A stretch of 64,000 bases of DNA, from the NCBI GenBank assembly GCA_009377635.1, contig WHTR01000001.1, positions 41,257 to 105,256 on the forward strand, given 5' to 3'. Numbering within the stretch: the first letter of the stretch is position 1; each line of letters opens with the position of its first letter. The notes beneath the pieces are model-generated. The model had not been told where the DNA came from. It searched no databases and saw only the letters and a list, made by a program, of their open reading frames with translations. The stretch comes from Chloroflexota bacterium (lineage in GTDB: Bacteria; Chloroflexota; UBA6077; SHYK01). Position numbers and translations under genes: made by a program. Positions 1 to 64,000 of the stretch are shown here, piece after piece.

Positions 1-109
1 GCCCGACGATGTCGCCGCTGCGATTTTCTTCCTGGCCTCGGACGATGCCCGCCTCATCACCGGTGTGCTGCTCCCGGTCGACGCGGGCCGCTCGCTCCCG
101 ACGTTCTAA
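1..109 (+). CDS. short-chain dehydrogenase/reductase (SDR), C-terminal fragment; 5' end lies outside the window
   Basis: Frame 2 translates to PDDVAAAIFFLASDDARLITGVLLPVDAGRSLPTF then TAA at 107-109, the classic SDR C-terminal tail. Confidence 0.6.
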   Translation, partial: PDDVAAAIFFLASDDARLITGVLLPVDAGRSLPTF

Positions 110-130
110 CAGTGTGCGATGATAGGCGCC

Positions 131-1093
131 TCAGGACAGGTAGCCGCGCTCCCGCCAGAAGTCCTCCGCGGCCGGGTGAAGTGGGACGGTAAGCGGTGTG
201 TCCGGCGCGTCGACGCACATCCGCTCAAGCGGGAGCGGTCCCTCCCCCTGCCAGGGGATCCGGTCCTTGCATGCCTCCAAGGCGGCGCAGCAGACACGGA
301 CAACGGGGTCCGGGACGCTCGCATGGGTATAAACGGGCCAGCCGCTGAAGTCGAGGGTCGGTACATCCCGCTCCAGCCCCGGATACTCGGCCGCCGCGAT
401 AACGCCGCGTCGGAGGCCTACTGCCTCCAGCGAACGTAGGTGCGGCTCGTCCAAGGGCAGAGGGCGCAACCCGGCGCCTAGGGCACGGGGCAGCCAGTTA
501 TCCACTGCCTCGTCGAAGATGGCGTCCACCTCGCCGCGTGCAGCTGCCTCAACATCGGGCGGGAAGCCATGAACCCGGACCTCGCCGCCCCAGGCCACGA
601 TATCCTCCATGGAGAACCCGAGGGCGCTCAGCACCTGCTTTACGATCAGGTAACCCGAATGATCGGGGCGGTCGCGCATCGAGAGCTTGAGCGGGAAGCG
701 CTGATCCCGAATATCCGCCAGCGACGTGAGTCCCGTGTGCTCCCGCACGGCGAAAGCAAACTGGTCGTAGGAGGGGATGACGGTGATGATCCGGAGCGGC
801 ACGGGCTCGGCAAAGGGCCCGATGCCCCGCTCAGCAAGCGCCAGCGGCTCCGCCGGGTTGACGATGGCCACCTGGACCTCGCCTCGCGCCACGAGATCGA
901 TCGCACTAGGGGCGTCGCTTCCGAACAAGGAGAACTCCCAGGGCTTGTGCCCACCAGGCTGGCGGAGATCGACGCGAGCCTGGTTGGGAAGCCACGTCGG
1001 CTCGGCGGTCAGCTCATACGCCATCTCCAGGACGAGGCGAGAGCGGGTGACCGCCGGGTTCGCGAATCGGCCGCTGGACTCGTGTGATTGCAC
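131..1093 (-). CDS. NMT1/THI5/SsuA-fold (periplasmic-binding-protein type II) protein without a signal peptide
   Basis: 320-aa ORF. GTG start at 1093 is preceded by GGAGGG. No N-terminal hydrophobic segment. Paralogous to 23295..24197 and 26176..27138. Confidence 0.5.
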   Translation of the reverse strand: MQSHESSGRFANPAVTRSRLVLEMAYELTAEPTWLPNQARVDLRQPGGHKPWEFSLFGSDAPSAIDLVARGEVQVAIVNPAEPLALAERGIGPFAEPVPLRIITVIPSYDQFAFAVREHTGLTSLADIRDQRFPLKLSMRDRPDHSGYLIVKQVLSALGFSMEDIVAWGGEVRVHGFPPDVEAAARGEVDAIFDEAVDNWLPRALGAGLRPLPLDEPHLRSLEAVGLRRGVIAAAEYPGLERDVPTLDFSGWPVYTHASVPDPVVRVCCAALEACKDRIPWQGEGPLPLERMCVDAPDTPLTVPLHPAAEDFWRERGYLS

Positions 1094-1102
1094 GTATCCC
1101 TC

Positions 1103-2527
1103 CTACCCGGACGGGAACAGGTCCGTCCATTTCGTGAGGACCTGCCGCCGCAACGCCGGACTCGCCACATTGGTCTTCGGGAACTCGTCCTTCCAATCGT
1201 AGGGCTTGCACGCGTTGATGATGAGCTTTGACGAGGTGAAATCGCCCCGTGCCTTGCGCTCGGGTGGGATGCGCGGGTCGAGCGCGCTGGCGTTGCACCC
1301 GCCGAGGATGCTGACCGTCGTCGCGGGATCGCAGCGCGTCCCGACGGCCCAGAGCACGTCGTTCGGATCATGGGGATTGATGTCCTCGTCCACCACGATG
1401 ATTACATGGGCCATGTAGGTCGAGACGAGTCCGAGGGCCGCCTTCATGGCGTGGCCGGGGTATCGCTGGCGAAGCTGGATGACGATGACCCCGGGGGTCG
1501 AGAGTCGGCAGACGTCGAGCACCTCCTCGACGCCGGCCCGACCGAGCTGCTCCTTGTAGTTCCCGCCGTCGGTGACGATACCGAAATGGCTCGTCGGACC
1601 CAGCGGCTTGACCGGAGGCATGCCCAGGATGATGGGGGCGTTGCGGTGATAGAGCGCGTGGATGCGGATGACCGGCTCCGGACGCGTGCCCGAGGCGTAG
1701 TAGCCGGTCCATTCTCCGAAGGGTCCCTCGTCCTGAGCCACTACATCGGGGGGTGGGACCTCGCCGGCGATGACGATCTCCGCTGTCGCCGGGATCGGGA
1801 GCCCCGTCACTTCCTCCCTGATCACTTCGACCGGTGCCCCTCGCACGTGCCCGACCAGCTCGTACTCGGGGATGTCTTCGTCCCGGAAGTACGATGCGCC
1901 GGCCACGAAGAGGAGAGGGTCCATACCGAAGGCCACGGCAACTGGGCAGCTCTGCCCTCGCTCCCAGTACATCTTCTCGATGATGGCGCCAGAGTGGTGG
2001 GGCGAGATGTAGAGGCCGGCCGTCGTCTTGTCGTGGACCATCACCCGGTAGGTCCCGAGGTTGACGGCGCCAGTGTCCGGGTGCCGCTGGATCACGATGC
2101 AGCCGGTGCCGATGTAGCGGCCACCGTCCTCCTCGTGCCAGAAGGGCGTCGGGAACGCCTCCAGATCGATCTGATCCCTCATGAAGACGTTATCCAGGAC
2201 CGGCCCCGACTCTACTTCGACCGGTGGTACGGGACTGTAGGTGTCCATCTTGTGCTCGTATGCCTCGACCGCCTCGTCCATTCTGAGGGTGGGTGGAAGG
2301 TCGAGGGCAAGCAGGGCCCGGGGGAGGCTCTCCAGGGCGTTCGTCAGAATGCGGTAGCCTCGCGGGTAGCCTTTGATGTGGTCGAAGAGGAGTGCCGGAC
2401 CCCTGCGTTCGTAGTTCAGCTCGCTAATGGTCCCGATCTCCAGGTGCGGATCGGCTCCCTCGACGGTCTCCACTTCCCCTAGCGGCCCCAGCGCCGCGAT
2501 GAACTCGCGTAGATCACGGAATGGCAT
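1103..2527 (-). CDS. UbiD-family (prFMN-dependent) aromatic acid decarboxylase
   Basis: MPFRDLREFIAALG N-terminus and full-length UbiD-like architecture (~474 aa). ATG at 2527 is preceded by GGAGGAGG. The annotated 544-aa ORF over-extends upstream. Confidence 0.85.
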   Translation of the reverse strand: MPFRDLREFIAALGPLGEVETVEGADPHLEIGTISELNYERRGPALLFDHIKGYPRGYRILTNALESLPRALLALDLPPTLRMDEAVEAYEHKMDTYSPVPPVEVESGPVLDNVFMRDQIDLEAFPTPFWHEEDGGRYIGTGCIVIQRHPDTGAVNLGTYRVMVHDKTTAGLYISPHHSGAIIEKMYWERGQSCPVAVAFGMDPLLFVAGASYFRDEDIPEYELVGHVRGAPVEVIREEVTGLPIPATAEIVIAGEVPPPDVVAQDEGPFGEWTGYYASGTRPEPVIRIHALYHRNAPIILGMPPVKPLGPTSHFGIVTDGGNYKEQLGRAGVEEVLDVCRLSTPGVIVIQLRQRYPGHAMKAALGLVSTYMAHVIIVVDEDINPHDPNDVLWAVGTRCDPATTVSILGGCNASALDPRIPPERKARGDFTSSKLIINACKPYDWKDEFPKTNVASPALRRQVLTKWTDLFPSG

Positions 2528-2888
2528 TGGCCTCCTCCCGGCGCCGGTGGTGCATTGTACCGCCCGGCAGTCATGTGTCAACGTGCCCTCATCCCCTGCG
2601 CATACCCAAGCGCCGTCCTTCCCTGTCGGACCTTGCGCCGCAAGGGCTGCTCCGCCTTCGCAGTTGGTCCGAGCATACCCAACATCGACCCAATGTGGCA
2701 TTCCCACCCCGAAACACGACCTGCTCGCAGGCGACACCCTCTACGGGGTCATCGTCGATCGACCTCGACGGATCGGGCCAGGATGCTGTCCACTGCTGGC
2801 TATTCCGCCGCCTCGAGAGGTCGGGCTCCCAAGTGACAACCGAGCCCGTCGCCGCCTTGCCCCCAAGCTCGTCTCCCGGGGAGAGGTA

Positions 2889-4628
2889 CTACTGAACGCC
2901 CCAAAGGTGGGCGTTGCGGGTGTAGGTGCCGTAGGGCTGGCCGGCTTGGGCACCACCACCAAGATCGTCGAAGGCGGCAATGCCTCGGCGCATGCCGATC
3001 AAGTCCGTGTTGTAATAGGTCACCAGAAAGGGCAGCTCGGCCACAACGTAGTCGCTGATTGCGTTCATGGCCTGAAACTGCTCGGGTTCGGACAGGGCCG
3101 TGTAGTAACGGGCGAGCAGCTCCTGCGCCCGCGGCTCCTCGAAGCCACCACGGTTCCCGGTCCACCGGTTCGCCGGCGCCGCCGCCGGCCCTTCGAGCCG
3201 TCCAAGCACTGAGTCACCGGCGCCGGAGGAGCTGGGTTCCCACCCCGGGTAGCTCGCGCGCAGCTCATTGTCCCGCGCCTGCGGGCCGGGGATCTGGTGC
3301 TCCTCGACCTCCAGCCCGATGCGACGCCAAAAGTCAGCGAACACGGGCATCTCCCACGCTCGGGAGCTACCCGTGACCCAGATCTGCGTGCGGAACGGGC
3401 GTCCGTCCGCGGCGTTCCGCAGTACGCCATCCGTGCCCGCCGCCCAGCCCAGGTCGCGCAGAATCGCCTTCGCCCGATCGGGGTCGTATGCGTAGCGGCG
3501 GAAGCCGTCCTTCGTCGCCTCGTACAGTCGATCGCCCGGAGGTAGCAGCGACCAGGCTGCTTGCTCCTTGAAGCCGGTCCCGCTGGTCAGCTCCTCACGA
3601 TCGATCGCATGATAGAGAGCAGCGCGCACGCGCGGGTCCAGGACGGCTGGTTCTTGCTGGACCGACAGTCGCATCTGGGGCGAGAGAAACCTGGTCCCGC
3701 CCGACCGCAAGAATAGGGTGCCCTCGCCGCTGCTGTCCCACTGCTCTTTAAGCTGCACGGCGAGGTCGGTGGACAGCGCCGTATCTGCGAGGATGTCGAC
3801 TGAGCCCGCCAAGAGGTGCGCGAAAAGCGTGTTCTGGTCCGAGTAGGTCCGCACTCTGACGACGTCGACTTTGGGCCGACCGAGGAAGTAGTTCCCGTAG
3901 GCCTCGTAGTCGGTCCCCTCGCCAGGATCGAACGATCTCAGCCGAAATGGGCCCAAATGCACGTAGTCCGACGTCCAGTAAGGATGGTTCACTACGGGAT
4001 CCGAGTCCCCTGTTGCCAAGTATTGTTCGAACGGTTCCCTCAGCACATGCGCCGGCTGGGGCCAGAATCGGCGGAGTCCGAGGGCTCCGCCCAGATAGTA
4101 CGGTTCCCGGAAATAAGTCACGAATGTATGATCGTCGAGCGCCTCCGCTGCTGCCATCTGATTGACCCCTTCGTTCAAGTTCGAAGGGATCCCTGGGTTG
4201 GACATGAACGTGTAGGAGAAGACCAGGTCGTGAGCGGTGAAGGGAGCGCCGTCCTGCCAGGTCACTTCCCTTCGTAACTTGTAGATTACCTTCATGCGAC
4301 CATCCGGCAGGACCGAAATAGAGCCATCCTCCAGCGAGGGCACCCCCTCAGCCAGGCGACCGACCAGCGCCCGGGTGTGCACGTCGCTCGTGATCAGTCC
4401 ATTCGAATGCAGCTCGCTGACGGTGCCCCAGCCGCCGACCGTCGTGCTGGCGCCCAAGATACTCATGGCCTGCACGCCCGTCGTGACGCCGATCGTGAGG
4501 CTCTTGGTTCGAGGAGCCTGCTGGCCGCCGCCCTCCCCGCCGGATCTATTCTCGGTTGGAGCAGACGGAACGCAACCGGCCACGACCACGAGCACCACCG
4601 AGGCAATTGGAAGAAGACGCCAGATCAC
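2889..4628 (-). CDS. ABC transporter substrate-binding lipoprotein, family 5 (DppA/OppA-like); orphan
   Basis: GTG start with GAGGAG RBS; lipobox LVVVAGC; 579 aa. Paralog of four other SBP5 ORFs in the window. No permease or ATPase genes nearby. Confidence 0.8.
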   Translation of the reverse strand: MIWRLLPIASVVLVVVAGCVPSAPTENRSGGEGGGQQAPRTKSLTIGVTTGVQAMSILGASTTVGGWGTVSELHSNGLITSDVHTRALVGRLAEGVPSLEDGSISVLPDGRMKVIYKLRREVTWQDGAPFTAHDLVFSYTFMSNPGIPSNLNEGVNQMAAAEALDDHTFVTYFREPYYLGGALGLRRFWPQPAHVLREPFEQYLATGDSDPVVNHPYWTSDYVHLGPFRLRSFDPGEGTDYEAYGNYFLGRPKVDVVRVRTYSDQNTLFAHLLAGSVDILADTALSTDLAVQLKEQWDSSGEGTLFLRSGGTRFLSPQMRLSVQQEPAVLDPRVRAALYHAIDREELTSGTGFKEQAAWSLLPPGDRLYEATKDGFRRYAYDPDRAKAILRDLGWAAGTDGVLRNAADGRPFRTQIWVTGSSRAWEMPVFADFWRRIGLEVEEHQIPGPQARDNELRASYPGWEPSSSGAGDSVLGRLEGPAAAPANRWTGNRGGFEEPRAQELLARYYTALSEPEQFQAMNAISDYVVAELPFLVTYYNTDLIGMRRGIAAFDDLGGGAQAGQPYGTYTRNAHLWGVQ

Positions 4629-4756
4629 GGTGGGATCTCCTCAAAAAGAACGTGAGCGCAGGGAATATGGCTCACAAGAGCACCCTCTCAGCCACGGGTG
4701 ACATCGAGTCCGGGCATGCGGTGCGTGCCGCATCCCTCTTCCGGGGAAGAAGCACG

Positions 4757-5515
4757 TCAATACAGGCGCGGCGGAACGTAGGGAGTCACTTGGCCCGCCT
4801 CAATCTCTGCCACGCGCTGCGGTGGGAGTGGTTGACTGAATGACGCGTTTCGCATCAGAAAGTGACTTCGTGCTAGCTCGCGAGCGTACTCGAGCGACTC
4901 CGGGTACTCCCCGGGGTTCGCTTCGAGCGCCCTACGGTCGAAGGTGAAGCGGTTCTTGTTGTAGTGTTCAAGCTCTTGCCGATAGATCACCTTGAACGCT
5001 GCGGCGAGCTGCCGCTCCGCCGGACCCCCCTCGATCATAGACCCAGCCGCCCCGAATGCTGTCCCGCCACCGGGCCCGAAGCCGCTGATGGATCGGACAA
5101 GGGGGCTGCCGCGACTGTACCTGCGACGCACAGCCTCGAGCTCCACTTGCTCAGGCGTTGCCTTGAACTCGAGTGCCGGCCGGCGCTTCCCGGTGATCAT
5201 TTCCATCACATCCGCGAGCAGTCGGTAGTGCTGCACCTCGTCGGCCAGCTCGTACGCCTCGGCCTCGTACTCGCCCCGCTCCACCTCATCGTCCAGCTTG
5301 TTATACATGTCGATCAGCTGCTGCGCCTTCACGGGAACGACGTGGATCTCTTTGTACAGTTGGAGATCGAGCCACCTGAGCAGCTGCTCCGGCGGTCGCG
5401 GCTGTCCAAAGAAAGTCTTCACGACCTCGTAGTGCCCGCCCCAATACTGATGGAAGATCGAGTTAATCTGCTCGATGAAGGTCGCCAGGTTTGTCGGGAC
5501 ATCAGTTGCGGTCAT
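4757..5515 (-). CDS. hypothetical protein, possible ferritin-like/diiron-carboxylate fold
   Basis: ATG at 5515 is preceded by GAGGGGG. Contains E..ExxH-like pairs (ELADEVQH, QELEH). No confident family match. Confidence 0.4.
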   Translation of the reverse strand: MTATDVPTNLATFIEQINSIFHQYWGGHYEVVKTFFGQPRPPEQLLRWLDLQLYKEIHVVPVKAQQLIDMYNKLDDEVERGEYEAEAYELADEVQHYRLLADVMEMITGKRRPALEFKATPEQVELEAVRRRYSRGSPLVRSISGFGPGGGTAFGAAGSMIEGGPAERQLAAAFKVIYRQELEHYNKNRFTFDRRALEANPGEYPESLEYARELARSHFLMRNASFSQPLPPQRVAEIEAGQVTPYVPPRLY

Positions 5516-5723
5516 ATCGCGCCCCCTCACGCTCTTCTCTGGAGTCTAGCAACTCGCGACGCGGCTTCGCCGCCGTAGGGAGCACCGCTGCATTCAACCG
5601 TGGTGACGCACGAATGCGAAGCATCCCCCAATCGCGCCTGATCCAAGCGTAGACCACGGTTGTCAGTGGTGGTACCCCGTAGGGCCGCGGCGCACGGAAT
5701 TCCCGTCTCCCCAAAAAAGTCAC

Positions 5724-6773
5724 TCAATAGTCAGCGGTTTCGCCCTGCTGCGTCACTTGATAGCCAAGGTTTTCCATTGCTGGGCGTGTCGTGTGGACGA
5801 GAAATCGGGCCGTCTCTGCACCCGTGCTGAAATGCTGATGCCATGAGAACACGGGAATGCATAGCGCATCGCCGGACTGCCACTCATAGCGACGGTCCTC
5901 CACGATGGAGTAGCCCTCGCCGGCGAGCACATAGTTCACTTCTTCGTACAGATGCCGGTGGGCACCAGAATGATGCCCCGGTGGGACCTCCGCTAGCAGC
6001 GTCGACATGACCTTTGTGTTGAAACCGAGACGCGGATCAACGATGTACGCCACCCGTCCCATTCGGGTATGGCCAAAGTTGACATCGGAGCTCTTCACTA
6101 GCACCCGTCCCACTCGTCTCCGCTGTTCTTCGTCTGCAGCGAAGGCCACCTCGTGCTCATAGAGGTGCGCCTGCAAGGCCTGATCGCCGCGAAAGGCCGC
6201 TTTCGACTGACTCCCCGGGAGTTCCGGAACTTCGGCCCCGCCGGGGATGAGCGTAGTGCGGGCCTCTTCGCTCTTCTGCGCGAATACCCAGTACTCCGGA
6301 TACCGTTCGTCTTCGTGTACCGAGACACCAAGCGCCATTGAGAACGGAGTGGTGGTCCCCGCGATGTACTTGAAAGCCTCTTCCCCCGTGCTTACGTGTC
6401 GATGCCAGGCGTAGGTGGGGACGCACAAGAAGTCCCCTGCCTCCCAGTCGTACCGGGCCCCGTCAATGATGCTGTGACCACGTCCGCGAAGGACATGAAT
6501 CACCGCGTCGATTAGGTGGCGATGTCCCAAGACCTTCCAGCCCAGATTGCCTTCGTCGTTCCCGTAGAAGTTAACCCAGAGACGGATCGAGCGAACACCA
6601 AACCCGAGCTTCGGATCAATTAAGTGCACCATCCCGAGAAGCTCAGGATTGTTCAGGCGACGGCGTACCTCGTCCCCAGGGACGAGCACTGGAGAACTTT
6701 GCCGACGCTCTCGCTCCTTGAGGGCGAACGTCAGGATATCGTTTTCATCACTGCGATCGCCTAACCCTGCCAT
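5724..6773 (-). CDS. bicupin ring-cleavage dioxygenase, gentisate 1,2-dioxygenase family-like
   Basis: Two cupin domains each with HxH...E...H ligands (GHRHLIDAVIHV; HSGAHRHLYEEVNYV). GGAGG RBS. Confidence 0.6.
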   Translation of the reverse strand: MAGLGDRSDENDILTFALKERERRQSSPVLVPGDEVRRRLNNPELLGMVHLIDPKLGFGVRSIRLWVNFYGNDEGNLGWKVLGHRHLIDAVIHVLRGRGHSIIDGARYDWEAGDFLCVPTYAWHRHVSTGEEAFKYIAGTTTPFSMALGVSVHEDERYPEYWVFAQKSEEARTTLIPGGAEVPELPGSQSKAAFRGDQALQAHLYEHEVAFAADEEQRRRVGRVLVKSSDVNFGHTRMGRVAYIVDPRLGFNTKVMSTLLAEVPPGHHSGAHRHLYEEVNYVLAGEGYSIVEDRRYEWQSGDALCIPVFSWHQHFSTGAETARFLVHTTRPAMENLGYQVTQQGETADY

Positions 6774-7155
6774 TGGAGCCTCCAGAGTCGCTAGCTAGCG
6801 CGGGCGTGCCACGGGAAACGCTAAGTTTGAACGACTGGCATTATACTACCGAAGCTCCGCCTCGGTACCGCTGCATGTACCCGTGGTCACGCACAAGACC
6901 CCGCCCGATCCAGAGGTGGACCACGGAGTCTGTAGTCACACCGGCAGCACCGGGCCTGCGCGCCCAAACCCCGAGTAAAAGCGCCTGGGCGCCCCGACGG
7001 ACAGCGGCCGGGCCGCCGGAAACGCTCCCCGGTGGTCCGCGGGGCCGCCAGACGCGCAGCGTGATGGCTCCACAGACACCAAGACTCTCACCTTTCAAGC
7101 CCGGCCCGCTGCGTCTTCACAAGCGGCGAGTTGAAGTTTGTCCAAACTCGTGTCC

Positions 7156-8316
7156 TTAGGGCCGTTGACGCTCGAACAGAAAATCGGGCATGTCGACCGG
7201 GATCCCTTTCTGATCCAGCATGGTCTTGTACAGGCGGCGGACCACCGGATCCTCTTCTGAGTAGTCGATCTGGCGACCACCTTCGCGGACACTCTCGTGG
7301 ATCGCACTGAAGTCGTCTGCGCGCTGCGGGATCACGTCGCCAAATCCAGTCCCCCCATAGAAAGCGAGATGTCGGGCTGGCACGGGACCGGTATTGAAAT
7401 GCGCGTGAAACCAGTTGCCCGGAGGACTATACAGCCCGCCGGCTTTCCAGGGTTCAATCACCACTTCATCTCCGTGACCGGACTCGAATGGCCGCATCCC
7501 CAATTGGTAGGGCCACAACATGACGAATCCCTCTGAATGGAGCGGGTGGAGCAGCGCGCCCGGATGGTGGTAGTGAGCTTGGTGGTAGCGTCCTACTGGC
7601 CACTCGTGAACTCCGCCTGTATTGCCGGACATGATGAACCCCTCTCCCCTGCCGCCGTAGGCCTTCTGGTAGTCCTGCAGATCAGCGCCCCAGGCGTCCC
7701 GGATGAAGTTGGTCTCCCAGCGGTTGGTCGTTCGGCCCGGCCGGCCCTTGGTCGAATGCTTGTCATTCGTTTCGATAAAGAACCTGTCGTCGTCGCTGGA
7801 GTACAGGTCTCGGAACGCGTGGGGGCAGTTAAAGATAAAGTCCGAGCTATCGAAGCCTCTCATGACCTGGGGCGCATTCGTCATAGCCATAAACTTGGCT
7901 GGTTCGCGTCCCAGGTTATGCATTCGGTGCCAGGCGTTGGTGGGGATTGCGAATACGCTTCCCCTGCCCCATTCGAATACGTGCTTGCGAGCGTCTCCTT
8001 CCTGCCAGATCTCGGTCGACCCCACCCCCTGCTCGACGATCAGGATCTTCTGGCAGCACCAGCGCTCGGGTTCGAGGCTTCGGCCCGGCGGGATCTCCAC
8101 GATGGAGAGACCCGCTCCCGATTCCATCTGCGCGTAAAGGGTGATAAAGACTGCGCTTCCGCCGATGCGTAGCCATGGCGCGAGCTCTAGCTCGCGCACA
8201 TCCTCTACCGTGAACCCCTCGTGAATCGCGACTCCCTCTTGTCTGAGCCACTTTGCATACGGGGTCTCTTCAAAAGCTTTCTTGATACCCGTGATGTATG
8301 CGTCCTTGTATGACAT
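7156..8316 (-). CDS. bicupin protein (putative dioxygenase), paralog A
   Basis: 386 aa. C-terminal cupin has canonical motifs: HQAHYHH and G(x5)PxGxxHxxxN in GGLYSPPGNWFHAHFN. Confidence 0.55.
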   Translation of the reverse strand: MSYKDAYITGIKKAFEETPYAKWLRQEGVAIHEGFTVEDVRELELAPWLRIGGSAVFITLYAQMESGAGLSIVEIPPGRSLEPERWCCQKILIVEQGVGSTEIWQEGDARKHVFEWGRGSVFAIPTNAWHRMHNLGREPAKFMAMTNAPQVMRGFDSSDFIFNCPHAFRDLYSSDDDRFFIETNDKHSTKGRPGRTTNRWETNFIRDAWGADLQDYQKAYGGRGEGFIMSGNTGGVHEWPVGRYHQAHYHHPGALLHPLHSEGFVMLWPYQLGMRPFESGHGDEVVIEPWKAGGLYSPPGNWFHAHFNTGPVPARHLAFYGGTGFGDVIPQRADDFSAIHESVREGGRQIDYSEEDPVVRRLYKTMLDQKGIPVDMPDFLFERQRP

Positions 8317-8374
8317 GCTTTTACCCCAATCACCGCGACTCGACTAATGTCTGCGTCGGCGTTACGACGAACGT

Positions 8375-9559
8375 TCAGGCGGGCACTTCAGCGGGCCGTT
8401 CGAAAAGCGAGTCGGGCATATCAAACGGGATGCCCTTATCGTCCAACATCGACTTGTAAAGTCGCCGGACTTCTGGGTCTTCCTGCCAGTATCTGATCGC
8501 GCGCCCGCCATCGCTCACGCTCTCGTGTGTCTCATTGAATTCCTCACCATCGCGACCTTCGCGGCGCGGCGCCACGTTGCCGAAACCGGTTCCACCAAAG
8601 AAAGCAATCTGTCGACAAGGCCCTTCCCCGGTGTTGAAGTGCGCGTGGAACCAATTACCGGGCGGACTATAAAGGCCTCCCGCCTTGAATGGCTCGATCA
8701 CCACTTCGTCGCCAAGGCCAGACTCGAATGGACGCATTCCCGCTTCGTACGGCCAGAGCATCACGAAACCCTCGGAGCGAAGCGTGTGTAGCAGCGCCCC
8801 CGGATGATGGTAGTGTGCCTGGTGGTAGCGGCCGGCCGGCCATTCATGGATCGTCCCGCCGTAGGTTTTGTTGGCCATGCGGAAGCTATTCGACATATTG
8901 CCGTAGGCTTTCATTGACTCCTGTAGCTGGGCACCCCACGCATCACTGATGAAGTTGGTCTCCCACGCATTGCTATGGAATCCCAGGCGACCTCGACGAT
9001 ATTTCGTGTTCGACTCGACGAAGTACTTGTCGTCGTCTCCCGAGTACTGCTCCCTGAATGTAAACGGACAATTAAAGATGAAGTCGGCGCTGTTGAACCC
9101 CCTCATGATTTGCGGTGCACTATTCATGACCATGAACTTAACCGGCTCGCGGCCAAGATTGTGCATGCGGTGCCTGGCATTGGTGGGAATGGCGAAGACG
9201 CTGCCCTTACCCCACTCAAACACATGCTTCCGCGAGTCCCCCTCCTGCCAGGCCTCCGTGGACCCCATCCCCTGCTCAATGATCAGGATCTTCTGGCAAG
9301 CCCACCGCTCTGGTTCGAGACTGGCACTCGGTGGGATCTCTACTAAGTAGAGGCCGATGTTGGCTTCCATATGCGCGTAGAGCGTGATGAAGACCGCGTT
9401 GCCACCCACGCGGGGCCACGGCGCCATTTCGAGATCTCGTACGTCCTCCACGGAGAATCCTTCGTAGACTGCAACTCCTTCGTCTTTCAACCATTTTGCG
9501 TAAGGGGTTTCACCGAAGGCGCGCTTGATGCCCGTGATATACGCTTCTTTTGCTGACAT
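8375..9559 (-). CDS. bicupin protein (putative dioxygenase), paralog B
   Basis: ~75% identical to 7156..8316. Start chosen at MSAKEAYITG (ATG 9559), preceded by GGGGGAGGG. Confidence 0.55.
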   Translation of the reverse strand: MSAKEAYITGIKRAFGETPYAKWLKDEGVAVYEGFSVEDVRDLEMAPWPRVGGNAVFITLYAHMEANIGLYLVEIPPSASLEPERWACQKILIIEQGMGSTEAWQEGDSRKHVFEWGKGSVFAIPTNARHRMHNLGREPVKFMVMNSAPQIMRGFNSADFIFNCPFTFREQYSGDDDKYFVESNTKYRRGRLGFHSNAWETNFISDAWGAQLQESMKAYGNMSNSFRMANKTYGGTIHEWPAGRYHQAHYHHPGALLHTLRSEGFVMLWPYEAGMRPFESGLGDEVVIEPFKAGGLYSPPGNWFHAHFNTGEGPCRQIAFFGGTGFGNVAPRREGRDGEEFNETHESVSDGGRAIRYWQEDPEVRRLYKSMLDDKGIPFDMPDSLFERPAEVPA

Positions 9560-10457
9560 TGGTTCCCTCCCCCCGATGCGACGGGACCGGGCCATTACCT
9601 TTGGTCAAGCGGTGAGCGATGGGATAGGATTCCCGGCCGAGCCACAACGACCCGTTACGAAAAGCCCTAAATCGGAAGGAATCAGAGAGCCGCGGAGCGC
9701 CTGCGCGTCACCCGACGGGCGATCATCGGCCGAAACTGCACCGAGAAGATCCGATTTGGTTGCAACTTTTGGAATCGTGCGAACAGTGGGGGTGCATGGA
9801 TGTTTTCAAGGCCACCGATCGCCGAGCCGCAGCGTGCTTCTTGTAGAAGCCCCTACCGCGAGTTCGTGAGCCACAGCCTCGGTGGCAAGCGTGCAGCAGC
9901 GCTGCTCCTCACGCTTGCCGCGACAGGCTGCGGCCCCTCGATCGGTGTGACGCAGCCTGCGAGCGGGAGTACACGCATCAAGTCGATTAGTGTCGTCGTG
10001 CTCAACATCATCAGCGGCTTCAGCGTCGCGGCTAGAAACACAAATAAGGGCGGAGCAGACGGTGCCAACGAAGTCCATTCCAATGAGCTGTTTGAACCGC
10101 CCCGGATTTTGGAGAGACTCCGGTTTTCGTGCGTTCGCGCGGGGACACCTCAGCGGGGGTATTGTACGGCAATCACGCCGCCGCTGGCGAGGATGCCAGT
10201 GGTGGGAACCGCGGGCTGGATCGATGCTGGCAGGGGTAGGAGCGTGGTCAGCTCCATTCATGAGATGGGGAACAGATCGGTGAGCGCTACCGGCTCGTCG
10301 CAATGGGGGCAGAGGCCTCCGGGACCAAGCCGCCGGCAGGGCCGCTGGCAATCTGGGCACCGCTGCTCTCCCAGGTAGCGCGTCTCGCAGGCGGTGCACT
10401 GGCAGACCGTCGCTACTCGCGGCGATCTGCTGGGTGGTGCCGGTACTGGAGGGGGGT

Positions 10458-11776
10458 GACGCTCCCGCCACGCGGCCTGGCGGCAGGAGTCCGAGCAGAA
10501 CCTCCGTCGTCTGCGCGACAACGGTCAGGCCTACGGCGCCGACCGGCGGCATGGCCCGCCACGAGTAGGCCCGGCGCTGCTCCAGGGTCTGGCGGTGTGC
10601 GGTCGGTGCGGGGGACGCATGACGATCCGCTACTACGTCAGCCACAGCCAGGTCCTGCCGGAGTACTGCTGTCAGCGTGAGGGGATCGAGAACGCGCACG
10701 CTCCCTGCCTGCGCGTGCTCGGCGCCGCTCTCGATCGTGCCATCGGCAACCTGTTGGTGGAGACGGTGAGTCCGCTGGCACTGGAGGTTGCGCTGGCGGT
10801 CCAGGATGAGCTCGAGGCCCGCGCGCAGGAGGTGGACCGCATACGTCGCCAGCAAGTGGAGCGCGCGCGTTACGAGGCGGAGTTGGCCCAGCGGCGGTAC
10901 CTCCGCGTTGATCCGGACAACCGTCTGGTCGCCGATTCCCTGGAGGCCGAGTGGAACACCAAATTGCGCGCACTCGCCGCGGCCCAGGAAGAGTACGAAC
11001 GTCAGCGCGCCGGCGAAGGCGGCGTGCTCAGCCCGGACCAGCGTCGGCAGGTCATGACTCTGGTGACGGACTTTCCGCGCCTCTGGCACGATCCGGCCAC
11101 CCCGCAACGGGAGCGGAAGCGCATGGTCCGCCTGCTCCTGGAAGATGTGACGCTGCTGAAGGCCGATGCGGTGGTCGCTCAGATCCGCTTCCGTGGCGGC
11201 GCCACGCATACGATCCGGCTCCCCTTGCCCGTTCCAGCCCCAGAGCTGCGAAAGACCGCTCCAGCGATGGTGGCCGAAATCGATCGCCTGATCGACGACC
11301 ACATCGATGCCGAGATCGCCGAGATCCTGAACGCCCGAGGTCTGCGTCCCGGTGTGGCGGACCGGTTCACCAACAGCAGCATCTGGCACATCCGCCAGAG
11401 GTACCGTCTCGAGAACCGCTTCAGCCGTCTGCGTCGACAGGGGATGCTCACGCTCCAGGAGATAAGCGTTGCGCTTGGTCAGCATCCCTCCACGGTGAAG
11501 GAGCGGGCAACCAGAGGTCAGCTGGTCTCGTACGTCTACAACGACAAGGGCCAGCGTCTGTACGCACTATCCGGTGAGCCCGCCCTCATTGCGTGCCTTC
11601 GCTGCAGCAAGCCGATGCCCGAGCGCGGAGAGCGCGGTCAGCTTCAGACGTACTGCGGTGTGACGTGCCGCACCGCGGCCTACGCGCATCGCAGAGCAGC
11701 GGCCGGCTGGATCCGCGTCCGGCGGCGTTCACCACTACGCTATCGCACTCCATCTAATCCAAGAGGAGCAGTTTGA
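10458..11776 (+). pseudogene. large serine recombinase, C-terminal ~440 aa only (zinc-ribbon CGRCGGRM plus coiled-coil); catalytic N-terminal domain absent
   Basis: Frame is open from the TGA at ~10455 with no start codon. LQGLAVCGRCGGRMTIRYY zinc-ribbon motif. No resolvase-domain sequence in any frame upstream. Confidence 0.6.
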
Positions 11777-11779
11777 TGC

Positions 11780-11917
11780 GCAAGCCTTGTGTTCGGGCGT
11801 CCGTGGGCGCGTGGGGCTCACCAGGAACCCGTAGTGCTGGGCCAGCCGACGGTACGGCTCGCCCAGCACGGGGTCATAGAGGGAGGCCTCGAGGACCGCG
11901 GCCTTGAGGCTGTCGAA
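11780..11917 (-). pseudogene. istA: IS21 istA fragment (distal part, continues from 15442 across the RIT insertion; truncated at ~11780)
   Basis: Minus-strand translation FDSLKAAVLEASLYDPVLGEPYRRLAQHYGFLVSPTRPRTPEHKA matches the IstA DNLK...HYG...PARPRKPRDK region. Confidence 0.55.
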
Positions 11918-12015
11918 GTTCTGTGCCCGACTGCGTTATGTGCCCGCTAGCCCTCCGCCGGGTGTGCCGGCGAAGGGCCAGGGGCCGATGTTCATCGTCG
12001 GAGGGCACATAACGC

Positions 12016-13024
12016 TCAGAGTGAAGCGAGCCAGTTGAGGAGGGTTTCGTCTGACCGCCAGACGGGCTTGGTGGGGGGTCCCACCAAAGTAGCCGGAGGC
12101 TCAACCGCTCGGAGCGCTGCTTCCTTGGCCTTCGTGTTGATCTCGGCGTAGCGGTTGGTCGTGGTGAGATCGGCGTGGCCCAGCCAGCCTCGGATCACGT
12201 TGATCTCCACGCCGGCCTCGAGAAGGTGGACGGCGGCGGTGTGCCGGAAGATGTGCGGGCTGATCCTGCGATTGGTCCGGTGGTCATCCAGGCTCGCAGC
12301 GTGCCGGCGCTCGATCTTGTAGATGCCGAATCGGGTGAGGGGATGCCCGTGTGCCGAGAATACGGCAGCGTCCGACGTACAGGGCGGGTCGAGGGACTGA
12401 AGCAGTGAACTGAGCAGTGTTGCCGTCTGGTGCCACAGCGGGCTTCTCCGCCACTTGTCACCCTTGCCGTGGAGACGAACGGTGGGATGCTCTCCGAGAT
12501 CCAGGTGCTCGACGCGCAGGTCGGCCACCTCTTGCACCCGTGCTCCCGTGACGAACGAGGAACAGCAGCAGAGCACGGTCCCGTAGAGCGAGCCGGCCAT
12601 CGCGCGGCAAGCGATGCAGGAGTCCCTCGACCTCGTCTCGTTCGAGGAACCGCGTCTCGGCCGGGGCCAGCCTTTTCATCGGAATGGCAGCCACCTGCTC
12701 ACAGACGACGAGCATCTCTGGTGATCGTCCGGCGATGTATTCGAAGAGGTTGTGCAGGGCAGCGAGCCGCCCGTTGCGCGTGCGGACATGGTTGCCTCGG
12801 TCTTGTTCGAGGTGGCGCAGGAACTTGATGACTCGGTCGAAGGTGAGATCCCCGAGGGAAAGCCGGGTGATCCTGCACCTCTTGTCGGCCGCGACGAACA
12901 GGAGGAGGAGCCGGACCGTGTCCCGGTAGCTGCGCACCGAGGCCGGACGGAGGCCCTTCGCCGCGATCAGGTGGTCGACGAAGAACGAGTGCAAGAGGGG
13001 CCCGAGCGGCTGAGCTTCGCTCAT
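12016..13024 (-). pseudogene. ritC: ritC tyrosine recombinase, +1 frameshift near 12560
   Basis: N-terminal SAM-like part is in the 12458..13198 frame (start 13024 overlaps the ritB stop as ATGA). The catalytic part with HIFRHTAAVHLLEAGV...RYAEI is in the 12016..12600 frame. 7 nt lie where 6 are expected between LLLFL and TGARVQEV. Confidence 0.65.
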
Positions 13025-13998
13025 CGCGCCGCCTCCACCCACACCTGTGCGGCGAAGGCTTCGAACCGTCGGCTCGCCTCGTCCAACAACGCCCGGCTGA
13101 TGGTCAGGTACACCGCCGTCGAGGCGGGGCTGACGTGGCCCATGAAGGTGGAGAGCTGATGGAGCCGGGTCGATGGGTCCAGACCCTCGCGGTACCACCG
13201 AAGCAGGCAGCCGACCGCGAACGAGTGACGGAGATCGTGCAGCCGCGTCGGTGAAATCCCTTCGGGGACGCCGAGCCCGAGCGCGACGACCAGTTGATGG
13301 AACGTCTGGCTGGCAGTGCCGGGATGGATACAGCTGCGCTCATCGAAGCTGAACAGTGGTGTCTGGGCATCGGGCGCCGCGCCACGGTTCCGGCACCGCT
13401 CGATCTGCTCGCCGAGCAGCTCGCCGACGCGCGGCCCGTGTGGGACGAGGCGGCTCTTTCCGAACTTGCCGCCACGCACAACGAGGAGGTGCCGATCGAC
13501 ATCGATGTCACCCAGGCGCAGCCCGCAGGCCTCACCGGCGCGCAACCCGAGCCCGTGGCACAGGGCGAAGACGGCGCGATAGGTCGGGCCCCGCCCACGT
13601 GCCCGAGGATTGTCCGGCAGAGCAGCGGCAGCCTGGAGCAGCCGGCGAACCTGGGCTGGGTCGAAGAGGAACGGGATCCGTCCGGCCGTGGTTCGACGCC
13701 GGCGGGCGTGCAGCGGTGAGGTCTCCAACCGTTGCTGGGTGAGCGCCCAGTCGAGCAGGCAACCGATGACACCCAGGAGATGCAGGAGATGATTGAAGCT
13801 GCGCGGACGGGACCTGGGCCGAGAGGCCAGGAAGTCCTCGATCAGGGCCGGTGTCAGCTGGGCGAGCCCGCTCACGCCGTGGGCTTCGGCGAAGCGCACC
13901 AGCAGCCGCAACTCTCGTTCCTCACTCTGGTACTTGCGGCCGATGGCCCTCTTGTGTTCGAGGAAGTCCTGGACGGCGAATCCAAGGCTCTGGGTCAT
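13021..13998 (-). CDS. ritB: ritB tyrosine recombinase (325 aa)
   Basis: Phage-integrase family motifs (LRHSFA...GH....T..Y). 4-nt overlaps with both neighbours. Confidence 0.8.
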   Translation of the reverse strand: MTQSLGFAVQDFLEHKRAIGRKYQSEERELRLLVRFAEAHGVSGLAQLTPALIEDFLASRPRSRPRSFNHLLHLLGVIGCLLDWALTQQRLETSPLHARRRRTTAGRIPFLFDPAQVRRLLQAAAALPDNPRARGRGPTYRAVFALCHGLGLRAGEACGLRLGDIDVDRHLLVVRGGKFGKSRLVPHGPRVGELLGEQIERCRNRGAAPDAQTPLFSFDERSCIHPGTASQTFHQLVVALGLGVPEGISPTRLHDLRHSFAVGCLLRWYREGLDPSTRLHQLSTFMGHVSPASTAVYLTISRALLDEASRRFEAFAAQVWVEAAR

Positions 13999-15263
13999 CC
14001 CAGCACCTCCTCGCCGTCGCCCAGGGCGACTTCGCGGAGGGACTCGACGGCGACTTTGGCATAGATTTCTGTCGAGGCCGCCGAACGGTGTCCGACGAAG
14101 TCCCCAATGGTCTTGAGGGAGAAGTCCGCGTCCACCAGGCGCTGAACGGCGCTATGACGCAGCGTGTGGGAGCCCGGACGGGGCACGTCGATGCCAGCCT
14201 TCAACAGGTAGCGCCTGGCACAACCGGAGATCGCAGCAGTCCCGATCGGTCGCAGCGGAGCCATCGCCCGGAAGAACACGTGCCGCTCGGTGGTCTGTGG
14301 TCGGCCGTGCTGCAGATAGTCGACGAGTGCCACTCCGACTGACGTGGACAGCGGGAAGGCCGTCGAGTGTCCGGCCTTGCGCTCCGGTATCGCCAGCCGC
14401 TCGTGCCTCCAGTCAATATCTTCGAGGGTCAAAACCGCCGCCTCGCGGGCACGAAGGCCGTACGTCACGAGCAAGAGCAAGATCGCGTAGTCCCGCTTCC
14501 CCCATGGGGTGCGGCGATCAACGGTGCCCAGTACGTGGCCCACCGCGGCCCATGAGATGGACCGAGGGATGGTGGAGAGCCGATAGACCTGCGGCCACTC
14601 CACCGCCTTGGCCAGGTCGCTGGTGAAGGGACCCGCGCGACGTGCGTAACGGAGAAACACCCGCAGCACGCCACAGGCCTCCCGCACGGTCGTCTTGGCC
14701 AGCCCGGACCCGGACCGTTCGGCTACGAAGGCGCTGAGGACCGTCGGGGAGAGGTCGTCTATCTCTCCGACACCCAATCGGATGAGATAGGCCTCAAAAC
14801 GGCGCAGGTGATGCCGGTAGGACCTGACCGAGGCCGGCCGGAGGCCACGCTCCGAGACCAGGTACTGGAAGAAGCCGGGCAGCACTTGGGCGAACGGCTC
14901 GTCATGGTGCCGGCGGCCAGTGGCCTCGTAGTCGGGCACCACTACGCCCAGCATATGCTCGATGGAGCCTCGGATCTCTTTGGCCACCTCTTGCCGGGCC
15001 ACTCCGCGATGGCGAGCACCACGATGCTCCACCCAATTGGCCACGAAGGCGTCGATCTGGGTGGGCAGGTCGCCCACGGCCTGGACACCTCGAAGGCGAG
15101 CGAACTCCCCGAAGGCAACCAGCAAGGGGACCCGGCGCAGTACGGTCCGAACGCTGTAACTTTGCTCGGCCAGCCAGACGACGTAGCGCTCGATCTCTGG
15201 CCCGATCCACGAGGCTTGGACCCGATCAACGGTCTGAGGCTTGACGAAGTACGTCTCCAACAT
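13995..15263 (-). CDS. ritA: ritA tyrosine recombinase (~422 aa)
   Basis: Start MLETYF at 15263 is preceded by GGAGAGGAGG. C-terminal HTLRHSAVQRL...GH.S...T.IY catalytic region. Confidence 0.8.
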   Translation of the reverse strand: MLETYFVKPQTVDRVQASWIGPEIERYVVWLAEQSYSVRTVLRRVPLLVAFGEFARLRGVQAVGDLPTQIDAFVANWVEHRGARHRGVARQEVAKEIRGSIEHMLGVVVPDYEATGRRHHDEPFAQVLPGFFQYLVSERGLRPASVRSYRHHLRRFEAYLIRLGVGEIDDLSPTVLSAFVAERSGSGLAKTTVREACGVLRVFLRYARRAGPFTSDLAKAVEWPQVYRLSTIPRSISWAAVGHVLGTVDRRTPWGKRDYAILLLLVTYGLRAREAAVLTLEDIDWRHERLAIPERKAGHSTAFPLSTSVGVALVDYLQHGRPQTTERHVFFRAMAPLRPIGTAAISGCARRYLLKAGIDVPRPGSHTLRHSAVQRLVDADFSLKTIGDFVGHRSAASTEIYAKVAVESLREVALGDGEEVLG

Positions 15264-15441
15264 GCGGTAACCTCCTCTCCACAAACAGTGTTGAGGAAGC
15301 ATCTTCTCTTGGGCTGTGGCGTTATGTGCCCGGTGGAGCCTACGTCCAGCCACTAATCCTCGTGATCACGGCCACCGTCTGCTCCTGGACACATAACGCA
15401 GTCGGGCACAGAACCCCGAATATGTTCCGCGGAACATATTC

Positions 15442-16056
15442 GAAGACGACGACGCGGGGCGAGCCCTGGTAGAACTCCAGAGTGTTCGCGTGGGCGTCCA
15501 GCCAGGAACTGAGGTCCTAACCGGCGGTGGCTTCTCCGTATAGGTAGCCACTGGCGCCCAGCACCGAGACGAACACCTGCGCCTGCCCGATCTCCCCCGT
15601 GTCCGGGTCGGTGATCGGCATCGTATCGCCGCAGAAGTCCACAAACATGCGCTCGCCCGCGGCGTACTCGAAGCGCATGACCACGTCCTGGCGGCCCAGC
15701 CAGCGGTGGTAGTGGGCACAGAACTGGGTATAGCCCCAGCCGTCGGGGTGGACGGCCTTGTATTCGAGATGCAGCAGCTGGAGCGTGACGTGCTTGCCGC
15801 GTTTCCGCTCGTGACGGGCCGCGAGCCAATCAGGCTCGGGCCGACCCGGCCGCGTGTCCCTGTCACTGCGCTTGAACAGCCGCGCCTCGAGGCCGGCCCC
15901 GTCTAGGTCGTCCGGCAGCGGCCAGCGGACACCGGCCCGCAGCGCCCGGTCGAGGTAGCCCTGGACCGTAGACGCACTGATGGCAACGCTCTGGGCGATC
16001 TGGCGGTAGGTGAGGCCCTGCGCGGCCGGGCGCAGCACCTCCGTGATCTGACGCAT
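15442..16056 (-). pseudogene. istA: IS21 istA N-terminal part (HTH plus start of DDE); in-frame TAG at 15517..15519, then interrupted by the RIT element
   Basis: MRQITEVLR...TYRQIAQSVAISASTVQGYL HTH, then LEYKAVHPDGWGYTQFCAHY...MFVDFCGDT. After the TAG the frame still reads DLSSWLDAHANTLEFYQGSPRVVVF. Confidence 0.7.
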
Positions 16057-16195
16057 GGATAATCCCTTCTGCGGCACGGAGCCCTCCCTCGCTGAAAGTG
16101 GCAACTTCCAACGAGGAGGCTACGTGCCGCCTGGACCTCCATGGCGTCACCGACTGGACCGACGGTCCCGGGTGCTGTCGCCGCAGCTACCCACG

Positions 16196-16334
16196 CTGTT
16201 CGGCTTCATCCGAAACGGGTGTTCGGCATGCCCAAAATGACTGTTCGGCTTGGGCCGAAATCGGTGTTCGGCTTCGTCCGAAATAGCCGTTCGGCTTCCT
16301 CCGAAATCACTGTTCGTTTTCGCCCGTGATGCAC
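16196..16334. repeat. six tandem ~23-bp direct repeats (core TGTTCGGCTTCnTCCGAAAT), putative IS21-family terminal transposase-binding array
   Basis: Units start at 16196, 16219, 16242, 16264, 16288 and 16311. Each unit contains a TTCGG/CCGAA mini-palindrome. The array lies ~90 bp upstream of the istA start. Confidence 0.6.
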
Positions 16335-16710
16335 AATGTGCGCCAGATCTGCCGGGTCGAACGCCGGCGGCTCGTGGTGCAGGGCGGGCAAGTACGGAAG
16401 AGGGAGGTGGAGGTCAGCTACGCCATTACCAGCGCGCCGCCGGAGCGGGCGGACGCCACCCAGTTGCTGCATGGGTTGCGCGGCCATTGGGGGATCGAGA
16501 ACAAAGTGCACTGGGTGCGGGATGTCACCATGGATGAAGATCGCTGCTAGGTGCGCTCGGGGGCCGCGCCCCAAGCCTTCGCCGCCTGTCGGAACCTGGC
16601 GCTGACGCTCCTGCGCCGCGCCGGCCATGACAACATCGCTGCCGTACAACGAACTTATGCGGGCCGGCCTCGCGCGGCCGTCCGCCTCCTGCTCTCAGGC
16701 GGGATCACCT
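16326..16710 (+). pseudogene. ISAs1-family (DDE_Tnp_1) transposase, C-terminal remnant with in-frame TAG at 16547..16549
   Basis: …YAITSAPPERADATQLLHGLRGHWGIENKVHWVRDVTMDEDRC then stop, then VRSGAAPQAFAACRNLALTLLRRAGHDNIAA…LSGGIT. N-terminus removed at the IS21 end. Confidence 0.6.
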
Positions 16711-16811
16711 GATGAAAAGGCCCTGCCCCATGCCGCCGAGGAGACTGTGGGTCTTCGCGCCGGATCGTGGTGGCGTGCGCATCCCGGAGTCGGTGCGTCG
16801 GCGAGGGGTAG

Positions 16812-17135
16812 TCAGGTTGCATCCTCATCGTGTTCGATGGTGGCCTCGATCGGCAAGCCATGATCTTCAAGAACATGGACGATTTCGTCACGACTCATAT
16901 GTGCTGCCACCGAGTAGATCCCGGCCAGCCCATAGACGGTGTGTCGTGATCTGCTGTTATTGCCCTTATCCTTTCCTTCATTCATCTTCAGAGCCCAACA
17001 AGCCAGGTCGTGAATGTCATCCTCGAAAAGGACACTGATCCCTTTCAGGGTCGAGACACCAATTCTCTCTCTCGCGGGTAAGCCGATCGCATCCCCTTTG
17101 TCTTTCCCCGACATGCCCACACGTGATCTTCTCAT
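16812..17135 (-). CDS. hypothetical small protein (weak DUF433-like C-terminus)
   Basis: 107-aa ORF with no strong RBS. The C-terminal GLAGIYSVAAHMSRDEIVHVLEDHGLPIEA segment is loosely DUF433-like. Confidence 0.3.
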   Translation of the reverse strand: MRRSRVGMSGKDKGDAIGLPARERIGVSTLKGISVLFEDDIHDLACWALKMNEGKDKGNNSRSRHTVYGLAGIYSVAAHMSRDEIVHVLEDHGLPIEATIEHDEDAT

Positions 17136-17246
17136 CTTCTTCGCTCAATCCGTCTTGTCGATGGTCGTCTTGCACTGTCCAACGGACGGGCGCCGGGCGG
17201 CGCGGGTCACTTCTTCGGCGCCTGGTAGCCGGCCCGCCGCCGTGCC

Positions 17247-17546
17247 TCAAGGAAGACGCTGACGCCATTTGTCGGGGTCTCGGGATGCGTGGAAAACACC
17301 GTAGACGATCACCGTGCCTTCGACATACTCGTAGAAGACCAAATAGGGAAAGCGACGGACCAGCCCCCGACGATAGTTCTCGTGGATGGGAGTATGCAAT
17401 TTGGGTGTGCGGCGGATCGCTTCAATGCAGGCATCGATGCAGCTCAGGAACTCCTCGCCCAGGCCGATCCGGCGATCCTCGTACCAGGCGTACGCCTCCA
17501 CGAGGTCTTGCTCGACCTCCGGCGCAACGATGAGATCAGCGGCCAT
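17247..17546 (-). CDS. type II toxin, ParE/RelE family
   Basis: 99 aa; RRFPYLVFYEYVEGTVIVYGVFHASRD C-terminal signature. Overlaps the upstream antitoxin by 11 nt. Confidence 0.75.
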   Translation of the reverse strand: MAADLIVAPEVEQDLVEAYAWYEDRRIGLGEEFLSCIDACIEAIRRTPKLHTPIHENYRRGLVRRFPYLVFYEYVEGTVIVYGVFHASRDPDKWRQRLP

Positions 17547-17760
17547 AACGACTGCGGACCCTGCGTTTGACCTCCTCCCACACGAGTCCAGCGGCGGGGT
17601 TGTCTATCAGGATGACCTTCCGCCGGGCCAGCGCTTCTTTTTGCCAGTCATGAACCGGTACCACGTCGGGAGTGGCCGCAAGGTCATCCCACAGGTCTTC
17701 GACAAGCTGGAGCTTTTCCGACGGGCTCAGATCAAAGATTGACGTGGCGACCGGGTTCAC
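17536..17760 (-). CDS. antitoxin, putative addiction-module component (TIGR02574-like)
   Basis: GTG start at 17760 is preceded by GAAGGAGG. LSPSEKLQLVEDLWDDL motif; 74 aa. Confidence 0.65.
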   Translation of the reverse strand: MNPVATSIFDLSPSEKLQLVEDLWDDLAATPDVVPVHDWQKEALARRKVILIDNPAAGLVWEEVKRRVRSRYGR

Positions 17761-18205
17761 CTGCGATCCTCCTTCAATACTGTTCAGGGACGACGAATGC
17801 CTCTGCCCTTCGACGCCCACGAATCATCCGCTGCCTGGCCCGCAAGACAAGTACCAGTATATGGCATCGCGCCCAAGGCGATACCGCGCTCCCCGCAACC
17901 GACTCTCAACCTTGGCACCAAGAGCTTGGTGCGAACTTCCCGGCCTGCCGGCCTGGTTCTCATGCTGCTATAACCAGTCAGGCGCTGCCCGCCTGCCACC
18001 TCCGAAGGGCCTGCGCCCAAGTGGCTGGAGCGGTAGGCTACGGCTGCCTGGTGAAACGGAAGTGGGCCCCGGTGGAGACCGATCCACCGCGGATGAGCCG
18101 CGCGCGGTGGACCTGCTTATCGGGTACGGCACAGCGGCGGGAGGATGGCAGGTTGAATCGTACTGGGATTGGTGGAGACTTCATCGCTTGGAGGAAGATG
18201 GAGTC

Positions 18206-18544
18206 ATGAGAGAACACAGCAGCCACCCGTCCCAGCGGCGCTACCCGCCCGAACTCAAAGACCGGGCTGTCCGGCTCGTATTCGAGACCGCGGCCGAGCG
18301 CGGTGACCACCACGGCGCGGTGACGATCGTCGCCCATCAGCTGGGGATCGGCCCGGAGTCGCTCCGCACCTGGGTTCGGCAGAGCGAGATCGACGCCGGT
18401 CGCCGGGCCGGCCTCACGACCGAGGAGCGCGAGCGAATGAAGGTCCTGGAGCGGGAGAACCGGGAGCTCCGCCGGGCCAACGAGATCCTCAAGAGCGCGG
18501 CGGCTTTCTTCGGGGCGGAGCTCGACCGCCGCTCGCCGCGATGA
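18206..18544 (+). CDS. IS3-family transposase OrfA (HTH)
   Basis: ATG at 18206 is preceded by GGAGGA. …LERENRELRRANEILKSAAAFF leucine-zipper region typical of IS3 OrfA. Confidence 0.8.
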   Translation: MREHSSHPSQRRYPPELKDRAVRLVFETAAERGDHHGAVTIVAHQLGIGPESLRTWVRQSEIDAGRRAGLTTEERERMKVLERENRELRRANEILKSAAAFFGAELDRRSPR

Positions 18545-19229
18545 TCTGCTACATCGACGAGCATCGTGGGTCGTACCGGGTCGAGCCGATCTGCCGGATG
18601 CTGGCGATCGCCCCGTCGACGTACTACGCGGGGAATGTCCGTCCACCGTCGGTGCGATCTGTCCGGGACGAGGAGCTCAGCCGCGCCATCGTCGACGTGC
18701 ACCGCGAGCACTTCGGGGTGTACGGCGTGCGCAAGGTCTGGCGGGCGCTCCGCCGTCGAGGGGCGGAGGTCGGCCGCGACCGGGTCCGCCGGATCATGCG
18801 CAAGCTCGGCCTCGCCGGGGTCGTCCGCGGCAAGCAGAAGCGGACGACGATCCCGGCACCGGAGAGCGAGCGGCCGACTGACCTCGTCAACCGGACGTTC
18901 GCCGCGACCGCCCCGAACCGGCTGTGGGTCGCCGATGTCATGTACGTCACGACCTGGTCGGGGTTCGCCTTACCCGCGTTCGTCATCGACGCGTTCAGTC
19001 GGCGGATCGTCGGCTGGCGGGTGAGTGCCAGCCTGCGCGCCGAGCTGGCCCTCGACGCGCTCGAGATGGCGATCTGGCAGCGCCAGAGCGACGACCTCAC
19101 GGGCCTCGTCCACCACTCTGAGACAGTACCTTGCTATCCGCTACACCGAACGGCTCGCTGCTGCCCGCGCGATTGCCTCGGTCGGCTCCCGAGGGGATTC
19201 GTACGACAACGCCCTGGCCGAGACTGTCG
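18541..19229 (+). pseudogene. IS3-family transposase OrfB, internally deleted (~8 nt, frameshift at ~19115) and 3'-truncated
   Basis: DDE core up to LVHHSE, then the frame switches to RQYLAIRYTERL...GDSYDNALAETV. The expected HSDRGSQY is reduced to HHSE/RQY. Confidence 0.75.
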
Positions 19230-19363
19230 GCGCTCAGCTAAATTCCCCACCCGCGTGCGGCATGGTTCAGAAAGCTATTGACAGTTGAGAGGGAGGCGGC
19301 AGGACACGGCTCGCACCGGGGGTATGCTGAACGTGGTTCCCACCCAGCATACCGGAGCTCGCC

Positions 19364-20890
19364 ATGTCCTGCCGCTTGGAGCACATTACATTGACGGATC
19401 GCATCGACCTGGGCTGCGCGGGCGTGCTGTTCGCCGGCCAATACGGGCTGGTCACCGACTTGGCCCGCCGGTGGGACGTCTCGCGCCAGTTCATCTACGA
19501 CCTGCGTGACCGCACCCGCACCGCGCTGGAGCACGCGCTGGCCCCCGGGCAGCCCGGCCGGTCCGCCGTGGACGGGCATCTGGTGGTGGACCAACTCGCC
19601 GTCGAGCGGGCCACGCTGGTGCTCAACCAGGTGGCCCACGCCTCGGTGCGGGCGATTCAGGAATGCCTGGGCGCGATCCTGAAGGTCCCGCGCAGCGTCG
19701 GGGCGATCCACGCCGTGTTGGCCGAGGCGCACCGCCGCGCGCTTGGGCTGCTCCCGCCCGCCCCCCGTGCGCTCGTCGCGGTCGACGCCGACGAGATCTT
19801 CGCCGCCGACCGACCGGTGCTGGAGGTGGTCGAGCGCTCCAGTGGGCGCATCCTGGCCCTGGAGCCGGCGGAGCAGCGCGATGAGACGACCTGGGGCTGC
19901 ACCTTTCTCGACCTGGCCGAACGCGGAGTGACGCTCGCTTCTGTGGCGGCTGACGGAGGGACCGGCCTGCGGGCCGGCGCCCGCGCCGCCGGGCTGGCCG
20001 AGCCGCGGCTGGATCACTGGCACACCCTGCGCGACCTGGGCCGGAGCCACCGCGCCCTGGAGGCCGAGGCCTACCGGCGGCTGGAGGCCGCTGACCGCAG
20101 TGAGCGCGCGGCCGTAGCCGAAACCTACCGCACTGCCCACGGGCATCGCCCCCGGCGGGGCCGACCGCTGCAGGCGGCGACGGACCCCGATGCGCTGCGC
20201 ACGGCCCGCCAGGCGGCGGAGGAGGCCATCCGCCGGGCGGATGGCACCGCCTATCTCCTGGCGGCGGTGCGGGAGGCTCTGCGCCCGGTCGACCCGAGCA
20301 CGGGAGAGGTGTACGAGTCGGGGGGAACGACGGCCACCTTGCACGCCGCCGCGGCGCTGCTGCGGGAGATGGGCGGGCGCGCCATGGCGGCCGCGCGCCT
20401 GCTGGAGGAACGCGCCGTTGGGTTGGTGGCCTATCTGGGTGACCTGGCAGAGGCCGTGGCCCCCGCCTGCGCAGCGCTCGGGAAGGAGATCGTGCACTTC
20501 CTGGCCTGGGCCTGGCGGCATCGCCACGCCTTGGACCTCAGTGAGGCTGCCGACGCCTGGCCAGACGCTCCCGGGTGGGCCCGCCAGGTATGGGTCGCGC
20601 TCGACCAGGCTGCCCGGGGAACCGGCATGGCCGAGAACCTGAACAGCGTCCTTGCGCCGCACCGGGCGGCGCACCGAGGGCTGCCTGCGCCGGTGCTCTC
20701 GGTCTTCCAGGTCTATCGCAACCACCGCGTGTTCCCGCGGGGCAAGCGCGCCGAGCAGCGCCCCAATCACCTCGCCGGGTTGCCCGCCGCCGATTGGCTG
20801 GACGTCTTGGGATACGGCCGCCGGCCGAGGACCCAGACGCCCAAATTTCCGACCAGCACCGCCCAAACTGTCAACACATTTGCTGCCTGA
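19364..20890 (+). CDS. DDE transposase, ISL3/ISAzo13-like
   Basis: VAVDADEIF…LDHWH…GMAENLNSVL…R pattern resembles the ISL3 DDE and C-terminal N-x-E-G-x-N motifs. The 664-aa antisense ORF is low-complexity. Confidence 0.5.
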   Translation: MSCRLEHITLTDRIDLGCAGVLFAGQYGLVTDLARRWDVSRQFIYDLRDRTRTALEHALAPGQPGRSAVDGHLVVDQLAVERATLVLNQVAHASVRAIQECLGAILKVPRSVGAIHAVLAEAHRRALGLLPPAPRALVAVDADEIFAADRPVLEVVERSSGRILALEPAEQRDETTWGCTFLDLAERGVTLASVAADGGTGLRAGARAAGLAEPRLDHWHTLRDLGRSHRALEAEAYRRLEAADRSERAAVAETYRTAHGHRPRRGRPLQAATDPDALRTARQAAEEAIRRADGTAYLLAAVREALRPVDPSTGEVYESGGTTATLHAAAALLREMGGRAMAAARLLEERAVGLVAYLGDLAEAVAPACAALGKEIVHFLAWAWRHRHALDLSEAADAWPDAPGWARQVWVALDQAARGTGMAENLNSVLAPHRAAHRGLPAPVLSVFQVYRNHRVFPRGKRAEQRPNHLAGLPAADWLDVLGYGRRPRTQTPKFPTSTAQTVNTFAA

Positions 20891-20993
20891 AATGAACCAT
20901 GCCGGATCAACTGATGAAAAGGCCCTGCTCCAGTGCTTCGCCCCTTGACGGGGGTGGCGTGAACCGCTACATAGAGAAGGACGATTGCCGGGG

Positions 20994-22730
20994 ATGTTGG
21001 AAGTGCTCGTGAGACGCACGCGCGGGGTCACGCTCACCGTTCTCGCCGGCGTAGCGCTGATGGCGTGCGCGCCGGGCGGTGCCCAGCAGAGCCCCGCGGC
21101 CGAGCGGTCGGGGCCGGAGGCTCGGCAGCCTCGCACGCTGAACTCGGTCATGCGCGTCGAGCCCGCCAGCCTTGCCGCCAAGCCCCTCGAGTCCACCGGT
21201 ATCAGCGTGGCGCATGCCGTCCGGTTGTTCAACGCGCAATTGGACTTGAAAGACAGCCGCGAGGTGACTCGGCCCTACCTGGCAGAAGCCATTCCCGAGC
21301 TCAACTCCGAAAGCTGGAGGGTCTTCCCCGACGGACGGATGGAGACCACGTATCGGCTCCGGCCTAACCTCACGTGGCACGACGGCACGCCGCACTCCGC
21401 AGAAGACTTCGCCTTTGCGTACCGGGTCTACTCGACCCCGGAACTCGGCCGGGCGGCGTCGCCGCCCATCAATCAGATGGAAGAGATGCTAGCCCCCGAC
21501 GAGCGGACCGTGGTGAATCGCTGGAGCCGCCCCTATCCGGACGCTGCTGAGCTCGGGCTGGACTTCCAGGCGCTGCCGCGTCACATCCTGCAGGAGGCGT
21601 ACGAGACCCAGGAACCACAGTCCTTCTTGGAGAATTCATTCTGGACCGTGGACTACGTTGGCCTGGGACCGTTCCGTCTCGAGCGGTGGGAACCTGGAGC
21701 TGCCATCGAGGCGGTGGCCTTCGACGGGCATGCGCTGGGCCGTCCCAAGATCGACCGCGTCGTCGTCCGGTTCATGACCGACGAGAACACGGTCCTTACC
21801 AACCTCCTGGCCGGCGACATCGACTTCGCCTCCGATCGGACCGTGCGATGGGAGCAGGCGCAGGTCCTGAGGAACGAGTGGGGCGCCAGCGGTGGTGGAA
21901 CCGTGATCCTGACACCGATCCAGCCTCGGTTCACCGTCATTCAACTCCGCCCGGAGAATGCGAGCCCAGCGGCCATCCTCGACCTGCGCGTGCGCCGGGC
22001 ATTCGCCCACGCCATCGACCGGCAGGCCTTCAACGACGGGCTCTTCGACGGCGCGGGGGTGGCCGCCGAGACGCACATTACGCAGAAGGCGCCGTACTTC
22101 CTGGAGGTCGATCGAGCCATCGTCAAGTACCCGTACGACCCTCGGCGGAGCGAGCAGCTCATGAACGAGGCCGGGTTCACGCGGGATCGCGACGGTTTCT
22201 ACGCAAGCGCCGTGGGCGAGCGCTTCACGGCCGGGTTCCTGCAGGAGGCCGGCACGCAGACCGAGCGAGAGATGGCGATCCAGGTCGAGCGGTGGCGTGC
22301 GGCCGGGTTCGACGTCCAGGTGTCGGTGCTGCCCTCGACGCAGCTCCGGGATGGCCAGGCGCGCTCCACGTTCCCGACCTTCTATAACACGGCCACGAGC
22401 CCGGCCGTCCGGGGCGGCGAGCGGAACCTCGGCAACTTCACGACGGACTCCAGCGGGACGCCGACCAACCGTTGGCGCGGCAGCAACTACGGGGGCTGGT
22501 CGAACTCCGAGTACGATGACCTCTGGGACCAGTTCAACACGACGCTCGAACGGTCGGAGCGGAACCAGCAGGTCGTGGAGATGGCGCGGCTCATCAGCGA
22601 AGACCTGCCGCTGTACAGCCTGTACTGGAACTTCAACGTCTCGGTCCACCGCGCGGACGTGGGCGGCCCGGACCCGGAGGCGGTCGATACCCTCGTCAAC
22701 GCGAACATCCATGAGTGGGAGTGGCGCTGA
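20994..22730 (+). CDS. ABC transporter substrate-binding lipoprotein, family 5; orphan
   Basis: MLEVLVRR…LAGVALMAC lipoprotein signal. Paralog of 27211..28932 (same motif blocks). Confidence 0.8.
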   Translation: MLEVLVRRTRGVTLTVLAGVALMACAPGGAQQSPAAERSGPEARQPRTLNSVMRVEPASLAAKPLESTGISVAHAVRLFNAQLDLKDSREVTRPYLAEAIPELNSESWRVFPDGRMETTYRLRPNLTWHDGTPHSAEDFAFAYRVYSTPELGRAASPPINQMEEMLAPDERTVVNRWSRPYPDAAELGLDFQALPRHILQEAYETQEPQSFLENSFWTVDYVGLGPFRLERWEPGAAIEAVAFDGHALGRPKIDRVVVRFMTDENTVLTNLLAGDIDFASDRTVRWEQAQVLRNEWGASGGGTVILTPIQPRFTVIQLRPENASPAAILDLRVRRAFAHAIDRQAFNDGLFDGAGVAAETHITQKAPYFLEVDRAIVKYPYDPRRSEQLMNEAGFTRDRDGFYASAVGERFTAGFLQEAGTQTEREMAIQVERWRAAGFDVQVSVLPSTQLRDGQARSTFPTFYNTATSPAVRGGERNLGNFTTDSSGTPTNRWRGSNYGGWSNSEYDDLWDQFNTTLERSERNQQVVEMARLISEDLPLYSLYWNFNVSVHRADVGGPDPEAVDTLVNANIHEWEWR

Positions 22731-22794
22731 ATCGGGTCATCGGGGAGATGCACCGATCCAGAGCAGGGCGGTCGGCGGTCGCGCCTCGACATCG

Positions 22795-23151
22795 TCAGGG
22801 GGGCAGCTCGCCGGAGTGCAGCAGATCGTAGACGGCCTGCCATGCCGGCACGTGGGTCTCCACGTCCTCTGCCGACGTGACCACGGTCTTGCTGGCCTTG
22901 CGGACCGTCTGCTGGTCCAGCTCCTCGGGCGTATTCGAGATCACCGTGCAGCCCGGCCCTCCGGTGTGGCCGTTGATCACCGGGTCGCGGGTGGACGTTG
23001 CCATGACGGCCACGTCCGTTCCCTCCACGGCTTCGTCGTTGGACGCGCAGTTCACGGTCTCCGCACCCAGCCGTTGACCGATGAAGGCGCAGAACTCCGA
23101 CGCGAGCGGCTGCTGGAGCAGACGCGCGATTGGGGGGACCCGTTCCAGCAC
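22795..23151 (-). pseudogene. ornithine cyclodeaminase/mu-crystallin family, C-terminal remnant
   Basis: NCASNDEAVEGTDVAVMATSTRDPVINGHTGGPGCTVIS resembles the OCD ADIVvTAT..PV..G.WL.PG.HI block. No room for the N-terminal Rossmann part before the next gene. Confidence 0.4.
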
Positions 23152-23294
23152 GGGATCACGGCGAACAAGGCGATCATCGATACGTCCTCGCGTACAACAC
23201 CGAGATGGGCATCGTGAGGCAGTCCTACAACTACGAGCAGGCCTTTGTGTCCGGCGCGCTCGATGCGTGACGAGCCGGCCACAGTGTTAATCGC

Positions 23295-24197
23295 TCAGTG
23301 GCGCAGTGCCTCCTCGAGGAAGCTTGCCTCCAGGAACTCGGTCACCGGCACCGGAGGCAGCCCGCGCTGCTCGCAGATCTTCTGTATTGCTTTATCGAGC
23401 ACCGCCGGGTCCACCTCAAGGCGCCAATACGGGGCGACCTCATCGTATGCCCCCTTGGCGATCTCGGGGGTCGTGACACCCCACTCTCGGCAGTACTTCA
23501 GCATGATGTCTATCGTACCGGCGACGTTCTCCATGCAGTACCGCATGCCCCGCACATAGGCATCGACGAACGCACGGACCAGAGCGGGGTCGCGCCGAAT
23601 CGTGTCTGGCGACGCGTACAGGCCGGCTCCAGAGGGGCTCGGGCTGTAGTTGGACTCATGGCCCAGATTTCGGTAACCGGCCCGCGCCGCGATCTGGGAC
23701 CATGGGGCGCCTAAGGTCGCCGCGTCGCCGATCCCCTCCTCGAGCATGTCCCACTGCTCCTTGTGCGACCCCTCCACGCCCTGCGTTTGGATCTCCTCGC
23801 GTTCCAGATCAAGACCGTGGATGGCGAGGATGTTGCGCAGCTCCGTAACGAAACGCTGCGCGTTGGGCCCACTTCCACCGGGGATGAGGATGTGTTCCAG
23901 CTCGTGCGCGGACGCAATCCGGGGCCGAGCCATCAGCACGTGCGACGACTCGCGGCTCGAGATGCTGGCAAGCTGCCGGACCGGCATGCCATCGAGAAAC
24001 TGCCTGTATGCAGCCATGCCGGTGGCAAAGTCGACCTCGCCTTGGACCATCTCATTGAGGCCGGCCTGGTAACGAATCACGCCCTCGAGGCCACGCTCAG
24101 CCAGGAAGCCGCGCTCGACCGCCGCGAAGATTGGCGTGAAGAACGGGGCGGGGCGGGGGGCCGAAATCACTACTCGTGTCGCCATCCTCTCCTCCAT
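23295..24197 (-). CDS. NMT1/THI5/SsuA-fold protein without signal peptide
   Basis: 300 aa; paralog of 131..1093. The start may instead be MATRVVIS at 24185, where GGAGGAGAGG directly precedes it. Confidence 0.5.
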   Translation of the reverse strand: MEERMATRVVISAPRPAPFFTPIFAAVERGFLAERGLEGVIRYQAGLNEMVQGEVDFATGMAAYRQFLDGMPVRQLASISSRESSHVLMARPRIASAHELEHILIPGGSGPNAQRFVTELRNILAIHGLDLEREEIQTQGVEGSHKEQWDMLEEGIGDAATLGAPWSQIAARAGYRNLGHESNYSPSPSGAGLYASPDTIRRDPALVRAFVDAYVRGMRYCMENVAGTIDIMLKYCREWGVTTPEIAKGAYDEVAPYWRLEVDPAVLDKAIQKICEQRGLPPVPVTEFLEASFLEEALRH

Positions 24198-24349
24198 ACT
24201 CGGCGGGTGACCCGCTCGCTACACAGGGACGCACACTGGCTTGGACGATAGGGCGATGCGTGCATGGTGTCCAACGAAACGCCCGTCGTCGAAGGACGGG
24301 CGGTCACGACGTCGGCCGTCGTGCGCCCGCTCTGGTTATCGCGCCCCCG

Positions 24350-26050
24350 TTAGCGCATCGCCCATTCATGGACGTTCCAGCCAGTATTCGTTGCGCTAAT
24401 GCCCTCGATGCGACTGTTCACGACGACGACCGTCGCATTGTAGAGCATGCTCATCGCCACGACCCGCTCGGTAATGTGATGGATCGCCTGGGAGGCGACC
24501 TGCATGCGCTCGCCGAACGGGACGGTAACGAAGTATCTCTCGATGAGCGTGTCCAGCTCCGGGTTCACGTATCGCATGCGGTTGTTGCCCCGATAGTTGT
24601 TCTCGGGAAGCGACGACTCCTTGCCGTGGAATCGCTGGAGCAAGGTCAGGTTGCTTGGCTGATTCACGAGGTCGAAGCCCGGGAAGTTCGCGCGCCACTC
24701 GCGATCGGTGGCCTGCTGGGGAGGTATGACAAAGGCATCTGTCTCGATGCCGGCGCGTTGCCAGGCATCTGCAATGGCGAGGAGCAGGTTCTTGCCCAGC
24801 TCGACGCCAGCGGTCGTGCGCATCTCGACGGAGAGGCGCTGGGTGTTGGGATCGAGATAGAAACCGTCCGCCCCGCGCGCGTAACCCATCTCTTCGAGCA
24901 TCTGAGCCGTCCGCCGAGGGTCATATGCATGCCGAACGACACTGGCCTCGATGTCTTTGAACTCAGGCTGGTTTGGACCGACGAAGACGTGTGCGGGCGG
25001 CACCAACCCCCGCTGGAGGCTCGCTGCCAGCTCCTCGCGATCCACGGCGTGGAGGAGCGCGCGACGGAACTGGAGTTCGGCGATCGCCGGGGGGTTCGGG
25101 TTCAGGTACTGGGGAAAGGCGCAGAGGCAGCCAGCCACGGCGAGCTCGATCCGCACGTCGCGCCGCTGCGTCTGGATGGTCTCGGCCTGCTCGAGGGCGA
25201 GACCTCGGCCCATCGTCACATCGACAGCGCCGGCGAGGATGTTGGCGATCATGGTGTTCGGGTCCAGGATGAACTTTACCTCGATCTCGTCGACGACCGG
25301 TCGACCCAATACATACTGGTCGTTCGCGGCTATGACCATATGACTCCCCGCTACCCATTCCCGCAGGCGGTATGGGCCCATACCCACGAAGTCCTGGCTC
25401 CAGTAGGAGACCTCCACGAAGCCGGCCTTGTTGTCCGTGTATGCCTTTTCGAGGAGGTGTTTCGGCAGCGGCAGCGCCCGCTCGTGGCTGAACATGGTAT
25501 CGGCCTCGATGTACGGCTGCGTCCATCGCACCGTCACGGTGTAGGGGGATACCGGCTCCACGCTCTCGAGGAACTGATAGGCGCGGTCCCCGAAGTGCGG
25601 GAGCTCCGGGTCCTGACCGACCATTGCTGTGAAGACGAGGTCCTCGGCGGTGAACGGCGCGCCGTCGTGCCAGAGGGCGCCCGGCCGGATCCTCCACGTC
25701 ATCTCCATGTGCCCGTCCGGGAATATCTGCCACATCTCGTTCTCCACGGTCGGGACGGATTCGGCCAGCGCGGGTCGGAGCGCCCCCGTATCGTCTTGGA
25801 CCGTGAGACCGGCATGGATCAACCGCTCCACCTCCGTTACCCCTGGCACCCCACCAGCGCCCGCACTGTTGATGCTGTCGCTGAGCGTGGGCGGATCACC
25901 CTTGATGGCGATAGCGAAGCGCGTCGGCGCTGCCTGCCGGTCGGCAGGCTCGGCGCCGCCTGGAACGGTGCCCGGCCCCGGCGCGGCACACGCCGCCAGA
26001 ACGACGGAGGCAACCAGAAACGCGACTTTCGCTCGAATCCCCACCGTCAT
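24350..26050 (-). CDS. ABC transporter substrate-binding lipoprotein, family 5; orphan
   Basis: GGGAGGG RBS; lipobox LAAC; 566 aa. Confidence 0.8.
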   Translation of the reverse strand: MTVGIRAKVAFLVASVVLAACAAPGPGTVPGGAEPADRQAAPTRFAIAIKGDPPTLSDSINSAGAGGVPGVTEVERLIHAGLTVQDDTGALRPALAESVPTVENEMWQIFPDGHMEMTWRIRPGALWHDGAPFTAEDLVFTAMVGQDPELPHFGDRAYQFLESVEPVSPYTVTVRWTQPYIEADTMFSHERALPLPKHLLEKAYTDNKAGFVEVSYWSQDFVGMGPYRLREWVAGSHMVIAANDQYVLGRPVVDEIEVKFILDPNTMIANILAGAVDVTMGRGLALEQAETIQTQRRDVRIELAVAGCLCAFPQYLNPNPPAIAELQFRRALLHAVDREELAASLQRGLVPPAHVFVGPNQPEFKDIEASVVRHAYDPRRTAQMLEEMGYARGADGFYLDPNTQRLSVEMRTTAGVELGKNLLLAIADAWQRAGIETDAFVIPPQQATDREWRANFPGFDLVNQPSNLTLLQRFHGKESSLPENNYRGNNRMRYVNPELDTLIERYFVTVPFGERMQVASQAIHHITERVVAMSMLYNATVVVVNSRIEGISATNTGWNVHEWAMR

Positions 26051-26175
26051 GGTCCCTCCCGTTGATCACCCGGTTGTACGCTCACCTGTCTCAAGCAGGC
26101 TGGAACCGCGAGCCCAGAGTGCCGTGGCAATGCGCTCTTGCGGCGAGGGTGTTCGCCCACTCAACGTGAACACCG

Positions 26176-27138
26176 TTACCTCGCCGTTCCCTCGGACGCC
26201 AGCTCGTCGATAAACCCGGCGTTATCCAGCTCCCGCAGGTCGTGCAGGTCCCACAGCGCCAGCGCACTGACCGCTCGTGCCTCCGGGTACTGCATGCAGC
26301 AAAGCTCATAGGCGTTCGCCACGGCCAGCGGATCCGGGTACGGCTTCAGAGGCAACCGCGCCAAGCCCGCAGCACGCCCGCCCCGGCCACCCTCGGAGAA
26401 CGCCGCACTCGGCTGGCCGAGCAGCGCCTGCGCCTCCTCCTGGTGCGTCCGAGCAAAGTGAATCGTCAGGACCATCGCCTTCACCAACCGCTCCCCCAGC
26501 CGATCCTTGGCATGGAGCGCGGTGAGCGATGTGGTGATCGTCGGACCGGTGATCATCGGGAGCGGGTCGAGCCGCAGGACGGAGAACCCCGCCTGCTCGT
26601 AGTCCTCGACACCACCCGACACGAACGTCGCGTCGCAGGTGCCGCCCGTCATCGCCTCCCACTGCGCCTTACGAAACGCCTCCCCCATGTAGTCAGCGAC
26701 CACGACCCACTCCACCTCGTCGAGCCCCACCCCGGCCTGCTTGACGTACAGCATGTGGTTGCCCCGGATGTGGTGGTAGCCCCCGATCGGATCCTCGATG
26801 GCCGTGTCGGCGATGCGCTTGCCTCGCAGGTCACCGAGCGTGCGGATCGGCTCGCGCGAGATCACCGCGTCGCGCACGCGATTCCCCGGCGAGGCCAGGC
26901 ACACGATTGGCTTGCCCTGCGCCACCTTGGCGTATGGGCTGATGTGGTTACCCGCCACGACGTCGACCCGTCCGTCAAAGAGCGCCGCCTCGGCCTTCGA
27001 CGAGCTCTCGCAGAAGGCCAGGCTCGCCAGCCGCATGTGGAGCTGGCCGAGGACACCGGCCTTGTCCGCCAGCTCCCAGATCGTCGAATGGCCCGCCCTG
27101 AACTCCACGTGCAGCTCGACGGGGCTGTAGTCCGCCAC
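26176..27138 (-). CDS. NMT1/THI5/SsuA-fold protein without signal peptide
   Basis: GTG start at 27138 (VADYSPVELHV) is preceded by GAGGAGG. The track start at 27174 is a TTG. Confidence 0.5.
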   Translation of the reverse strand: MADYSPVELHVEFRAGHSTIWELADKAGVLGQLHMRLASLAFCESSSKAEAALFDGRVDVVAGNHISPYAKVAQGKPIVCLASPGNRVRDAVISREPIRTLGDLRGKRIADTAIEDPIGGYHHIRGNHMLYVKQAGVGLDEVEWVVVADYMGEAFRKAQWEAMTGGTCDATFVSGGVEDYEQAGFSVLRLDPLPMITGPTITTSLTALHAKDRLGERLVKAMVLTIHFARTHQEEAQALLGQPSAAFSEGGRGGRAAGLARLPLKPYPDPLAVANAYELCCMQYPEARAVSALALWDLHDLRELDNAGFIDELASEGTAR

Positions 27139-27210
27139 GGCTCGCCTCCTCGTTTCGCAACAGTCGCCAATCAAGCGCCTCGGGTAGCACGGTGCTGCCC
27201 CACGCTCGTC

Positions 27211-28932
27211 TCATTCGAGCTCCCACTCGTGGATGTTGAAGGTGATGAGCGTGTCGTTCAGCGTCCCGGGATCCGGCCCGCGGAGAACGTTCAGGTAGGC
27301 GGTCGCAGCGAAGTTGAAGAACAGCGGGATCACCGGCAGCTCTTCGCTGATCAGGGCCTCCATCCGGACGACCTGGGTGTTCCGCTCGGCGCGGTCAAGG
27401 GTGACGGTGAAGGTCTCCCATAGCCGATCGTACTCCGGGTGCGACCAGCCACCCCGGTTGCCACCCTGCCACCGGTTCTGCGCCGTGCCGATGTCCGCCG
27501 TGCGGAGGAACTGCATGCGGTCCTCCCAGACCCCCTGCCCAGTCGCATTCTGCACGCCAGGGAACGTGGCGCGCTCCTCTGCGTCGCGGGACCGAGCGAC
27601 CGGAACGATGTAGGCTTCGGCATCGACCCCTGCTCGCCGCCAGGTGTCTACCATGATCGCCGTCTCCCGCTCTGGCTGGGCTCCGGCCTGGTTCATGAGC
27701 TGCAGGCCGAAGCGCTCGCCGGCCGCGTTGACAAGCATCCCGTCGGCACCTTTCACGGAGCCGGCCTCGTTCAGAAGCTGCTCGCTGCGGAGCGGATCGT
27801 AGTTGTACGTGGTGACGGCGCGCTCGATGTCACTGAAGTAAGGGACGCTGTGGCGGATCAGGTTCGCGGTCATGACCCCCGCGCCGTCGAACAGGCCGTC
27901 GTTGAGTGCCTGCTTGTCGATGGCGAGGGCAAGGGCCCGCCGGACGCGGACGTCGAGCAGCGCGCGGGGGCTGGCGTACTCGGGTCTCATCTGGACATGC
28001 GTGTACCGCCCCTGCGTGGGTGTCAGCACGACCGTCCCCGTCCCGCTCGCGGCCCATTCAGCCCTCAGCGGGCTCGCCTGCTCGAAGCGGATCGCGCGGT
28101 CCGCCACGATGTGCACGTTCTCAGAGAGCAGATTCGCATGGGCCGTGTTCTCATCAGCGACGAAGCGGATATGCAGCCGGTCGATCTTCGGCCGGCCCAG
28201 GACGTGGCCGTCGAACGCAACCCCCTCGAGATGGGCGCCCGGCTCCCAGCGATCGAGCCGGAAGGGTCCCAGGCCAACGTACTCGGTGGTCCAGAAGGGA
28301 TGGTTGATGAATGCGTCCGGCTCGCCCTCCTGGAATGGCTGCTCAAGAAGATGCCGGGGCAACGCCTGGAACCCGTCCGCCAGCGACTCGGCAAAGGGGT
28401 ACGGCTGCCGCCATCGGATCACGAGCGTGCGGGCGCTCGGCGCCGCCACTTCCTCCATCAGTCCTTGCGGCGCGCGATCGGCGATCCCGAGCTCGCGCGC
28501 CGCGTAGACACGCCACGCGAAGACGAAGTCCTCGGCATGCAGTGGCACGCCGTCATGCCACGTAACGTCGGGCTTGAGGCGATACGTCGTCTCCATGCGC
28601 CCGTCCGGCAGCAGGCGCCAGCTGTCCGTGTTGAGCTGCGGCAGCACCTCCGCCAGGTACGGACGCGGCTGCTCGCGGGTGTCCTCGATGTCGAGGGTGG
28701 CGTTGAAGGACCGGGTCGCGTTCTGGATGCTGATGCCGCCGGCAACCAGCGCCTTCGCCGCCAGCGTGTTCGGCTCGGCTCGGATCAGCATGTTGAGCGT
28801 CCCGCCCCGGCGGGGCGTCGACACCTGGTCGCCGCTCACGCTCGGCGCTCCCGAGGACGGCCCCACACCGGCGCACGCGGACAACATGACGATCGACACA
28901 CCCAGGAGGATCGGCTTCCATTGTGCCGACAT
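27211..28932 (-). CDS. ABC transporter substrate-binding lipoprotein, family 5; orphan
   Basis: Start MSAQWKPILLGVSIVMLSAC at 28932 is preceded by GGAGAGAGG. 573 aa. Confidence 0.8.
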   Translation of the reverse strand: MSAQWKPILLGVSIVMLSACAGVGPSSGAPSVSGDQVSTPRRGGTLNMLIRAEPNTLAAKALVAGGISIQNATRSFNATLDIEDTREQPRPYLAEVLPQLNTDSWRLLPDGRMETTYRLKPDVTWHDGVPLHAEDFVFAWRVYAARELGIADRAPQGLMEEVAAPSARTLVIRWRQPYPFAESLADGFQALPRHLLEQPFQEGEPDAFINHPFWTTEYVGLGPFRLDRWEPGAHLEGVAFDGHVLGRPKIDRLHIRFVADENTAHANLLSENVHIVADRAIRFEQASPLRAEWAASGTGTVVLTPTQGRYTHVQMRPEYASPRALLDVRVRRALALAIDKQALNDGLFDGAGVMTANLIRHSVPYFSDIERAVTTYNYDPLRSEQLLNEAGSVKGADGMLVNAAGERFGLQLMNQAGAQPERETAIMVDTWRRAGVDAEAYIVPVARSRDAEERATFPGVQNATGQGVWEDRMQFLRTADIGTAQNRWQGGNRGGWSHPEYDRLWETFTVTLDRAERNTQVVRMEALISEELPVIPLFFNFAATAYLNVLRGPDPGTLNDTLITFNIHEWELE

Positions 28933-29032
28933 GGCGTCCTCTCTCCCCTGCTCGTTCGCGGACACATCGAGCGAATCCAAACCGCGTTCGTGCCGCTCAA
29001 GCACCGGTGGTGATCGGCAGGGCTACCGTCTC

Positions 29033-30412
29033 CTACTCGGCCACGCGGCTCGCCAGCTCGCGCGTCTCCTGGATCTCCACGTCGGCCCGCTCCCAGAACC
29101 GGTGCCAGTCAACGGAGGCGGGGAGTACGAGATCATTGCGCACGACGATGCGCTCGAAATGGTTATCGACTGGATTCCGAACCACGTGGGGCGGCTCGCG
29201 GCCCGCCTGCACGTCCCGGATCGCGGCGAGGAGCACCTTCCGCGCGGCGAAGAGGCCCCGGTCGGTGTAGCCGAGATGCTCGGTCGTCCGATCCTGAACG
29301 GGCCCCTCTCCCTCGGTCGCCATGGTGTCGTGCAGGATGAAGTTTCGGCCCAGGCCGGAGAAGCTCTGGGTCTGCATCTCGTCGCGGTCCTGGAGATACC
29401 GATTGGCATTGTTTCGCGTCAGCCAGTAGTCGCTCGTTTTGTCCGCACCTAGTCGCCGCCTCGGATCGACGGGCGTGGACCGATTGAAGCGGATGCCGTA
29501 CCGCCAATGGTGCGTGTCATCGATCGGCATGTGCCAGTTCACGCTGTACCCCTCACGGTCGCCGGCAACGCCGCTGAGGTTGGGAAGAATGAAGTTCGTG
29601 ACCCGAACGTAGGTGCGGTCCGGGCCGGCGGGCCGCACCGCGTAGATCCGGACCCCGAAGTCTGTGATCTCCGGCTCGATCGTGGGGCAGGTGAACCGCG
29701 TGTTGAGCGACTGACGGACTCCGTCCTCGGTGCTGCCGTCGGCGGCGAGCCGGTGCAGGAACGACAGGTGCGCGGGATCGAGATTCCCCTCGTTCCCCTG
29801 CAGGAAGTTGCACTCCTGAAACGTCTTGCTGCTCGACCAGAACCCGTCGGGGGCCGACAGGAACTCGTAGGCCGGCAGCAACGGCGGCTCGCCGGGCCCC
29901 AGGTACGCGAAGATGATGCCCGTGTGCTCAACGCACGGATAGGCGGTGTGGCGAATGCGCTCGCGGAAGCTGCGCGCCGCCCCTGCCGGGGAGCCAGGCT
30001 CGTCGCTGCCTCCAACGTCCTGGGCCGCCATGTTGGAGGACGGGGCCGAGTCCCGTCCTCCCCAATGGGAGCGGCGCCCCGCCGCCTCGCCGGGCTGCTC
30101 GAGGCATCGCCCCTGAACGTCGTAGAGCCATCCGTGGTAGAGGCAGCGGAGCCCGCCATCCTCGATCCGGCCGTAGCTCAGGTCGGCGCCGCGGTGCGAG
30201 CAGTGGAGCCCCAGCAGCCCAGGCCGCCCCTGCTCGTCGCGGAACAGGACGAGATCCTCGCCGAGGAGCCGAACCGGCAACGGCGGCCCGCCTGGGGGCA
30301 GCTCCTCCCCAAGGGCGGCCGGCTGCCAGTAGCGGCGCAGCAGCTCCCCCATGCCGGTTCCCGGGCCGACCCGGGTCAGCAGCTCCTGCTCTTCCCTCGA
30401 TGCCATCGCCAC
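29033..30412 (-). CDS. Rieske non-heme iron oxygenase alpha subunit (phthalate/KshA/VanA-like, alpha-only type)
   Basis: N-terminal EEQELLTRVGPGT…RYWQP. Rieske CSHRG…C.YHGW present. GGAGGTG RBS. Confidence 0.85.
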   Translation of the reverse strand: MAMASREEQELLTRVGPGTGMGELLRRYWQPAALGEELPPGGPPLPVRLLGEDLVLFRDEQGRPGLLGLHCSHRGADLSYGRIEDGGLRCLYHGWLYDVQGRCLEQPGEAAGRRSHWGGRDSAPSSNMAAQDVGGSDEPGSPAGAARSFRERIRHTAYPCVEHTGIIFAYLGPGEPPLLPAYEFLSAPDGFWSSSKTFQECNFLQGNEGNLDPAHLSFLHRLAADGSTEDGVRQSLNTRFTCPTIEPEITDFGVRIYAVRPAGPDRTYVRVTNFILPNLSGVAGDREGYSVNWHMPIDDTHHWRYGIRFNRSTPVDPRRRLGADKTSDYWLTRNNANRYLQDRDEMQTQSFSGLGRNFILHDTMATEGEGPVQDRTTEHLGYTDRGLFAARKVLLAAIRDVQAGREPPHVVRNPVDNHFERIVVRNDLVLPASVDWHRFWERADVEIQETRELASRVAE

Positions 30413-30427
30413 ACCTCCATCGCCGGA

Positions 30428-31891
30428 TCACTGCTCGGGGAAGGGGAGGATACCCCGATACTTCTCCACCACCTGCCGACGCAGCGCGCGCGGCGCCCGA
30501 CTCACCTGCGGGAACTGATCCCTGAGCTGAAACGGCCGCGTCGCGTAGAAAATCGCCATGCTATTCGTGTGGTCGCCTGCGTCGGACCGCGCCCGGTCCG
30601 CCGACACGAGCGGGTCGAGCGGCGTACTCCAGCACCCATCGACGATCTCGATGTCCCGCGCCGGGTCGCAGCGGGTCGTCATCGCCCAGAGCACCTCCTT
30701 CAGGTCGGTGGCGTCGATGTCCTCGTCGACGACCACAATCCACCGGCCGTTCCGCGTCGCCGCGAATGCCGCGTGCGCCGCCTGCTTCGCGTGCCCCGGG
30801 AAGCGCTGCCGAAGCGAGATGGCCCGAATGTACCCCATGTGGCTCGCCGACTGGACAACGTCCTGGACGCCGGCCCGGAGCAGGTCGGCAACACCGGCGC
30901 GGCCTTCGCCGAGCGCGAGTCCGCCGTCGCTGCGGGCGCCGGGCCACATCGGGGCGCCACCCCCGAGGATCGGGGTGTTCCGATGATAGATCGCCTTGAC
31001 CCGAATCACTGGCTGGGGCTCGCCCGTCCCCACGGTGCCCCCGGAGTAGTAGCCCGGCCACTCCCCGAACGGCCCCTCGTCACGCGCCTCCACCCACGGA
31101 GGCGGGACCTCGCCCTCGATGGCGATCTCCGCGTGAGCGGGAATCGGAAGCCCGGTGATCGGCCCGCGCACGATCGCGACGGCCCGTCCACGGATGCCGC
31201 CGGCGTAATCCAGCTCCGACTCCCCCCAGGGCAGCCGGGTGTGGGAGGCCATGAACAGCAGCGGATCCTCACCAAAGACCGCCACCACCGGGCAGCTCTC
31301 CCCCCTCTCCCAGTACCGCTGGCAGATCAAGCGCCCCTGCTGACCCGGACTCATCCACAGGCCGAGGAGGTTCCGCTCGTGCACCTCCATTCGATAGGTG
31401 CCGACGTTGACGTAGCCGGAATCCGGGTCCTTATTGATGAGCGAGTCGTGCGTCCCGATGTAGCGGCCGCCGTCCATGGCGTGGTAGCGCGGCACTGGGA
31501 AGCGCAGGAGGTCGACCTCGTCCCCGGTGAGGACGTTCTCCATCACGGGCCCGGTCGGCACCTCCTCGGGCGGGATCGGGCGCGCCTCCCGGAGCTTGCG
31601 CCGCCCCAGCTCGGACAGCTCCTGGCGGCTCTTCCCCTCGAGCGGGAGGCCGAGCGCCAGAGCCATCCGCTTGGCTCCTCCGATCACATTCGTCGCGATG
31701 CGAAAGCCCGGCGGGTAGCCATTGACCGCATCGAAGATCAGCATGGGCGGGTCGGGGATCAGCTCGGCGGTCGCCTCGAGGAGAGCCCCGATCTCCTCGT
31801 TCCAATCGGCGCCTTCGATGATCCGGTACTCGTCCACCTCCATCGCCGCATCGACGAACTCCTGGAGCCCGTCGAAGACCGTTCCGGACAT
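30428..31891 (-). CDS. UbiD-family decarboxylase
   Basis: 487 aa, colinear with 1103..2527 over its whole length. Confidence 0.85.
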   Translation of the reverse strand: MSGTVFDGLQEFVDAAMEVDEYRIIEGADWNEEIGALLEATAELIPDPPMLIFDAVNGYPPGFRIATNVIGGAKRMALALGLPLEGKSRQELSELGRRKLREARPIPPEEVPTGPVMENVLTGDEVDLLRFPVPRYHAMDGGRYIGTHDSLINKDPDSGYVNVGTYRMEVHERNLLGLWMSPGQQGRLICQRYWERGESCPVVAVFGEDPLLFMASHTRLPWGESELDYAGGIRGRAVAIVRGPITGLPIPAHAEIAIEGEVPPPWVEARDEGPFGEWPGYYSGGTVGTGEPQPVIRVKAIYHRNTPILGGGAPMWPGARSDGGLALGEGRAGVADLLRAGVQDVVQSASHMGYIRAISLRQRFPGHAKQAAHAAFAATRNGRWIVVVDEDIDATDLKEVLWAMTTRCDPARDIEIVDGCWSTPLDPLVSADRARSDAGDHTNSMAIFYATRPFQLRDQFPQVSRAPRALRRQVVEKYRGILPFPEQ

Positions 31892-31985
31892 CTCGATCCT
31901 CCTCCTCTACTGCTCACCGAACCTCGCGGTCGATGCTCCTGAATCGCGCCGATCAACGGGCGGCACCCCGCTGGGTCGGTAGATT

Positions 31986-32765
31986 CTAGCGCGGCTGCGG
32001 TGCGGGCAGGGCTGCGGGTGATACCTGCCAGTACGTGCGCCAGTCGACGGAGGCCGAGATCGTGTCCCCGCGCACCACGAGGGGAAAACGGTTGTGCGCA
32101 GGATCGCGGACCACGCCGGGAGGGTCAACGCCCTCTTCGAGTTCTTTGATGGCCCGAATCAGCATGGTGCGGGCGGCGACGATGGCTCGGTCGCCAAAGC
32201 CGAGGTGTTCCTGTGCGCGGTCCTGAATGGGCCGACTCTCGGTGACACAGAGGTCCTGCGCCTGGAAGTACTGGTTGGGGATTCCGCTGTACACGACATC
32301 CCCCATCAGGGAGCGGTCCTCGAGGTAGCGGTTCGCCTTGTGCGGCACCGGCTGGTAGTCAGGGCCAATGGGTGTGCGGCCACGGCGAGCCGCGTCGCGC
32401 TCGATCCGCTCCTCGGCCCGGTATTGGAAGGTGTACTTCCAGTGGTGCTCGTCGTCGATGGGGACGTGCCAGTTGATGCTGTAGCCGTCGCCGCGACCGC
32501 CCCCGAAGGCGCTGGAGTTGGGCACCAGGAAGTAGCTCAGATCCGCGCCGCGGTGGGAACAGTGGAGGCCAAGCAGGCCGGGTCGCCCCTGTTCATCTCT
32601 GAACAGGACCAGGTCCTCACCAAGCAAGCGGACTGGGAGGGGCGCGCCGCCTGGCGGCAGCTCGGACTGAAGCGCCACCGGCTGCCAGTAGCGCCGCAGC
32701 AGTTCACCCGCCGGGGTGCCGGGCCCCGTCAGGGTCAGCAGATCGTTTTGTTCCTTGGTAAGCAC
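31986..32765 (-). pseudogene. Rieske oxygenase alpha-subunit paralog with ~200-aa in-frame internal deletion (second Rieske Cys/His pair and catalytic core lost)
   Basis: Residues 1-77 are near-identical to 29033..30412 up to HCSHRGADLSY, then join directly to …GDGYSINWHVPIDDEHHW. No C.YHGW box. Confidence 0.6.
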
Positions 32766-32780
32766 GGTCGCCGCTCTCCT

Positions 32781-33962
32781 CTAGTCGTCGGGGCTGGGAA
32801 CCTGATGGGACATGAAGATCTCGCGGCGGTCGCGAGCTGACTGCATGATGCCGAGCACGACCTCGAGGGTGGCCTCGCCCCACCGGCCATCGTGGAACAC
32901 CGGTCGCTTCTCGGCAATGGCGCGGTACAGCTCCTCGAGCTCGGCCTGGCGTCCTCGGGCCTCGAGGGGGACGGGCACCTCGTACTTCCCTTCATCTCCG
33001 TAGACGGACAGCCCGTCGGGTGATTGGCGGATGTCGCCGTGCTCGCAGCTCACGATGGTCAGGCCGAAGAAGGGCTGGTGCTGGCGCTCGCCGCCACGCC
33101 CGTAGCCCTCGCCGCCACCTGCGTAGCGCTGCCGCTCCTTCAATGCAGTCTCGTCGTCGACTTCCACCAGTCGTTTGCGGGTCTTGACGTTGCTTTCCGG
33201 GTCGGAGGGCTGACCGCCCTCCCCGATCCAGTAGGTGAGCTCAGCGGTGTCGAAGTGGGCGTAGCCGTTGTAGACCGAGGTGGCCGGTGTTCCATCTTCG
33301 AACTCCACGTAGGCGCACCACGCTCCCTCGGCCCGGCGGGCCGGATCCCAGGTGCCCGTCATGGCCCGTACGCTCCGAACCATCCCACCGGCGATGAGCC
33401 GCAAGATGTCGATCTGATGTGGACCCTGGTAGTAGACGACACTGCCCCCAACCATGGCGTCCAGCTCGTGCGGCATGCGCGGCCGGTACATGAACTGGTT
33501 GAAGAACCAGCTCTGGATCATGCCCAGCTTCCCCAGCTCGCCGCTCTTCACGATCTCCCGCATTCTCTTGATAGGAGGATCGAAACTGTGGGTGTGTCCG
33601 CACAGGAGGTGGACCCCGTTTCGCTCGGCGGCTTCGTTCATGCGCTCACACTCCTCGAGCGTGAGGACCATCGGCTTCTCGACGATGGCGTGTTTGCCGT
33701 GGTTCGCTGCGGTGATCACGTGCTCGCAGTGCAGATGGTTCGGCGTACAGACGTAGATGGCATCCACGTTCGGGCTCTTTGCCATCTCCTCGACACGCTC
33801 ATACGCCTCGGCCTCGTATGCACGGGAAAAGACCTCCAGGGCGTGCTTGCGGACATCAGCCGCCGCGGTGACCTGGAGATGGGGCCGACCCCCGAACGCC
33901 GCCAGAATCTGATTGCTCGCGACGCCAAGCCCCGCAATGCCGAATCGCAGCACTTGGGCCAT
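32781..33962 (-). CDS. Gfo/Idh/MocA-family NAD(P)-dependent oxidoreductase (putative cis-diol/sugar dehydrogenase)
   Basis: Start MAQVLRFGIAGLGVAS at 33962 is preceded by GGGAGGG. N-terminal Rossmann domain plus C-terminal alpha/beta domain. Confidence 0.8.
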   Translation of the reverse strand: MAQVLRFGIAGLGVASNQILAAFGGRPHLQVTAAADVRKHALEVFSRAYEAEAYERVEEMAKSPNVDAIYVCTPNHLHCEHVITAANHGKHAIVEKPMVLTLEECERMNEAAERNGVHLLCGHTHSFDPPIKRMREIVKSGELGKLGMIQSWFFNQFMYRPRMPHELDAMVGGSVVYYQGPHQIDILRLIAGGMVRSVRAMTGTWDPARRAEGAWCAYVEFEDGTPATSVYNGYAHFDTAELTYWIGEGGQPSDPESNVKTRKRLVEVDDETALKERQRYAGGGEGYGRGGERQHQPFFGLTIVSCEHGDIRQSPDGLSVYGDEGKYEVPVPLEARGRQAELEELYRAIAEKRPVFHDGRWGEATLEVVLGIMQSARDRREIFMSHQVPSPDD

Positions 33963-34215
33963 ACAGGTGTCCCTCCCTATGACTCCGACCCTCCGGTTCG
34001 ACCGGATGGAGACCGTCAAGGTCGAAGCCTGGAAACCAGCCTACAAACCCGCCGTTGGGTCGGCTTCGACGGGTCCACACCGCCGCGAGTATAGCATCGA
34101 GCTGAGAGGGGGGCAATGACCCGGAGGCTGATCCGTACGCCCCAGTTTCCCCCGAGACCATACCCGGTGGCGACGTGGGCACGGTGCAGAAACGCGCTCG
34201 CGGCCGACCGGCAAG

Positions 34216-35118
34216 CTACGCTTCTTCCTTGATGAAGTCAGCGAGCCGCTCCCCGATCATGATGCAGGTCAGATTGGTATTGGCGTGGGTCACCGTCGGC
34301 ATGATGGCCGCGTCAGCGACGCGCAGGTTGTCGAGTCCGTGGATACGGAGCCGGTGGTCAACAACCGCCAGGGGATCCGAGGGTGGGCCCATGAGGCACG
34401 TCCCCGCCCCGTGGTGATAGCTGCTCTTGGTATCGCGGGCGAAGGCTCCCCAGTCATCCTTCGGGCCGGGCTGGATGAGTGGCCCGTAGAAGGCTTTGAG
34501 CGGTGCCTGGTGAACCAGGTCGTCGACGAACTGCATGATCGAGGTGATGGCCTCGATGTCATCGGGGTGCTCGAGCATGGCGTCCTCGATGTGCGGCAGC
34601 TCGCGCGGGTCGGCGCTGGCCAGGCGAACGCGTCCCCTCGCCCGCTGCTCCAGCAGGTGCGCCGTGATCGGCATCATGCGTTTGAGGCCGGCCACCTCGG
34701 TGGGCGGGCGCATGAAGATGTGGGAGTTCCCGCAGGGCAGGCTGGGGTCGCTCTTGATCATGAGTTGGAAGCGAGGGACCACCCACTCCGGCCGGAACTC
34801 GGTCATCCCCTCGAACGTCATTGAGATCGAGGCGTGGTCCTGGTAGTTCTCGCCCACGCCCTCGAGCGGGTGGACCACCGGGATGCCGAGCCGCTTCAGC
34901 TCCATGATCGGTCCAACCCCGGAGAGCATGAGGATCTGCGGGCTGTGATAGACGCCGGCGCTCAAGACCACCTGGTCGCCCACGGCTTCGTACATCTGTC
35001 CCCCGCGTTCGTAGACGACGCGTTCGACCCGGCGGCCGACGACTTGCAGCGAGCTGACGGTGGCCTCGGCGACCACCTGCAGGTTCTCCCGACCCCGAGC
35101 TAGACGAGGCCTGGTCAT
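34216..35118 (-). pseudogene. GMC (choline dehydrogenase-like) oxidoreductase, C-terminal 300 aa only
   Basis: GMC C-terminal substrate-binding domain with the HHGAGTCLMG active-site region. The FAD-binding N-terminus is missing; the gene ends where intron-like sequence begins. Confidence 0.6.
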
Positions 35119-36997
35119 AATTCCTGTTTTGGCGATTTCGGGAAGTCATGGCTCGCATCATCATCGGCAGGGCGACGCCTGACAGCTCGCTCAGAAGACG
35201 CGGGGACGCTTCGTACGGTACCTTCAAACCTTCCCAAAGTGCCAGTTTTGAAAAATTGTGACCGGGCCTCGGTTAACTACGACGGAAGGCCATATCGTTG
35301 GCAGCGCTATCGCGAGCTGCCAACGGACCCCGCGCGGTCGAAGAACCTGGGCATGTACGGAATCTCCATGCGCGAGAACCGGGAGGTCCCACGGTCGCCC
35401 GTCCCGTTGATCACAGGGCGGGCCGCTCAGGGAAGGCCAAGGTCACAAGCCTGAGATGCACGACCGTGGGAAGTCGGACGTGCCCGTAGTACCTGCGAAG
35501 TCGCCGAACAAGGCCACGGCTGCGGAGGCGGCGGAGGAAAGGGGCACGGCCAAGGGAAACACGACCAGCACAACACGTCCCGGACGCAGCGCCGGGCCAG
35601 GCGTGCCACGCGGGCTGGATCGTGTGCGCGAAGTAGCACGAAGGGACAAGGAAGCACGGTTCACGGCGCTGCTGCACCACGTCGACGTGGACCGCCTCCG
35701 AGCGGCCTACCTGGCGATTCGCCCTCAGGCCGCGCCCGGGGGTGGACGGAGTGACGTGGCGAGCCTACGGCGAGGACCTGGAGGCCAACCTCCGGGACCT
35801 GCACGCCCGGGTCCATCGCGGCTCCTACCGGGCAAAGCCATCACGCCGGGCGTACAACCCGAAGGCGGACTGGCGGCAGCGGCCGCTCGGCATCGCCACG
35901 CTGGAGGACAAGATCGTCCAGCGGGCCGTCGTCGAGGTGCTCAACGCCAACTACGAGGTGGACTTCCTCGGCTTCTCCTACGGGTTCCGACCGGGGCGCA
36001 GACCGCACGACGCGCTCGATGCGCTCACGGGTGGGCTTGAACGAAGAAGGTGAACTGGGTGCTCGACGCGGATATCCGCGACTTCTTTTCCAGGCTTGAT
36101 CACACCTGGTTGGGGAAATTCCTCGAGCACCGTATCGCGGACCGACGGATCCTGCGTCTCATCCGTAAGTGGCTGAGCGCAGGGGTCATAGAGGACGGAA
36201 GCTGGTCAGAGAGCGTAGAGGGGGCACCGCAGGGAGCATCGGCATCGCCGTTGCTCGCAAACGCCTACCTTCACTACGTCGTGGACCGCTGGGTCCGGCA
36301 ATGGAGACGCCGGCACGCGCACGGAGACGTGGTCTTCGTGCAGTTCGCGGATGACTTCGTTGCCGGTTTCGAGCATCAGGCCGACGCACAGCAGTTCCTC
36401 GCCGATCTACGCGAACGGTTCGCGAAGTTCGGCCTGGAGCTGCATCCCGACAAGACGAGGCTCATCGAGTTCGGGTGCAACGCCGCCCGCAACCGAGCGG
36501 CCCGAGGCGACGGGAAGCCCGAGACGTTCGACTTCCTCGGCTTCACGCATCTCTGCGGGAAGCCGAAGAGCGGGCGCTTCTGGGTCAAGCGCAAGACCAT
36601 CTCGAAACGGATGCGAGCCAAGCTGGCCGAGGTCAATACCTCGCTGAAGCAGCGCCGGCACCAGCCCATACCGGTGCAAGGGCAATGGCTGGCAAGCGTG
36701 GTGCGAGGGCACCTCGCCTACTACGCCGTGCCCGGCAACACAGACGCCGTGGCGGCCTTCCGCACCCAGGTAACCCGGCACTGGTTCAAGGCGCTGCGGC
36801 GCCGCAGCCAGCGCTCGCGGATCAACTGGACCCGGATGGACCGTCTCGCCACTCGATGGCTACCGGCCGCCCGCGTGAAGCATCCCATCCCGAGTGCGCG
36901 CTTCGACGCTCGTACCCAAGGCAGGAGCCCAGTGCGCTAGCAGTGCACGCTGGGATCTGTGCGGGGGGCAGCCCGTAAGGGGTGTCCCTACCGCGAC
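35119..36997 (+). mobile_element. group II intron (intron 1), degenerate; 5' boundary uncertain
   Basis: RT/maturase ORF in domain IV. Candidate domain V GAGCCCAGTGCGCTAGCAGTGCACGCTGGGATC at 36925..36957 overlaps the RT stop. Ends …CGCGAC at 36997 (AY terminus). Confidence 0.6.
35456..36940 (+). pseudogene. group II intron reverse transcriptase/maturase with two 1-nt frameshifts (near 35735 and 36035)
   Basis: Leader MHDRGKSDVPVVPAKSPNK… then GVDGVTW…LGIATLEDKIVQ…FADD…maturase region, spread over three frames. Frameshift 1 lies in a GGGGG run. Confidence 0.65.
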
Positions 36998-37231
36998 CGA
37001 TCGAGAACAAAATCCACTGGGTGCGCGATGTCACCATGTACGAGGATCGCTGTCAGGTGCGCACCGGGGCAGCGCCCGAGGCCTTTGCGGCGTGTCGGAA
37101 CCTGGCGCTGACGCTCCTGCGACGCGCCGGCCATGACAACATCGCCGCCGCGCTACGCACCTACGCCGGCTGTCCCCGTGACGCCGTCCGCCTGGTGCTC
37201 TCCGGCGGGATCACCTGATGAAAAGCCCCTG
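36998..37231 (+). pseudogene. ISAs1-family transposase 3' remnant (last ~70 codons) including the IS right terminus
   Basis: IENKIHWVRDVTMYEDRCQVRTGAAPEAFAACRNLALTLLRRAGHDNIAA…LSGGIT. Terminal motif GGGATCACCTGATGAAAAGCCCCTG at 37207..37231 matches 16701..16725. Confidence 0.55.
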
Positions 37232-37325
37232 GTGATGTTCGGACGCGCATTGAGGTTTGCGGAGGGCTGGCGTAAAATACCTACAGTCCGACGTCCACTA
37301 CCGGCAGTCGGCGGTCGGGGGAACG

Positions 37326-38498
37326 ATGGAGTACGGTAACGCGGCGGATCTCTATCACACCGGACCCGGTACCCTGGCTGGGGAGTACATGCGCAAGTTC
37401 TGGCAGCCCGTCCATCGGGCAAAGGACCTTCAGCGGGGGCAGGCCCTAGGCATCCGGATCATGAGCGAGGATTTCACCCTGTTCCGGGGCGACAGAGGGA
37501 CTCCCCGGCTCGTCGGTTCGCGCTGTGCGCACCGCGGCACTCAGCTCTCTATCGGCTGGGTGGAAGGCGATAGCATCCGCTGCCGCTACCACGGCTGGAG
37601 ATACAACGGGGAGGGCCAGTGCGTCGAGCAGCCCCTCGAGGAGCGCCCTGCTCCTGAGCGTGTCTGCATCCGCTCGTACCAGGTGGAGGAGTACCTTGGA
37701 CTGATCTTCGCCTACCTGGGAGCGGAGCCCGCCCCACCGCTACGCCGCTTCCCCGACTTCGATCGTCCAGGCTACGTCGAGGCAGGCCCGCCAGAGTACT
37801 GGCCGTGCAATTACATGACCCGGATCGACAACGATCCGCGGCACGTGGTATTTACCCATCGAGAGTCCTGGAAGCGGATGGGCGACCCGGTCCGGCCTGC
37901 CGGCACACGGCTGCTCGCCGAAGAGACCGAGTACGGCGTCCGAACCTACGGGGAGCCCGTGCCTGGGCGTCCCCAACGGTACACGTACTTTCACATGCCC
38001 AACATCAACCAGGTGCGGAGCCCCCGGATCGAGGGCACGCTCGACGACTCGCGGAACCTGGAGGCCGATCGACTCTTCTGGCGGGTTCCCATCGACGATG
38101 AGCGCTGCGTGAATTTCGTCGTCGACTACATCCCGCTGAAGCCGGAGGAGGCCGAGGAGTATGGAAGGCGGCGCGAGGCTGCGGGCGAGGCCAAGCCGGC
38201 GGAGCTGAACGCGCTGGGTGATGCCATCCTGGCTGGAAGGATGCGGCTCGAGGATCTTCCCGCCGACATGAGCATCTACAAGCTGTTCTGGATCGAGGAC
38301 TACATCACACAGGTTGGCCAGGGGGCACCGGCAGGCCGGCCGCCCGAGCACCTCGGCTCGGCGGACATGGGCGTCGTCCTGAAACGCAAGATCTGGGAGC
38401 GCGAGCTACGCGCCCTGGCCAATGGAGAGCCGCTGAAGCAGTGGTACACGCCCGCCGGGCTCGCAGAGGCGCAAGGCGCTCGGGTTCCAATCGGATGA
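37326..38498 (+). CDS. Rieske non-heme iron oxygenase alpha subunit
   Basis: MEYGNAADLYHTGPGT…KFWQP; CAHRG…C.YHGW. ATGA overlap with the next gene. Confidence 0.8.
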   Translation: MEYGNAADLYHTGPGTLAGEYMRKFWQPVHRAKDLQRGQALGIRIMSEDFTLFRGDRGTPRLVGSRCAHRGTQLSIGWVEGDSIRCRYHGWRYNGEGQCVEQPLEERPAPERVCIRSYQVEEYLGLIFAYLGAEPAPPLRRFPDFDRPGYVEAGPPEYWPCNYMTRIDNDPRHVVFTHRESWKRMGDPVRPAGTRLLAEETEYGVRTYGEPVPGRPQRYTYFHMPNINQVRSPRIEGTLDDSRNLEADRLFWRVPIDDERCVNFVVDYIPLKPEEAEEYGRRREAAGEAKPAELNALGDAILAGRMRLEDLPADMSIYKLFWIEDYITQVGQGAPAGRPPEHLGSADMGVVLKRKIWERELRALANGEPLKQWYTPAGLAEAQGARVPIG

Positions 38499-39307
38499 CG
38501 ACGAAGGTCGGGTTCGTCGGCCTCGGGACCATGGGGCGAGCCATCGCCGAGAACGACGTACGCGCAGGCTTCGACGTGATGGTCTACGACCTGCGCGACG
38601 AGCCAGTGCGCGAGATGGAAGCGCTCGGCGCGACGCGGGCCGGCTCGGCGCGCGAGGTCGGCCAGCACGCGGAGATCGTCCAGCTCGCCGTTCCCGACGA
38701 CGCCGCGGTCGAAGCCTCCGTGCTCGGGAAGGATGGCGTCCTGGCGCGAGCCAAGGCAGGCACGGTCATCGTGATCCACAGCACGATTCATCCGCGCACC
38801 GCGCAGCGCGTCGGGGAGCAGGCGAGGCCAAACGACGTGGCTGTGCTCGACGCGCAGATTACGGGCGCCCAGGTGGGCGCACGCACCCAGAGCCTTACGT
38901 TCATGGTCGGCGGCGACGCGGCGGCGTTCGAGCGAGCGCGACCCGTGCTCGCCGCGTCCGGCCGTGAGATCTTCCACATGGGCGAGCTGGGCGCGGGCGC
39001 GATGACGAAGGGCGCGCAGCAGGCCATGACGTGTATCAACGTAATGGCGGCGATGGAGGGCTTTCGCTTCGCCGAGCGGGCGAAGATCGACCGAGCCGCC
39101 TTCTGTCGCGTGCTCTCCGCGAGCACGGCTCAGAGCTATGTGATCGACCACCAGATGGGCCTCGGCGAACGCCATGGTGAGGGCGTCGAGCGGCGCCCCT
39201 TCCATCGGGGGCTGAAGGCGGTGCTCGCCATGGCGTTCGATCTCGACGTTCCAATGCCGGCGGCGGCGCTCGCCCAGCAGACGATTCCGTGGGGGGATGG
39301 GGGGTAG
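38495..39307 (+). CDS. NAD-binding beta-hydroxyacid dehydrogenase (HIBADH/6PGDH-like)
   Basis: VGFVGLGTMGRAIA dinucleotide fold; 270 aa. Confidence 0.75.
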   Translation: MTTKVGFVGLGTMGRAIAENDVRAGFDVMVYDLRDEPVREMEALGATRAGSAREVGQHAEIVQLAVPDDAAVEASVLGKDGVLARAKAGTVIVIHSTIHPRTAQRVGEQARPNDVAVLDAQITGAQVGARTQSLTFMVGGDAAAFERARPVLAASGREIFHMGELGAGAMTKGAQQAMTCINVMAAMEGFRFAERAKIDRAAFCRVLSASTAQSYVIDHQMGLGERHGEGVERRPFHRGLKAVLAMAFDLDVPMPAAALAQQTIPWGDGG

Positions 39308-39423
39308 GGGTTGGGGATTTGCGCGCCATCAAGGCATCTACTGCCCCGAGTGGAAGAATGCCGTGGAGGAACCGTATTGAGCGGATGGGTCTACAACAAA
39401 GCTGTCTGCGACAGAGGAGACGT

Positions 39424-40677
39424 GTGGTGACAACCGACGTCGCGGAACCTGCCCCAACACCTAGCTCCCAACCCCAATCCCCTACCCCACCGCTCACCGG
39501 CGTTCGCGTGTTGGACTTCACGCAGATCCTCGCCGGGCCGTTCTGCACGCGCCTGCTCGCGGACTTCGGCGCCGAGGTCCTCAAAGTCGAGACTGCGACT
39601 AGGACGGATCGAACCAGCGCTACCCGGCCCGATCCCAATGCGAAGGGCCGGCAGGACCGGCCGCCTGCCTTCCTCAATACGAACCGCAACAAGCGGTCGA
39701 TCGCGATCAATCTGAAGACGCCGAGCGGGAAAGGTCTCGCGACCAGGCTGGCGACCGTCGCTGACGTGGTGATCGAGAACTTCAGCGCTGACGTGATGGG
39801 CCGCCTGGGTCTGAGCTACGACCACCTGGCGCCTTTGAACCGCCGAATGATCTACGTCAGCATGGCCGGCTATGGCCATAGCGGGCCGCGTCGCGAGTGG
39901 ACCAGCATGAACATGAACTTGCAGGCGTACACTGGCCTGATGATGGTGAACGGCGCCGAGGGAGACCTCCCAACGTCGATTTCGAACTCGTGGAACGACT
40001 ACATCGGCGGCCTGCATGCCACGTTCGGCATCCTCCAGGCGCTGGCCGAGCGCCGCGTAACGGGCAAAGGTGCCAACCTGGACCTGGCGCAGTTCGAGTG
40101 CAGCGTGTCGACGCTCGCTCCCCTGCTGGTCGCCAGCGCGGCCAGCGGGCGGGCACCGCGCCGGATGGGCAATCGCTTCAGCCACGCGGCGCCCCAGGGC
40201 TGTTATCGGTGTGCGGGCAAGGACGAATGGTGCGTCATCACCATCCCGGACGATGACGCGTGGCACGCTCTGGTCGGCGTCGTGGACGCAAAGCTTTCCG
40301 ATCCACGATTCGACACCCTCGTTGCGCGACTGCGGCACCACGACGAGATCGACACCATTATCGAGGAGTGGACGAGCCAGCGCTCGAAGGAAGAGGTCGA
40401 GAGTCGCCTGGCGTCGGTCGGGGTCGCGGTCTCTCGGATGCGGCGCATCCGAGAGGTGTTCGAAGAGGAGGGCCCGACAGCATTCCGGTCGATGGAGGAT
40501 CCGCCGGGCCACATGACGGCGGCGACCGGCGTTCCCTTTTCGTTCGCCCGCAACGGCATCGCGCCCCTGGCCCCGGCGCCAAATCTCGGCGAGCACACCG
40601 AGCAGGCGCTCGGCGAGTGGCTCGGGCTCAGTCCGGACGAGGCGCGAGCGCTCGGCGAGCAGGGGGCGCTGGTGTGA
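39424..40677 (+). CDS. family III CoA-transferase (CaiB/BaiF-like), subunit 1
   Basis: LTGVRVLDFTQILAGPFCTRLLADFGAEVLKVE signature. GTG start is preceded by AGAGGAGA. Confidence 0.75.
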   Translation: MVTTDVAEPAPTPSSQPQSPTPPLTGVRVLDFTQILAGPFCTRLLADFGAEVLKVETATRTDRTSATRPDPNAKGRQDRPPAFLNTNRNKRSIAINLKTPSGKGLATRLATVADVVIENFSADVMGRLGLSYDHLAPLNRRMIYVSMAGYGHSGPRREWTSMNMNLQAYTGLMMVNGAEGDLPTSISNSWNDYIGGLHATFGILQALAERRVTGKGANLDLAQFECSVSTLAPLLVASAASGRAPRRMGNRFSHAAPQGCYRCAGKDEWCVITIPDDDAWHALVGVVDAKLSDPRFDTLVARLRHHDEIDTIIEEWTSQRSKEEVESRLASVGVAVSRMRRIREVFEEEGPTAFRSMEDPPGHMTAATGVPFSFARNGIAPLAPAPNLGEHTEQALGEWLGLSPDEARALGEQGALV

Positions 40678-41228
40678 CGGCCGAAGCGAGCACGATCATC
40701 ACACCCGAGCTGCAGGCGTGGGTAGGTAGCAGCGTCGGCCCGATTCAGCTGCCCGAGTCGCTCACTCCCGCCGACGTGCGCCGTTACCTCGACGCGACTG
40801 GCGACACGAACCCGCTCTGGACGGACGAATCGGTCGCCAGGGAGGCGGGCTACGCAGCCTGCCCCGTGCCGCCGATGCTAGTCTTCGAGCTGTACCGCCG
40901 GGCGGAGGGCGCAACCGGCGCTGGCGACGCCAACTTGTGGAAGGGTATGCCCCTGCCGACCAACTACACGGACACGCGGAACGCGGGTAACAAGATCGAA
41001 TGGCTGGCTCCGGCCTCGCTGGACGATCGGCTCGAGGTCCGCCATCAGCTCGCCGACATCACCGCGCGCCAGGGGCGGGCTGGCCTTGGCATCTACATCA
41101 CCCGGGAGTCGGAGTTCCGGAAGCAAGATGGCATCGTCGTCGTGCGACTGCGGGCGACGACCGTGAAGCTGCCGGCGAACAAGTCGGCGAAAGACGGAGA
41201 AGGGCGGTCGCGTGGCGCGGATCATTGA
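40674..41228 (+). CDS. MaoC-like hot-dog protein (hydratase N-terminal-type subunit, ChsH1-like)
   Basis: GTG overlaps the preceding stop (GTGA). Hot-dog fold length (~184 aa) with no catalytic hydratase motif, typical of the non-catalytic partner. Confidence 0.55.
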   Translation: MTAEASTIITPELQAWVGSSVGPIQLPESLTPADVRRYLDATGDTNPLWTDESVAREAGYAACPVPPMLVFELYRRAEGATGAGDANLWKGMPLPTNYTDTRNAGNKIEWLAPASLDDRLEVRHQLADITARQGRAGLGIYITRESEFRKQDGIVVVRLRATTVKLPANKSAKDGEGRSRGADH

Positions 41229-42342
41229 CCTCGCCGCGCATCCGGCTGTATACGCGACGCGGCTTTTCGCCGAGGTCGGTCACGACGTCATCCGTGTGGA
41301 GTCGGCGGCTGGCGACCAGGTGCGGCGGCTCGGCCCGTACCTAGGCGACCGCGAGGACCTGAACCACGGCGTCTTTCATCAGTATCTGAACGCGGGGAAG
41401 AAGAGCCTCGCGCTGAACGTCCAGTCGAGCGTCGGCAAGCAGATCCTCGTCGAACTCTGCCGCACGGCGGATGCCCTCGTCGTGATGGCGCCACCGCCGG
41501 TCGGTGAGCAGGATCTCGCCGCCGCGAATCCCCGCCTCGTTGTCACCATCGTGGAAGACGAGGAGCCGGAGATCTGCGCCTACGCCCGATCGGGACTGCT
41601 GTCGATTACCGGCCACCCCGGGCAACGCCCGGTCCTCATGGGCGGGCATGTCGCCTACGCGGCCACCGGCGCACTTGTCGCCGTCGCCACCGCCACGGCG
41701 CTTCTGGCCGCGGAGCAGAATGGCCAGGGTGACACCGTCCACGTCTCGCTGGCGGAGTGTCTGCAATCCCTGTTCGAGCAGGCGATGGTTACCTACGCAT
41801 CGACGGGAAGGAGCACCGAGCGGCGCGGCTATCGTGGCGCGGTGACGGCGGTATCGGGGGCCTTTCCGACCCAGGACGGCTACTCGATGTTTAGCATCCC
41901 CTCCCATCCCGAGGGGTGGCGCGGCTTCATGAGCTGGGTGCAGGACTCCGTGCTGCTCGAAGACGAGAGCCTGGTCGAGGAGACCGAGCGGCAGGAGAAG
42001 AAGGACTTCATCCTGGACCGGCTCGAAAGCTGGTCGCGCGGGTTCTTGAAGGAAGACATCGTGAGCGAGGCGCAGCGGCGTCACATTCCGGCGTCGCCCG
42101 TGGCGACGCCTCTCGATCTCGCCCGCGACCCACAGCTTATCCATCGCGGATTCCTGCGCGAGGTGGACCACGCCGGCCTCGGGAAAATGTTGTTCCCGAT
42201 CGGCGCCCTGGCGACCGTGCGGGGCACGCCGACCGGCTTCGCGCCCAGGTTGGGACAGCACACGACCGAGATCCTGAGCGAGCTTGGCTACTCAACGGAG
42301 GAGCGACAGGCCCTCATCGAGAGCCGAGTGCTATGGGCGTGA
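41212..42342 (+). CDS. family III CoA-transferase, subunit 2
   Basis: GTG start (VARIIDLAAH…) with GGAGAAGGG RBS; 376 aa. Family III fold without the full GxxxLD N-terminus. Confidence 0.7.
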   Translation: MARIIDLAAHPAVYATRLFAEVGHDVIRVESAAGDQVRRLGPYLGDREDLNHGVFHQYLNAGKKSLALNVQSSVGKQILVELCRTADALVVMAPPPVGEQDLAAANPRLVVTIVEDEEPEICAYARSGLLSITGHPGQRPVLMGGHVAYAATGALVAVATATALLAAEQNGQGDTVHVSLAECLQSLFEQAMVTYASTGRSTERRGYRGAVTAVSGAFPTQDGYSMFSIPSHPEGWRGFMSWVQDSVLLEDESLVEETERQEKKDFILDRLESWSRGFLKEDIVSEAQRRHIPASPVATPLDLARDPQLIHRGFLREVDHAGLGKMLFPIGALATVRGTPTGFAPRLGQHTTEILSELGYSTEERQALIESRVLWA

Positions 42343-42806
42343 TTTCCGCCGCCACCTCGGCACAGCCGTGGTTCGTGGACGTGCAGGTCGGTGACCAGAT
42401 CCCGACTCGAGAGTTTGGTCCGCTCACGATCCTGGAAACCGTTCGCTGGGCCGGTTTCCAGGAGAACTGGGCGCGGCTGCACTTCGACCGCGACTACGTG
42501 CGCGAGCACAGCGGGCTGCGCACGTTCATCGCAAGCGGCGCGTACCGCCAGGCCTTGCTGCTGCGCGTTGTAACCGACTGGATCGGCACCCGGGGCTGGC
42601 TGAGGAAGGTCAATGTCCGCCAGACCAGCCCGACATACGAGGGCGATCTGATGCGCTTCTCCGGTCGAATTGTCGAGAAGTCCGAATCGCCCGCTGACCC
42701 GTGGCTCGTCTGCGAGCTTCAGGGCGAGAACCAGGACGGGCAGCAGATCATGACGGGCCGCTGCACGGTGACGTTGCCTACCAGGGCCGCGGAGCCGAAA
42801 GGATGA
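42333..42806 (+). CDS. MaoC-like (R)-specific enoyl-CoA hydratase domain protein (ChsH2-like catalytic partner)
   Basis: ATG 42333 overlaps the upstream gene by 10 nt. MaoC dehydratase hot-dog; 157 aa. Confidence 0.6.
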   Translation: MGVISAATSAQPWFVDVQVGDQIPTREFGPLTILETVRWAGFQENWARLHFDRDYVREHSGLRTFIASGAYRQALLLRVVTDWIGTRGWLRKVNVRQTSPTYEGDLMRFSGRIVEKSESPADPWLVCELQGENQDGQQIMTGRCTVTLPTRAAEPKG

Positions 42807-43957
42807 GGGCTGGAACGCAGTGCGCTATAGTCGGATCGGCCGAGACCGAGGTCGGCAAGCTGCCGGGACGGTCAGCCCTGCAGCTGCGGCTGGAAGCCGC
42901 GGTGAAGGCGATCGAAGACGCCGGCCTCGACAAACACCGGATCGACGGGTTGGTCGCCCGCCAGCCGATGCGCAATCCCCAGTCGAACTACTCAGGGCTG
43001 ATGTCGGAGCGGCTGGGCATCGAGCCGTCCTACACTACGGACATCAGCCTGAGTGGCGCCGGGTCGGCATCCATGGTGCTGAGCGCTGTCTCCGCCATCC
43101 AGGCAGGCATCTGCACGACCGTGCTGTGCGTGGGCGGGGACGCAGCGACCGCCTATCGCGGCCAGCCATCGCGGGGCCGGCTCGCAAGCGAGGGCGAGGA
43201 TTTTCGCTCGCCGTTCGGCGCGGATGGCGCGCCGGTCATGTACGCGCTCGCCGCGCAACGACACATGTACGAGTACGGCACGAAATCGGAGCAGTTCGGC
43301 GCGGTGGCGGTGGCGTGCCGCCGGCATGCAAGTCTCAACCCCAACGCGCAGATGCGCACGCCGATCACCATCCAGGACCATCAGAGCTCCAAATTCATCG
43401 TCGAGCCGTTCCGCCTTCTAGATTGCTCGCTGGTGTCCGATGGCGCGGGCGCCATCATCGTTACCACCGCGGAGAGGGCGCAGGATCTCCCCCAACCCCC
43501 CGTGCAGGCGCTCGGGATGGGGAACGCGTGTCGCTTCAGCGAGATGACGTACAACGTCCCGATCACGACCACGGCGGCGCCCGACGCCGCTCGCCGCGCC
43601 TTCCGGATGGCAGGCGTCGATGCCGCCGACGTCGATTTCGCGGAGCTATACGACTGCTTTACGCCGGTCGTCGTGATGACGCTGGAGGACTACGGCTTTT
43701 GTGGGAAGGGCGAGGGCGGCGCCTTCGTCGAGAGCGGCCGCATTGAGCTGGGCGGCGAGCTACCGGTTAACACCCACGGCGGCCTGCTGTCCCAGGCGCA
43801 CATCGGCGGCATGCTCCACATCACCGAGGCTGTAACCCAGTTGCGCCACCAGGCGGGCGAGCGTCAGGTCGACGGGGCCAGGGTCGGCGTCGTCAGTGGC
43901 CAATGTGGCGAGCTCGGCATCCACGTCACGCTGGTTCTTGGAGCCGATGGCCGATGA
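42803..43957 (+). CDS. thiolase-like SCP-x/Ltp2-type protein (putative retro-aldolase/thiolase)
   Basis: ATGA overlap. Thiolase fold with the non-lipid-transfer-protein pattern (…CVGGDAATA…, no classical Cys-His-Cys thiolase triad evident). Confidence 0.7.
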   Translation: MRAGTQCAIVGSAETEVGKLPGRSALQLRLEAAVKAIEDAGLDKHRIDGLVARQPMRNPQSNYSGLMSERLGIEPSYTTDISLSGAGSASMVLSAVSAIQAGICTTVLCVGGDAATAYRGQPSRGRLASEGEDFRSPFGADGAPVMYALAAQRHMYEYGTKSEQFGAVAVACRRHASLNPNAQMRTPITIQDHQSSKFIVEPFRLLDCSLVSDGAGAIIVTTAERAQDLPQPPVQALGMGNACRFSEMTYNVPITTTAAPDAARRAFRMAGVDAADVDFAELYDCFTPVVVMTLEDYGFCGKGEGGAFVESGRIELGGELPVNTHGGLLSQAHIGGMLHITEAVTQLRHQAGERQVDGARVGVVSGQCGELGIHVTLVLGADGR

Positions 43958-44367
43958 AAGCTGCGCCGCGCAGGCCGCTGCCGCAAGTCTCCGACATCGA
44001 GACGAAGCCCTTCTGGGAGGGGTGCGCGCGCGGCGAGATCCTGCTCCAGCGCTGCCTCGACTGCAGCGCCGTCCGTCATCCGCCGAGTCCGATCTGCTCC
44101 GGCTGCCTTTCCTCTCGCCTTGAGTGGGTGCCAGCCAGCGGAAACGCCACCGTCTACAGCTTCGTGGTCGTCCACCGCGCGTTTCACGCGGCCTTCGAGG
44201 AAGACGTGCCCTACGTGGTGGCGATCGTCGAGCTCGAGGAAGGGCCGCACATGCTGAGCAACGTAGTCGAAGTACCGCCAGAGAGCGTGGAGATCGGCAT
44301 GCCGCTGCGGGTCTGCTTCGACTGCGTCTCTGACGAGGTCACACTGCCGAAGTTCAAGCCCGCATAG
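43954..44367 (+). CDS. DUF35 OB-fold/zinc-ribbon protein (Ltp2/BbsA/IpfE-type partner)
   Basis: ATGA overlap. CLDCSAVRHPPSPICSGCLS zinc ribbon followed by an OB fold (EGPHMLSNVVEV). Confidence 0.7.
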   Translation: MKAAPRRPLPQVSDIETKPFWEGCARGEILLQRCLDCSAVRHPPSPICSGCLSSRLEWVPASGNATVYSFVVVHRAFHAAFEEDVPYVVAIVELEEGPHMLSNVVEVPPESVEIGMPLRVCFDCVSDEVTLPKFKPA

Positions 44368-44424
44368 GGCTACGCGGACGAGAGGTATGCTCTCACAGTC
44401 GAAATGACCGAGCGGGGGCAGAGG

Positions 44425-45720
44425 ATGCTCAAGAAAGAGGAAAACGAGCTCCTGACGCGAGTGGGGCCCGGCACGCCCGGCGGCGAGATGCTGCGGCGCT
44501 ACTGGCAGCCCGCCGCCCTCTCCGTCGAGCTTCCGCCTGGCGGCCCGCCGGTCCCCCTACGCCTGCTGGGGGAGGGCCTCGTCATGTTCCGCGACCAGGA
44601 GGGGCGACTTGGCCTCCTCGGACTGCACTGCAGCCATCGTGGGGCTGACCTCAGCTATGGGCGGCTGGAGGATGGTGGAATCCGCTGCCTTTATCACGGC
44701 TGGCTCTACGACGTCGAGGGCCGATGCCTCGAACAGCCGGGCGAGCCGGCTGGCAGCACGTTTCACGACCGTATTCGTCACCCCGCCTACCGGTGCCACG
44801 AGGTCGCAGGCGTGATCTTTACCTATATGGGCCCAGGCGAGCCACCGCTCTTCCCGAACTACGAGCTGTTCCGCGTGCCGGACGACAACCGCTGGGTTCA
44901 CAAGCAGTACCACGAGTGCAGCTATCTCCAGGGCAACGAGGGGAACATCGACTCGATTCACGTGCGGTTTCTGCACCGTTATCTGCCCGGCAGTCGGTTC
45001 CGCCGCTCCAGGGAGCTGGACGGCGAGGGCCGCCCGGCTCGACCCTTCGATGAAAGCTTGCCCTCCTCAGCGTCGAGGTGCGAGGAGACCCACTTCGGCG
45101 TTCGCATCTACTCGCTCCACGACACGCACGCCGCCACCTACATGCGGACGACAAACTTCGTTATCCCGCTGACGTGTGCCGTGCCGGGCGGGCCCGCGCC
45201 GCCGGGTGACGGCTACCTGATGAACTGGCACGTGCCGATTGACGACACGCACCACTGGCGGTTCTCCATGGCCTTCAAGCGCTCCGGCCCGCTCGACCCG
45301 AACTACGCGCAGGCGCGGGCCTCTGTTACCGACGAGACCTTCCGCTCGCCCCGCAATAAGGCGAACCGCTACCTACAGGATCGCGAGGAGCAGAAGCACG
45401 ACACGTACGCCGGCATGGGCCCGATCTTCGTCGTGCAGGACGCCTTTGCGACCGAGACCGCGGGCGAGATCCAGGACCGCTCGAGAGAGCACCTGGCGGC
45501 GAGCGATGCCGGTCTCGCAGCCGCTCGCCGGATGATGCTGCGGGCAATCAAGGACGTGCAGGAGGACCGCGACCCGCCGCACGTCATCCGTCGACCTGAA
45601 GACCAGGACCGCCTGCTGGAGATCAGCGTGACCAGCGAGCAGGTGCCAGTCGGCACGACGTGGGAGCAATACCGCGTGCAGCGCGGGGTCACGTTCGGCG
45701 CCATCGGCATCGAGGACTAG
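44425..45720 (+). CDS. Rieske non-heme iron oxygenase alpha subunit
   Basis: MLKKEENELLTRVGPGTPGGEMLRRYWQP; CSHRG…C.YHGW; ends in TAG. Confidence 0.8.
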   Translation: MLKKEENELLTRVGPGTPGGEMLRRYWQPAALSVELPPGGPPVPLRLLGEGLVMFRDQEGRLGLLGLHCSHRGADLSYGRLEDGGIRCLYHGWLYDVEGRCLEQPGEPAGSTFHDRIRHPAYRCHEVAGVIFTYMGPGEPPLFPNYELFRVPDDNRWVHKQYHECSYLQGNEGNIDSIHVRFLHRYLPGSRFRRSRELDGEGRPARPFDESLPSSASRCEETHFGVRIYSLHDTHAATYMRTTNFVIPLTCAVPGGPAPPGDGYLMNWHVPIDDTHHWRFSMAFKRSGPLDPNYAQARASVTDETFRSPRNKANRYLQDREEQKHDTYAGMGPIFVVQDAFATETAGEIQDRSREHLAASDAGLAAARRMMLRAIKDVQEDRDPPHVIRRPEDQDRLLEISVTSEQVPVGTTWEQYRVQRGVTFGAIGIED

Positions 45721-45725
45721 GATCG

Positions 45726-47444
45726 ATGGATCTCCACCTTCCGGTCCGGGCGCTGTCGACGCTTGTGCTCATGCTTGCCGCGTGTACGCCGACCAGCGGC
45801 CCGCGAGAGCAAGCCGCGGAACCCGTGCAGCAGCAGAGTGCTTCTCGTGCCCTAGTCATGGCGGTCAACACCGAGGTGAAGACGCTCGCGGCGAAGATGC
45901 TCGGCCCGACTAACCCTGAGCGGACGACGCGGATCTTCAATGCCGGCCTCTCGCTCGTCGACGCCCAGGGCGTCGTGCGCCCGTACATGGCCGAGGCTCT
46001 GCCCCAGCTCAACAGTGATAGTTGGAGGGTCTTTCCGGACGGGCGCATGGAGACGACGTGGAAGCTCCGCCCGGGCCTCACATGGCACGATGGGACCCCG
46101 CTGAGCGCGGAGGATTTCGCCTTCGGCTACCGCGTCTATACCTCGCCGCTCGCCGTCTTCTCGGCGAAGCCGCAACATCTGATGTCCGAAGTCTCCGCCC
46201 CGGACCCCACGACGCTCATCATCACCTGGAGCAGGTCGTATCCCGATGCGACACAGCTCTCGTCCACCGAGTTCGGCCCGCTCCCCCGCCATCTGCTGGA
46301 ACCGCAGTTCTCCAGCTACCTGCAGGACGCCGCCAACCCAGAGCCCTTCCTCGCCCTCCGCTACTGGAGCACGGAGTTCGTCGGTAACGGCCCATTCCGC
46401 CTAGCGAGCTGGGATGCCGGTATCCAGATGGAGGGCGCGGCTTTCGACGGCCATCCGCTCGGACGTCCGAAGATTGACCGGGTCGTCATCCGCTTCTTCA
46501 CCGACAACAACGTCACCTTGACGAACATCCTGGCGGGCAACGTCGACCTCACGATGATCCAGACGCTCCCGTTCTAGCAAGGCTTGCTGCTCGAACGGGA
46601 CTGGGCGACCAGCAAGCGTGGCTCGGTGATCTACCAGTCGACGTCCACGCAGACTATCGCCGTCCAGCAGCGTCCGGAGTTTGTTGGCTCCCGTGCCCTC
46701 CTGGACGTCCGCGTCCGAAGGGCTCTTGCCCACGGAATCGATCGCGATGCGCTGAACGAGGCGCTCTTCTCAGGCAAGGGTTCGATCGTCCACTCGTGGG
46801 TGGATCCCAGGCAGTCGATCTTTCCCGAGGTGGACCGGGCCATCACGAAGTATCCCTACGATCCACTTCGCCTTGACCAGCTCTTGACCGAAGCCGGCTT
46901 CCATCGCGACCGGGAAGGCTTTTTCGCGAGCGAGGCGGGCGAGCGATTTCAGCCGAGTCTGTGGGTCACGTTCAGTACCCAGCTCGAGCGGCAGCTCGCG
47001 ATCATGACGGATACGTGGCGGCAGGCGGGCGTCGACTTCCAACCGTATATCATCCCGGGCGCGCAGGCGCGCGATAACCAGTTCCGGTCAACGTTCCCCG
47101 GCCTGCTCGGCTACGGAGTCAGTCCCGCCACGATCTCCGCGCTTGAGACGTTCACCACGGACCAGATTGGCAGCGCGTCGACGCGCTGGGGCGGCCAGAA
47201 CCGCGGCGGGTGGGCAAGCCTCGAGTACGACCGCCTGCTCGTCGCATTCCACAGCACGCTCGATACGACGGCCCGCACCCGACACGCGGTGGACATGCTC
47301 AAGCTGCTGAGCGAGGAGGCGCCGACCTATCCAGCCTTCCGCGACCAGGGCATCATCTGCTACGTCGCGGGCCTCAGGGGACCGGAACAGCAACTGCCCG
47401 AAGCCCTCGCCCACTGGAACATCCACCTCTGGGAGCTCAGTTAA
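45726..47444 (+). pseudogene. SBP family 5 lipoprotein paralog interrupted by an in-frame TAG (46576..46578) at a conserved Glu position
   Basis: Signal MDLHLPVRALSTLVLMLAAC. ...TMIQTLPF*QGLLLERDW aligns to ...VRWEQAQVLRNEW of 20994..22730. Downstream frame is intact to 47444. Confidence 0.7.
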
Positions 47445-47454
47445 GGACTTGAGG

Positions 47455-47758
47455 ATCGCGGTAGGGACAGCCCTTGCGGGCTGCCCCCCGCACAGATCCC
47501 AGCGCGCGGCATTACCGCACTGGGCTCCTGCCTCGGGTACGGGCGTCGAAGCGCTCACGAGGGGAGGATGCCTTGTCCCTTCGTGCTCCTTCACGCACAC
47601 GATCCAGCTCGTTTGGCACGCCTGGCCCGGCACTGCGTCCGGGACGTGTTGTGCTGGTCGTGTTCCCCTTGGCCGGGCGCCTTTCCTCCACCACCTCCGC
47701 GGCCGAAGCCTTGTTCGGCGGCTTCGCAGGTGTCGGGTCGGGGGAGGCGGCGGAGCAC
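47455..47758 (-). mobile_element. 3' segment of an intron-1-like group II intron (host intron 1'): RT leader remainder, ORF deletion, domain V/VI
   Basis: Reverse complement aligns to 35494..35660 and 36900..36997 of intron 1. Candidate domain V at 47495..47527. Ends …CGCGAT|CCTCAAG 11 nt after the SBP stop. Confidence 0.55.
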
Positions 47759-49852
47759 GCTCCGCTACCTCCGCCCGCCCTTCCGAACCGCCCGTGCGGT
47801 TTTCCCGCAAGCGGCTCTCACCGGGAGTAGCCCTTCTGGCGGTAGTAGCTCGCCATGCTGGGGATCAGCTGCAGGAGGTTGACCAGGCCGCATTCCCCAT
47901 AGAGCTTCGCTCGGGGTAGTCGCTTCCACCCCGCGTTGCGCCACCGTTTGTGGCGCCAGCTCCAGATACGCCGCACAATCCAGCCATTGAGCCGGTGGAA
48001 CAACCGCCGCACATGTGCACGGCGGTAGTAGTTGCCCCACCCTCGGATGACGGGGTTGAGCTCGTCCAACACCCCTTCGAGGGCCTTCGGGTTCCGCCGA
48101 TTGGTAATCTGGCGTACCCTGTTCTTGAAGCGCTCGACCGAGCGGTCCCGAGGATACGCGTACAGGTCCGGGACTCCGGCCTTGTACTTCATCCCCGTCC
48201 CCCGCTTGATCTTGTACCCCAAGAACTCGAAGCCCTGAGCGACATGGACGATGCGCGTCTTGTCCGGGTGAACCCGAAGCCCGAGTTCTCCCTCCAGCAC
48301 TGCTCGGGCGCTCGCCAGCGCCCGCTCCGCCTCCCGCCGGGACGCGCAGACGATCACCCAATCATCGCCGTACCTGGTGAGGGCAGAGCCAGCCTCTGCC
48401 ATCTTCTCATCGAAGACGTGCAGATAGACGTTGCTGAGCAACGGGCTGACCACCCCACCTTGAGGAACCCCAGCGATCGTGGGCTCCACCTGTCCATCCC
48501 GGAGCACGCCGGCCTGGAGAAACTGCCATAGCAGCCTCAACACCTTGCTGTCCGCCACCCTCTCCGCCACGAAGTCGACCAGGGTGGAGTGCGAGAGCGT
48601 CCCGAAGTAGTCGGCGATGTCCGCGTCCACCACCCAGCAGTTCCCTGCCTTCAGCTGCCGCCAGATGCGCCGCATGGCCATATGCGTCGACCGCCCCGGG
48701 CGAAAGCCGAAGCTCTCGTCTCGAAACGTCGGCTCAAAGATCGGCTCCAGGACCTGCACCAGGGCCTGCTGACATACCCGATCCATCACCGTCGGGATTC
48801 CCAACGGGCGCTTGGTGTTCGAGCCTGGCTTGTCGATCTCCACCCGCCGCACGGGCCGCGGCCGATAGCTGCCATCTTTCAGCTTCTGATGCAGGAGAGC
48901 GAGGTAGTGGTCCCGGTCCTCCTCAAACCGAGCGACGGTCATTCCGTCAACGCCGCCAGCGCCCCTCTTCGCCTTGACGCGCTCCCACGCCCCGGCCAGG
49001 TTCCGTGGGTCATAGACCTGGTAGATCAGCGAGTGCGCCTTGCGTGCCTGCACGGACTGCACCTACCTGGCTCCCCATCGCCGGCTCTCGGGTCTCCTCA
49101 GCGCCAGCGCCTCGGTCATTGCCGCAGCAACCATCAGTCCGCTGGCATCCCTACTCGCCCGATCCCCGGCTCGGCTCGCCATCTCCCGACGTGACCCCTT
49201 CCCCCTGGTCGGCGCCTTTTGGGTCACCGCCCGCCGCCTCACGATGGAGACGGTCCCGGGGCTTGTGTTCTTCCCCGGTTCATGAGTACCACGGGTCACT
49301 CCGACTTCTCGCACGGCATCCCCGACGACTTCACCTGCCGGCTTATACGCCCAGGTACCCACCCCCGTCGAGGCGGGACCGTACGAGACCTCCCGGGGTA
49401 ACGTATGCTCCTTTCCCACCGTGCCGCCCGCACACACCTTGATGCGCCCAGGCACTCCAAGTATTTCCTTCGCCGCCATAGTGCCGGCTCGGTCTCGCCT
49501 GGACTTTGGCCGACCGGTTCGCCTTGTTCGGCTCCGGCCCGGTGGTTCGCCGCAAACCCTTCAGACCCCACCTCACGGTGGGCGCCCTGTCCTGCGTGCC
49601 TGACGCCGAAGACCGCGAGACGAGTGGCGGCCGACATGACGGTCGGTAGGTGACGCGCGCACATCCCGGTCGTTTCCTGAACCGGCGCCCATGTCCCGTC
49701 ACCGTGGGCCATCCCCTGCCACACCCCCTCTCGTCTCCTCCAACACCAGCCACACCCGGCGAGGCATTACCCCCGCCTTTGGCTACGGACCCCGCTTGGA
49801 GAACGGTCCGGCTGGACTTTCACCAGCTAGGAACATGCGCCGCCCGGCGCAC
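47759..49852 (-). mobile_element. group II intron (intron 2), apparently intact, nested inside intron 1'
   Basis: 5' GTGCGCC at 49852, 3' …CGAC at 47759. Domain V GAGCCGCTTGCGGGAAAACCGCACGGGCGGTTC at 47784..47816 (minus), right after the RT stop. ~2.1 kb. Confidence 0.65.
47818..49062 (-). CDS. group II intron reverse transcriptase/maturase (no endonuclease domain evident)
   Basis: 414 aa. GAGGVDGMT…LGIPTVMDRVCQQAL…YGDDWVIV…maturase X region. Possible frameshifted leader upstream (49063..49479). Confidence 0.8.
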   Translation of the reverse strand: MQSVQARKAHSLIYQVYDPRNLAGAWERVKAKRGAGGVDGMTVARFEEDRDHYLALLHQKLKDGSYRPRPVRRVEIDKPGSNTKRPLGIPTVMDRVCQQALVQVLEPIFEPTFRDESFGFRPGRSTHMAMRRIWRQLKAGNCWVVDADIADYFGTLSHSTLVDFVAERVADSKVLRLLWQFLQAGVLRDGQVEPTIAGVPQGGVVSPLLSNVYLHVFDEKMAEAGSALTRYGDDWVIVCASRREAERALASARAVLEGELGLRVHPDKTRIVHVAQGFEFLGYKIKRGTGMKYKAGVPDLYAYPRDRSVERFKNRVRQITNRRNPKALEGVLDELNPVIRGWGNYYRRAHVRRLFHRLNGWIVRRIWSWRHKRWRNAGWKRLPRAKLYGECGLVNLLQLIPSMASYYRQKGYSR

Positions 49853-50230
49853 ACTATGAACCAGTCCGACTTCCCCTGCCCGTCCATCATCGGCGTACGT
49901 CTCTCGACTTCCCGATGCGACCCGCCGAGCCATCCCCGACGGGTGGACAGGGGACCTCCCAGCTTCTGCGCAAGGTGCTTCCGTGCATGCTCGGGGTCTT
50001 CGACTCCGCAGGGCCCCAGCCCATCTCGCGATACCGATGGGCCAGATGTTGCCTTCCGCCTAACCCGACGGCGTCGGCGCCCCACTCGAGGGACTTTTCG
50101 GAGCTCAATACCCAGCCTGCACGTACCCCTGTCAACGTTTCACCCGCGTCGTTACCGCCGCCGGCGCATGACTCGGAGAACAAGGTGGTTCGCTACTCCT
50201 TCCTTGTGCGAGACTTTCACTCGCTACACC
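49853..50230 (-). mobile_element. 5' segment of host intron 1' including RT start remnant MMDGQGKSDWFIV; 5' boundary uncertain
   Basis: Minus strand ATGATGGACGGGCAGGGGAAGTCGGACTGGTTCATAGT immediately precedes the GTGCGCC 5' end of intron 2. Parallels MHDRGKSDVPVV of intron 1. Confidence 0.4.
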
Positions 50231-50527
50231 CCGCCAGCTTTGCTGGCGCTTTCGAGGACGAGCCCCAGCGCTGTCGCCACGCCCCTGGCGAGCGTCGTCT
50301 TACCCGTTGCCGGGGCGCCCGACACAATGACCAGCATCGGTCGGGATGTCACACCGCCATGGCATTCAGGCATCCGTGACGCCCTACCGGACCCTGGCGT
50401 AGATGGCCGCATCACGTGGTTCCGGGAACCCGCTGAACCGGGCATATCGACGGAAGACGCCCTCGCGGTGCATCCCGGCCTTGACCATCACTCGCCCCGA
50501 CGCAACGTTCTCCAGATCACAGTAGCC

Positions 50528-50737
50528 TCAGACCCGATGCAGTTCCGGCGTGGCCAGTGCCGCGTCGAGCACCGCGCGCAACGCCTCGGTGGCGTAGCCC
50601 TTGCCCCACGCCGCTCGGGCTACGACGAAGCCGATTTCACCTCCGCGGTCTCCCAGCGCGAGCCCCATCATGCCGAGCACGGACGGCGTACCGCTTCCAA
50701 CACGACACAGGTACTCGTTCTCTTCGTTCGTCAGCAC
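50528..50737 (-). pseudogene. chimeric remnant: Rieske oxygenase N-terminus (18 aa) fused to a GNAT acetyltransferase C-terminal fragment
   Basis: MLTNEENEYLCRVGSGTP (cf. ENELLTRVGPGTP) then …GEIGFVVARAAWGKGYATEALRAVLD (GNAT motif A). Confidence 0.35.
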
Positions 50738-50750
50738 GGTTGTCGCTCCG

Positions 50751-52078
50751 CTAACGCTTCACCGGCACCTGGTGGCTGAGCCGTATCTCCGCAGCTTGGG
50801 CTGCGGAATGCATGATCGCGAGGACCACCTCCATTGTCGCCATGCCCCACCAACCGTCATGAAGCGACGGCTTGCGGTCCATGGCGGCGCGGAGCTCGGG
50901 GACCTCGTTGCTGCGGTTGTCGCCCAGGCCAGCAATCAGCTCATCATGGCGACCGTCGTCATCGTAGACGTACAGGCCGCTGGCCGACTGCCGGATCCTG
51001 CCCCGCTCGCAAGCGGCTACCACTATTCCAGCGTCCATTGGCGTCCAGTTCCCATCCCGGTCCGGGAAGCGGCTCTCTCCCCGATCAGAGCCAAACCTGA
51101 GCCGTTCTTTGCCTCCGTACTCGTCCGCGGTTCCAGCCCGCAACGCCTTCCGATACTGCATCGGGCCCTCCGCGGCAGACAGCCGAGCCGGGGTTTCCCC
51201 CCACGGCACCAGCTCCCACCCGGCCATGTAGCCGTATCCGTCATACATGAGCGTGGCTGGAGTGCCGTCCTCGAACTGCAGACATGCGTTGATGTAGCCC
51301 GGACAGGGGCGGCCCGCGAGCGGGAACTCTACTGTGGCGCCCCGCACACTGCGCACCAGCCCACCGCCGAGCAGCCGCAGGACGTCGACTGGGTGAGGCG
51401 CCTGGTTGAACACCGTGCCTCCGCCTTGTGAGACATCCACCTCATGGGGCTCGCGGGGACGCAGGATCCAACCCGTGTATGCCCACGCGGCCAATCCCCC
51501 GAGTCGCCCCAGGCGACCGGAGTCTATGACGCTCCGCATCGCCACGAAGGCAGGGTCGAAGCTGCGGGCGCCTCCGGCGGTGAGCACCACGTTGTTCTTC
51601 GCACAGGCCTCGATCATTCGCTGGCACTCATCGAGCGAAGTCGCCATCGGCTTTTCGACCACGGCGTGCCTACTGGCGCCTGCGATCTGGGCCACGTGCT
51701 CGCAGTGCAGATGGCTGGGGGTGGACACCCATACGGCTTCGACTTCCGGATCCGACAGCAGACCACCCAGGCTGGTGTACGTACGGCCCTCGAACTGGTC
51801 GCGAAACGCCGCTAGAGGTGCGGCCGAAAACGCCTTCTGTCATCCTGAGCGAAGCGAAGGATCTCCCCTTAAGCGTAAATTGGCGGTCACGAGAGATCCT
51901 TCGTCGCTGCGCTCCTCAGGATGACGGGGCTTTGCGGCCGGGGTTCTAGGGCCTGTTCGCGAGGATCGGCGGCCGCCACCAGGTCCACGCCCGGGATGCG
52001 GGCCAGAGAACGAACGATCCCCCCGCCAGCCATGCCCAGGCCTACGATGCCGGCTCTGATACTCGAGCTTTCAGCCAT
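50751..52078 (-). pseudogene. Gfo/Idh/MocA oxidoreductase split by a ~135-bp MITE insertion
   Basis: N-terminal Rossmann part (51887..52078: IRAGIVGLGMAGG…AADPREQAL) and the rest (50751..~51811: AAFRDQFEG…TPSHLHCEHV…) are colinear with 32781..33962 once 51812..51949 is removed. Confidence 0.65.
51812..51949. mobile_element. miniature inverted-repeat element (IS630/Tc1-like MITE) flanked by CTAG
   Basis: CTAG at 51812..51815 and 51946..51949. ~50-bp imperfect terminal inverted repeats (GTCATCCTGAG…GAAGGATCTC). No coding capacity. Confidence 0.55.
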
Positions 52079-52084
52079 CAGCGC

Positions 52085-52366
52085 TCAGCCCTCGCGAGCA
52101 TAGTACTCGATGGTCCTGGAGACTCCCTCCTGGGTTGGAGGCGGGCCTCCCCGGGCCCGATTGCGCTCATCGAGAACTTCCTGGCTCTCCCACAGCTCGA
52201 TCAGTGCCCACCGCTCCGTCTGGCGCACGCTCCGGAACACTTCAAATTGGAGACACCCGGGCTCGTTCTGGACCGACTGCGACCGCTCGGCCAATCGGGA
52301 CACGGACTCGTCGGCCCTGGCGACGCTGTCGGCGGTGAACTGGACCACGACTCGGACCTCTGCCAT
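52085..52366 (-). CDS. antibiotic-biosynthesis-monooxygenase (ABM) domain protein
   Basis: 93 aa; ATG preceded by AAGGAGGG. EPGCLQFEVFRS…ELWESQEVLDEH-like ABM signature. The longer ORF upstream of this ATG is rejected. Confidence 0.7.
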   Translation of the reverse strand: MAEVRVVVQFTADSVARADESVSRLAERSQSVQNEPGCLQFEVFRSVRQTERWALIELWESQEVLDERNRARGGPPPTQEGVSRTIEYYAREG

Positions 52367-52844
52367 GACCACCCTCCTTGCTAGCTGACGGCTGCTCGCT
52401 CCTGGGCATGCACTCCTTGAGGGGACGCCCGGAAGCCAGAGCTGCCAGCTCTCGCCCCCAGATTTTTCTCGAATCAGCACCGTTTTACCAGGGACCGGCC
52501 TCGGCCCGCTCGGAGGTCCACTCCTGGCCATTGCGGATTGATCTGCCTCGGGCCCGCAGGTCAGGCGAGCCACCACAAGGGGCTCGCCCACGCGCACATG
52601 AACACGCCCCTCTACCTAGACTACGATCGGCGAGGGTTCGAGTACCGGGTGATCCCCTTCCAGGTGAATTGCTACGCGTCATCGCATCCCGTAGTTGATC
52701 GCTTAGCAACGCCGCTACTGGTGAAATGCTCCCACCGGTCGCTCACGTGCTGGTAGTCGCAGATCGTGCGTCACGGTCCGTTCCCCATCGTGGCCCAATG
52801 GCACTCTAATGCAGTAACGACCGCGCGGGCGGAAAGTGAGGTCG

Positions 52845-52872
52845 TTTGCGCAGTAGCGTAGCGCACTATAAT
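52845..52872 (+). promoter_or_regulatory. candidate sigma70-like promoter (TTTGCG-16-TATAAT) for the lipoprotein gene
   Basis: -35 TTTGCG at 52845..52850, perfect TATAAT at 52867..52872, 41 nt upstream of ATG 52914. A near-duplicate GCACTCTAATGC box lies at 52801..52812. Confidence 0.25.
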
Positions 52873-52913
52873 GCGACGAGGGCTCTGTGCATCCGGTCCG
52901 AAAGAGCGTGAGC

Positions 52914-53774
52914 ATGGTGAAGCGGGCGGCGGGCGGAATCATCCTCCTTCTCCTCGCGCTCGGCGCCGCTGCCTGCGGGGGGGAGCCCCCAGTCCCAGCG
53001 TTGCCGACCAGCGCTCCCACGCAGATCCCGGCCGGCACGAGCGTGCTCACTCCCACGCCCGGAACGGCGGGGACGCCGGCTGCTGCGCCCGACGCAACTT
53101 CGACCCTCCCGCCCGCGCCGGCGCCCACTGCATCGGTCGGCCCCTCGGAGCCGGAGACCCGGCCCTTCCGCTACCAGGCCCTATGGCCATTTCGAACTGT
53201 GGACCAGGCAGCCGAGTGGCAGCGCAGCTACCGCTCCGGCGGGCACCAGCCATGGCACCTGGACGCCGAGCAGACCGCACTGTCCTTCACGGTCGGGTTC
53301 CTCGGGTTCACGGACATCGACCGCGTGATCTCCAGCTCGATCGTCGGCGACGAGGCGCGCGTGGCCGTCGGCTACCCGACCGAGGGCGGGCAAACAGGCG
53401 TCGCGGCGATGATTCACCTCGTACGCTTCGGATCGGAGGAGGACGCGCCCTGGGAGATCGTGGGCACCGACGACACCTATCTTGAACTAGAGGAGCCGCC
53501 CTACGGCGGGACTGTCTCGTCTCCCGCTACGGTGGGTGGCCACATCACCGGCGTCGACGAGAGCATCCGCATCGAGGTGCGCCAGCCGTCGTCGGAGACC
53601 CCGCTCGGTGAGTCGTGCTGCGTGCCCGGCGGTGGCCAGCGGGAGCCGTGGTCAACGACGGTCTCTTTTCTCGGGGCGACCGATCCTGTGCTGACCATCG
53701 CCGCGTCAACTGGCGGCCACCTCCTGGGAGTGGAGCGCTTCGCCGTCACCGGCGTCCGCCCGGCGACGCGCTGA
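52914..53774 (+). CDS. secreted lipoprotein with Pro/Thr/Ala-rich linker, function unknown
   Basis: MVKRAAGGIILLLLALGAAAC lipobox, then a low-complexity PTPGTAGTPAAAP linker and a ~180-aa C-terminal domain. Confidence 0.55.
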   Translation: MVKRAAGGIILLLLALGAAACGGEPPVPALPTSAPTQIPAGTSVLTPTPGTAGTPAAAPDATSTLPPAPAPTASVGPSEPETRPFRYQALWPFRTVDQAAEWQRSYRSGGHQPWHLDAEQTALSFTVGFLGFTDIDRVISSSIVGDEARVAVGYPTEGGQTGVAAMIHLVRFGSEEDAPWEIVGTDDTYLELEEPPYGGTVSSPATVGGHITGVDESIRIEVRQPSSETPLGESCCVPGGGQREPWSTTVSFLGATDPVLTIAASTGGHLLGVERFAVTGVRPATR

Positions 53775-53835
53775 GGCGGTGGGAGGCTGCCCGGGCGACC
53801 GGTGGCTGGCCGTCTGTTTCAATATGCCGAGTGGA

Positions 53836-53856
53836 CAGGGGGAGTTTCACCCCCGG
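53836..53856. terminator. GC hairpin between convergent genes (possible bidirectional terminator)
   Basis: GGGGG-AGTTTCA-CCCCC at 53838..53854. No U-tract. Confidence 0.2.
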
Positions 53857-53992
53857 CCACTCTGCTTAGTACGCCTTCGCTCTGGCTTTGGCATTCTGAG
53901 CGGCTGCGTCGGCTCCGATCGACGAGGAGGTCCAAGTAGACGGTCATCTCCGCCCCGCCACTCTCCTCCATCGGTTCCTCCGGTGCGGGCAG

Positions 53993-55447
53993 TTATTGAG
54001 GAAGGCGCGAACCCGGCGCACCGGAGCTGGCGGTGAGCAGTCCCAGCTCGGCTCCACCCGGGTTAGTGCCCGGCACTGCCCCGCATAGCGCGCGGGTGGC
54101 CTCGGCCCAGGGCACCTCGTTTGGAGACACGACCTGGACTCCCCGGACCCGGTAAGCGGCCGGCTCGTCGACGCCTGGGGGAATGGCGCCCTGGTCGCGC
54201 AACGCTCTCGCCGCATCGAGGAGCCGCTGCCGCATCCGGACCACAAACAGGTCCGCAGTGCCGAGGTGCTCCCGACTGCGGTCGTAGATCGAGCCCATCG
54301 ACTCCTGCATGGCCGCGTCCTGTGCCCAGAACTCCGGAATGCCGGAGTACGGGCCGCTGCGCTGGAGGTCGCGATCGATCAAGTAGTCGTTCCCCCGCCG
54401 AGCCTGAGGTAACCAGCGACCGCTGGCTGCCGTGGTGGCTGGAAGCAGATGGTCCTCCCCCACCCAGTTGGCTCCAGCCCCGGCCTTGAGGCGTTCCCGC
54501 GCTCGGTCGTCAAAAGGACGGCTGGGATGATAGGAGATCCCGAACACCATCACGGCGTCGTCGTCCATCGGCACCCAGGCGCGGATCGAGCGGGAGGGAT
54601 CAGGCTCGGCGCCCGGGGGCGTGATGGTGTGAAAGGGCATCAGGAAGTGGCTGACCCGATAGTAGTTACGTTCGCTTCCATCGCTGCGCGTGGCGCAACC
54701 CCTGACCCCGTATGGGGTATCGACGAGGGCGTACCGGGGCCTGCGGTCGATGCGCTTGAAGTAGGCCTCCAGTGAACGGTAGGCAGCTGCCTCCCCAACG
54801 GCAGGCGGGGCGTGGTCCGGCACGCGGCTGTGCAGGAACCCAACGTGGCTCTGGTCGATATCGCCTTCCAGGGCCTGGACCCAATTGCAGAACTGGACTC
54901 GTTTCTGGATCAGAATCTGGTCCTCGGGGACCAGTGTGAACTCGAGCTCAGGGAGTGGCGGCAGAGAATTGCCGGGCGAGTCGTCGCCGAGATCGGCATC
55001 AGTCTGGGTTTTCCCCGGGGCCGCCCCGACTTGTCGGCGCCCCATGTAGGTCCAGATAATCCCGCCTCGCTCGCGGCATGGGTAGGCCGTGTGCCGAATC
55101 TTGTCCCTGAAGCTGCTCTCGGGGGGCTCGTTCGGCATGTCGACGCAGCGGCCGTGTACGTCGTATTTCCAGCCGTGGTACACGCAGCGGAGCCCCTCCT
55201 CCTCGTTGCGCCCGAAGAACAGAGAGGCGCCGCGATGCGAGCAATGGTCGCCCAGCATGCCGACGCGTCCGCCGGTGTCACGGAACGCGATCAGATCCTC
55301 GCCGAGCAGTCGCACGCGGACGGGCGCCCCATCGGGTTCGACCTCGGACGAGATCAAGGCCGGGATCCAGTACTGGCGGAGTAGGTCGCCCATCGCGGTT
55401 CCCGGCCCCACGCGGGTGAGCAGCTCGTTGTTTTCCCTCGAAAGCAT
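53993..55447 (-). CDS. Rieske non-heme iron oxygenase alpha subunit
   Basis: MLSRENNELLTRVGPGT…; CSHRG…CVYHGWKY; 484 aa. Confidence 0.85.
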   Translation of the reverse strand: MLSRENNELLTRVGPGTAMGDLLRQYWIPALISSEVEPDGAPVRVRLLGEDLIAFRDTGGRVGMLGDHCSHRGASLFFGRNEEEGLRCVYHGWKYDVHGRCVDMPNEPPESSFRDKIRHTAYPCRERGGIIWTYMGRRQVGAAPGKTQTDADLGDDSPGNSLPPLPELEFTLVPEDQILIQKRVQFCNWVQALEGDIDQSHVGFLHSRVPDHAPPAVGEAAAYRSLEAYFKRIDRRPRYALVDTPYGVRGCATRSDGSERNYYRVSHFLMPFHTITPPGAEPDPSRSIRAWVPMDDDAVMVFGISYHPSRPFDDRARERLKAGAGANWVGEDHLLPATTAASGRWLPQARRGNDYLIDRDLQRSGPYSGIPEFWAQDAAMQESMGSIYDRSREHLGTADLFVVRMRQRLLDAARALRDQGAIPPGVDEPAAYRVRGVQVVSPNEVPWAEATRALCGAVPGTNPGGAELGLLTASSGAPGSRLPQ

Positions 55448-55462
55448 CTGGTGGTTCTCCCT

Positions 55463-56074
55463 TTAATCTATAGCTGCCTCTGGCACCGGGGTCTGGTGCG
55501 AAAGGGAGACCTCGCGGTGCTCATGGGAAGACTGCAGGATCGCCAGGCACACCTCGAGGGTGGCCTTTCCCCAGCGGCCATCCCGGATGACCGGCCGGTC
55601 CTGGTCGATCGCCCCCAGTAGCTCGTCGATGACCTTTCCCTCCCGGTTCTGCAGCGGCACCGGCGCATTGAAGCCGGAAGAGCCGCGGTCAGTCAGCAGG
55701 CGAACGCCGGCCCGATCCGCCGCCTGGATCATGGCGTCACAGACTTCAAGAGTGAGTGCCATCGGCTTCTCGACGATGATGTGCTTGCCACACTCGGCCG
55801 CCATGATCGCGTGCTGGGCGTGCATCTGGTGGGGCGTGGCGATGAAGACCGCATCGACGTTCGGGCTCCCGCACACTCCCTCGGCATCGGGATAGACCTC
55901 GGCCTCGAACTCGACCGCGAACTTTTCGAGGGCCTCGCGCCGCAAGTCGGCGCCCGCGGTGATCCTGACTCGGGGGTGGCCGGCGATCCCCGGCAGCATC
56001 GAGCCCCCGGCTCGCCCGAGCCCGATGACGCCGATCCTGAGGGGTTGCCCCTGGCTCCTTGCGGAAGCTGTCAT
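55463..56074 (-). pseudogene. Gfo/Idh/MocA oxidoreductase paralog with ~200-aa in-frame internal deletion
   Basis: Rossmann N-terminus (IGVIGLGRAGG…HIIVEKPMALT…) joined directly to the C-terminal tail (…RPVIRDGRWGKATLEVCLAILQSS…). Compare the full-length 32781..33962. Confidence 0.55.
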
Positions 56075-56292
56075 GGCCGGGACACGCTATGCTCGATCCC
56101 ACTCGATGATGTTGTAGGTGGCGGCGTTGCGCGCCACCTTGGGGCCAGTGATGCCCTTGAGCATCAGGATGGGCGGCACTTCCCAGTACAGGGGCATGAG
56201 CGCTCTGCCTCTTCTTCCTCGCCGGAACCTATGGAGTCGTGGTCCTTGACCGTGCACCTGAGGGGTTGCCTCGGAGGCATCTGGGTGGCAGC

Positions 56293-56640
56293 CTACTTCC
56301 AGTAGGCGAAGGCCATCCCGCAGCCGGTCCCGCCCAGGGAACGATACGTGGGCACGTAATCGACCAGGGTCATCTGCACGGTCTCCATGGCGCCCGCCTC
56401 GACGATCCAGTTGCGAATCTCCGACGTGCCGTTGACCACCTTGTCCACTGGCAGCGCCCACAGGGGCTCCGGGTCCTTCTCGGTCATCGCATCGATCGTG
56501 ATCCTGTCGATCTCCTCGTCGATCAGCGTGTGGCTCAGTCCGCCGGAGGCCAGGACTGCCACTCGCAGGTCTGAGTCCCAGGCGTCCACGACGCGCCGAA
56601 TCGCCTGCCCGAGCTGGTAGCAGCGCTTCGGTGTCGGGGC
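56293..56640 (-). pseudogene. LigB-type (class III) extradiol dioxygenase, C-terminal fragment
   Basis: …CYQLGQAIRRVVDAWDSDLRVAVLASGGLSHTLIDEE… matches the LigB-family C-terminal half. The N-terminal half cannot fit before the upstream Rieske gene. Confidence 0.45.
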
Positions 56641-56719
56641 GTTGGGCTGTGGGAGGTCCCGATTCCCAGCACGATCCTGGCCACAGGCTTCCTCCTCATC
56701 GGCAGTCGGTCCAATGGTA

Positions 56720-58075
56720 CTACGCGAGATCGGCGGTGACGGCCCGAATGGGGACAATCTCGAAGTCCGGAGAGTCGATCGGCCCGATGCCCCGACTGGC
56801 CGCCTCCTGGCGCAGCCGACGGAGGAGCTCGCGACTCTCGGACGGCATCAGCCGGCCGCCGGCCCGGGCGGCGTCGCGGCCATTCGAGCCGTCGTCGCTA
56901 TCATGGCGTCCATACGCCCGCTCGAGTTGACGTCGGTTGCCGTGGTGCACGCGCTCTCGGGGCAGCTCGATGACTGCGTTCTTGGCAGGATCTCGGAGCA
57001 CGTTCATGGGATCGTCGCCCCGCTCGACCCTTTCGATCTGCTCCTGCAGCACCTGGCGGAACAGGATGATCCCCACGTCCGACTGGCCAAGCCGTTCCAG
57101 ATCCCGCCTAGCGATCTCGCCCTGGGTGACCCAAGCCATGATGTCCTGTCCGTCCACGAAGTTGGTGATAACCTCGCCGTTTTCGTGGCGCCAAGGCATC
57201 TCAATGAACGGCACCGGGTCCTGGGGAGGCACAGGCACGCCCGGACGAGTCGCTGTGTACCAGATATGCCAGGTGTGGGTGTCGTCAATCGGGACCCGGA
57301 TTTGCAACGTGGGATTGCCGAGCATGTAGGGGAAGACGACCGTGTGCCCGACCCGCCAGTCATCGTCGGCCTCACTCCCGCCCTCCTCAATGCGTCGCTT
57401 GAGAATACCGCGCTCCCAGACGTCGAAGCCGATCCTGACGTGGTGACGCCGCCCAGAAGCCGAGGAGGTGCCGTCGAACTCCCGCCCATTCTCGACCGCC
57501 TGGACGTATCCTCCGTAGTAACCGTGCAGCCATTCCACGTGAGTGGCATCGAGCGAGTTCTCCATGGCCTGGAGCCAGTTGATGGGGAGGACGGCGGCGG
57601 CAATCGAGCGAACCGCGTCCTCCCAGACGAACTCGTCATAGCGAGGCAGGAGTGGGGCTGGTGCCGGCCCCAGGTACGCCCAGATGAGACCGCCCATCTC
57701 CTGGACGGGATAGGCCAGGATCTTGACCTTGTCCTTGAAGTTGCTGGCTGGCGGTTCCGCGGGCTGCTCGACGCACTGTCCGGTGGCGTCGTACATCCAT
57801 CCGTGATAGGGACAGCGGAGCCCAGCCTGCTCGGGAATGCCGTAGAAGAGGGAGACCCGTCGGTGGGCGCACGGCTCCTCTAGCAGGCCGAGGCGCCCGG
57901 ACCGGTCCTCGTAGAGCACCAGGTCCTCACCTAGGATGCGCACTCTTTTTGTGGACTGCTGGGTCAGCTCGGCATTCGCGGCGATGGGGTGCCAGTAGCG
58001 GCGCATCAAATCCCCGCAGGAAGTGCCAGGCCCCACCCGGCTCAGCTTCTCGTTCAGCTCCGCGCTCAGCGTCAC
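56720..58075 (-). CDS. Rieske non-heme iron oxygenase alpha subunit (GTG start)
   Basis: VTLSAELNEKLSRVGPGT…; GGGAGGAG RBS; CAHRR…CPYHGWMY; 451 aa. Confidence 0.8.
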   Translation of the reverse strand: MTLSAELNEKLSRVGPGTSCGDLMRRYWHPIAANAELTQQSTKRVRILGEDLVLYEDRSGRLGLLEEPCAHRRVSLFYGIPEQAGLRCPYHGWMYDATGQCVEQPAEPPASNFKDKVKILAYPVQEMGGLIWAYLGPAPAPLLPRYDEFVWEDAVRSIAAAVLPINWLQAMENSLDATHVEWLHGYYGGYVQAVENGREFDGTSSASGRRHHVRIGFDVWERGILKRRIEEGGSEADDDWRVGHTVVFPYMLGNPTLQIRVPIDDTHTWHIWYTATRPGVPVPPQDPVPFIEMPWRHENGEVITNFVDGQDIMAWVTQGEIARRDLERLGQSDVGIILFRQVLQEQIERVERGDDPMNVLRDPAKNAVIELPRERVHHGNRRQLERAYGRHDSDDGSNGRDAARAGGRLMPSESRELLRRLRQEAASRGIGPIDSPDFEIVPIRAVTADLA

Positions 58076-59039
58076 CCTTGCTCCTCCCGACCCCCGCGCG
58101 CTCAGTGTCTGAGCGCTGCATCAGCGCAGACATCGCTGTCGACCTGAAATGGTATTGTAACCGTTCACGCCCTCTATGAAGGCGCCGAATTGAATCGGCG
58201 GGCTGCGACGGGCTGGCGCGCCGGGGCCGGCTGGTATGCGACTTCCTCAAATGATCTCATTACCATCGTCCGTTCATTCCTGCTTCCCACCCAGCAGAGC
58301 GCCAAACACCGCGACGATCGGCAGGATGAATCTCTCCTGTCAATGCGCGCCCGCAATGAGGGCGAGCTGAGCGCCCGATATCTGTCCTAGAGCTCGCCGA
58401 GGTCGATTGTCGCCTGATGGCCACGGAGCATCGTCGGCTGGTAGTAGAGCCGGTAGGTCTTCCCGGCCGGCAGGTCATAGCTGAGTGCGCCGGTGAGCTT
58501 CTCGCCGGCTGGCACGGTGCGGTGTAACGACCGCTACTCGTCGAGTGGAGCGGGTGATGAGACTCGGCGCCACGACAACCTGCTTGGAAGCAAGGTTGTC
58601 ACGGGCGAGTCCCAAGCCAGCAAATCGCCGACTACAATCTTCGGCAGATCAACGTGGCCGCGCTCGGCGATGCCGACAGAGAAGAGCGTGAGGCCGGTTC
58701 GCCGAAGTAGGATGGACGTGTGGCTGGCCCCGCTGGCTTCGGCCAGATCGAGAACGATCTCGGGAAGGCTTTCGGGGAGATCAGCGGTCTCTGAGTGGCT
58801 GCGGACAGTGGGAATCGGAACATCGGGTCGGCCCTGCTGCACGCTGCGGCTCCGGGATCTTGGAGGGCTGGCTTCCAGCGAGGGTCCTGTGGACGACCGG
58901 CGCGTACGGGGACGCTCGCGGTTTCCGCCATCGTCGGCATTAGCGGCCAGAGAGGTGCGACAATGAGCCGCTGGCTGGCCCTTAATTCGTCCGGGTCGCG
59001 AGAGAGTTCCGGGTGACTTCCGAGGTGGCGTGACCGCTG

Positions 59040-59897
59040 ATGCACCATCGGCAGGCCGAGATCGTCCAGCGCTGTGTCGATGGACTCTCCGGCACCCGTG
59101 GGATCGCGGCGATTGCGCTCGGCGGCTCCTTCGCCAGGGGGACCGCGGGATCTGACTCCGACATCGACCTGGGACTTTACTATTGGGATACCGCTCCCCC
59201 GGACCTGCCGGCGATCCGAAGTCTGGCGGCCGATCTCCATGACCTGCCGGACCCAGTCGTCACCGAGCTCTACGAGTGGGGCGCCTGGGTGAACGGCGGG
59301 GCGTGGCTCACCATCGAGGGGCAGCGCGTCGATCTCATCTATCGAAGCCTGGATCAGGTGAACCGGGTGATTGCCGACTCCCGGGCGGGACGAACCGTCA
59401 ATGACTTCTGGCAGCAACCGCCATACGGCTTCTTCAGCTACATCTATCTCGGTGAGCTGCACACGTGTCAGCCGCTCCATGACCCGAACGATATCCTGAG
59501 CGATCTCAAGGCCAGCGTGCGGGTGTACCCGGAGGCGCTGAAGCGGACGATCGTGCAGGGCCACCTGTGGGCGGCCGTCTTCACGGCCGAATACGCCCCC
59601 AAGGTGGCGGCCCGCGGCGACATCTACACGACCGTCGGGTTCCTCACCCGCACGGCGGCATCGTTGACCCAGGTCCTCTTCGCCCTCAACGAGACATACT
59701 TCGTCAGCGACAAGGGTGCGGTGACGGCACTCGACCAGATGCGGTTCCGTCCCGACCGCTATGGTGAGCGAGTGCCGCAGATCCTGGCCCGAGCTGGCGA
59801 CAGTGCAGACGAGCTCGTCGCGACGACGAAGCGCATGCTGGAGCTGTGCCAGGAAGTCATCGAGCTGGCCGGACCTCTGTACCGCCGGTTGTTTTAG
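59040..59897 (+). CDS. nucleotidyltransferase-fold protein (ANT/Lnu-like; putative antibiotic nucleotidyltransferase)
   Basis: GGSFARGTAGSDSDIDLGLYY minimal-NTase motif near the N-terminus; 285 aa with a helical C-terminal domain. Confidence 0.55.
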   Translation: MHHRQAEIVQRCVDGLSGTRGIAAIALGGSFARGTAGSDSDIDLGLYYWDTAPPDLPAIRSLAADLHDLPDPVVTELYEWGAWVNGGAWLTIEGQRVDLIYRSLDQVNRVIADSRAGRTVNDFWQQPPYGFFSYIYLGELHTCQPLHDPNDILSDLKASVRVYPEALKRTIVQGHLWAAVFTAEYAPKVAARGDIYTTVGFLTRTAASLTQVLFALNETYFVSDKGAVTALDQMRFRPDRYGERVPQILARAGDSADELVATTKRMLELCQEVIELAGPLYRRLF

Positions 59898-60270
59898 GGA
59901 GCAATTGGATGGGCACTCATGTCATGCACTCGCCGCCGCACGGGAGCTCATCGGGGCCGCTCACGACCGGTAGCGGAGTTCCTTTATCGAATTTCGCCGC
60001 CAGGGTGCGCAGCGAGATCTCGGTCTTGTGCCTGAATGCTTGATCGGTGCCCTTGGGACCGTATGCTGCCGCTCTCCCAAAAACGCCTCCAAGCTTGGGA
60101 CCGATGGACAATTGTTCTATCCGAGTGCATGCAAAGCCGCAACTTCTGGGCAACGCCGCGTCATTCACGTTCACAGCACTTCCTCAGCAGGGCGCCGGGC
60201 CGCGATCGTCTGCCGCAGTTGCGACTCATTGCTCTGATTTGCGACACTTTGTCTTGGGAAGCGGTGGAGC

Positions 60271-60477
60271 ATGGTGGCGGGCAAGCGGGACGCCGACGAA
60301 TTCCTCAGCCTCGATCAGATCGAAGCTGAGTTTCGTGTTCATCGGGCCACCATCTATCGGCACGCCGCTCGGCATGGTGTTCGACCGTACCAACGGCCTG
60401 GGGACAGGCGGTCGTACTTCCGGCGTGCGGAGATCGAGGATCTTCTCAAGCCACGGCGAAAGGGCGAAGGCCGATGA
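60271..60477 (+). CDS. excisionase/AlpA-family helix-turn-helix DNA-binding protein
   Basis: LSLDQIEAEFRVHRATIYRHAARHGV…RRSYFRRAEIEDLL (HTH_17-like). ATGA overlap with the next ORF. Confidence 0.7.
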   Translation: MVAGKRDADEFLSLDQIEAEFRVHRATIYRHAARHGVRPYQRPGDRRSYFRRAEIEDLLKPRRKGEGR

Positions 60478-60764
60478 TCATTCGACGAGGCAGCCGGCAG
60501 TCGCTACAGAGCACCCAATTGCCCGTTCTCGCTGCGTCCGAAATCGGCACGTTCGCGTTCTGCCCCCAAGCCTGGTACCTCCAACGGATGAGGGCGCCAG
60601 CGACGCGTGCCGCGGAAGAACGTCGCCGCATTGGATCGGATCTGCATCGGAAAATTGGCTCGCAGACGGATCTCGTTCGAGTTGCGGCGGTCGTCCAGAC
60701 AATCCTGCTCGTCGTCATTGCGCTGGGACTCATAGCCCTGGTGGCTCTTGCGGTGAACGCATGA
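60474..60764 (+). CDS. Cas4/RecB-like nuclease N-terminal segment with C-terminal transmembrane helix
   Basis: VLAASEIGTFAFCPQAWYLQR (Cas4 N-terminal Cys motif), then hydrophobic TILLVVIALGLIALVALAV. ATGA overlap with the next ORF. Confidence 0.5.
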   Translation: MIIRRGSRQSLQSTQLPVLAASEIGTFAFCPQAWYLQRMRAPATRAAEERRRIGSDLHRKIGSQTDLVRVAAVVQTILLVVIALGLIALVALAVNA

Positions 60765-61306
60765 GCATAAACGCCGCCATCGTTTTCGCGATCCTGCTTG
60801 CCTCGATTGGCGGGTACTTGTTGCTCGCTCGCTGGAGTCGCAGGCTCAGAGCGCGTCTCGGTGTCACAGGAGGCTCGATTGTCTCAGCTGACGACTCTCG
60901 TCTCCCGGCTCCCAATCTCTATTCCGAGCGGCTCGGACTCGTCGGTCGCTGCGACCAGCTGATGCGCGAGGGCCGGGCCTATCTGCCAGTCGAGCAGAAG
61001 CCGACTGCACAGCGACTCCACGACTCGCACGTCCTCCAGGTCGGAGCGCTCTGCATGCTGAGCCAGGACGTGTACGGCAGGCGTCCGCCCTTTGGCATCG
61101 TCGTCCTGGCTGGAGGCAAGCAAGAGCGGGTCCCATTTTCCACCGACCTCGAGCGGCGCGTGCTGTCAGCCATGGGACAGATGCGAGGGATTCTTGCGGC
61201 GGGTGAGGAGCCAGGGCCCGATTGGGTCGCTCACAAGTGCTGCGCGTGTGGCTATCACCCGGTGTGCTGGGAGCCGAGCGGCGGCCGGCACCCGCGAGCG
61301 GCATGA
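60761..61306 (+). CDS. membrane-anchored Cas4-like PD-(D/E)XK nuclease domain protein
   Basis: N-terminal TM (AIVFAILLASIGGYLLLA). Then GLVGRCDQL…YLPVEQK…QVGALCML and C-terminal HKCCACGYHPVCW, the Cas4 motif II/III/QxxxY plus Cys cluster. Confidence 0.55.
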   Translation: MSINAAIVFAILLASIGGYLLLARWSRRLRARLGVTGGSIVSADDSRLPAPNLYSERLGLVGRCDQLMREGRAYLPVEQKPTAQRLHDSHVLQVGALCMLSQDVYGRRPPFGIVVLAGGKQERVPFSTDLERRVLSAMGQMRGILAAGEEPGPDWVAHKCCACGYHPVCWEPSGGRHPRAA

Positions 61307-61357
61307 TCATGTCGGTTAGCTAACGGCCTGACCCACATCGCCGATCGCAGGACATAG

Positions 61358-61410
61358 AAAAAGACGGGCTCATACGAAGAATTGATGTTTCCTCGCTGAG
61401 CCCGTCTTTC
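61358..61410 (+). terminator. stem-loop downstream of the Cas4-like operon (weak terminator candidate)
   Basis: AAAAAGACGGGCTCA…TGAGCCCGTCTTT: 13-bp stem, 24-nt loop, no U-tract. Confidence 0.25.
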
Positions 61411-61660
61411 GGCTTGTGGCTTGCGTTAAAGGCTACGCTGCGAAGAGCGCGAGCTGGCCCTCGGGCACGGGCCGCCGTCGTGACCTTGGCCGATGCACCA
61501 GCTGTGCTTGCGCCGCCGCGTCGTGGGTTCCGTGGGTCTTACGGACCGCGAACAGGACCATCTGACGAAACGCCGCGAACTCGGGGTCGGGAAAGCCAGG
61601 GTTCCGCAGCTGGAACCTACGCGTGTACCTATGGGCCGGATCGGCGGAGCGTGAAGGGGA

Positions 61661-63355
61661 TCAGGCGGTGGCGGCAGCCTCGGCGGGCACCAGGCCGAAG
61701 AAGCGGGGTGGTTCGGCGACGCCGAGGGCCTTGAAGATGGCGGCCTGACGGCTGGTCGTCTCGGTGCGCTGCGAGACTTCACCGGCCGGCCCGAAGAAGC
61801 GCCCGAGGTGGAGCTTTTCGAGTTCCCAGCGCAGCGTCCGCCAGGTCTCGCCGGTCGCGTTCTCGGCGATCCGGATGAGGAGCAGGGCGAGCCAGCACAG
61901 GAGGACGTGCGCCCGGATGCGCGCCTCCTTGCGATGATAGACCGGGCGCAGATCGAGCGTCGTCTTCATGTCGCGCCAGGCGCGCTCGACCTCGAGGAGC
62001 TGCTTGTAGCCGAGCGCCACGTCCTCGGCGGAGAGCGTCGGGTCGGACGTTCGCAGGAGGAACTTGCCGTCGAGGCGGGCCTCGGCGACGACCGCGCCCC
62101 GGTCGATGCGCAGGAGTCCCGCTCGGGTGACCCGCAGGAAGCGCCGGTAGACGGGCTTCTCACGGAGGCGGCAGGCGAGCTCCGCGCGCGCCTCCGGCGA
62201 GCGCTCGTCGGAGCCACAGGTCGCGACCTCGAGTTGTTCGAGGAGCCGGTCCCGAACGGCGGCGTCGCGACTGGCCTCAACGGGGTTGCGGCAGACCACG
62301 AACCGGTCGCGCATCGTGCCCTCGTCGAGGACGACCTCCTTGACCTCGAGGTTGCCGGCCACGGTGTGGTAGCGGCCCGGGAGTGCGAGGGCCGCCTGGG
62401 CTTCGGCCTGCTCGGAGCGCAGCTTCTCGCCAATGATGTAGTGGCCACCGGCCCGCTGGAGGGAGCGCCGGTTCTCTGCCGAGCTGAAGCCCCGGTCGGC
62501 GACCCACACGACCCGCCCGAGCTTCCAGGCTCGCAGATCATCCTTGACATGGCGGATGAGCTCCTGATCGGAGGCGTTGCCGGGGAAGGTCCACACCCGG
62601 ATCGGGATCCCCTCGCGCGTCACGGCGAGGCCGATCACGACCTGGGGCAGGTCCGGCCGATGGTCCTTGGAATGACCGTACGTCCGGAAGCCCTTCGGCG
62701 CACCGGGGCTCGATGGTGGGCGCCCACCATCTGGCGGATCTGGCTCCTCGGTCTCGAAGTACGTGCTCGTGGTGTCGAAGAAGAGCAGGTCGATCTCCAG
62801 GTTGAGCAGGTTCGCCACCGACCAGTACACCTGCTCGGCGAGCTCGGGCTCGACCGCGAGCAGCCAGTCCATGGCCCGGTAGCAGCGGTCGTCATCGAGC
62901 GTGTCGAGGCCCGGGATCGCGACGTGCTCGCTGACCCAGGCCGCACAGGAGAGCTTGGAGAGCGGTTCGAGGGCCCGGTTGGCCACCAGCGCGAAGAGGA
63001 CCCGCTCGGCGGCCGCCTCCAGCCGTCGGCCGCGCAGGAGGCGCTCCAGGATCTCGCGCACCCCGAGCCGGCGCCACAGCTGATCGAGGAGGTAGGAACC
63101 GCCGTAGGGGCGGGACTCGCAGAACCGCAGCCCGGGGGCCTGGAGAGCTAGCGCCTCGCCGGGTTCGAGCGCCCGGGAGAGCGAGCCGATCAGGCGGCGG
63201 ATCGCGGCCCGATCGAGCGCGTCCTCGCGCCCGAAGTTGTACAGGATCTTGACCGTCGAACGGCCGGCCTTGGGGTCCCACACGTTATGGGCGAGCGAGA
63301 GATAGCGGGCTTCGGAGCCGTCGCGGTTGCGTCGCCGGGTGGTCCGCAGGTACAT
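61661..63355 (-). CDS. IS1634-family (IS4-like) DDE transposase
   Basis: Start MYLRTTRRRNRDGSEARYL…; FDTTSTYFE…GHSKDHRPDLPQVVIGLAV…ADRGFSSAEN DDE blocks; ~565 aa. Confidence 0.8.
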   Translation of the reverse strand: MYLRTTRRRNRDGSEARYLSLAHNVWDPKAGRSTVKILYNFGREDALDRAAIRRLIGSLSRALEPGEALALQAPGLRFCESRPYGGSYLLDQLWRRLGVREILERLLRGRRLEAAAERVLFALVANRALEPLSKLSCAAWVSEHVAIPGLDTLDDDRCYRAMDWLLAVEPELAEQVYWSVANLLNLEIDLLFFDTTSTYFETEEPDPPDGGRPPSSPGAPKGFRTYGHSKDHRPDLPQVVIGLAVTREGIPIRVWTFPGNASDQELIRHVKDDLRAWKLGRVVWVADRGFSSAENRRSLQRAGGHYIIGEKLRSEQAEAQAALALPGRYHTVAGNLEVKEVVLDEGTMRDRFVVCRNPVEASRDAAVRDRLLEQLEVATCGSDERSPEARAELACRLREKPVYRRFLRVTRAGLLRIDRGAVVAEARLDGKFLLRTSDPTLSAEDVALGYKQLLEVERAWRDMKTTLDLRPVYHRKEARIRAHVLLCWLALLLIRIAENATGETWRTLRWELEKLHLGRFFGPAGEVSQRTETTSRQAAIFKALGVAEPPRFFGLVPAEAAATA

Positions 63356-63634
63356 GCCCGCATTGTACCTGAAGCTATCTAGCATATCAATACCACACGC
63401 GCTTGTACGGCTATCTATGCCAGCAGCGCTCGGAGACCATCTGACGGGCCCTCTCCGTGCTCAGATCGCCCCCCTTGCGTGCTTCGACGGCTCCGCAGCT
63501 GCGGAATCCCAGGCAAGAGCAAGGCGCCTGCGCCAAGACGCCGCAAGGGGCGAGACGCCGGTGCGCCGCCATAGGAAAACGGGATGAATGTCCTGCGACT
63601 TGTCGGGACCACTCGGTCCGGTGCAGGGGGTGGC

Positions 63635-64000
63635 TCAGGGGTGTTCCGTAACCCAGGTTTGCTTGTGGGGGTCCCAGATCCGCTCATCGGAGACGGCGTG
63701 GGCCAGCACAGGATCGAGGAACGTACACGCGTCCGCGTACCCGGCGGAAACCTCTGGCTCCAAGCCGACCTCAGCGACGAGGGCTCGATAGGCCGTCTCC
63801 CAGAGCGCAGGAGGCGGCGGAAGTGCCGTCGGCAGCGAGTGGGTATCGTACCCGGCGAAGATAGTTTCCAGCGCATGGCGCAGGTCTCCCGCCCTTACGG
63901 CCAGATGCTTGGAGATCAGGGCGAGATCCACCAGGTCCTTCACACGTGAGCTTGGCCGACCGTTATGTTGCCTCGTATACGCGTGCACCTTATCCGCGAT
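63635..64000 (-). CDS. AbiEii/AbiGii-type nucleotidyltransferase toxin (DUF1814), C-terminal part; gene continues beyond the window end
   Basis: …RPSSRVKDLVDLALIS…ETIF resembles the AbiEii C-terminal R.KDLYDL motif. ORF is open to the window edge. Confidence 0.4.
   Translation of the reverse strand: MADKVHAYTRQHNGRPSSRVKDLVDLALISKHLAVRAGDLRHALETIFAGYDTHSLPTALPPPPALWETAYRALVAEVGLEPEVSAGYADACTFLDPVLAHAVSDERIWDPHKQTWVTEHP

What the first reader, a model, noticed from the sequence alone, without database searches (positions are those of the whole stretch)
37326..45720. Translationally coupled 9-gene operon joining Rieske oxygenases to a ChsH1/ChsH2/Ltp2-DUF35-type CoA-dependent side-chain cleavage module
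Gene order is Rieske alpha, HIBADH-like dehydrogenase, family III CoA-transferase, MaoC N-type hot-dog, second family III CoA-transferase, MaoC catalytic hot-dog, SCP-x/Ltp2-like thiolase, DUF35 zinc-ribbon/OB protein, Rieske alpha. Six of the eight junctions overlap (four as ATGA, two by 10 and 17 nt), which implies one transcript and tight stoichiometry. Two adjacent family III transferase subunits recall heteromeric BbsEF/SptAB-type enzymes. The split MaoC pair plus an Ltp2-like enzyme with DUF35 is the steroid side-chain (ChsH1/ChsH2/Ltp2) and ibuprofen (IpfD/IpfE) retro-aldol/thiolytic logic. Its combination with KshA/phthalate-type oxygenases and no acyl-CoA dehydrogenase or ligase is not a described pathway. 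It suggests oxidative attack on an aromatic or alicyclic acid whose carboxylated side chain is activated by CoA transfer and removed by hydration and retro-aldol cleavage.
Basis: partly seen in the sequence, partly recalled or inferred. Interest (0 to 1): 0.7.

Follow-up and report, generated by a model that had tools for sequence, protein, structure and literature searches.

The report
Uncharacterised CoA-transfer, hydration, aldol-cleavage operon
A soil Chloroflexota genome carries an intact nine-gene operon that probably shortens an aromatic-derived acid without using ATP, and its core gene set recurs across bacterial phyla but has never been characterised.

Summary
Nine co-directional genes lie at 37326-45720, all nine family assignments are confirmed, and six of the eight junctions overlap (3 ATGA, 1 GTGA, 10 nt, 17 nt).

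- **CoA-transferases.** The two family III transferases pair reciprocally with the two chains of benzylsuccinate CoA-transferase. Only g3 keeps the catalytic Asp.
- **"Thiolase" g7.** It has Gly where the nucleophilic Cys should be, plus a YDCF motif. That is the aldolase signature of Sal/Ltp2, not a thiolase signature. Its DUF35 partner is free-standing.
- **Hot-dog pair.** Both belong to the (R)-hydratase clade, not the thioesterases. The canonical Asp-His dyad is split between them (g4 has Asp/Trp, g6 has Asn/His).

The operon is modular.

- g3-g4-g5-g6 is a widespread four-gene unit in soil metagenomes. Its downstream partner is not the thiolase-like gene in 40 of 42 loci; where identified it is a gene typical of aromatic catabolism.
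- g3-g8 is a six-gene cassette found in the same order in other phyla. In two Alphaproteobacteria it sits beside hydroxyquinol and beta-ketoadipate pathway genes.
- The g1-g2-g3 linkage is conserved in three Chloroflexota lineages.
- g9 is a local paralogue of other Rieske genes in the window.

No curated family model and no paper I could find describes this system. The most likely function is CoA transfer, then hydration, then retro-aldol cleavage, with an unknown substrate. I rate it a new variant of a known kind, of moderate interest.

The parts
37250..37278 (+). Sigma-70-like promoter candidate (TTGAGG-17-TAAAAT), 48 nt upstream of the g1 ATG
   Evidence: It is the only match in 36.8-47.8 kb. 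One match is what shuffled sequence gives (0.9 expected), so only its position is suggestive.
37326..38498 (+). g1: Rieske non-haem iron oxygenase alpha subunit (phthalate/LigXa-VanA-like clade, divergent catalytic domain)
   Evidence: Pfam Rieske 1e-19. CxH...CxxH and DxxHxxxxH motifs are present in the translation. Best PDB hit is 7fhr, a putative phthalate dioxygenase, at 3e-31. There are 2308 homologues, which JGI names DDVA O-demethylase. The g1-g2-g3 linkage is conserved in L001/L002 (73%) and L168 (78%).
38495..39307 (+). g2: beta-hydroxyacid dehydrogenase (HIBADH / tartronate-semialdehyde-reductase family)
   Evidence: Pfam NAD_binding_2 9e-41 and NAD_binding_11. NCBIfam hits to tartronate semialdehyde reductase and HIBADH are far below equivalog cut-offs. 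It has a conserved GxGxxTKxAQQA motif with the catalytic Lys. It overlaps g1 by ATGA.
39385..40677 (+). g3: family III CoA-transferase, BbsF-like catalytic subunit (start 39385 or 39424)
   Evidence: Pfam 4e-99. Best PDB hit is 9fn0_B at 8e-59. The catalytic Asp sits in NSWNDYIGG, aligned to the Asp of 4ed9, YfdE, SUGCT and 9fn0_B, and is conserved in orthologues.
40674..41228 (+). g4: hot-dog protein, MaoC N-type (FAS1_DH_region), ChsH2/HadA-like partner subunit
   Evidence: Pfam 3e-19. Weak PDB hits go only to ChsH1/ChsH2 chains. It has a conserved ATGDxNPLW motif, with Asp kept and His replaced by Trp. It overlaps g3 by GTGA.
41212..42342 (+). g5: family III CoA-transferase, BbsE-like subunit without the catalytic Asp
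   Evidence: Pfam 8e-57. Best PDB hit is 9fn0_A at 2e-40, against 1e-21 for 9fn0_B. The Asp position holds Tyr here and in 9fn0_A, and is variable and never Asp in seven orthologues.
42333..42806 (+). g6: hot-dog protein of the (R)-hydratase clade (HadB/ChsH1-like) with an atypical motif
   Evidence: PDB hits are HadB at 1e-8 and ChsH1/ChsH2 chains (4wnb_B, 4w78_B) at 2e-4. The AlphaFold2 model has pLDDT 83. The top 37 Foldseek PDB hits are all hydratase/dehydratase hot dogs. The invariant motif is WAGxQENxxxLHxDR, with Asn where HadB has Asp36 and the His kept.
42803..43957 (+). g7: SCP-x-type thiolase-like protein lacking the nucleophilic Cys; predicted retro-aldolase (Sal/Ltp2 type)
   Evidence: Pfam Thiolase_C_1 3e-51. 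PDB hits are 4u4e 5e-82, Ltp2 6ok1 2e-65, 9myr 1e-53 and BbsB 3e-28. Gly85 aligns to the Cys nucleophile of the archaeal thiolase. The motif is YDCF, against YDHF in Ltp2 and YDCY in the 9myr chain. In 30 orthologues G85 and Y283 are invariant and C285 is present in 24.
43954..44367 (+). g8: stand-alone DUF35 protein (Cys4 zinc ribbon plus OB fold), partner of g7
   Evidence: Pfam OB_ChsH2_C 8e-26 and zf-ChsH2 4e-11. CxxC...CxxC is visible in the translation. It lies next to the g7 homologue in 76 of 80 genome loci.
44425..45720 (+). g9: Rieske oxygenase alpha subunit, phthalate/LigXa family; a lineage-specific paralogue
   Evidence: Pfam Rieske plus LigXa_C. PDB hits are 7fhr 9e-63 and 7fjl 2e-62. 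It is 49% identical to the window Rieske at 29033-30427 and 38% to that at 53993-55462. It is not found beside the module in any related locus.
45726..47444 (+). Tenth co-directional gene: SBP_bac_5 solute-binding protein interrupted by an in-frame TAG (46575-46577)
   Evidence: Pfam matches both halves to SBP_bac_5. The translation shows a single TAG in frame. An SBP_bac_5 gene precedes the g1 homologue in L001, L002 and L168.

Best explanation
This is a catabolic operon of an uncultured soil Chloroflexota bacterium. Its core (g3-g8) removes a carboxylated side chain or fragment from an organic acid, probably aromatic-derived, without using ATP.

**Step 1, inferred from homology.** The g3/g5 heteromer is a BbsEF-type family III CoA-transferase with one catalytic and one non-catalytic subunit. 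It moves CoA from a donor thioester, most likely succinyl-CoA or the thioester released in step 3, onto the substrate's carboxyl group.

**Step 2, inferred and the least secure.** The g4/g6 hot-dog heteromer adds water across an alpha,beta-double bond to give a beta-hydroxyacyl-CoA.

**Step 3, inferred from active-site residues.** g7 cannot carry out thiolysis because it lacks the nucleophilic Cys. Held by the free-standing DUF35 protein g8, it cleaves the C-alpha to C-beta bond by a retro-aldol reaction using a Tyr283/Cys285 pair. The products are an aldehyde or ketone and a short acyl-CoA.

**Accessory genes.** The Rieske monooxygenase g1 and the beta-hydroxyacid dehydrogenase g2 are fixed partners of the transferase in Chloroflexota. 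They most likely prepare the acid (O-demethylation or hydroxylation, then alcohol oxidation) or process the released product. g9 is an extra paralogue for a further oxygenation.

The overlapping junctions are consistent with one transcript and coupled translation.
For: - **Families.** All nine are confirmed.
- **Transferase.** g3 and g5 match chains B and A of 9fn0 reciprocally (203 vs 78 bits; 142 vs 80 bits). The catalytic Asp is present only in g3 and its orthologues.
- **g7.** Gly is at the nucleophile position and is invariant in 30 orthologues. The YDCF motif carries an invariant Tyr. The equivalent Tyr302 and Cys304 are the proven catalytic residues of the aldolase CtSal, and a Gly at the nucleophile position rules out thiolysis there (PMC12329534).
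- **g6.** Sequence and model fall among (R)-hydratases.
- **Conserved gene order.** g3-g4-g5-g6-g7-g8 occurs in the same order in Sphingosinicella, Brevundimonas, a Thermodesulfobacteriota MAG and an unassigned contig.
- **Catabolic context of the six-gene cassette.** Neighbours include hydroxyquinol 1,2-dioxygenase, maleylacetate reductase, PcaIJF, aldehyde dehydrogenase, an FAD aromatic hydroxylase and NMT1-type binding proteins.
- **Catabolic context of the four-gene unit.** Its downstream partners include a DHDPS-family aldolase, aldehyde dehydrogenase, extradiol dioxygenase, meta-cleavage-type hydrolase and Amidohydro_2.
- **Rieske linkage.** g1-g2-g3 is conserved in three Chloroflexota lineages.
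- **Gene integrity and absences.** The ORFs are intact, with six overlapping junctions. No ligase or acyl-CoA dehydrogenase occurs among the ORFs scanned in the window.
Against: - No biochemical data exist for any member, and the substrate is unknown.
- Neither hot-dog subunit has the full Asp-His hydratase dyad. g6 has Asn45/His50 and g4 has Asp/Trp. The motif loop is the low-confidence part of the g6 model.
- The closest relatives that share g1-g2 (L001/L002) and a Binatia locus (L004) lack the split hot-dog genes but keep the transferase and aldolase. Hydration is therefore not always needed.
- The four-gene unit is not followed by g7/g8 in 40 of 42 loci. The hydratase-to-aldolase hand-off is therefore not obligatory.
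- The Ltp2 general acid Tyr344 is His here. Six of 30 orthologues lack Cys285, and an extra invariant Cys368 is unexplained.
- No electron-transfer partners for the Rieske proteins are in the window.
- The adjacent binding-protein gene carries a stop codon, and mobile elements flank the operon.
Confidence: 0.5

Rival explanations
1. Ibuprofen-type (Ipf-like) logic. The transferase makes the CoA thioester. The Rieske oxygenase g1 then hydroxylates the carbon beta to the thioester, for example the ipso ring carbon of an arylacetyl-, arylpropionyl- or arylsuccinyl-CoA. g7/g8 cleave this oxygenase-made beta-hydroxyacyl-CoA directly. The hot-dog pair serves a parallel or different substrate.
For: - Chloroflexota relatives keep Rieske, transferase pair, thiolase-like protein and DUF35 without the split hot-dog genes. 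L001/L002 have none at all. L085/L086 carry a Rieske gene directly after DUF35 and only a distant fused hot-dog gene.
- The g1-g2-g3 linkage is conserved.
- IpfD/IpfE are a thiolase-like/DUF35 pair acting after a Rieske dioxygenase. This point rests on established knowledge of the ipf pathway; I did not read a source for it here.
Against: - In the window the hot-dog genes are intact and interleaved with the transferase genes exactly as in Rieske-free cassettes of other phyla.
- g1 is alpha-only and of the O-demethylase/monooxygenase-like clade, unlike the two-subunit IpfAB.
- The role of g2 is unexplained.
- There is no CoA ligase.
Confidence: 0.2
2. Bbs-like thiolytic beta-oxidation: CoA transfer, hydration, oxidation of the 3-hydroxyacyl-CoA by g2, then thiolysis by g7/g8 acting as in BbsAB.
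For: - The transferase pair is most similar to BbsEF.
- BbsB and BbsA appear among the weaker hits of g7 and g8.
- A dehydrogenase is present in the operon.
Against: - g7 and all 30 orthologues have Gly at the nucleophilic Cys position, which excludes covalent thiolysis (PMC12329534).
- g7 is much closer to Ltp2 and Sal than to BbsB (224 and 185 bits against 102 bits).
- g2 belongs to the free beta-hydroxyacid dehydrogenase family, not to the 3-hydroxyacyl-CoA or SDR dehydrogenases.
- g2 is absent from the six-gene cassettes of other phyla.
Confidence: 0.08
3. A mosaic in decay. The nine genes were brought together by mobile elements in a plastic genomic island and no longer work as one pathway.
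For: - A frameshifted group II intron reverse transcriptase lies directly upstream, and a complete group II intron lies 2 kb downstream.
- The next gene has an in-frame stop.
- Truncated GMC oxidoreductase and Rieske genes lie nearby, along with integrases and IS elements.
Against: - All nine ORFs are intact and keep their cofactor and catalytic motifs.
- Six junctions overlap.
- The order g3-g8 is conserved across phyla, and g1-g2-g3 in three lineages.
- Close relatives at 81-87% identity keep g3-g8 in the same order (L088, L089).
Confidence: 0.07
4. A condensing (biosynthetic) role. The thiolase-like/DUF35 pair would form C-C bonds, as in the archaeal thiolase/HMG-CoA synthase/DUF35 complex or PhlABC.
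For: Those systems are detectable homologues of g7 (6esq 1e-39, PhlC 9e-23). Aldol reactions are reversible.
Against: - There is no HMG-CoA synthase or KAS III partner.
- There is no nucleophilic Cys.
- The neighbours are binding proteins, oxygenases and ring-cleavage genes.
Confidence: 0.03

Closest known systems
Benzylsuccinate beta-oxidation enzymes BbsEF (succinyl-CoA:benzylsuccinate CoA-transferase) and BbsAB (benzoylsuccinyl-CoA thiolase with a DUF35 subunit) of anaerobic toluene degraders
   Same: - It has two paralogous family III subunits. g3 and g5 match them one-to-one, and the catalytic Asp sits in only one subunit.
- It pairs a thiolase-fold protein with a separate DUF35 zinc-ribbon/OB protein.
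- No ligase is needed.
   Different: - There is no BbsG acyl-CoA dehydrogenase, no BbsCD SDR dehydrogenase, no crotonase-type BbsH and no benzylsuccinate synthase.
- g7 lacks the thiolase nucleophile and is only distantly related to BbsB (3e-28).
- The hydratase is hot-dog type.
- The context is aerobic, with Rieske oxygenases.
Steroid side-chain enzymes ChsH1-ChsH2-Ltp2 (Actinobacteria) and Shy-Sal (Proteobacteria)
   Same: - A MaoC-type hydratase is followed by a Cys-less thiolase-like aldolase bound to DUF35.
- g7 shares Gly at the nucleophile position and the YD[C/H][F/Y] motif with its catalytic Tyr. Like Sal, it keeps the Cys (PMC12329534).
- The best fold match of g6 is ChsH1.
   Different: - DUF35 is a free-standing protein here, not fused to the hydratase.
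- The hot-dog catalytic dyad is not canonical.
- Activation is by CoA transfer, not by a ligase.
- There is no acyl-CoA dehydrogenase and there are no steroid ring-degradation genes.
- Ltp2 Tyr344 is His here, and an extra invariant Cys368 is present.
- The neighbours point to aromatic compounds.
Ibuprofen catabolic genes ipfABDEF (Sphingomonas Ibu-2 type)
   Same: Rieske oxygenase genes sit in one cluster with a thiolase-like protein and a DUF35 protein that remove an acyl-CoA side chain.
   Different: - Ipf uses a CoA ligase (IpfF) and a two-subunit (alpha/beta) dioxygenase.
- Here there are a transferase pair, alpha-only phthalate/LigXa-type oxygenases, an additional hot-dog pair and a HIBADH-type dehydrogenase.
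Itaconate degradation (CoA-transferase Ict, MaoC-type itaconyl-CoA hydratase Ich, citramalyl-CoA lyase Ccl)
   Same: It has the same three-step logic without ATP: CoA transfer, hot-dog hydration, then C-C lyase releasing an acyl-CoA. This is a functional analogy from established knowledge. g3 and g5 give sub-threshold hits to succinyl-CoA:mesaconate CoA-transferase.
   Different: - The lyase here is a thiolase-fold protein with DUF35, not an HpcH/CitE-type lyase.
- Both the transferase and the hydratase are heteromeric.
- The gene context is aromatic catabolism.

Membership tests
BbsEF-type heteromeric family III CoA-transferase | Two paralogous CoA_transf_3 subunits encoded together | tested here: met
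   g3 and g5 both hit PF02515 over its full length. They are 24% identical to each other.
BbsEF-type heteromeric family III CoA-transferase | Each subunit corresponds to a different subunit of the solved BbsEF enzyme | tested here: met
   g3 scores 203 bits to 9fn0_B and 78 to 9fn0_A. g5 scores 142 bits to 9fn0_A and 80 to 9fn0_B.
BbsEF-type heteromeric family III CoA-transferase | Catalytic Asp (Frc Asp169 position) present in only one subunit | tested here: met
   Asp is present in g3 (NSWNDYIGG) and in 9fn0_B. Tyr is present in g5 and in 9fn0_A. This is conserved in orthologues.
BbsEF-type heteromeric family III CoA-transferase | Succinyl-CoA-dependent activation of benzylsuccinate, within a bbs/bss gene context | tested here: not met
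   No BbsG, BbsCD, BbsH or glycyl-radical enzyme genes were found among the ORFs scanned in the window. Substrate and CoA donor cannot be tested with these tools.
Thiolase-like aldolases Ltp2 / Sal with DUF35 | SCP-x-type thiolase fold with the nucleophilic Cys replaced (Gly) | tested here: met
   Thiolase_C_1 at 3e-51. Gly85 aligns to the Cys of the AACASG motif in 6esq and to the Gly of 6ok1 and 9myr. It is invariant in 30 orthologues.
Thiolase-like aldolases Ltp2 / Sal with DUF35 | YD[H/C][F/Y] motif with the catalytic Tyr, and the Cys as general acid in Sal | tested here: met
   The motif is YDCF at 283-286. Y283 is invariant and C285 is present in 24 of 30 orthologues. The roles of these residues are from PMC12329534.
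Thiolase-like aldolases Ltp2 / Sal with DUF35 | Ltp2-type second catalytic Tyr (Tyr344) | tested here: not met
   The aligned residue is His333, which is nearly invariant in the orthologue group. Sal has Gln at this position.
Thiolase-like aldolases Ltp2 / Sal with DUF35 | DUF35 (zinc ribbon plus OB) partner | tested here: met
   g8 hits both DUF35 Pfam domains. Here it is a separate protein, whereas in ChsH2 and Shy it is fused to the hydratase (PMC12329534; PMC11321319 abstract).
Thiolase-like aldolases Ltp2 / Sal with DUF35 | Steroid catabolic gene context and a steroid-CoA substrate | tested here: not met
   No steroid ring-degradation or ChsE-type acyl-CoA dehydrogenase genes appear in the window or in related loci.
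Thiolase-like aldolases Ltp2 / Sal with DUF35 | Retro-aldol activity on a beta-hydroxyacyl-CoA | not testable with these tools
   This needs an enzyme assay.
Heteromeric MaoC hydratases (ChsH1-ChsH2, HadAB) | Two single hot-dog subunits of the (R)-hydratase clade, one catalytic and one partner | tested here: met
   g4 hits FAS1_DH_region at 3e-19 and ChsH chains weakly. g6 hits HadB at 1e-8. Foldseek's top 37 hits for g6 are all hydratases or dehydratases.
Heteromeric MaoC hydratases (ChsH1-ChsH2, HadAB) | Complete hydratase-2 motif with the Asp and His dyad in the catalytic subunit | tested here: not met
   g6 has Asn45 at the HadB Asp36 position, and His50 is kept. g4 has the Asp but Trp in place of His. 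Both patterns are conserved in orthologues.
Ibuprofen ipf pathway | CoA ligase IpfF, two-subunit Rieske dioxygenase IpfAB, and IpfD/IpfE | tested here: not met
   There is no AMP-binding ligase and no Ring_hydroxyl_B beta subunit in the operon or among the ORFs scanned in the window. Only the thiolase-like/DUF35 pair is shared.
Phthalate / LigXa-type Rieske oxygenases (alpha-only) | Rieske CxH...CxxH cluster, DxxHxxxxH iron site and a LigXa_C/VanA_C-type catalytic domain | tested here: met
   g9 has Rieske plus LigXa_C and hits 7fhr and 7fjl at about 1e-62. g1 has both motifs in its sequence, but Pfam does not recognise its C-terminal domain. Its best hit is 7fhr at 3e-31, and some homologues carry VanA_C.
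Phthalate / LigXa-type Rieske oxygenases (alpha-only) | Dedicated ferredoxin and/or reductase partner | tested here: not met
   None was found among the ORFs scanned in the 64 kb window. A partner could be encoded elsewhere in the genome.
HIBADH / beta-hydroxyacid dehydrogenases | NAD_binding_2 plus NAD_binding_11 domains, a catalytic Lys, and a score above a curated equivalog cut-off | tested here: inconclusive
   Both domains and the Lys are present. All equivalog models score at about half of their cut-offs (175 against 341 bits for tartronate semialdehyde reductase). It is a family member of unknown specificity.

The most novel reading that the evidence does not exclude
The g3-g8 cassette may be a self-priming, CoA-catalytic lyase system. 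In this reading the acyl-CoA released by the aldolase g7/g8 is the same thioester that the BbsEF-like transferase uses as its donor. Succinyl-CoA is the obvious candidate, by analogy with the Bbs enzymes.

The net reaction would then be a substituted alkylidene- or arylidene-succinate-type acid plus water giving an aldehyde plus succinate. It would need no ATP, no redox step and no net CoA. The interleaved gene order (transferase F, hot dog N, transferase E, hot dog C) and the catalytic residues split between the two hot dogs would reflect one multi-enzyme complex. That complex could have arisen by duplication of a transferase/hot-dog gene pair.
Probability: 0.15. Interest if true: 0.75.

Novelty: new variant of a known kind. 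Interest (0 to 1): 0.55.

Why it matters
Each enzyme type is known from toluene, steroid, ibuprofen or itaconate catabolism. This particular combination has no characterised member. It joins a BbsEF-like transferase, an atypical split hot-dog pair, a Sal/Ltp2-type aldolase and a free DUF35 protein.

The combination is nonetheless widespread.
- The g6 family alone has more than 600 members, mostly from soil metagenomes.
- The six-gene cassette crosses phyla.
- The four-gene core sits in many aromatic catabolic clusters.

If the mechanism is right, it is an ATP-independent way to cut C-C bonds in plant- or lignin-derived acids. It would also give function to a large set of genes now annotated as 'thiolase', 'acyl dehydratase' or 'hypothetical'. 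The hot-dog pair, with its dyad divided between subunits, is a specific enzymological puzzle.

Tried and rejected
- **Exact-sequence look-up of g7.** It found no contig, although an identical NCBI protein exists (P0001).
- **Bile-salt side-chain cluster of Sphingobium sp. Chol11** (Rieske plus hot-dog proteins). I read the paper and rejected the link. That cluster has a ligase, an acyl-CoA dehydrogenase and amidases, and no thiolase-like protein or DUF35.
- **Rhodococcus cou genes for hydroxycinnamates.** Rejected, because the cleaving enzyme CouO is an amidohydrolase.
- **SYK-6 VceA/VceB for vanilloyl acetic acid.** Rejected, because the two genes together span only 1.5 kb and are described as an acetyl-CoA-dependent converting enzyme plus a thioesterase.
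- **Papers on Sphingosinicella sp. LY1275 or on this gene combination.** None found.
- **The structure paper for 9fn0.** It is not in the library.
- **Plasmid search with g6.** It gave only hits of 35% identity or less, with generic names.
- **NCBIfam.** No model reaches its cut-off for any of the nine proteins.
- **Rfam.** It shows no RNA element inside the operon.
- **Terminator and promoter scan.** Nothing above chance.
- **First structure-prediction job.** I re-ran it without them.
- **My first guess at the transferase catalytic Asp.** I had placed it at the racemase-type position. This was wrong, and I corrected it from the alignments to YfdW, 4ed9 and SUGCT.

Full report
**What is in the sequence.**

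The window is about 66% GC. On the + strand between 37326 and 45720 there are nine ORFs with coding-type GC3 of about 0.8.
- g1 (37326-38498): Rieske.
- g2 (38495-39307): NAD_binding_2 plus NAD_binding_11, the HIBADH type.
- g3 (39385 or 39424 to 40677): CoA_transf_3.
- g4 (40674-41228): FAS1_DH_region / MaoC.
- g5 (41212-42342): CoA_transf_3.
- g6 (42333-42806): MaoC, just below the Pfam cut-off.
- g7 (42803-43957): Thiolase_C_1.
- g8 (43954-44367): the two DUF35 domains.
- g9 (44425-45720): Rieske plus LigXa_C.

Six of the eight junctions overlap: ATGA three times, GTGA once, 17 nt and 10 nt. The g2/g3 and g8/g9 junctions are short gaps.

A tenth co-directional gene, an SBP_bac_5 binding protein, starts 5 nt after g9 but has an in-frame TAG. 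No terminator-like site above chance lies inside the operon. The only promoter-like site in 11 kb sits 48 nt before g1, and one site is also what chance gives.

An NCBI protein identical to g7 (P0001) is annotated as coming from a Chloroflexi bacterium MAG and sits on a 113.6 kb contig; g6 is annotated under locus tag GEU73_00345.

**The two CoA-transferases.**

g3's best solved relative is chain B of benzylsuccinate CoA-transferase 9fn0 (8e-59). g5's best is chain A (2e-40). Each scores much lower against the other chain.

In the printed alignments the catalytic Asp of family III enzymes is present in g3 (NSWNDYIGG). It aligns with the Asp of 4ed9, YfdE, SUGCT and 9fn0_B. By residue count it is also the Asp in the LGDSNTG segment of YfdW. 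g5 and 9fn0_A both carry Tyr at that position. Orthologues keep this asymmetry.

This is strong sequence evidence for a BbsEF-type heteromer with one catalytic subunit. The donor and acceptor remain unknown, and no NCBIfam equivalog model comes near its cut-off.

**The "thiolase".**

g7's closest solved relatives are:
- 4u4e, deposited simply as "Thiolase" (5e-82).
- The steroid aldolase Ltp2, 6ok1 (2e-65).
- 9myr (1e-53).
- BbsB, which is far weaker (3e-28).

In the alignments the nucleophilic Cys of a true thiolase (AACASG in 6esq) corresponds to Gly85 in g7, as it does in Ltp2 and 9myr. The HDCF motif of SCP-2 thiolases is YDCF in g7, YDHF in Ltp2 and YDCY in 9myr. Among 30 orthologues Gly85 and Tyr283 are invariant, and Cys285 is present in 24.

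The 2025 study of the bile-acid aldolase CtSal makes three relevant points (PMC12329534):
- The Tyr and Cys of YDCY are its catalytic base and acid.
- A Gly at the nucleophile position makes thiolysis impossible.
- YDCF-type thiolase-like proteins are probably aldolases.

g7 therefore has the aldolase signature and not the thiolase signature. It differs from Ltp2 in having His333 at the Tyr344 position. Its orthologue group also has an additional invariant Cys368, whose role is unknown.

g8 is a free-standing DUF35 protein with a Cys4 ribbon. A DUF35 gene lies next to the thiolase-like gene in 76 of the 80 genome loci recovered.

**The hot-dog pair.**

They are not.
- g4 is a FAS1_DH_region protein whose only solved relatives are ChsH1/ChsH2 chains.
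- g6 matches HadB and ChsH1/ChsH2 chains.
- An AlphaFold2 model of g6 has pLDDT 83. Its 37 best PDB fold matches are all (R)-hydratases or dehydratases: ChsH1, PhaJ, HadB, other MaoC-like proteins and HTD2. Thioesterases appear only further down, with poor TM-scores.

The canonical Asp-His dyad, however, is not complete in either subunit.
- g6 and its orthologues have an invariant ...QEN-x3-LH... motif. Asn occupies the HadB Asp36 position, and the His is kept.
- g4 and its orthologues have ATGDxNPLW. The Asp is kept, and Trp replaces the His.
- The motif loop is the low-confidence part of the model.

Hydration is therefore the most likely role by family, but it is the least secure step in the proposed mechanism.

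**Modularity, seen from related loci.**

Using g7 orthologues:
- The order g3-g4-g5-g6-g7-g8 is identical in five places: Sphingosinicella sp. LY1275 (L003), Brevundimonas guildfordensis (L084), a Thermodesulfobacteriota MAG (L005), an unassigned 413 kb contig where NMT1-type binding proteins flank it (L087), and close relatives of the window (L088/L089, 81-87% identity).
- In the two Alphaproteobacteria the cassette follows an HpcH aldolase, an aldehyde dehydrogenase, PcaIJ, PcaF, maleylacetate reductase and hydroxyquinol 1,2-dioxygenase. A BNR/Sortilin-like protein follows it.
- A Stellaceae locus adds an FAD aromatic-ring hydroxylase and carries a fused double hot dog.
- Chloroflexota-type loci L001/L002 have SBP_bac_5, g1, g2, g3, g5, g7 and g8 with no hot-dog genes. 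A Binatia locus likewise lacks them.
- L085/L086 keep a g1-type Rieske gene directly after DUF35.
- A third lineage, L168, has SBP_bac_5, an acetyltransferase (GNAT) gene, then g1 (78% identity), g2 and g3.

Using g6 as the probe in metagenomes:
- 23 of 27 loci with enough upstream sequence have g3-g4-g5 directly before g6.
- 40 of 42 loci with enough downstream sequence have no g7 after it.
- The next gene varies among the 37 loci examined. It is a DHDPS-family aldolase (9 loci), DUF3891 (5), an aldehyde dehydrogenase (4) or an alpha/beta-hydrolase (4). A two-domain VOC extradiol-dioxygenase-type protein follows in one three-locus cluster and in one further locus. Amidohydro_2, a Zn-ADH, BNR/Sortilin or an NMT1 binding protein follow in others.

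g9 is 49% and 38% identical to two other Rieske genes in the same window, and it is not linked to the module in any other locus.

The operon is thus built from four layers:
- a widespread four-gene transferase/hot-dog core;
- the aldolase/DUF35 pair;
- a Chloroflexota-specific Rieske/dehydrogenase pair;
- a local Rieske paralogue.

**Most likely mechanism.**

I take the operon to be catabolic.
1. CoA transfer onto a carboxylic acid by g3/g5.
2. Hydration of the enoyl-thioester by g4/g6.
3. Retro-aldol cleavage by g7/g8, giving an aldehyde or ketone plus a short acyl-CoA.

g1 is a LigXa/VanA-like monooxygenase. g2 is a beta-hydroxyacid dehydrogenase of unknown specificity. These two would prepare the acid or process the product. 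All steps are inferred. None is shown.

The gene context of related loci is hydroxyquinol and beta-ketoadipate genes, aromatic hydroxylases, extradiol dioxygenases, meta-cleavage hydrolases and aldehyde dehydrogenases. The window itself is rich in LigXa-type Rieske, UbiD, cupin, GFO/IDH/MocA and binding-protein genes. Both point to aromatic or lignin-type substrates.

The absence of a ligase and of an acyl-CoA dehydrogenase among the ORFs scanned across the whole window fits an ATP- and redox-independent cleavage module.

**Rival explanations.**
- **Ipf-like scheme (my estimate, about 0.2).** The Rieske enzyme makes the beta-hydroxy group on the thioester, and g7/g8 cleave it directly. Relatives that lack hot-dog genes support this. 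The intact interleaved hot-dog genes here and the alpha-only O-demethylase-like nature of g1 argue against it.
- **Bbs-like thiolysis (about 0.08).** The missing nucleophile in g7 and the family of g2 contradict it.
- **Decaying mosaic (about 0.07).** The flanking group II introns and the stop codon in the binding-protein gene suggest it. Nine intact, overlapping and widely syntenic genes argue against it.
- **Biosynthetic condensation.** It has little support.

**Comparison with what is known, and novelty.**

The system works like a hybrid of four known systems:
- Bbs: the heteromeric transferase and the separate DUF35 subunit.
- ChsH1-ChsH2-Ltp2 and Shy-Sal: a hot-dog hydratase followed by a Cys-less thiolase-fold aldolase.
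- Ipf: the association with a Rieske oxygenase.
- The itaconate pathway: the overall three-step logic.

It is a member of none of them. The membership tests fail on gene context, on the hydratase dyad, on the Ltp2 second Tyr, and on the ligase and beta subunit of Ipf.

I found no curated model, no source annotation beyond generic names and no paper that describes the cassette. I rate it a new variant of a known kind.

**Most novel reading not excluded.** The aldolase may release the very acyl-CoA that the transferase consumes. The cassette would then be a CoA-catalytic lyase, possibly one complex, as the interleaved gene order and the split hot-dog dyad hint. I give this about 0.15.

**Limits.**
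- All functional statements rest on homology, conserved residues and gene context.
- The structure model covers only g6.
- No complex could be modelled.
- The locus collections are samples.
- The counts of loci depend on contig length.

Noticed in passing
window 45726-47444 (+): An SBP_bac_5 binding-protein gene starts 5 nt after the g9 stop. It is interrupted by a single in-frame TAG at 46575-46577. Both halves match the same Pfam family in register. This could be a pseudogene, a sequencing error or read-through.
   Followed up: partly
window 35456-36940 (+) and 47732-50217 (-): A group II intron reverse transcriptase, split by a frameshift, lies directly upstream of g1. A complete group II intron lies 2 kb downstream of the operon. 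It comprises the D1-D4 and D5/D6 Rfam matches plus an RT/maturase ORF at 47818-49062.
   Followed up: partly
window 40674-41228 and 42333-42806; orthologues in L003, L005, L084, L087: The hydratase-2 motif is divided between the two hot-dog subunits. g4 keeps the Asp but has Trp for His (ATGDxNPLW). g6 keeps the His but has Asn for Asp (QENxxxLH). Both patterns are conserved across phyla. The genes for the two heteromers are interleaved in the order F, N, E, C.
   Followed up: partly
L088-L167 (soil metagenome contigs): The four-gene unit g3-g4-g5-g6 is far more common than the six-gene cassette. 40 of 42 loci have no thiolase-like gene after g6. Instead they have a variable partner, including a DHDPS-family aldolase, DUF3891, an aldehyde dehydrogenase, an alpha/beta-hydrolase or an extradiol dioxygenase.
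   Followed up: partly
L003 11618-12730, L084 11618-12730, L006 10834-11979, L153 1070-2239: A protein of about 370 aa with BNR/Sortilin-Vps10-like repeats directly follows the cassette in three alphaproteobacterial loci. It also follows the four-gene unit in one metagenome contig. Its function is unknown.
   Followed up: no
window 42803-43957 (g7), residue 368: The g7 orthologue group has an invariant Cys368 in a GQCG motif near the C-terminus. Ltp2, 9myr and 4u4e have no Cys there in the printed alignments. From memory, it may lie near the position of the CxG acid/base Cys of classical thiolases.
   Followed up: no
window 131-4640 (-) and 23295-31906 (-): Sets of NMT1-type binding protein, SBP_bac_5 binding protein, UbiD-family decarboxylase and LigXa-type Rieske genes recur in the window. 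Overall there are two UbiD genes, five intact SBP_bac_5 genes plus the interrupted one downstream of g9, and seven Rieske genes (g1, g9 and five others, one truncated). This looks like a paralogue-rich catabolic island.
   Followed up: no
window 5724-9595 (-): Three consecutive cupin-domain genes, each with Cupin_2 hits (two matched stretches in the first), lie in a stretch of lower GC (0.58-0.61) than the rest of the window. From memory, gentisate- and quercetin-type dioxygenases have this fold.
   Followed up: no
window 10460-19281 and 61661-63460: Mobile-element genes cluster here. They are a recombinase zinc-ribbon protein, three tyrosine-integrase ORFs (12016-15365), an IS3-type transposase pair with an ALIL frameshift pseudoknot (18502-18615), and a DDE transposase.
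   Followed up: no
window 31986-32780 (-), 34216-35118 (-), 50751-51839 (-), 55463-56086 (-): Several apparently truncated catabolic genes are present. A 264-aa Rieske/LigXa_C protein lacks its middle part. A GMC oxidoreductase lacks most of its N-terminal domain. Two GFO/IDH/MocA ORFs are short or N-terminally incomplete.
   Followed up: no

What the first reader, a model, noticed from the sequence alone, without database searches (positions are those of the whole stretch)
47455..50230. Group II intron nested inside the RT leader of another group II intron; predicted splicing restores the host reading frame
Minus-strand sequence 47455..47758 aligns to the 3' third of intron 1 (35119..36997). 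It spans the RT leader from PAKPPNK onward, an internal deletion of almost the whole RT, and domain V/VI. Immediately upstream on the same strand lies a complete intron with an intact 414-aa RT (47818..49062). It has a canonical domain V right after the RT stop, a GTGCGCC 5' end at 49852 and a …GAC 3' end at 47759. Joining its flanks gives …GGGAAGTCGGACTGGTTCATAGT|ACCTGCGAAG…, which encodes MMDGQGKSDWFIV|PAKPPNK. That is colinear with intron 1's MHDRGKSDVPVVPAKSPNK. So intron 2 sits exactly inside the leader codons of an ORF-deleted relative of intron 1. Intron-in-intron homing with a frame-preserving junction is rarely seen this cleanly. The host intron's 3' end lies 11 nt past the stop codon of the SBP pseudogene.
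Basis: partly seen in the sequence, partly recalled or inferred. Interest (0 to 1): 0.75.

Follow-up and report, generated by a model that had tools for sequence, protein, structure and literature searches.

The report
Group II intron nested inside another intron
A complete mobile group II intron sits inside a decayed second one, and its relatives elsewhere almost always sit at this same conserved spot of other group II introns, so it is a parasite of its own kind; such nesting is already known in bacteria and archaea.

Summary
The nested arrangement is real. Two coordinates need correcting.

- **Inner intron:** window 47732..49852 (minus strand, 2,121 nt). Its 3' end is 47732, not 47759.
- **Outer intron:** 47455..~50253, not ..50230.
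- **Evidence for nesting:** joining the flanks gives a gap-free alignment to the relative at 35283..36997. That alignment includes about 200 nt of ribozyme sequence upstream of the junction.
- **State of the outer intron:** it has lost 1,242 nt of its RT gene.
- **What the insertion site is:** the 5' strand of the internal loop of ribozyme domain III. In this host class the same bases also code for the RT's N-terminal leader.
[quoted passage not shown] - **Recent spread:** copies within one genome are identical or nearly so.
- **The window's outer intron is probably a chimera:** its domain III stem pairs at only 5 of 7 positions, against 99% in the class. Its two halves differ in relatedness to intron 1, and its flanking exons do not match. 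The cause could be recombination or a mis-assembly.

Twintrons, and introns that home into other introns, are already known (Thermosynechococcus, Methanosarcina, Photorhabdus). I found no published case of a domain III target shared across host lineages.

The parts
47732..49852 (-). Inner group II intron, complete, 2,121 nt
   Evidence: Has 5' GUGCG, an RT/maturase ORF and domain V/VI. In 35 junctions from other genomes similarity begins at nt 1-3; the 33 read through end at nt 2121.
49477..49482 (-). EBS1 (ACUAUG) of the inner intron, in a hairpin loop GCCGGC-ACUAUGG-CGGC
   Evidence: Perfect Watson-Crick match to the flanking exon CAUAGU (49853..49858). The L034 copy has ACUACG next to exon CGUAGU, a compensatory change.
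49403..49582 (-). Domain I core of the inner intron
   Evidence: RF02001 group-II-D1D4-3, 41.2 bits, gathering score 32.
49191..49307 (-). The inner intron's own J2/3 and domain III (AAGUCGGA-GUGACCC-GUGGUAC...GGGGGAAG-GGGUCAC)
   Evidence: Same architecture as the target motif but reading GUGGU instead of GUAGU. The stem shows compensatory changes among family members.
47818..49062 (-). Inner intron RT/maturase ORF, 414 aa, no endonuclease domain, YGDD active-site motif
   Evidence: Pfam RVT_1 and GIIM. 100% identical to an NCBI protein named 'MAG: group II intron reverse transcriptase/maturase [Chloroflexi bacterium]', plus about 80 listed relatives at 81-88% identity. Nearest solved structure is GsI-IIC RT, E=6e-70.
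47732..47819 (-). Domain V/VI of the inner intron; candidate branch-point A 7 nt from the 3' end
   Evidence: RF00029, 42.2 bits, gathering score 40. The branch-point A is read from the sequence.
49853..50253 (-). 5' segment of the outer (host) intron: domains I-II, J2/3 and the 5' strand of domain III
   Evidence: RF02005 group-II-D1D4-6 at 49994..50217, 185.5 bits. The 5' end GAAAGCGCCAGC matches the start of many class members.
49853..49870 (-). Target site in the host: J2/3 GUCGGA (49865..49870), domain III stem 5' strand CUGGUUC (49858..49864), IBS1 CAUAGU (49853..49858)
   Evidence: Motif shared by nearly all hosts of this intron lineage. Corresponds to Ll.LtrB nt ~467-483 in domain III (PMC1874635).
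49879..49890 (-). Start (ATGATGGACGGG) of the host's leader ORF; after removal of the inner intron it reads 85 codons and ends at TAA 47512..47514
   Evidence: The leader frame is conserved as coding in this class.
47674..47731 (-). Rest of host domain III; the 3' strand of the basal stem is GCGCCCG (47674..47680), after GGAGGAAAG
   Evidence: Pairs with the 5' strand at only 5 of 7 positions. The class average is 99.0% paired over 75 sequences.
47559..47570 (-). Scar of the RT deletion in the host: 12 nt in place of 1,242 nt of intron 1 (35652..36893)
   Evidence: blastn of the host's 3' part against intron 1.
47455..47529 (-). Domain V/VI of the host intron; 3' end ...CCCUACCGCGAU
   Evidence: RF00029, 32.9 bits, below the gathering score, E=6e-4 locally. 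88% identical to intron 1's 3' end. Other class members end the same way (...CCCUACCGCGA, then U, C or nothing), with unrelated sequence or, in L046, another intron's GUGCGCC after it.
35283..36997 (+). 'Intron 1': a 5'-truncated relative of the host with a frameshifted RT. It carries an unoccupied copy of the target (GUCGGACGUGCCCGUAGU|ACC at 35490|35491)
   Evidence: Its domain III stem CGUGCCC/GGGCACG is perfect.
50254..50445 (-). 5' exon of the host: N-terminal fragment of a P-loop NTPase gene (Walker A GAPATGKTT), cut off by the intron
   Evidence: ORF 50224..50445. Weak Pfam P-loop hits, all below their curated cutoffs. The 3' exon does not continue this gene.
45660..47444 (+). Solute-binding-protein gene (SBP_bac_5) with an in-frame TAG at 46575..46577. 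Its 3' end faces the host intron's 3' end on the opposite strand.

Best explanation
**What it is.** The inner element (47732..49852, minus strand) is a complete retromobile group II intron. It encodes an RT/maturase without an endonuclease domain. It entered by reverse splicing into DNA after the sequence CAUAGU, which its EBS1 loop (ACUAUG) matches perfectly.

**Where it landed.** That sequence is the 5' strand of the internal loop of ribozyme domain III of another group II intron, just after J2/3. In this host class (Rfam D1D4-6 type) the RT ORF starts upstream of domain III. The same nucleotides are therefore codons 13/14 of a conserved N-terminal leader.

**A lineage-wide habit.** The inner intron belongs to a lineage whose normal homing site is this domain III motif in other group II introns. 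The motif is one of the most conserved parts of the ribozyme and lies in DNA the cell does not need. It therefore offers a safe target that is renewed whenever host introns spread.

**Inferred consequence.** While the inner intron is present, the host's domain III is split by 2.1 kb. The inner intron would have to splice first for the host ribozyme to fold. That would be obligatory sequential splicing.

**State of the window's host.**
- It has lost its RT to a 1,242-nt deletion.
- Its two halves probably come from two different host copies. They were joined either by recombination between two copies of the inner intron or by a mis-join of the metagenome assembly across that repeat.

**Shown:** boundaries, colinearity, EBS1-IBS1 pairing, the domain III identity of the site, and recurrence across hosts.
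**Inferred:** retrohoming at replication forks, splicing order, present-day activity, and the chimeric origin.
For: **Boundaries and nesting**
- Rfam places two sets of intron parts on one strand.
- The spliced flanks align gap-free to intron 1 across the junction, E=3e-82.
- The genome-collection scan returned 37 loci with relatives of the inner RT. blastn places the intron's 5' end in 32 of them. In the 33 junctions with both ends read, similarity runs from nt 1-3 to nt 2121.

**Site recurrence**
- 33 of 35 junctions read ...(C/A)GUAGU|A(C/G) (two or three with one base changed), preceded by ..CGGA or ..CCGA and a variable 7-nt stretch.
- In 20 loci scanned with Rfam, the 5' flank carries another group II intron's domain I on the same strand in most, and a second domain V/VI follows downstream in several.

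**Domain III identity**
- The 7 nt before (C/A)GUAGU pair with the 7 nt after (G/A)AAG.
  - Across 15 distinct hosts: 94.3% paired, 6 of 7 pairs with compensatory changes, covariation score 0.84 against 0.07-0.20 when the partner is slid, and 0 of 500 shuffles reaching it.
  - Across 75 D1D4-6-class introns: 99.0% paired with 45 different stem combinations; slid controls give 26-53%.
- The same motif in Ll.LtrB (CGGA-GUAC-UCGUAGUAG...AAAGG-GGUAC) encloses nt 499. PMC1874635 places nt 499 in the loop of domain III. The LtrA start codon lies 90 nt further downstream.

**EBS1**
- ACUAUG pairs with CAUAGU in the window. The L034 copy has ACUACG next to CGUAGU.

**Recent, independent insertions**
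- Copies within one genome differ by 0-3 nt yet sit in different hosts.
- Host RT ORFs are intact (458-523 aa) in 9 loci. They are 30-64% identical to each other except one closer pair at 70%.
- The identical RT protein is also encoded on a contig with a different 3' exon.

**Leader is coding in this host class**
- 75 of 76 sequences are stop-free in the leader frame. Third codon positions vary most.

**Chimeric host**
- The stem pairs at 5 of 7 positions against 99% for the class.
- The 5' half is 70.6% identical to intron 1 and the 3' half 90.7%.
- RNAfold recovers domain III in intron 1 but not in the spliced host.
- The 5' exon is a truncated P-loop gene. The 3' exon is the antisense of the solute-binding-protein gene's end.
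Against: - No expression or splicing data exist, so current activity and splicing order are untested.
- I could not identify EBS2 or EBS3. Exon positions -7 to -12 vary among hosts of identical intron copies, so how the distal exon is recognised is unknown.
- Conservation of the target motif may largely reflect the host ribozyme's own constraints rather than the invader's requirements.
- Some loci share identical host flanks (L018, L019, L020, L023). Part of the spread may therefore be movement of whole twintrons.
- The host's domain V/VI scores below Rfam's gathering threshold (32.9 against 40).
- The 3' anchor used for the 15-host covariation test was picked by best complementarity after AAG. 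That alignment leans towards the structure; the 75-sequence test used a fixed anchor.
- The 3' segment is generally more conserved than the 5' segment in this class. This weakens the identity argument for a chimera.
- The domain III assignment for non-Ll.LtrB classes rests on motif homology plus covariation, not on a full structural model.
Confidence: 0.85

Rival explanations
1. One reading: a single clean homing event into the RT leader codons of one intact RT-deleted relative of intron 1. Here the reading frame is the relevant feature and the case is a rare curiosity.
For: - The junction is colinear with intron 1 and keeps an 85-codon ORF open.
- The leader really is coding in this host class.
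Against: - The same site is used in host lineages where it is not in an ORF. The stem flanking the site covaries as RNA.
- The lineage does this routinely.
- The two host halves fit each other poorly.
Confidence: 0.1
2. The host's chimeric look is an assembly artefact. The metagenome assembler joined the 5' flank of one twintron to the 3' flank of another across the identical 2.1-kb inner intron. In the real genome there would be two ordinary twintrons at two loci.
For: - The window comes from a MAG contig.
- The inner intron is a multi-copy repeat in related genomes.
- The same RT is found with another 3' exon in a read-set assembly.
- The flanking genes do not match, and the domain III stem does not pair.
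Against: - Assemblers usually break contigs at such repeats rather than bridging them.
- True recombination between intron copies produces the same picture. Nothing in the sequence separates the two.
- Either way the nesting of an intron in domain III of a host intron stands.
Confidence: 0.25
3. The composite twintron moves as one unit, with the outer intron's ends used for mobility. On this view the recurrent association reflects copying of whole twintrons rather than repeated homing of the inner intron.
For: Several loci in one genome have identical host flanks around the inner intron: L018, L019, L020 and L023. Composite mobility has been discussed for T. elongatus twintrons (PMC2882425).
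Against: - Identical inner copies sit in hosts whose RTs are only 30-64% identical and whose domain III stems differ.
- One copy is in a non-intron site that keeps only ACGUAGU|AC (L024).
- The window's host has no RT of its own.
Confidence: 0.1

Closest known systems
Thermosynechococcus elongatus twintrons (F3 introns TeI3a-e inside F1 introns TeI4a-e; Mohr et al. 2010, PMC2882425)
   Same: - One bacterial group II intron inserted at a conserved site at the very start of another intron's RT ORF.
- Inner copies are identical while outer introns have diverged, read as recent independent retrohoming.
- Interpreted as proliferation by targeting another mobile element.
   Different: - There the site lies between two start codons in domain IV, the inner introns have no ORF, and hosts are one closely related family.
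- Here the site is in the domain III internal loop, the inner intron carries its own RT, and hosts span lineages with RTs mostly 30-64% identical.
M.a.I5 / UA.I3 / P.l.I2 introns, which insert into the RYADD-coding motif of other introns' RT ORFs (Dai & Zimmerly 2003, as summarised in PMC4424553; Tourasse & Kolsto 2008, PMC2504315)
   Same: - A whole lineage of endonuclease-less group II introns whose homing site is a highly conserved motif of other group II introns.
- This produces twintrons and nested arrays, described as a perpetual homing site.
   Different: - Their target is protein-coding sequence (the RT active site) inside domain IV, which leaves the host ribozyme intact.
- Here the target is a ribozyme core element (J2/3 and the domain III loop), so the host RNA fold is interrupted.
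Trichodesmium erythraeum twintron (Pfreundt & Hess 2015, PMC4649490) and Euglena chloroplast twintrons
   Same: The inner intron interrupts a structural domain of the outer ribozyme, so the inner must splice first. This was shown experimentally in Trichodesmium.
   Different: Those are single or organelle-specific cases at other positions (domain I in Trichodesmium). They are not a lineage with one recurrent site across many hosts, and no splicing data exist here.
RmInt1 homing into insertion sequence ISRm2011-2 (PMC1802570)
   Same: An endonuclease-less group II intron uses another mobile element as its natural safe homing site.
   Different: The target there is an IS element, not another group II intron.

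Membership tests
Mobile bacterial group II intron (inner element) | 5' end GUGYG | tested here: met
   GUGCG at 49848..49852. The 5' end is GUGCG in 32 of 35 related junctions and GCGCG in three.
Mobile bacterial group II intron (inner element) | Domain V/VI at the 3' end with a bulged branch-point A | tested here: met
   RF00029 at 47732..47819, 42.2 bits, gathering score 40. An A lies 7 nt from the 3' end (read from the sequence).
Mobile bacterial group II intron (inner element) | Intron-encoded protein with RT and maturase (X) domains in domain IV | tested here: met
   RVT_1 E=7e-36 and GIIM E=2e-19; 414 aa; no endonuclease domain found.
Mobile bacterial group II intron (inner element) | EBS1-IBS1 pairing with the 5' exon | tested here: met
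   ACUAUG (49477..49482) pairs with CAUAGU (49853..49858). L034 shows a compensatory ACUACG/CGUAGU pair.
Mobile bacterial group II intron (inner element) | EBS2-IBS2 and EBS3/delta pairings | tested here: inconclusive
   No convincing EBS2 or EBS3 found. Exon positions -7 to -12 vary among hosts of identical intron copies.
Mobile bacterial group II intron (inner element) | Self-splicing and retromobility | not testable with these tools
   Indirect evidence only: near-identical copies at different sites within genomes.
Twintron (intron within an intron) | Outer intron parts on both sides of the inner intron, on the same strand | tested here: met
   RF02005 at 185.5 bits upstream. Domain V/VI downstream at 32.9 bits (below gathering), 88% identical to intron 1's 3' end.
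Twintron (intron within an intron) | Removing the inner intron restores a continuous outer intron sequence | tested here: met
   Gap-free alignment across the junction to intron 1 and to 76 unoccupied class members.
Twintron (intron within an intron) | The restored outer intron is a functional ribozyme | tested here: inconclusive
   The 5' end and domain V fit the class. However, the domain III basal stem pairs at 5 of 7 positions against 99% in the class, the RT is deleted, and the flanking exons do not match.
Twintron (intron within an intron) | Sequential splicing observed in RNA | not testable with these tools
   No transcript data available.
Intron-targeting lineage of the M.a.I5 / P.l.I2 type | Insertion in the RYADD-coding motif of another intron's RT ORF | tested here: not met
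   The site is the domain III loop (C/A)GUAGU|A, far upstream of the RT active site. It works like that lineage but is not a member by this criterion.
T. elongatus F3-type twintron former | ORF-less inner intron inserted between two start codons of the host RT ORF in domain IVa | tested here: not met
   The inner intron has its own RT. The site is at codon 13/14 of the leader, within domain III.

The most novel reading that the evidence does not exclude
The inner intron may represent a broad-host-range lineage of group II introns that parasitises other group II introns, in soil Actinomycetota and Chloroflexota. Its universal homing site would be the conserved internal loop of ribozyme domain III.

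Domain III would then be a general hot spot. Introns of the unrelated D1D4-6 class are themselves found inserted one nucleotide upstream (...CGUAG|), in the 3' strand of the same stem, and in RT ORFs of other introns.

Two features of the D1D4-6 host class, if not yet described, would also be new. Its RT ORF overlaps J2/3 and domain III, so those bases carry both codons and ribozyme structure. And a large sub-family of the class lacks the canonical GU at the 5' end.
Probability: 0.4. Interest if true: 0.6.

Novelty: new variant of a known kind. Interest (0 to 1): 0.5.

Why it matters
- **Known kind, new target.** Twintrons and introns that home into other introns are established, so the window's case is not new in kind. 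What may be new is the choice of target: a core ribozyme motif shared by deeply diverged group II introns, rather than a coding motif or a site in one related family.
- **A testable host-range model.** If confirmed, one intron could invade many intron lineages, and every host intron that spreads would create a new target.
- **A natural case of obligatory ordered splicing.** The host's domain III is split until the inner intron leaves.
- **Practical warning.** Multi-copy nested introns are places where genomes recombine and where metagenome assemblies can be mis-joined.
- **Annotation caveat.** In this host class, the 'conserved leader peptide' of the RT coincides base for base with ribozyme elements.

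Tried and rejected
- **Exact-sequence look-up of the inner RT** found only one 1.4-kb read-set contig. The source genome's other copies could not be inspected. That contig did reveal a second insertion context.
- **EBS2 and EBS3.** I looked for complements of exon -7..-12 and of GUCGGA in domain I, and for changes in intron copies that track host differences. Nothing convincing emerged.
- **Host as a IIC intron inserted after a terminator-like hairpin** (GCGCCAGC-AAA-GCUGGCG). Rejected: that hairpin is part of the intron, conserved with compensatory changes in L027 and in the class consensus.
- **Target as domain IVa (the RT-binding site).** Rejected after mapping the motif to Ll.LtrB domain III (PMC1874635).
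- **Leader conservation as purely an RNA effect.** Rejected for the D1D4-6 class, where the frame is kept open and third codon positions vary most.
- **Codon comparison of host against intron 1 alone** was uninformative.
- **Rfam and intron 1's 3' end.** Rfam did not report intron 1's domain V/VI even at E<=1, although it is 88% identical to the host's.
- **Intron class.** The nearest solved RT is GsI-IIC, but the RNA is too large and EBS1 too long for a IIC intron. The class is left unassigned.
- **Literature access.** Dai & Zimmerly 2003 and Simon et al. 2008 are not held. Their content is cited only through PMC4424553 and PMC2504315.
- **Literature searches** for Actinobacteria or Chloroflexi twintrons, or for domain III homing, found nothing.
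Full report
**1. What is in the sequence**

On the minus strand, Rfam finds two sets of group II intron parts:
- A strong domain I-IV match at 49994..50217 (RF02005, 185.5 bits).
- A second domain I match at 49403..49582 (RF02001, 41.2 bits).
- A domain V/VI at 47732..47819 (RF00029, 42.2 bits, above the gathering score).
- A weaker domain V/VI at 47455..47529 (32.9 bits, below it).

Between them lies a 414-aa ORF (47818..49062) with RVT_1 and the group II maturase domain. The sequence reads ...TTCATAGT|GTGCGCCGGG at 49853|49852, and ...CCGACCCGAC|ACCTGCGAAG at 47732|47731. The junction sequence he quotes is correct.

**2. The nesting is real**

Joining 49853 to 47731 gives a sequence that aligns without a gap across the junction to the element at 35283..36997. 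Identity is 78% over 372 nt (E=3e-82), of which about 200 nt lie upstream of the junction in ribozyme sequence. A further 103 nt at the 3' end align at 88%.

Relative to that element, the outer intron lacks 1,242 nt of RT, with a 12-nt scar at 47559..47570.

**3. Independent confirmation of the boundaries**

A scan of one genome per species returned 37 loci encoding relatives of the inner RT (70-84% identity for all but a few distant or partial matches). Most come from Actinomycetota MAGs. blastn places the intron's 5' end in 32 of them, giving 35 junctions. Similarity starts at nt 1-3 in all 35, and in the 33 read through to the 3' side it ends exactly at nt 2121.

**4. The unexpected part: the flanks elsewhere**

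- In 33 of 35 junctions the 5' exon ends ..CGGA (or ..CCGA), then 7 variable nt, then (C/A)GUAGU (two or three have one base changed). The 3' exon starts A(C/G).
- Rfam on 20 of these loci shows another group II intron's domain I on the same strand just upstream in most. A second domain V/VI lies about 1.5-2.2 kb downstream in several.
- The downstream host RT ORFs are intact (458-523 aa) in nine loci. They are 30-64% identical to each other apart from one pair at 70%, and 34-42% identical to the inner RT.
- Within a genome, the inner copies differ by 0-3 nt.
- One copy (L024) is in a non-intron site that keeps only ACGUAGU|AC.

This intron lineage therefore homes routinely, and recently, into other group II introns of several deep lineages.

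**5. What the target is**

The 7 nt before (C/A)GUAGU pair with the 7 nt that follow a conserved (G/A)AAG 35-60 nt downstream:
- On 15 distinct hosts, 94.3% of cells pair and 6 of 7 pairs show compensatory changes. The covariation score is 0.84, against 0.07-0.20 when the partner is slid, and 0 of 500 shuffles reach it. In that test the 3' anchor was chosen by complementarity, so it leans towards the structure.
- With a fixed anchor on 75 distinct D1D4-6-class introns from metagenomes, 99.0% of cells pair, using 45 different stem combinations. Slid controls give 26-53%.

The same architecture occurs in Ll.LtrB: CGGA-GUAC-UCGUAGUAG...AAAGG-GGUAC. A stretch I recalled from memory proved 100% identical to Lactococcus plasmids. 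In intron numbering, the motif starts near nt 467 and encloses nt 499, and the LtrA start codon is at nt 574. [quoted passage not shown]

The target is therefore J2/3 plus the basal stem and internal loop of domain III. The insertion point is in the 5' strand of that loop.

**6. Recognition**

The inner intron has a hairpin loop ACUAUGG at 49477..49482. It is a perfect match to the window's exon CAUAGU. The L034 copy has ACUACG next to CGUAGU. I found no EBS2 or EBS3. Exon positions -7 to -12 are the variable stem and differ among hosts of identical copies.

The inner intron's own domain III reads GUGGU where targets read GUAGU.

**7.

It is right for this host class. In 76 distinct D1D4-6-class sequences, the frame across the site is stop-free from -20 to +190 in 75. 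The other two frames are stop-free in 0 and 32. An ATG sits at the same place in most of the translations printed, and third codon positions vary most.

The conserved peptide blocks coincide with RNA elements:
- GKSD corresponds to GGGAAGUCGGAC (J2/3).
- VVP corresponds to GUAGUACC (the loop).
- The ...ER block before AKGN corresponds to GGAGGAAAG (the (G/A)AAG anchor of the stem's 3' strand).

In this class the region thus carries both codons and ribozyme structure. In the other host lineages the site is not in an ORF, so domain III is the common denominator.

**8. The window's host**

- *5' end.* Class members begin (G/A)(U/A)GCGCCGGGAUAAACCGG about 194 nt upstream of a conserved block. The window reads GAAAGCGCCAGC at 50253.
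- *3' end.* Other class members end the same way (...CCCUACCGCGA, then U, C or nothing) with unrelated sequence after it; in L046 the next base starts another intron's GUGCGCC.
- *Domain V.* It fits the class consensus.
- *Domain III stem.* CUGGUUC/GCGCCCG pairs at only 5 of 7 positions, where the class pairs at 99% and intron 1 and L027 are perfect.
- *Folding.* RNAfold recovers domain III for intron 1 but not for the spliced host.
- *Relatedness of the halves.* The 5' half is 70.6% identical to intron 1 and the 3' half 90.7%. The 3' region is generally the more conserved, so this is only suggestive.
- *Flanking exons.* The 5' exon is a truncated P-loop NTPase gene. The 3' exon is the antisense of the solute-binding-protein gene's end.

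Together these points suggest that the two halves come from different host copies. They would have been joined across the inner intron either by recombination or by the assembler. The identical RT protein is also found with a different 3' exon in a read-set contig, so more than one context exists.

**9. Intron 1**

Intron 1 is a relic. Homology to the class begins near 35283. The RT is in three frame pieces. It carries an empty copy of the target at 35490|35491.

**10. Comparison with the literature**

- Twintrons are known in bacteria and archaea (PMC4424553).
- T. elongatus F3 introns insert between the two start codons of F1 RT ORFs. The inner copies there are identical and the outer ones diverged (PMC2882425).
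- M.a.I5, UA.I3 and P.l.I2 insert in the RYADD motif of other introns' RT ORFs (PMC2504315).
- The Trichodesmium inner intron sits in domain I and splices first (PMC4649490).

Searches found nothing on Actinobacteria or Chloroflexi twintrons, or on domain III as a homing site. Two key papers are not held, so prior description cannot be excluded.

**11. Verdict**

The phenomenon belongs to a known kind. Its target, a ribozyme core motif shared across host lineages, is a new variant as far as I can find.

Noticed in passing
window 50245..50253; loci L040-L159: Many D1D4-6-class introns lack the canonical GUGYG 5' end. Of 98 sequences with enough upstream DNA, about 39 start GUGCG, about 27 (G)A(A)AGCG and about 16 GAGCG. 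The rest gave another match or none. These are rough regex counts, and a few matches fall away from the expected start. The window's host and L027's host have GAAAGCG.
   Followed up: partly
loci L059, L079, L137, L105, L140, L152, L142, L143, L153, L080, L046: D1D4-6-class introns are themselves inserted in other group II introns. Sites seen: after domain III ...CGUAG| (one nt upstream of the inner lineage's site), in the 3' strand of the domain III stem (..GAAGGGGC|), inside RT ORFs (..VLNAIY|), and head-to-tail after another intron's domain VI.
   Followed up: partly
window 46575..46577: The solute-binding-protein gene (45660..47444, +) is interrupted by a single in-frame TAG (...TLPF*QGLL...). 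This is either a pseudogene or a sequencing error.
   Followed up: no
window 18502..18615 (+): An ALIL pseudoknot (RF01497, 76.6 bits), a cis-regulatory RNA; from memory, the frameshift signal of IS3-family transposases. If so, another mobile element lies in the window.
   Followed up: no
The 165 nt between it and the start of intron homology match nothing I tested.
   Followed up: no
window 47512..47529 and class members: Domain V of the D1D4-6 class has a conserved G-A opposition where most group II introns have G-U at the catalytic-triad pair (GAGCC...GGGAUC). The RT stop codon lies inside domain V.
   Followed up: partly
L006 and L031: Two copies of the inner-lineage intron are themselves interrupted by about 1.4-1.8 kb of inserted DNA. 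In L006 the break is at intron nt ~440; in L031 it is at nt ~865. The inserts were not examined.
   Followed up: no
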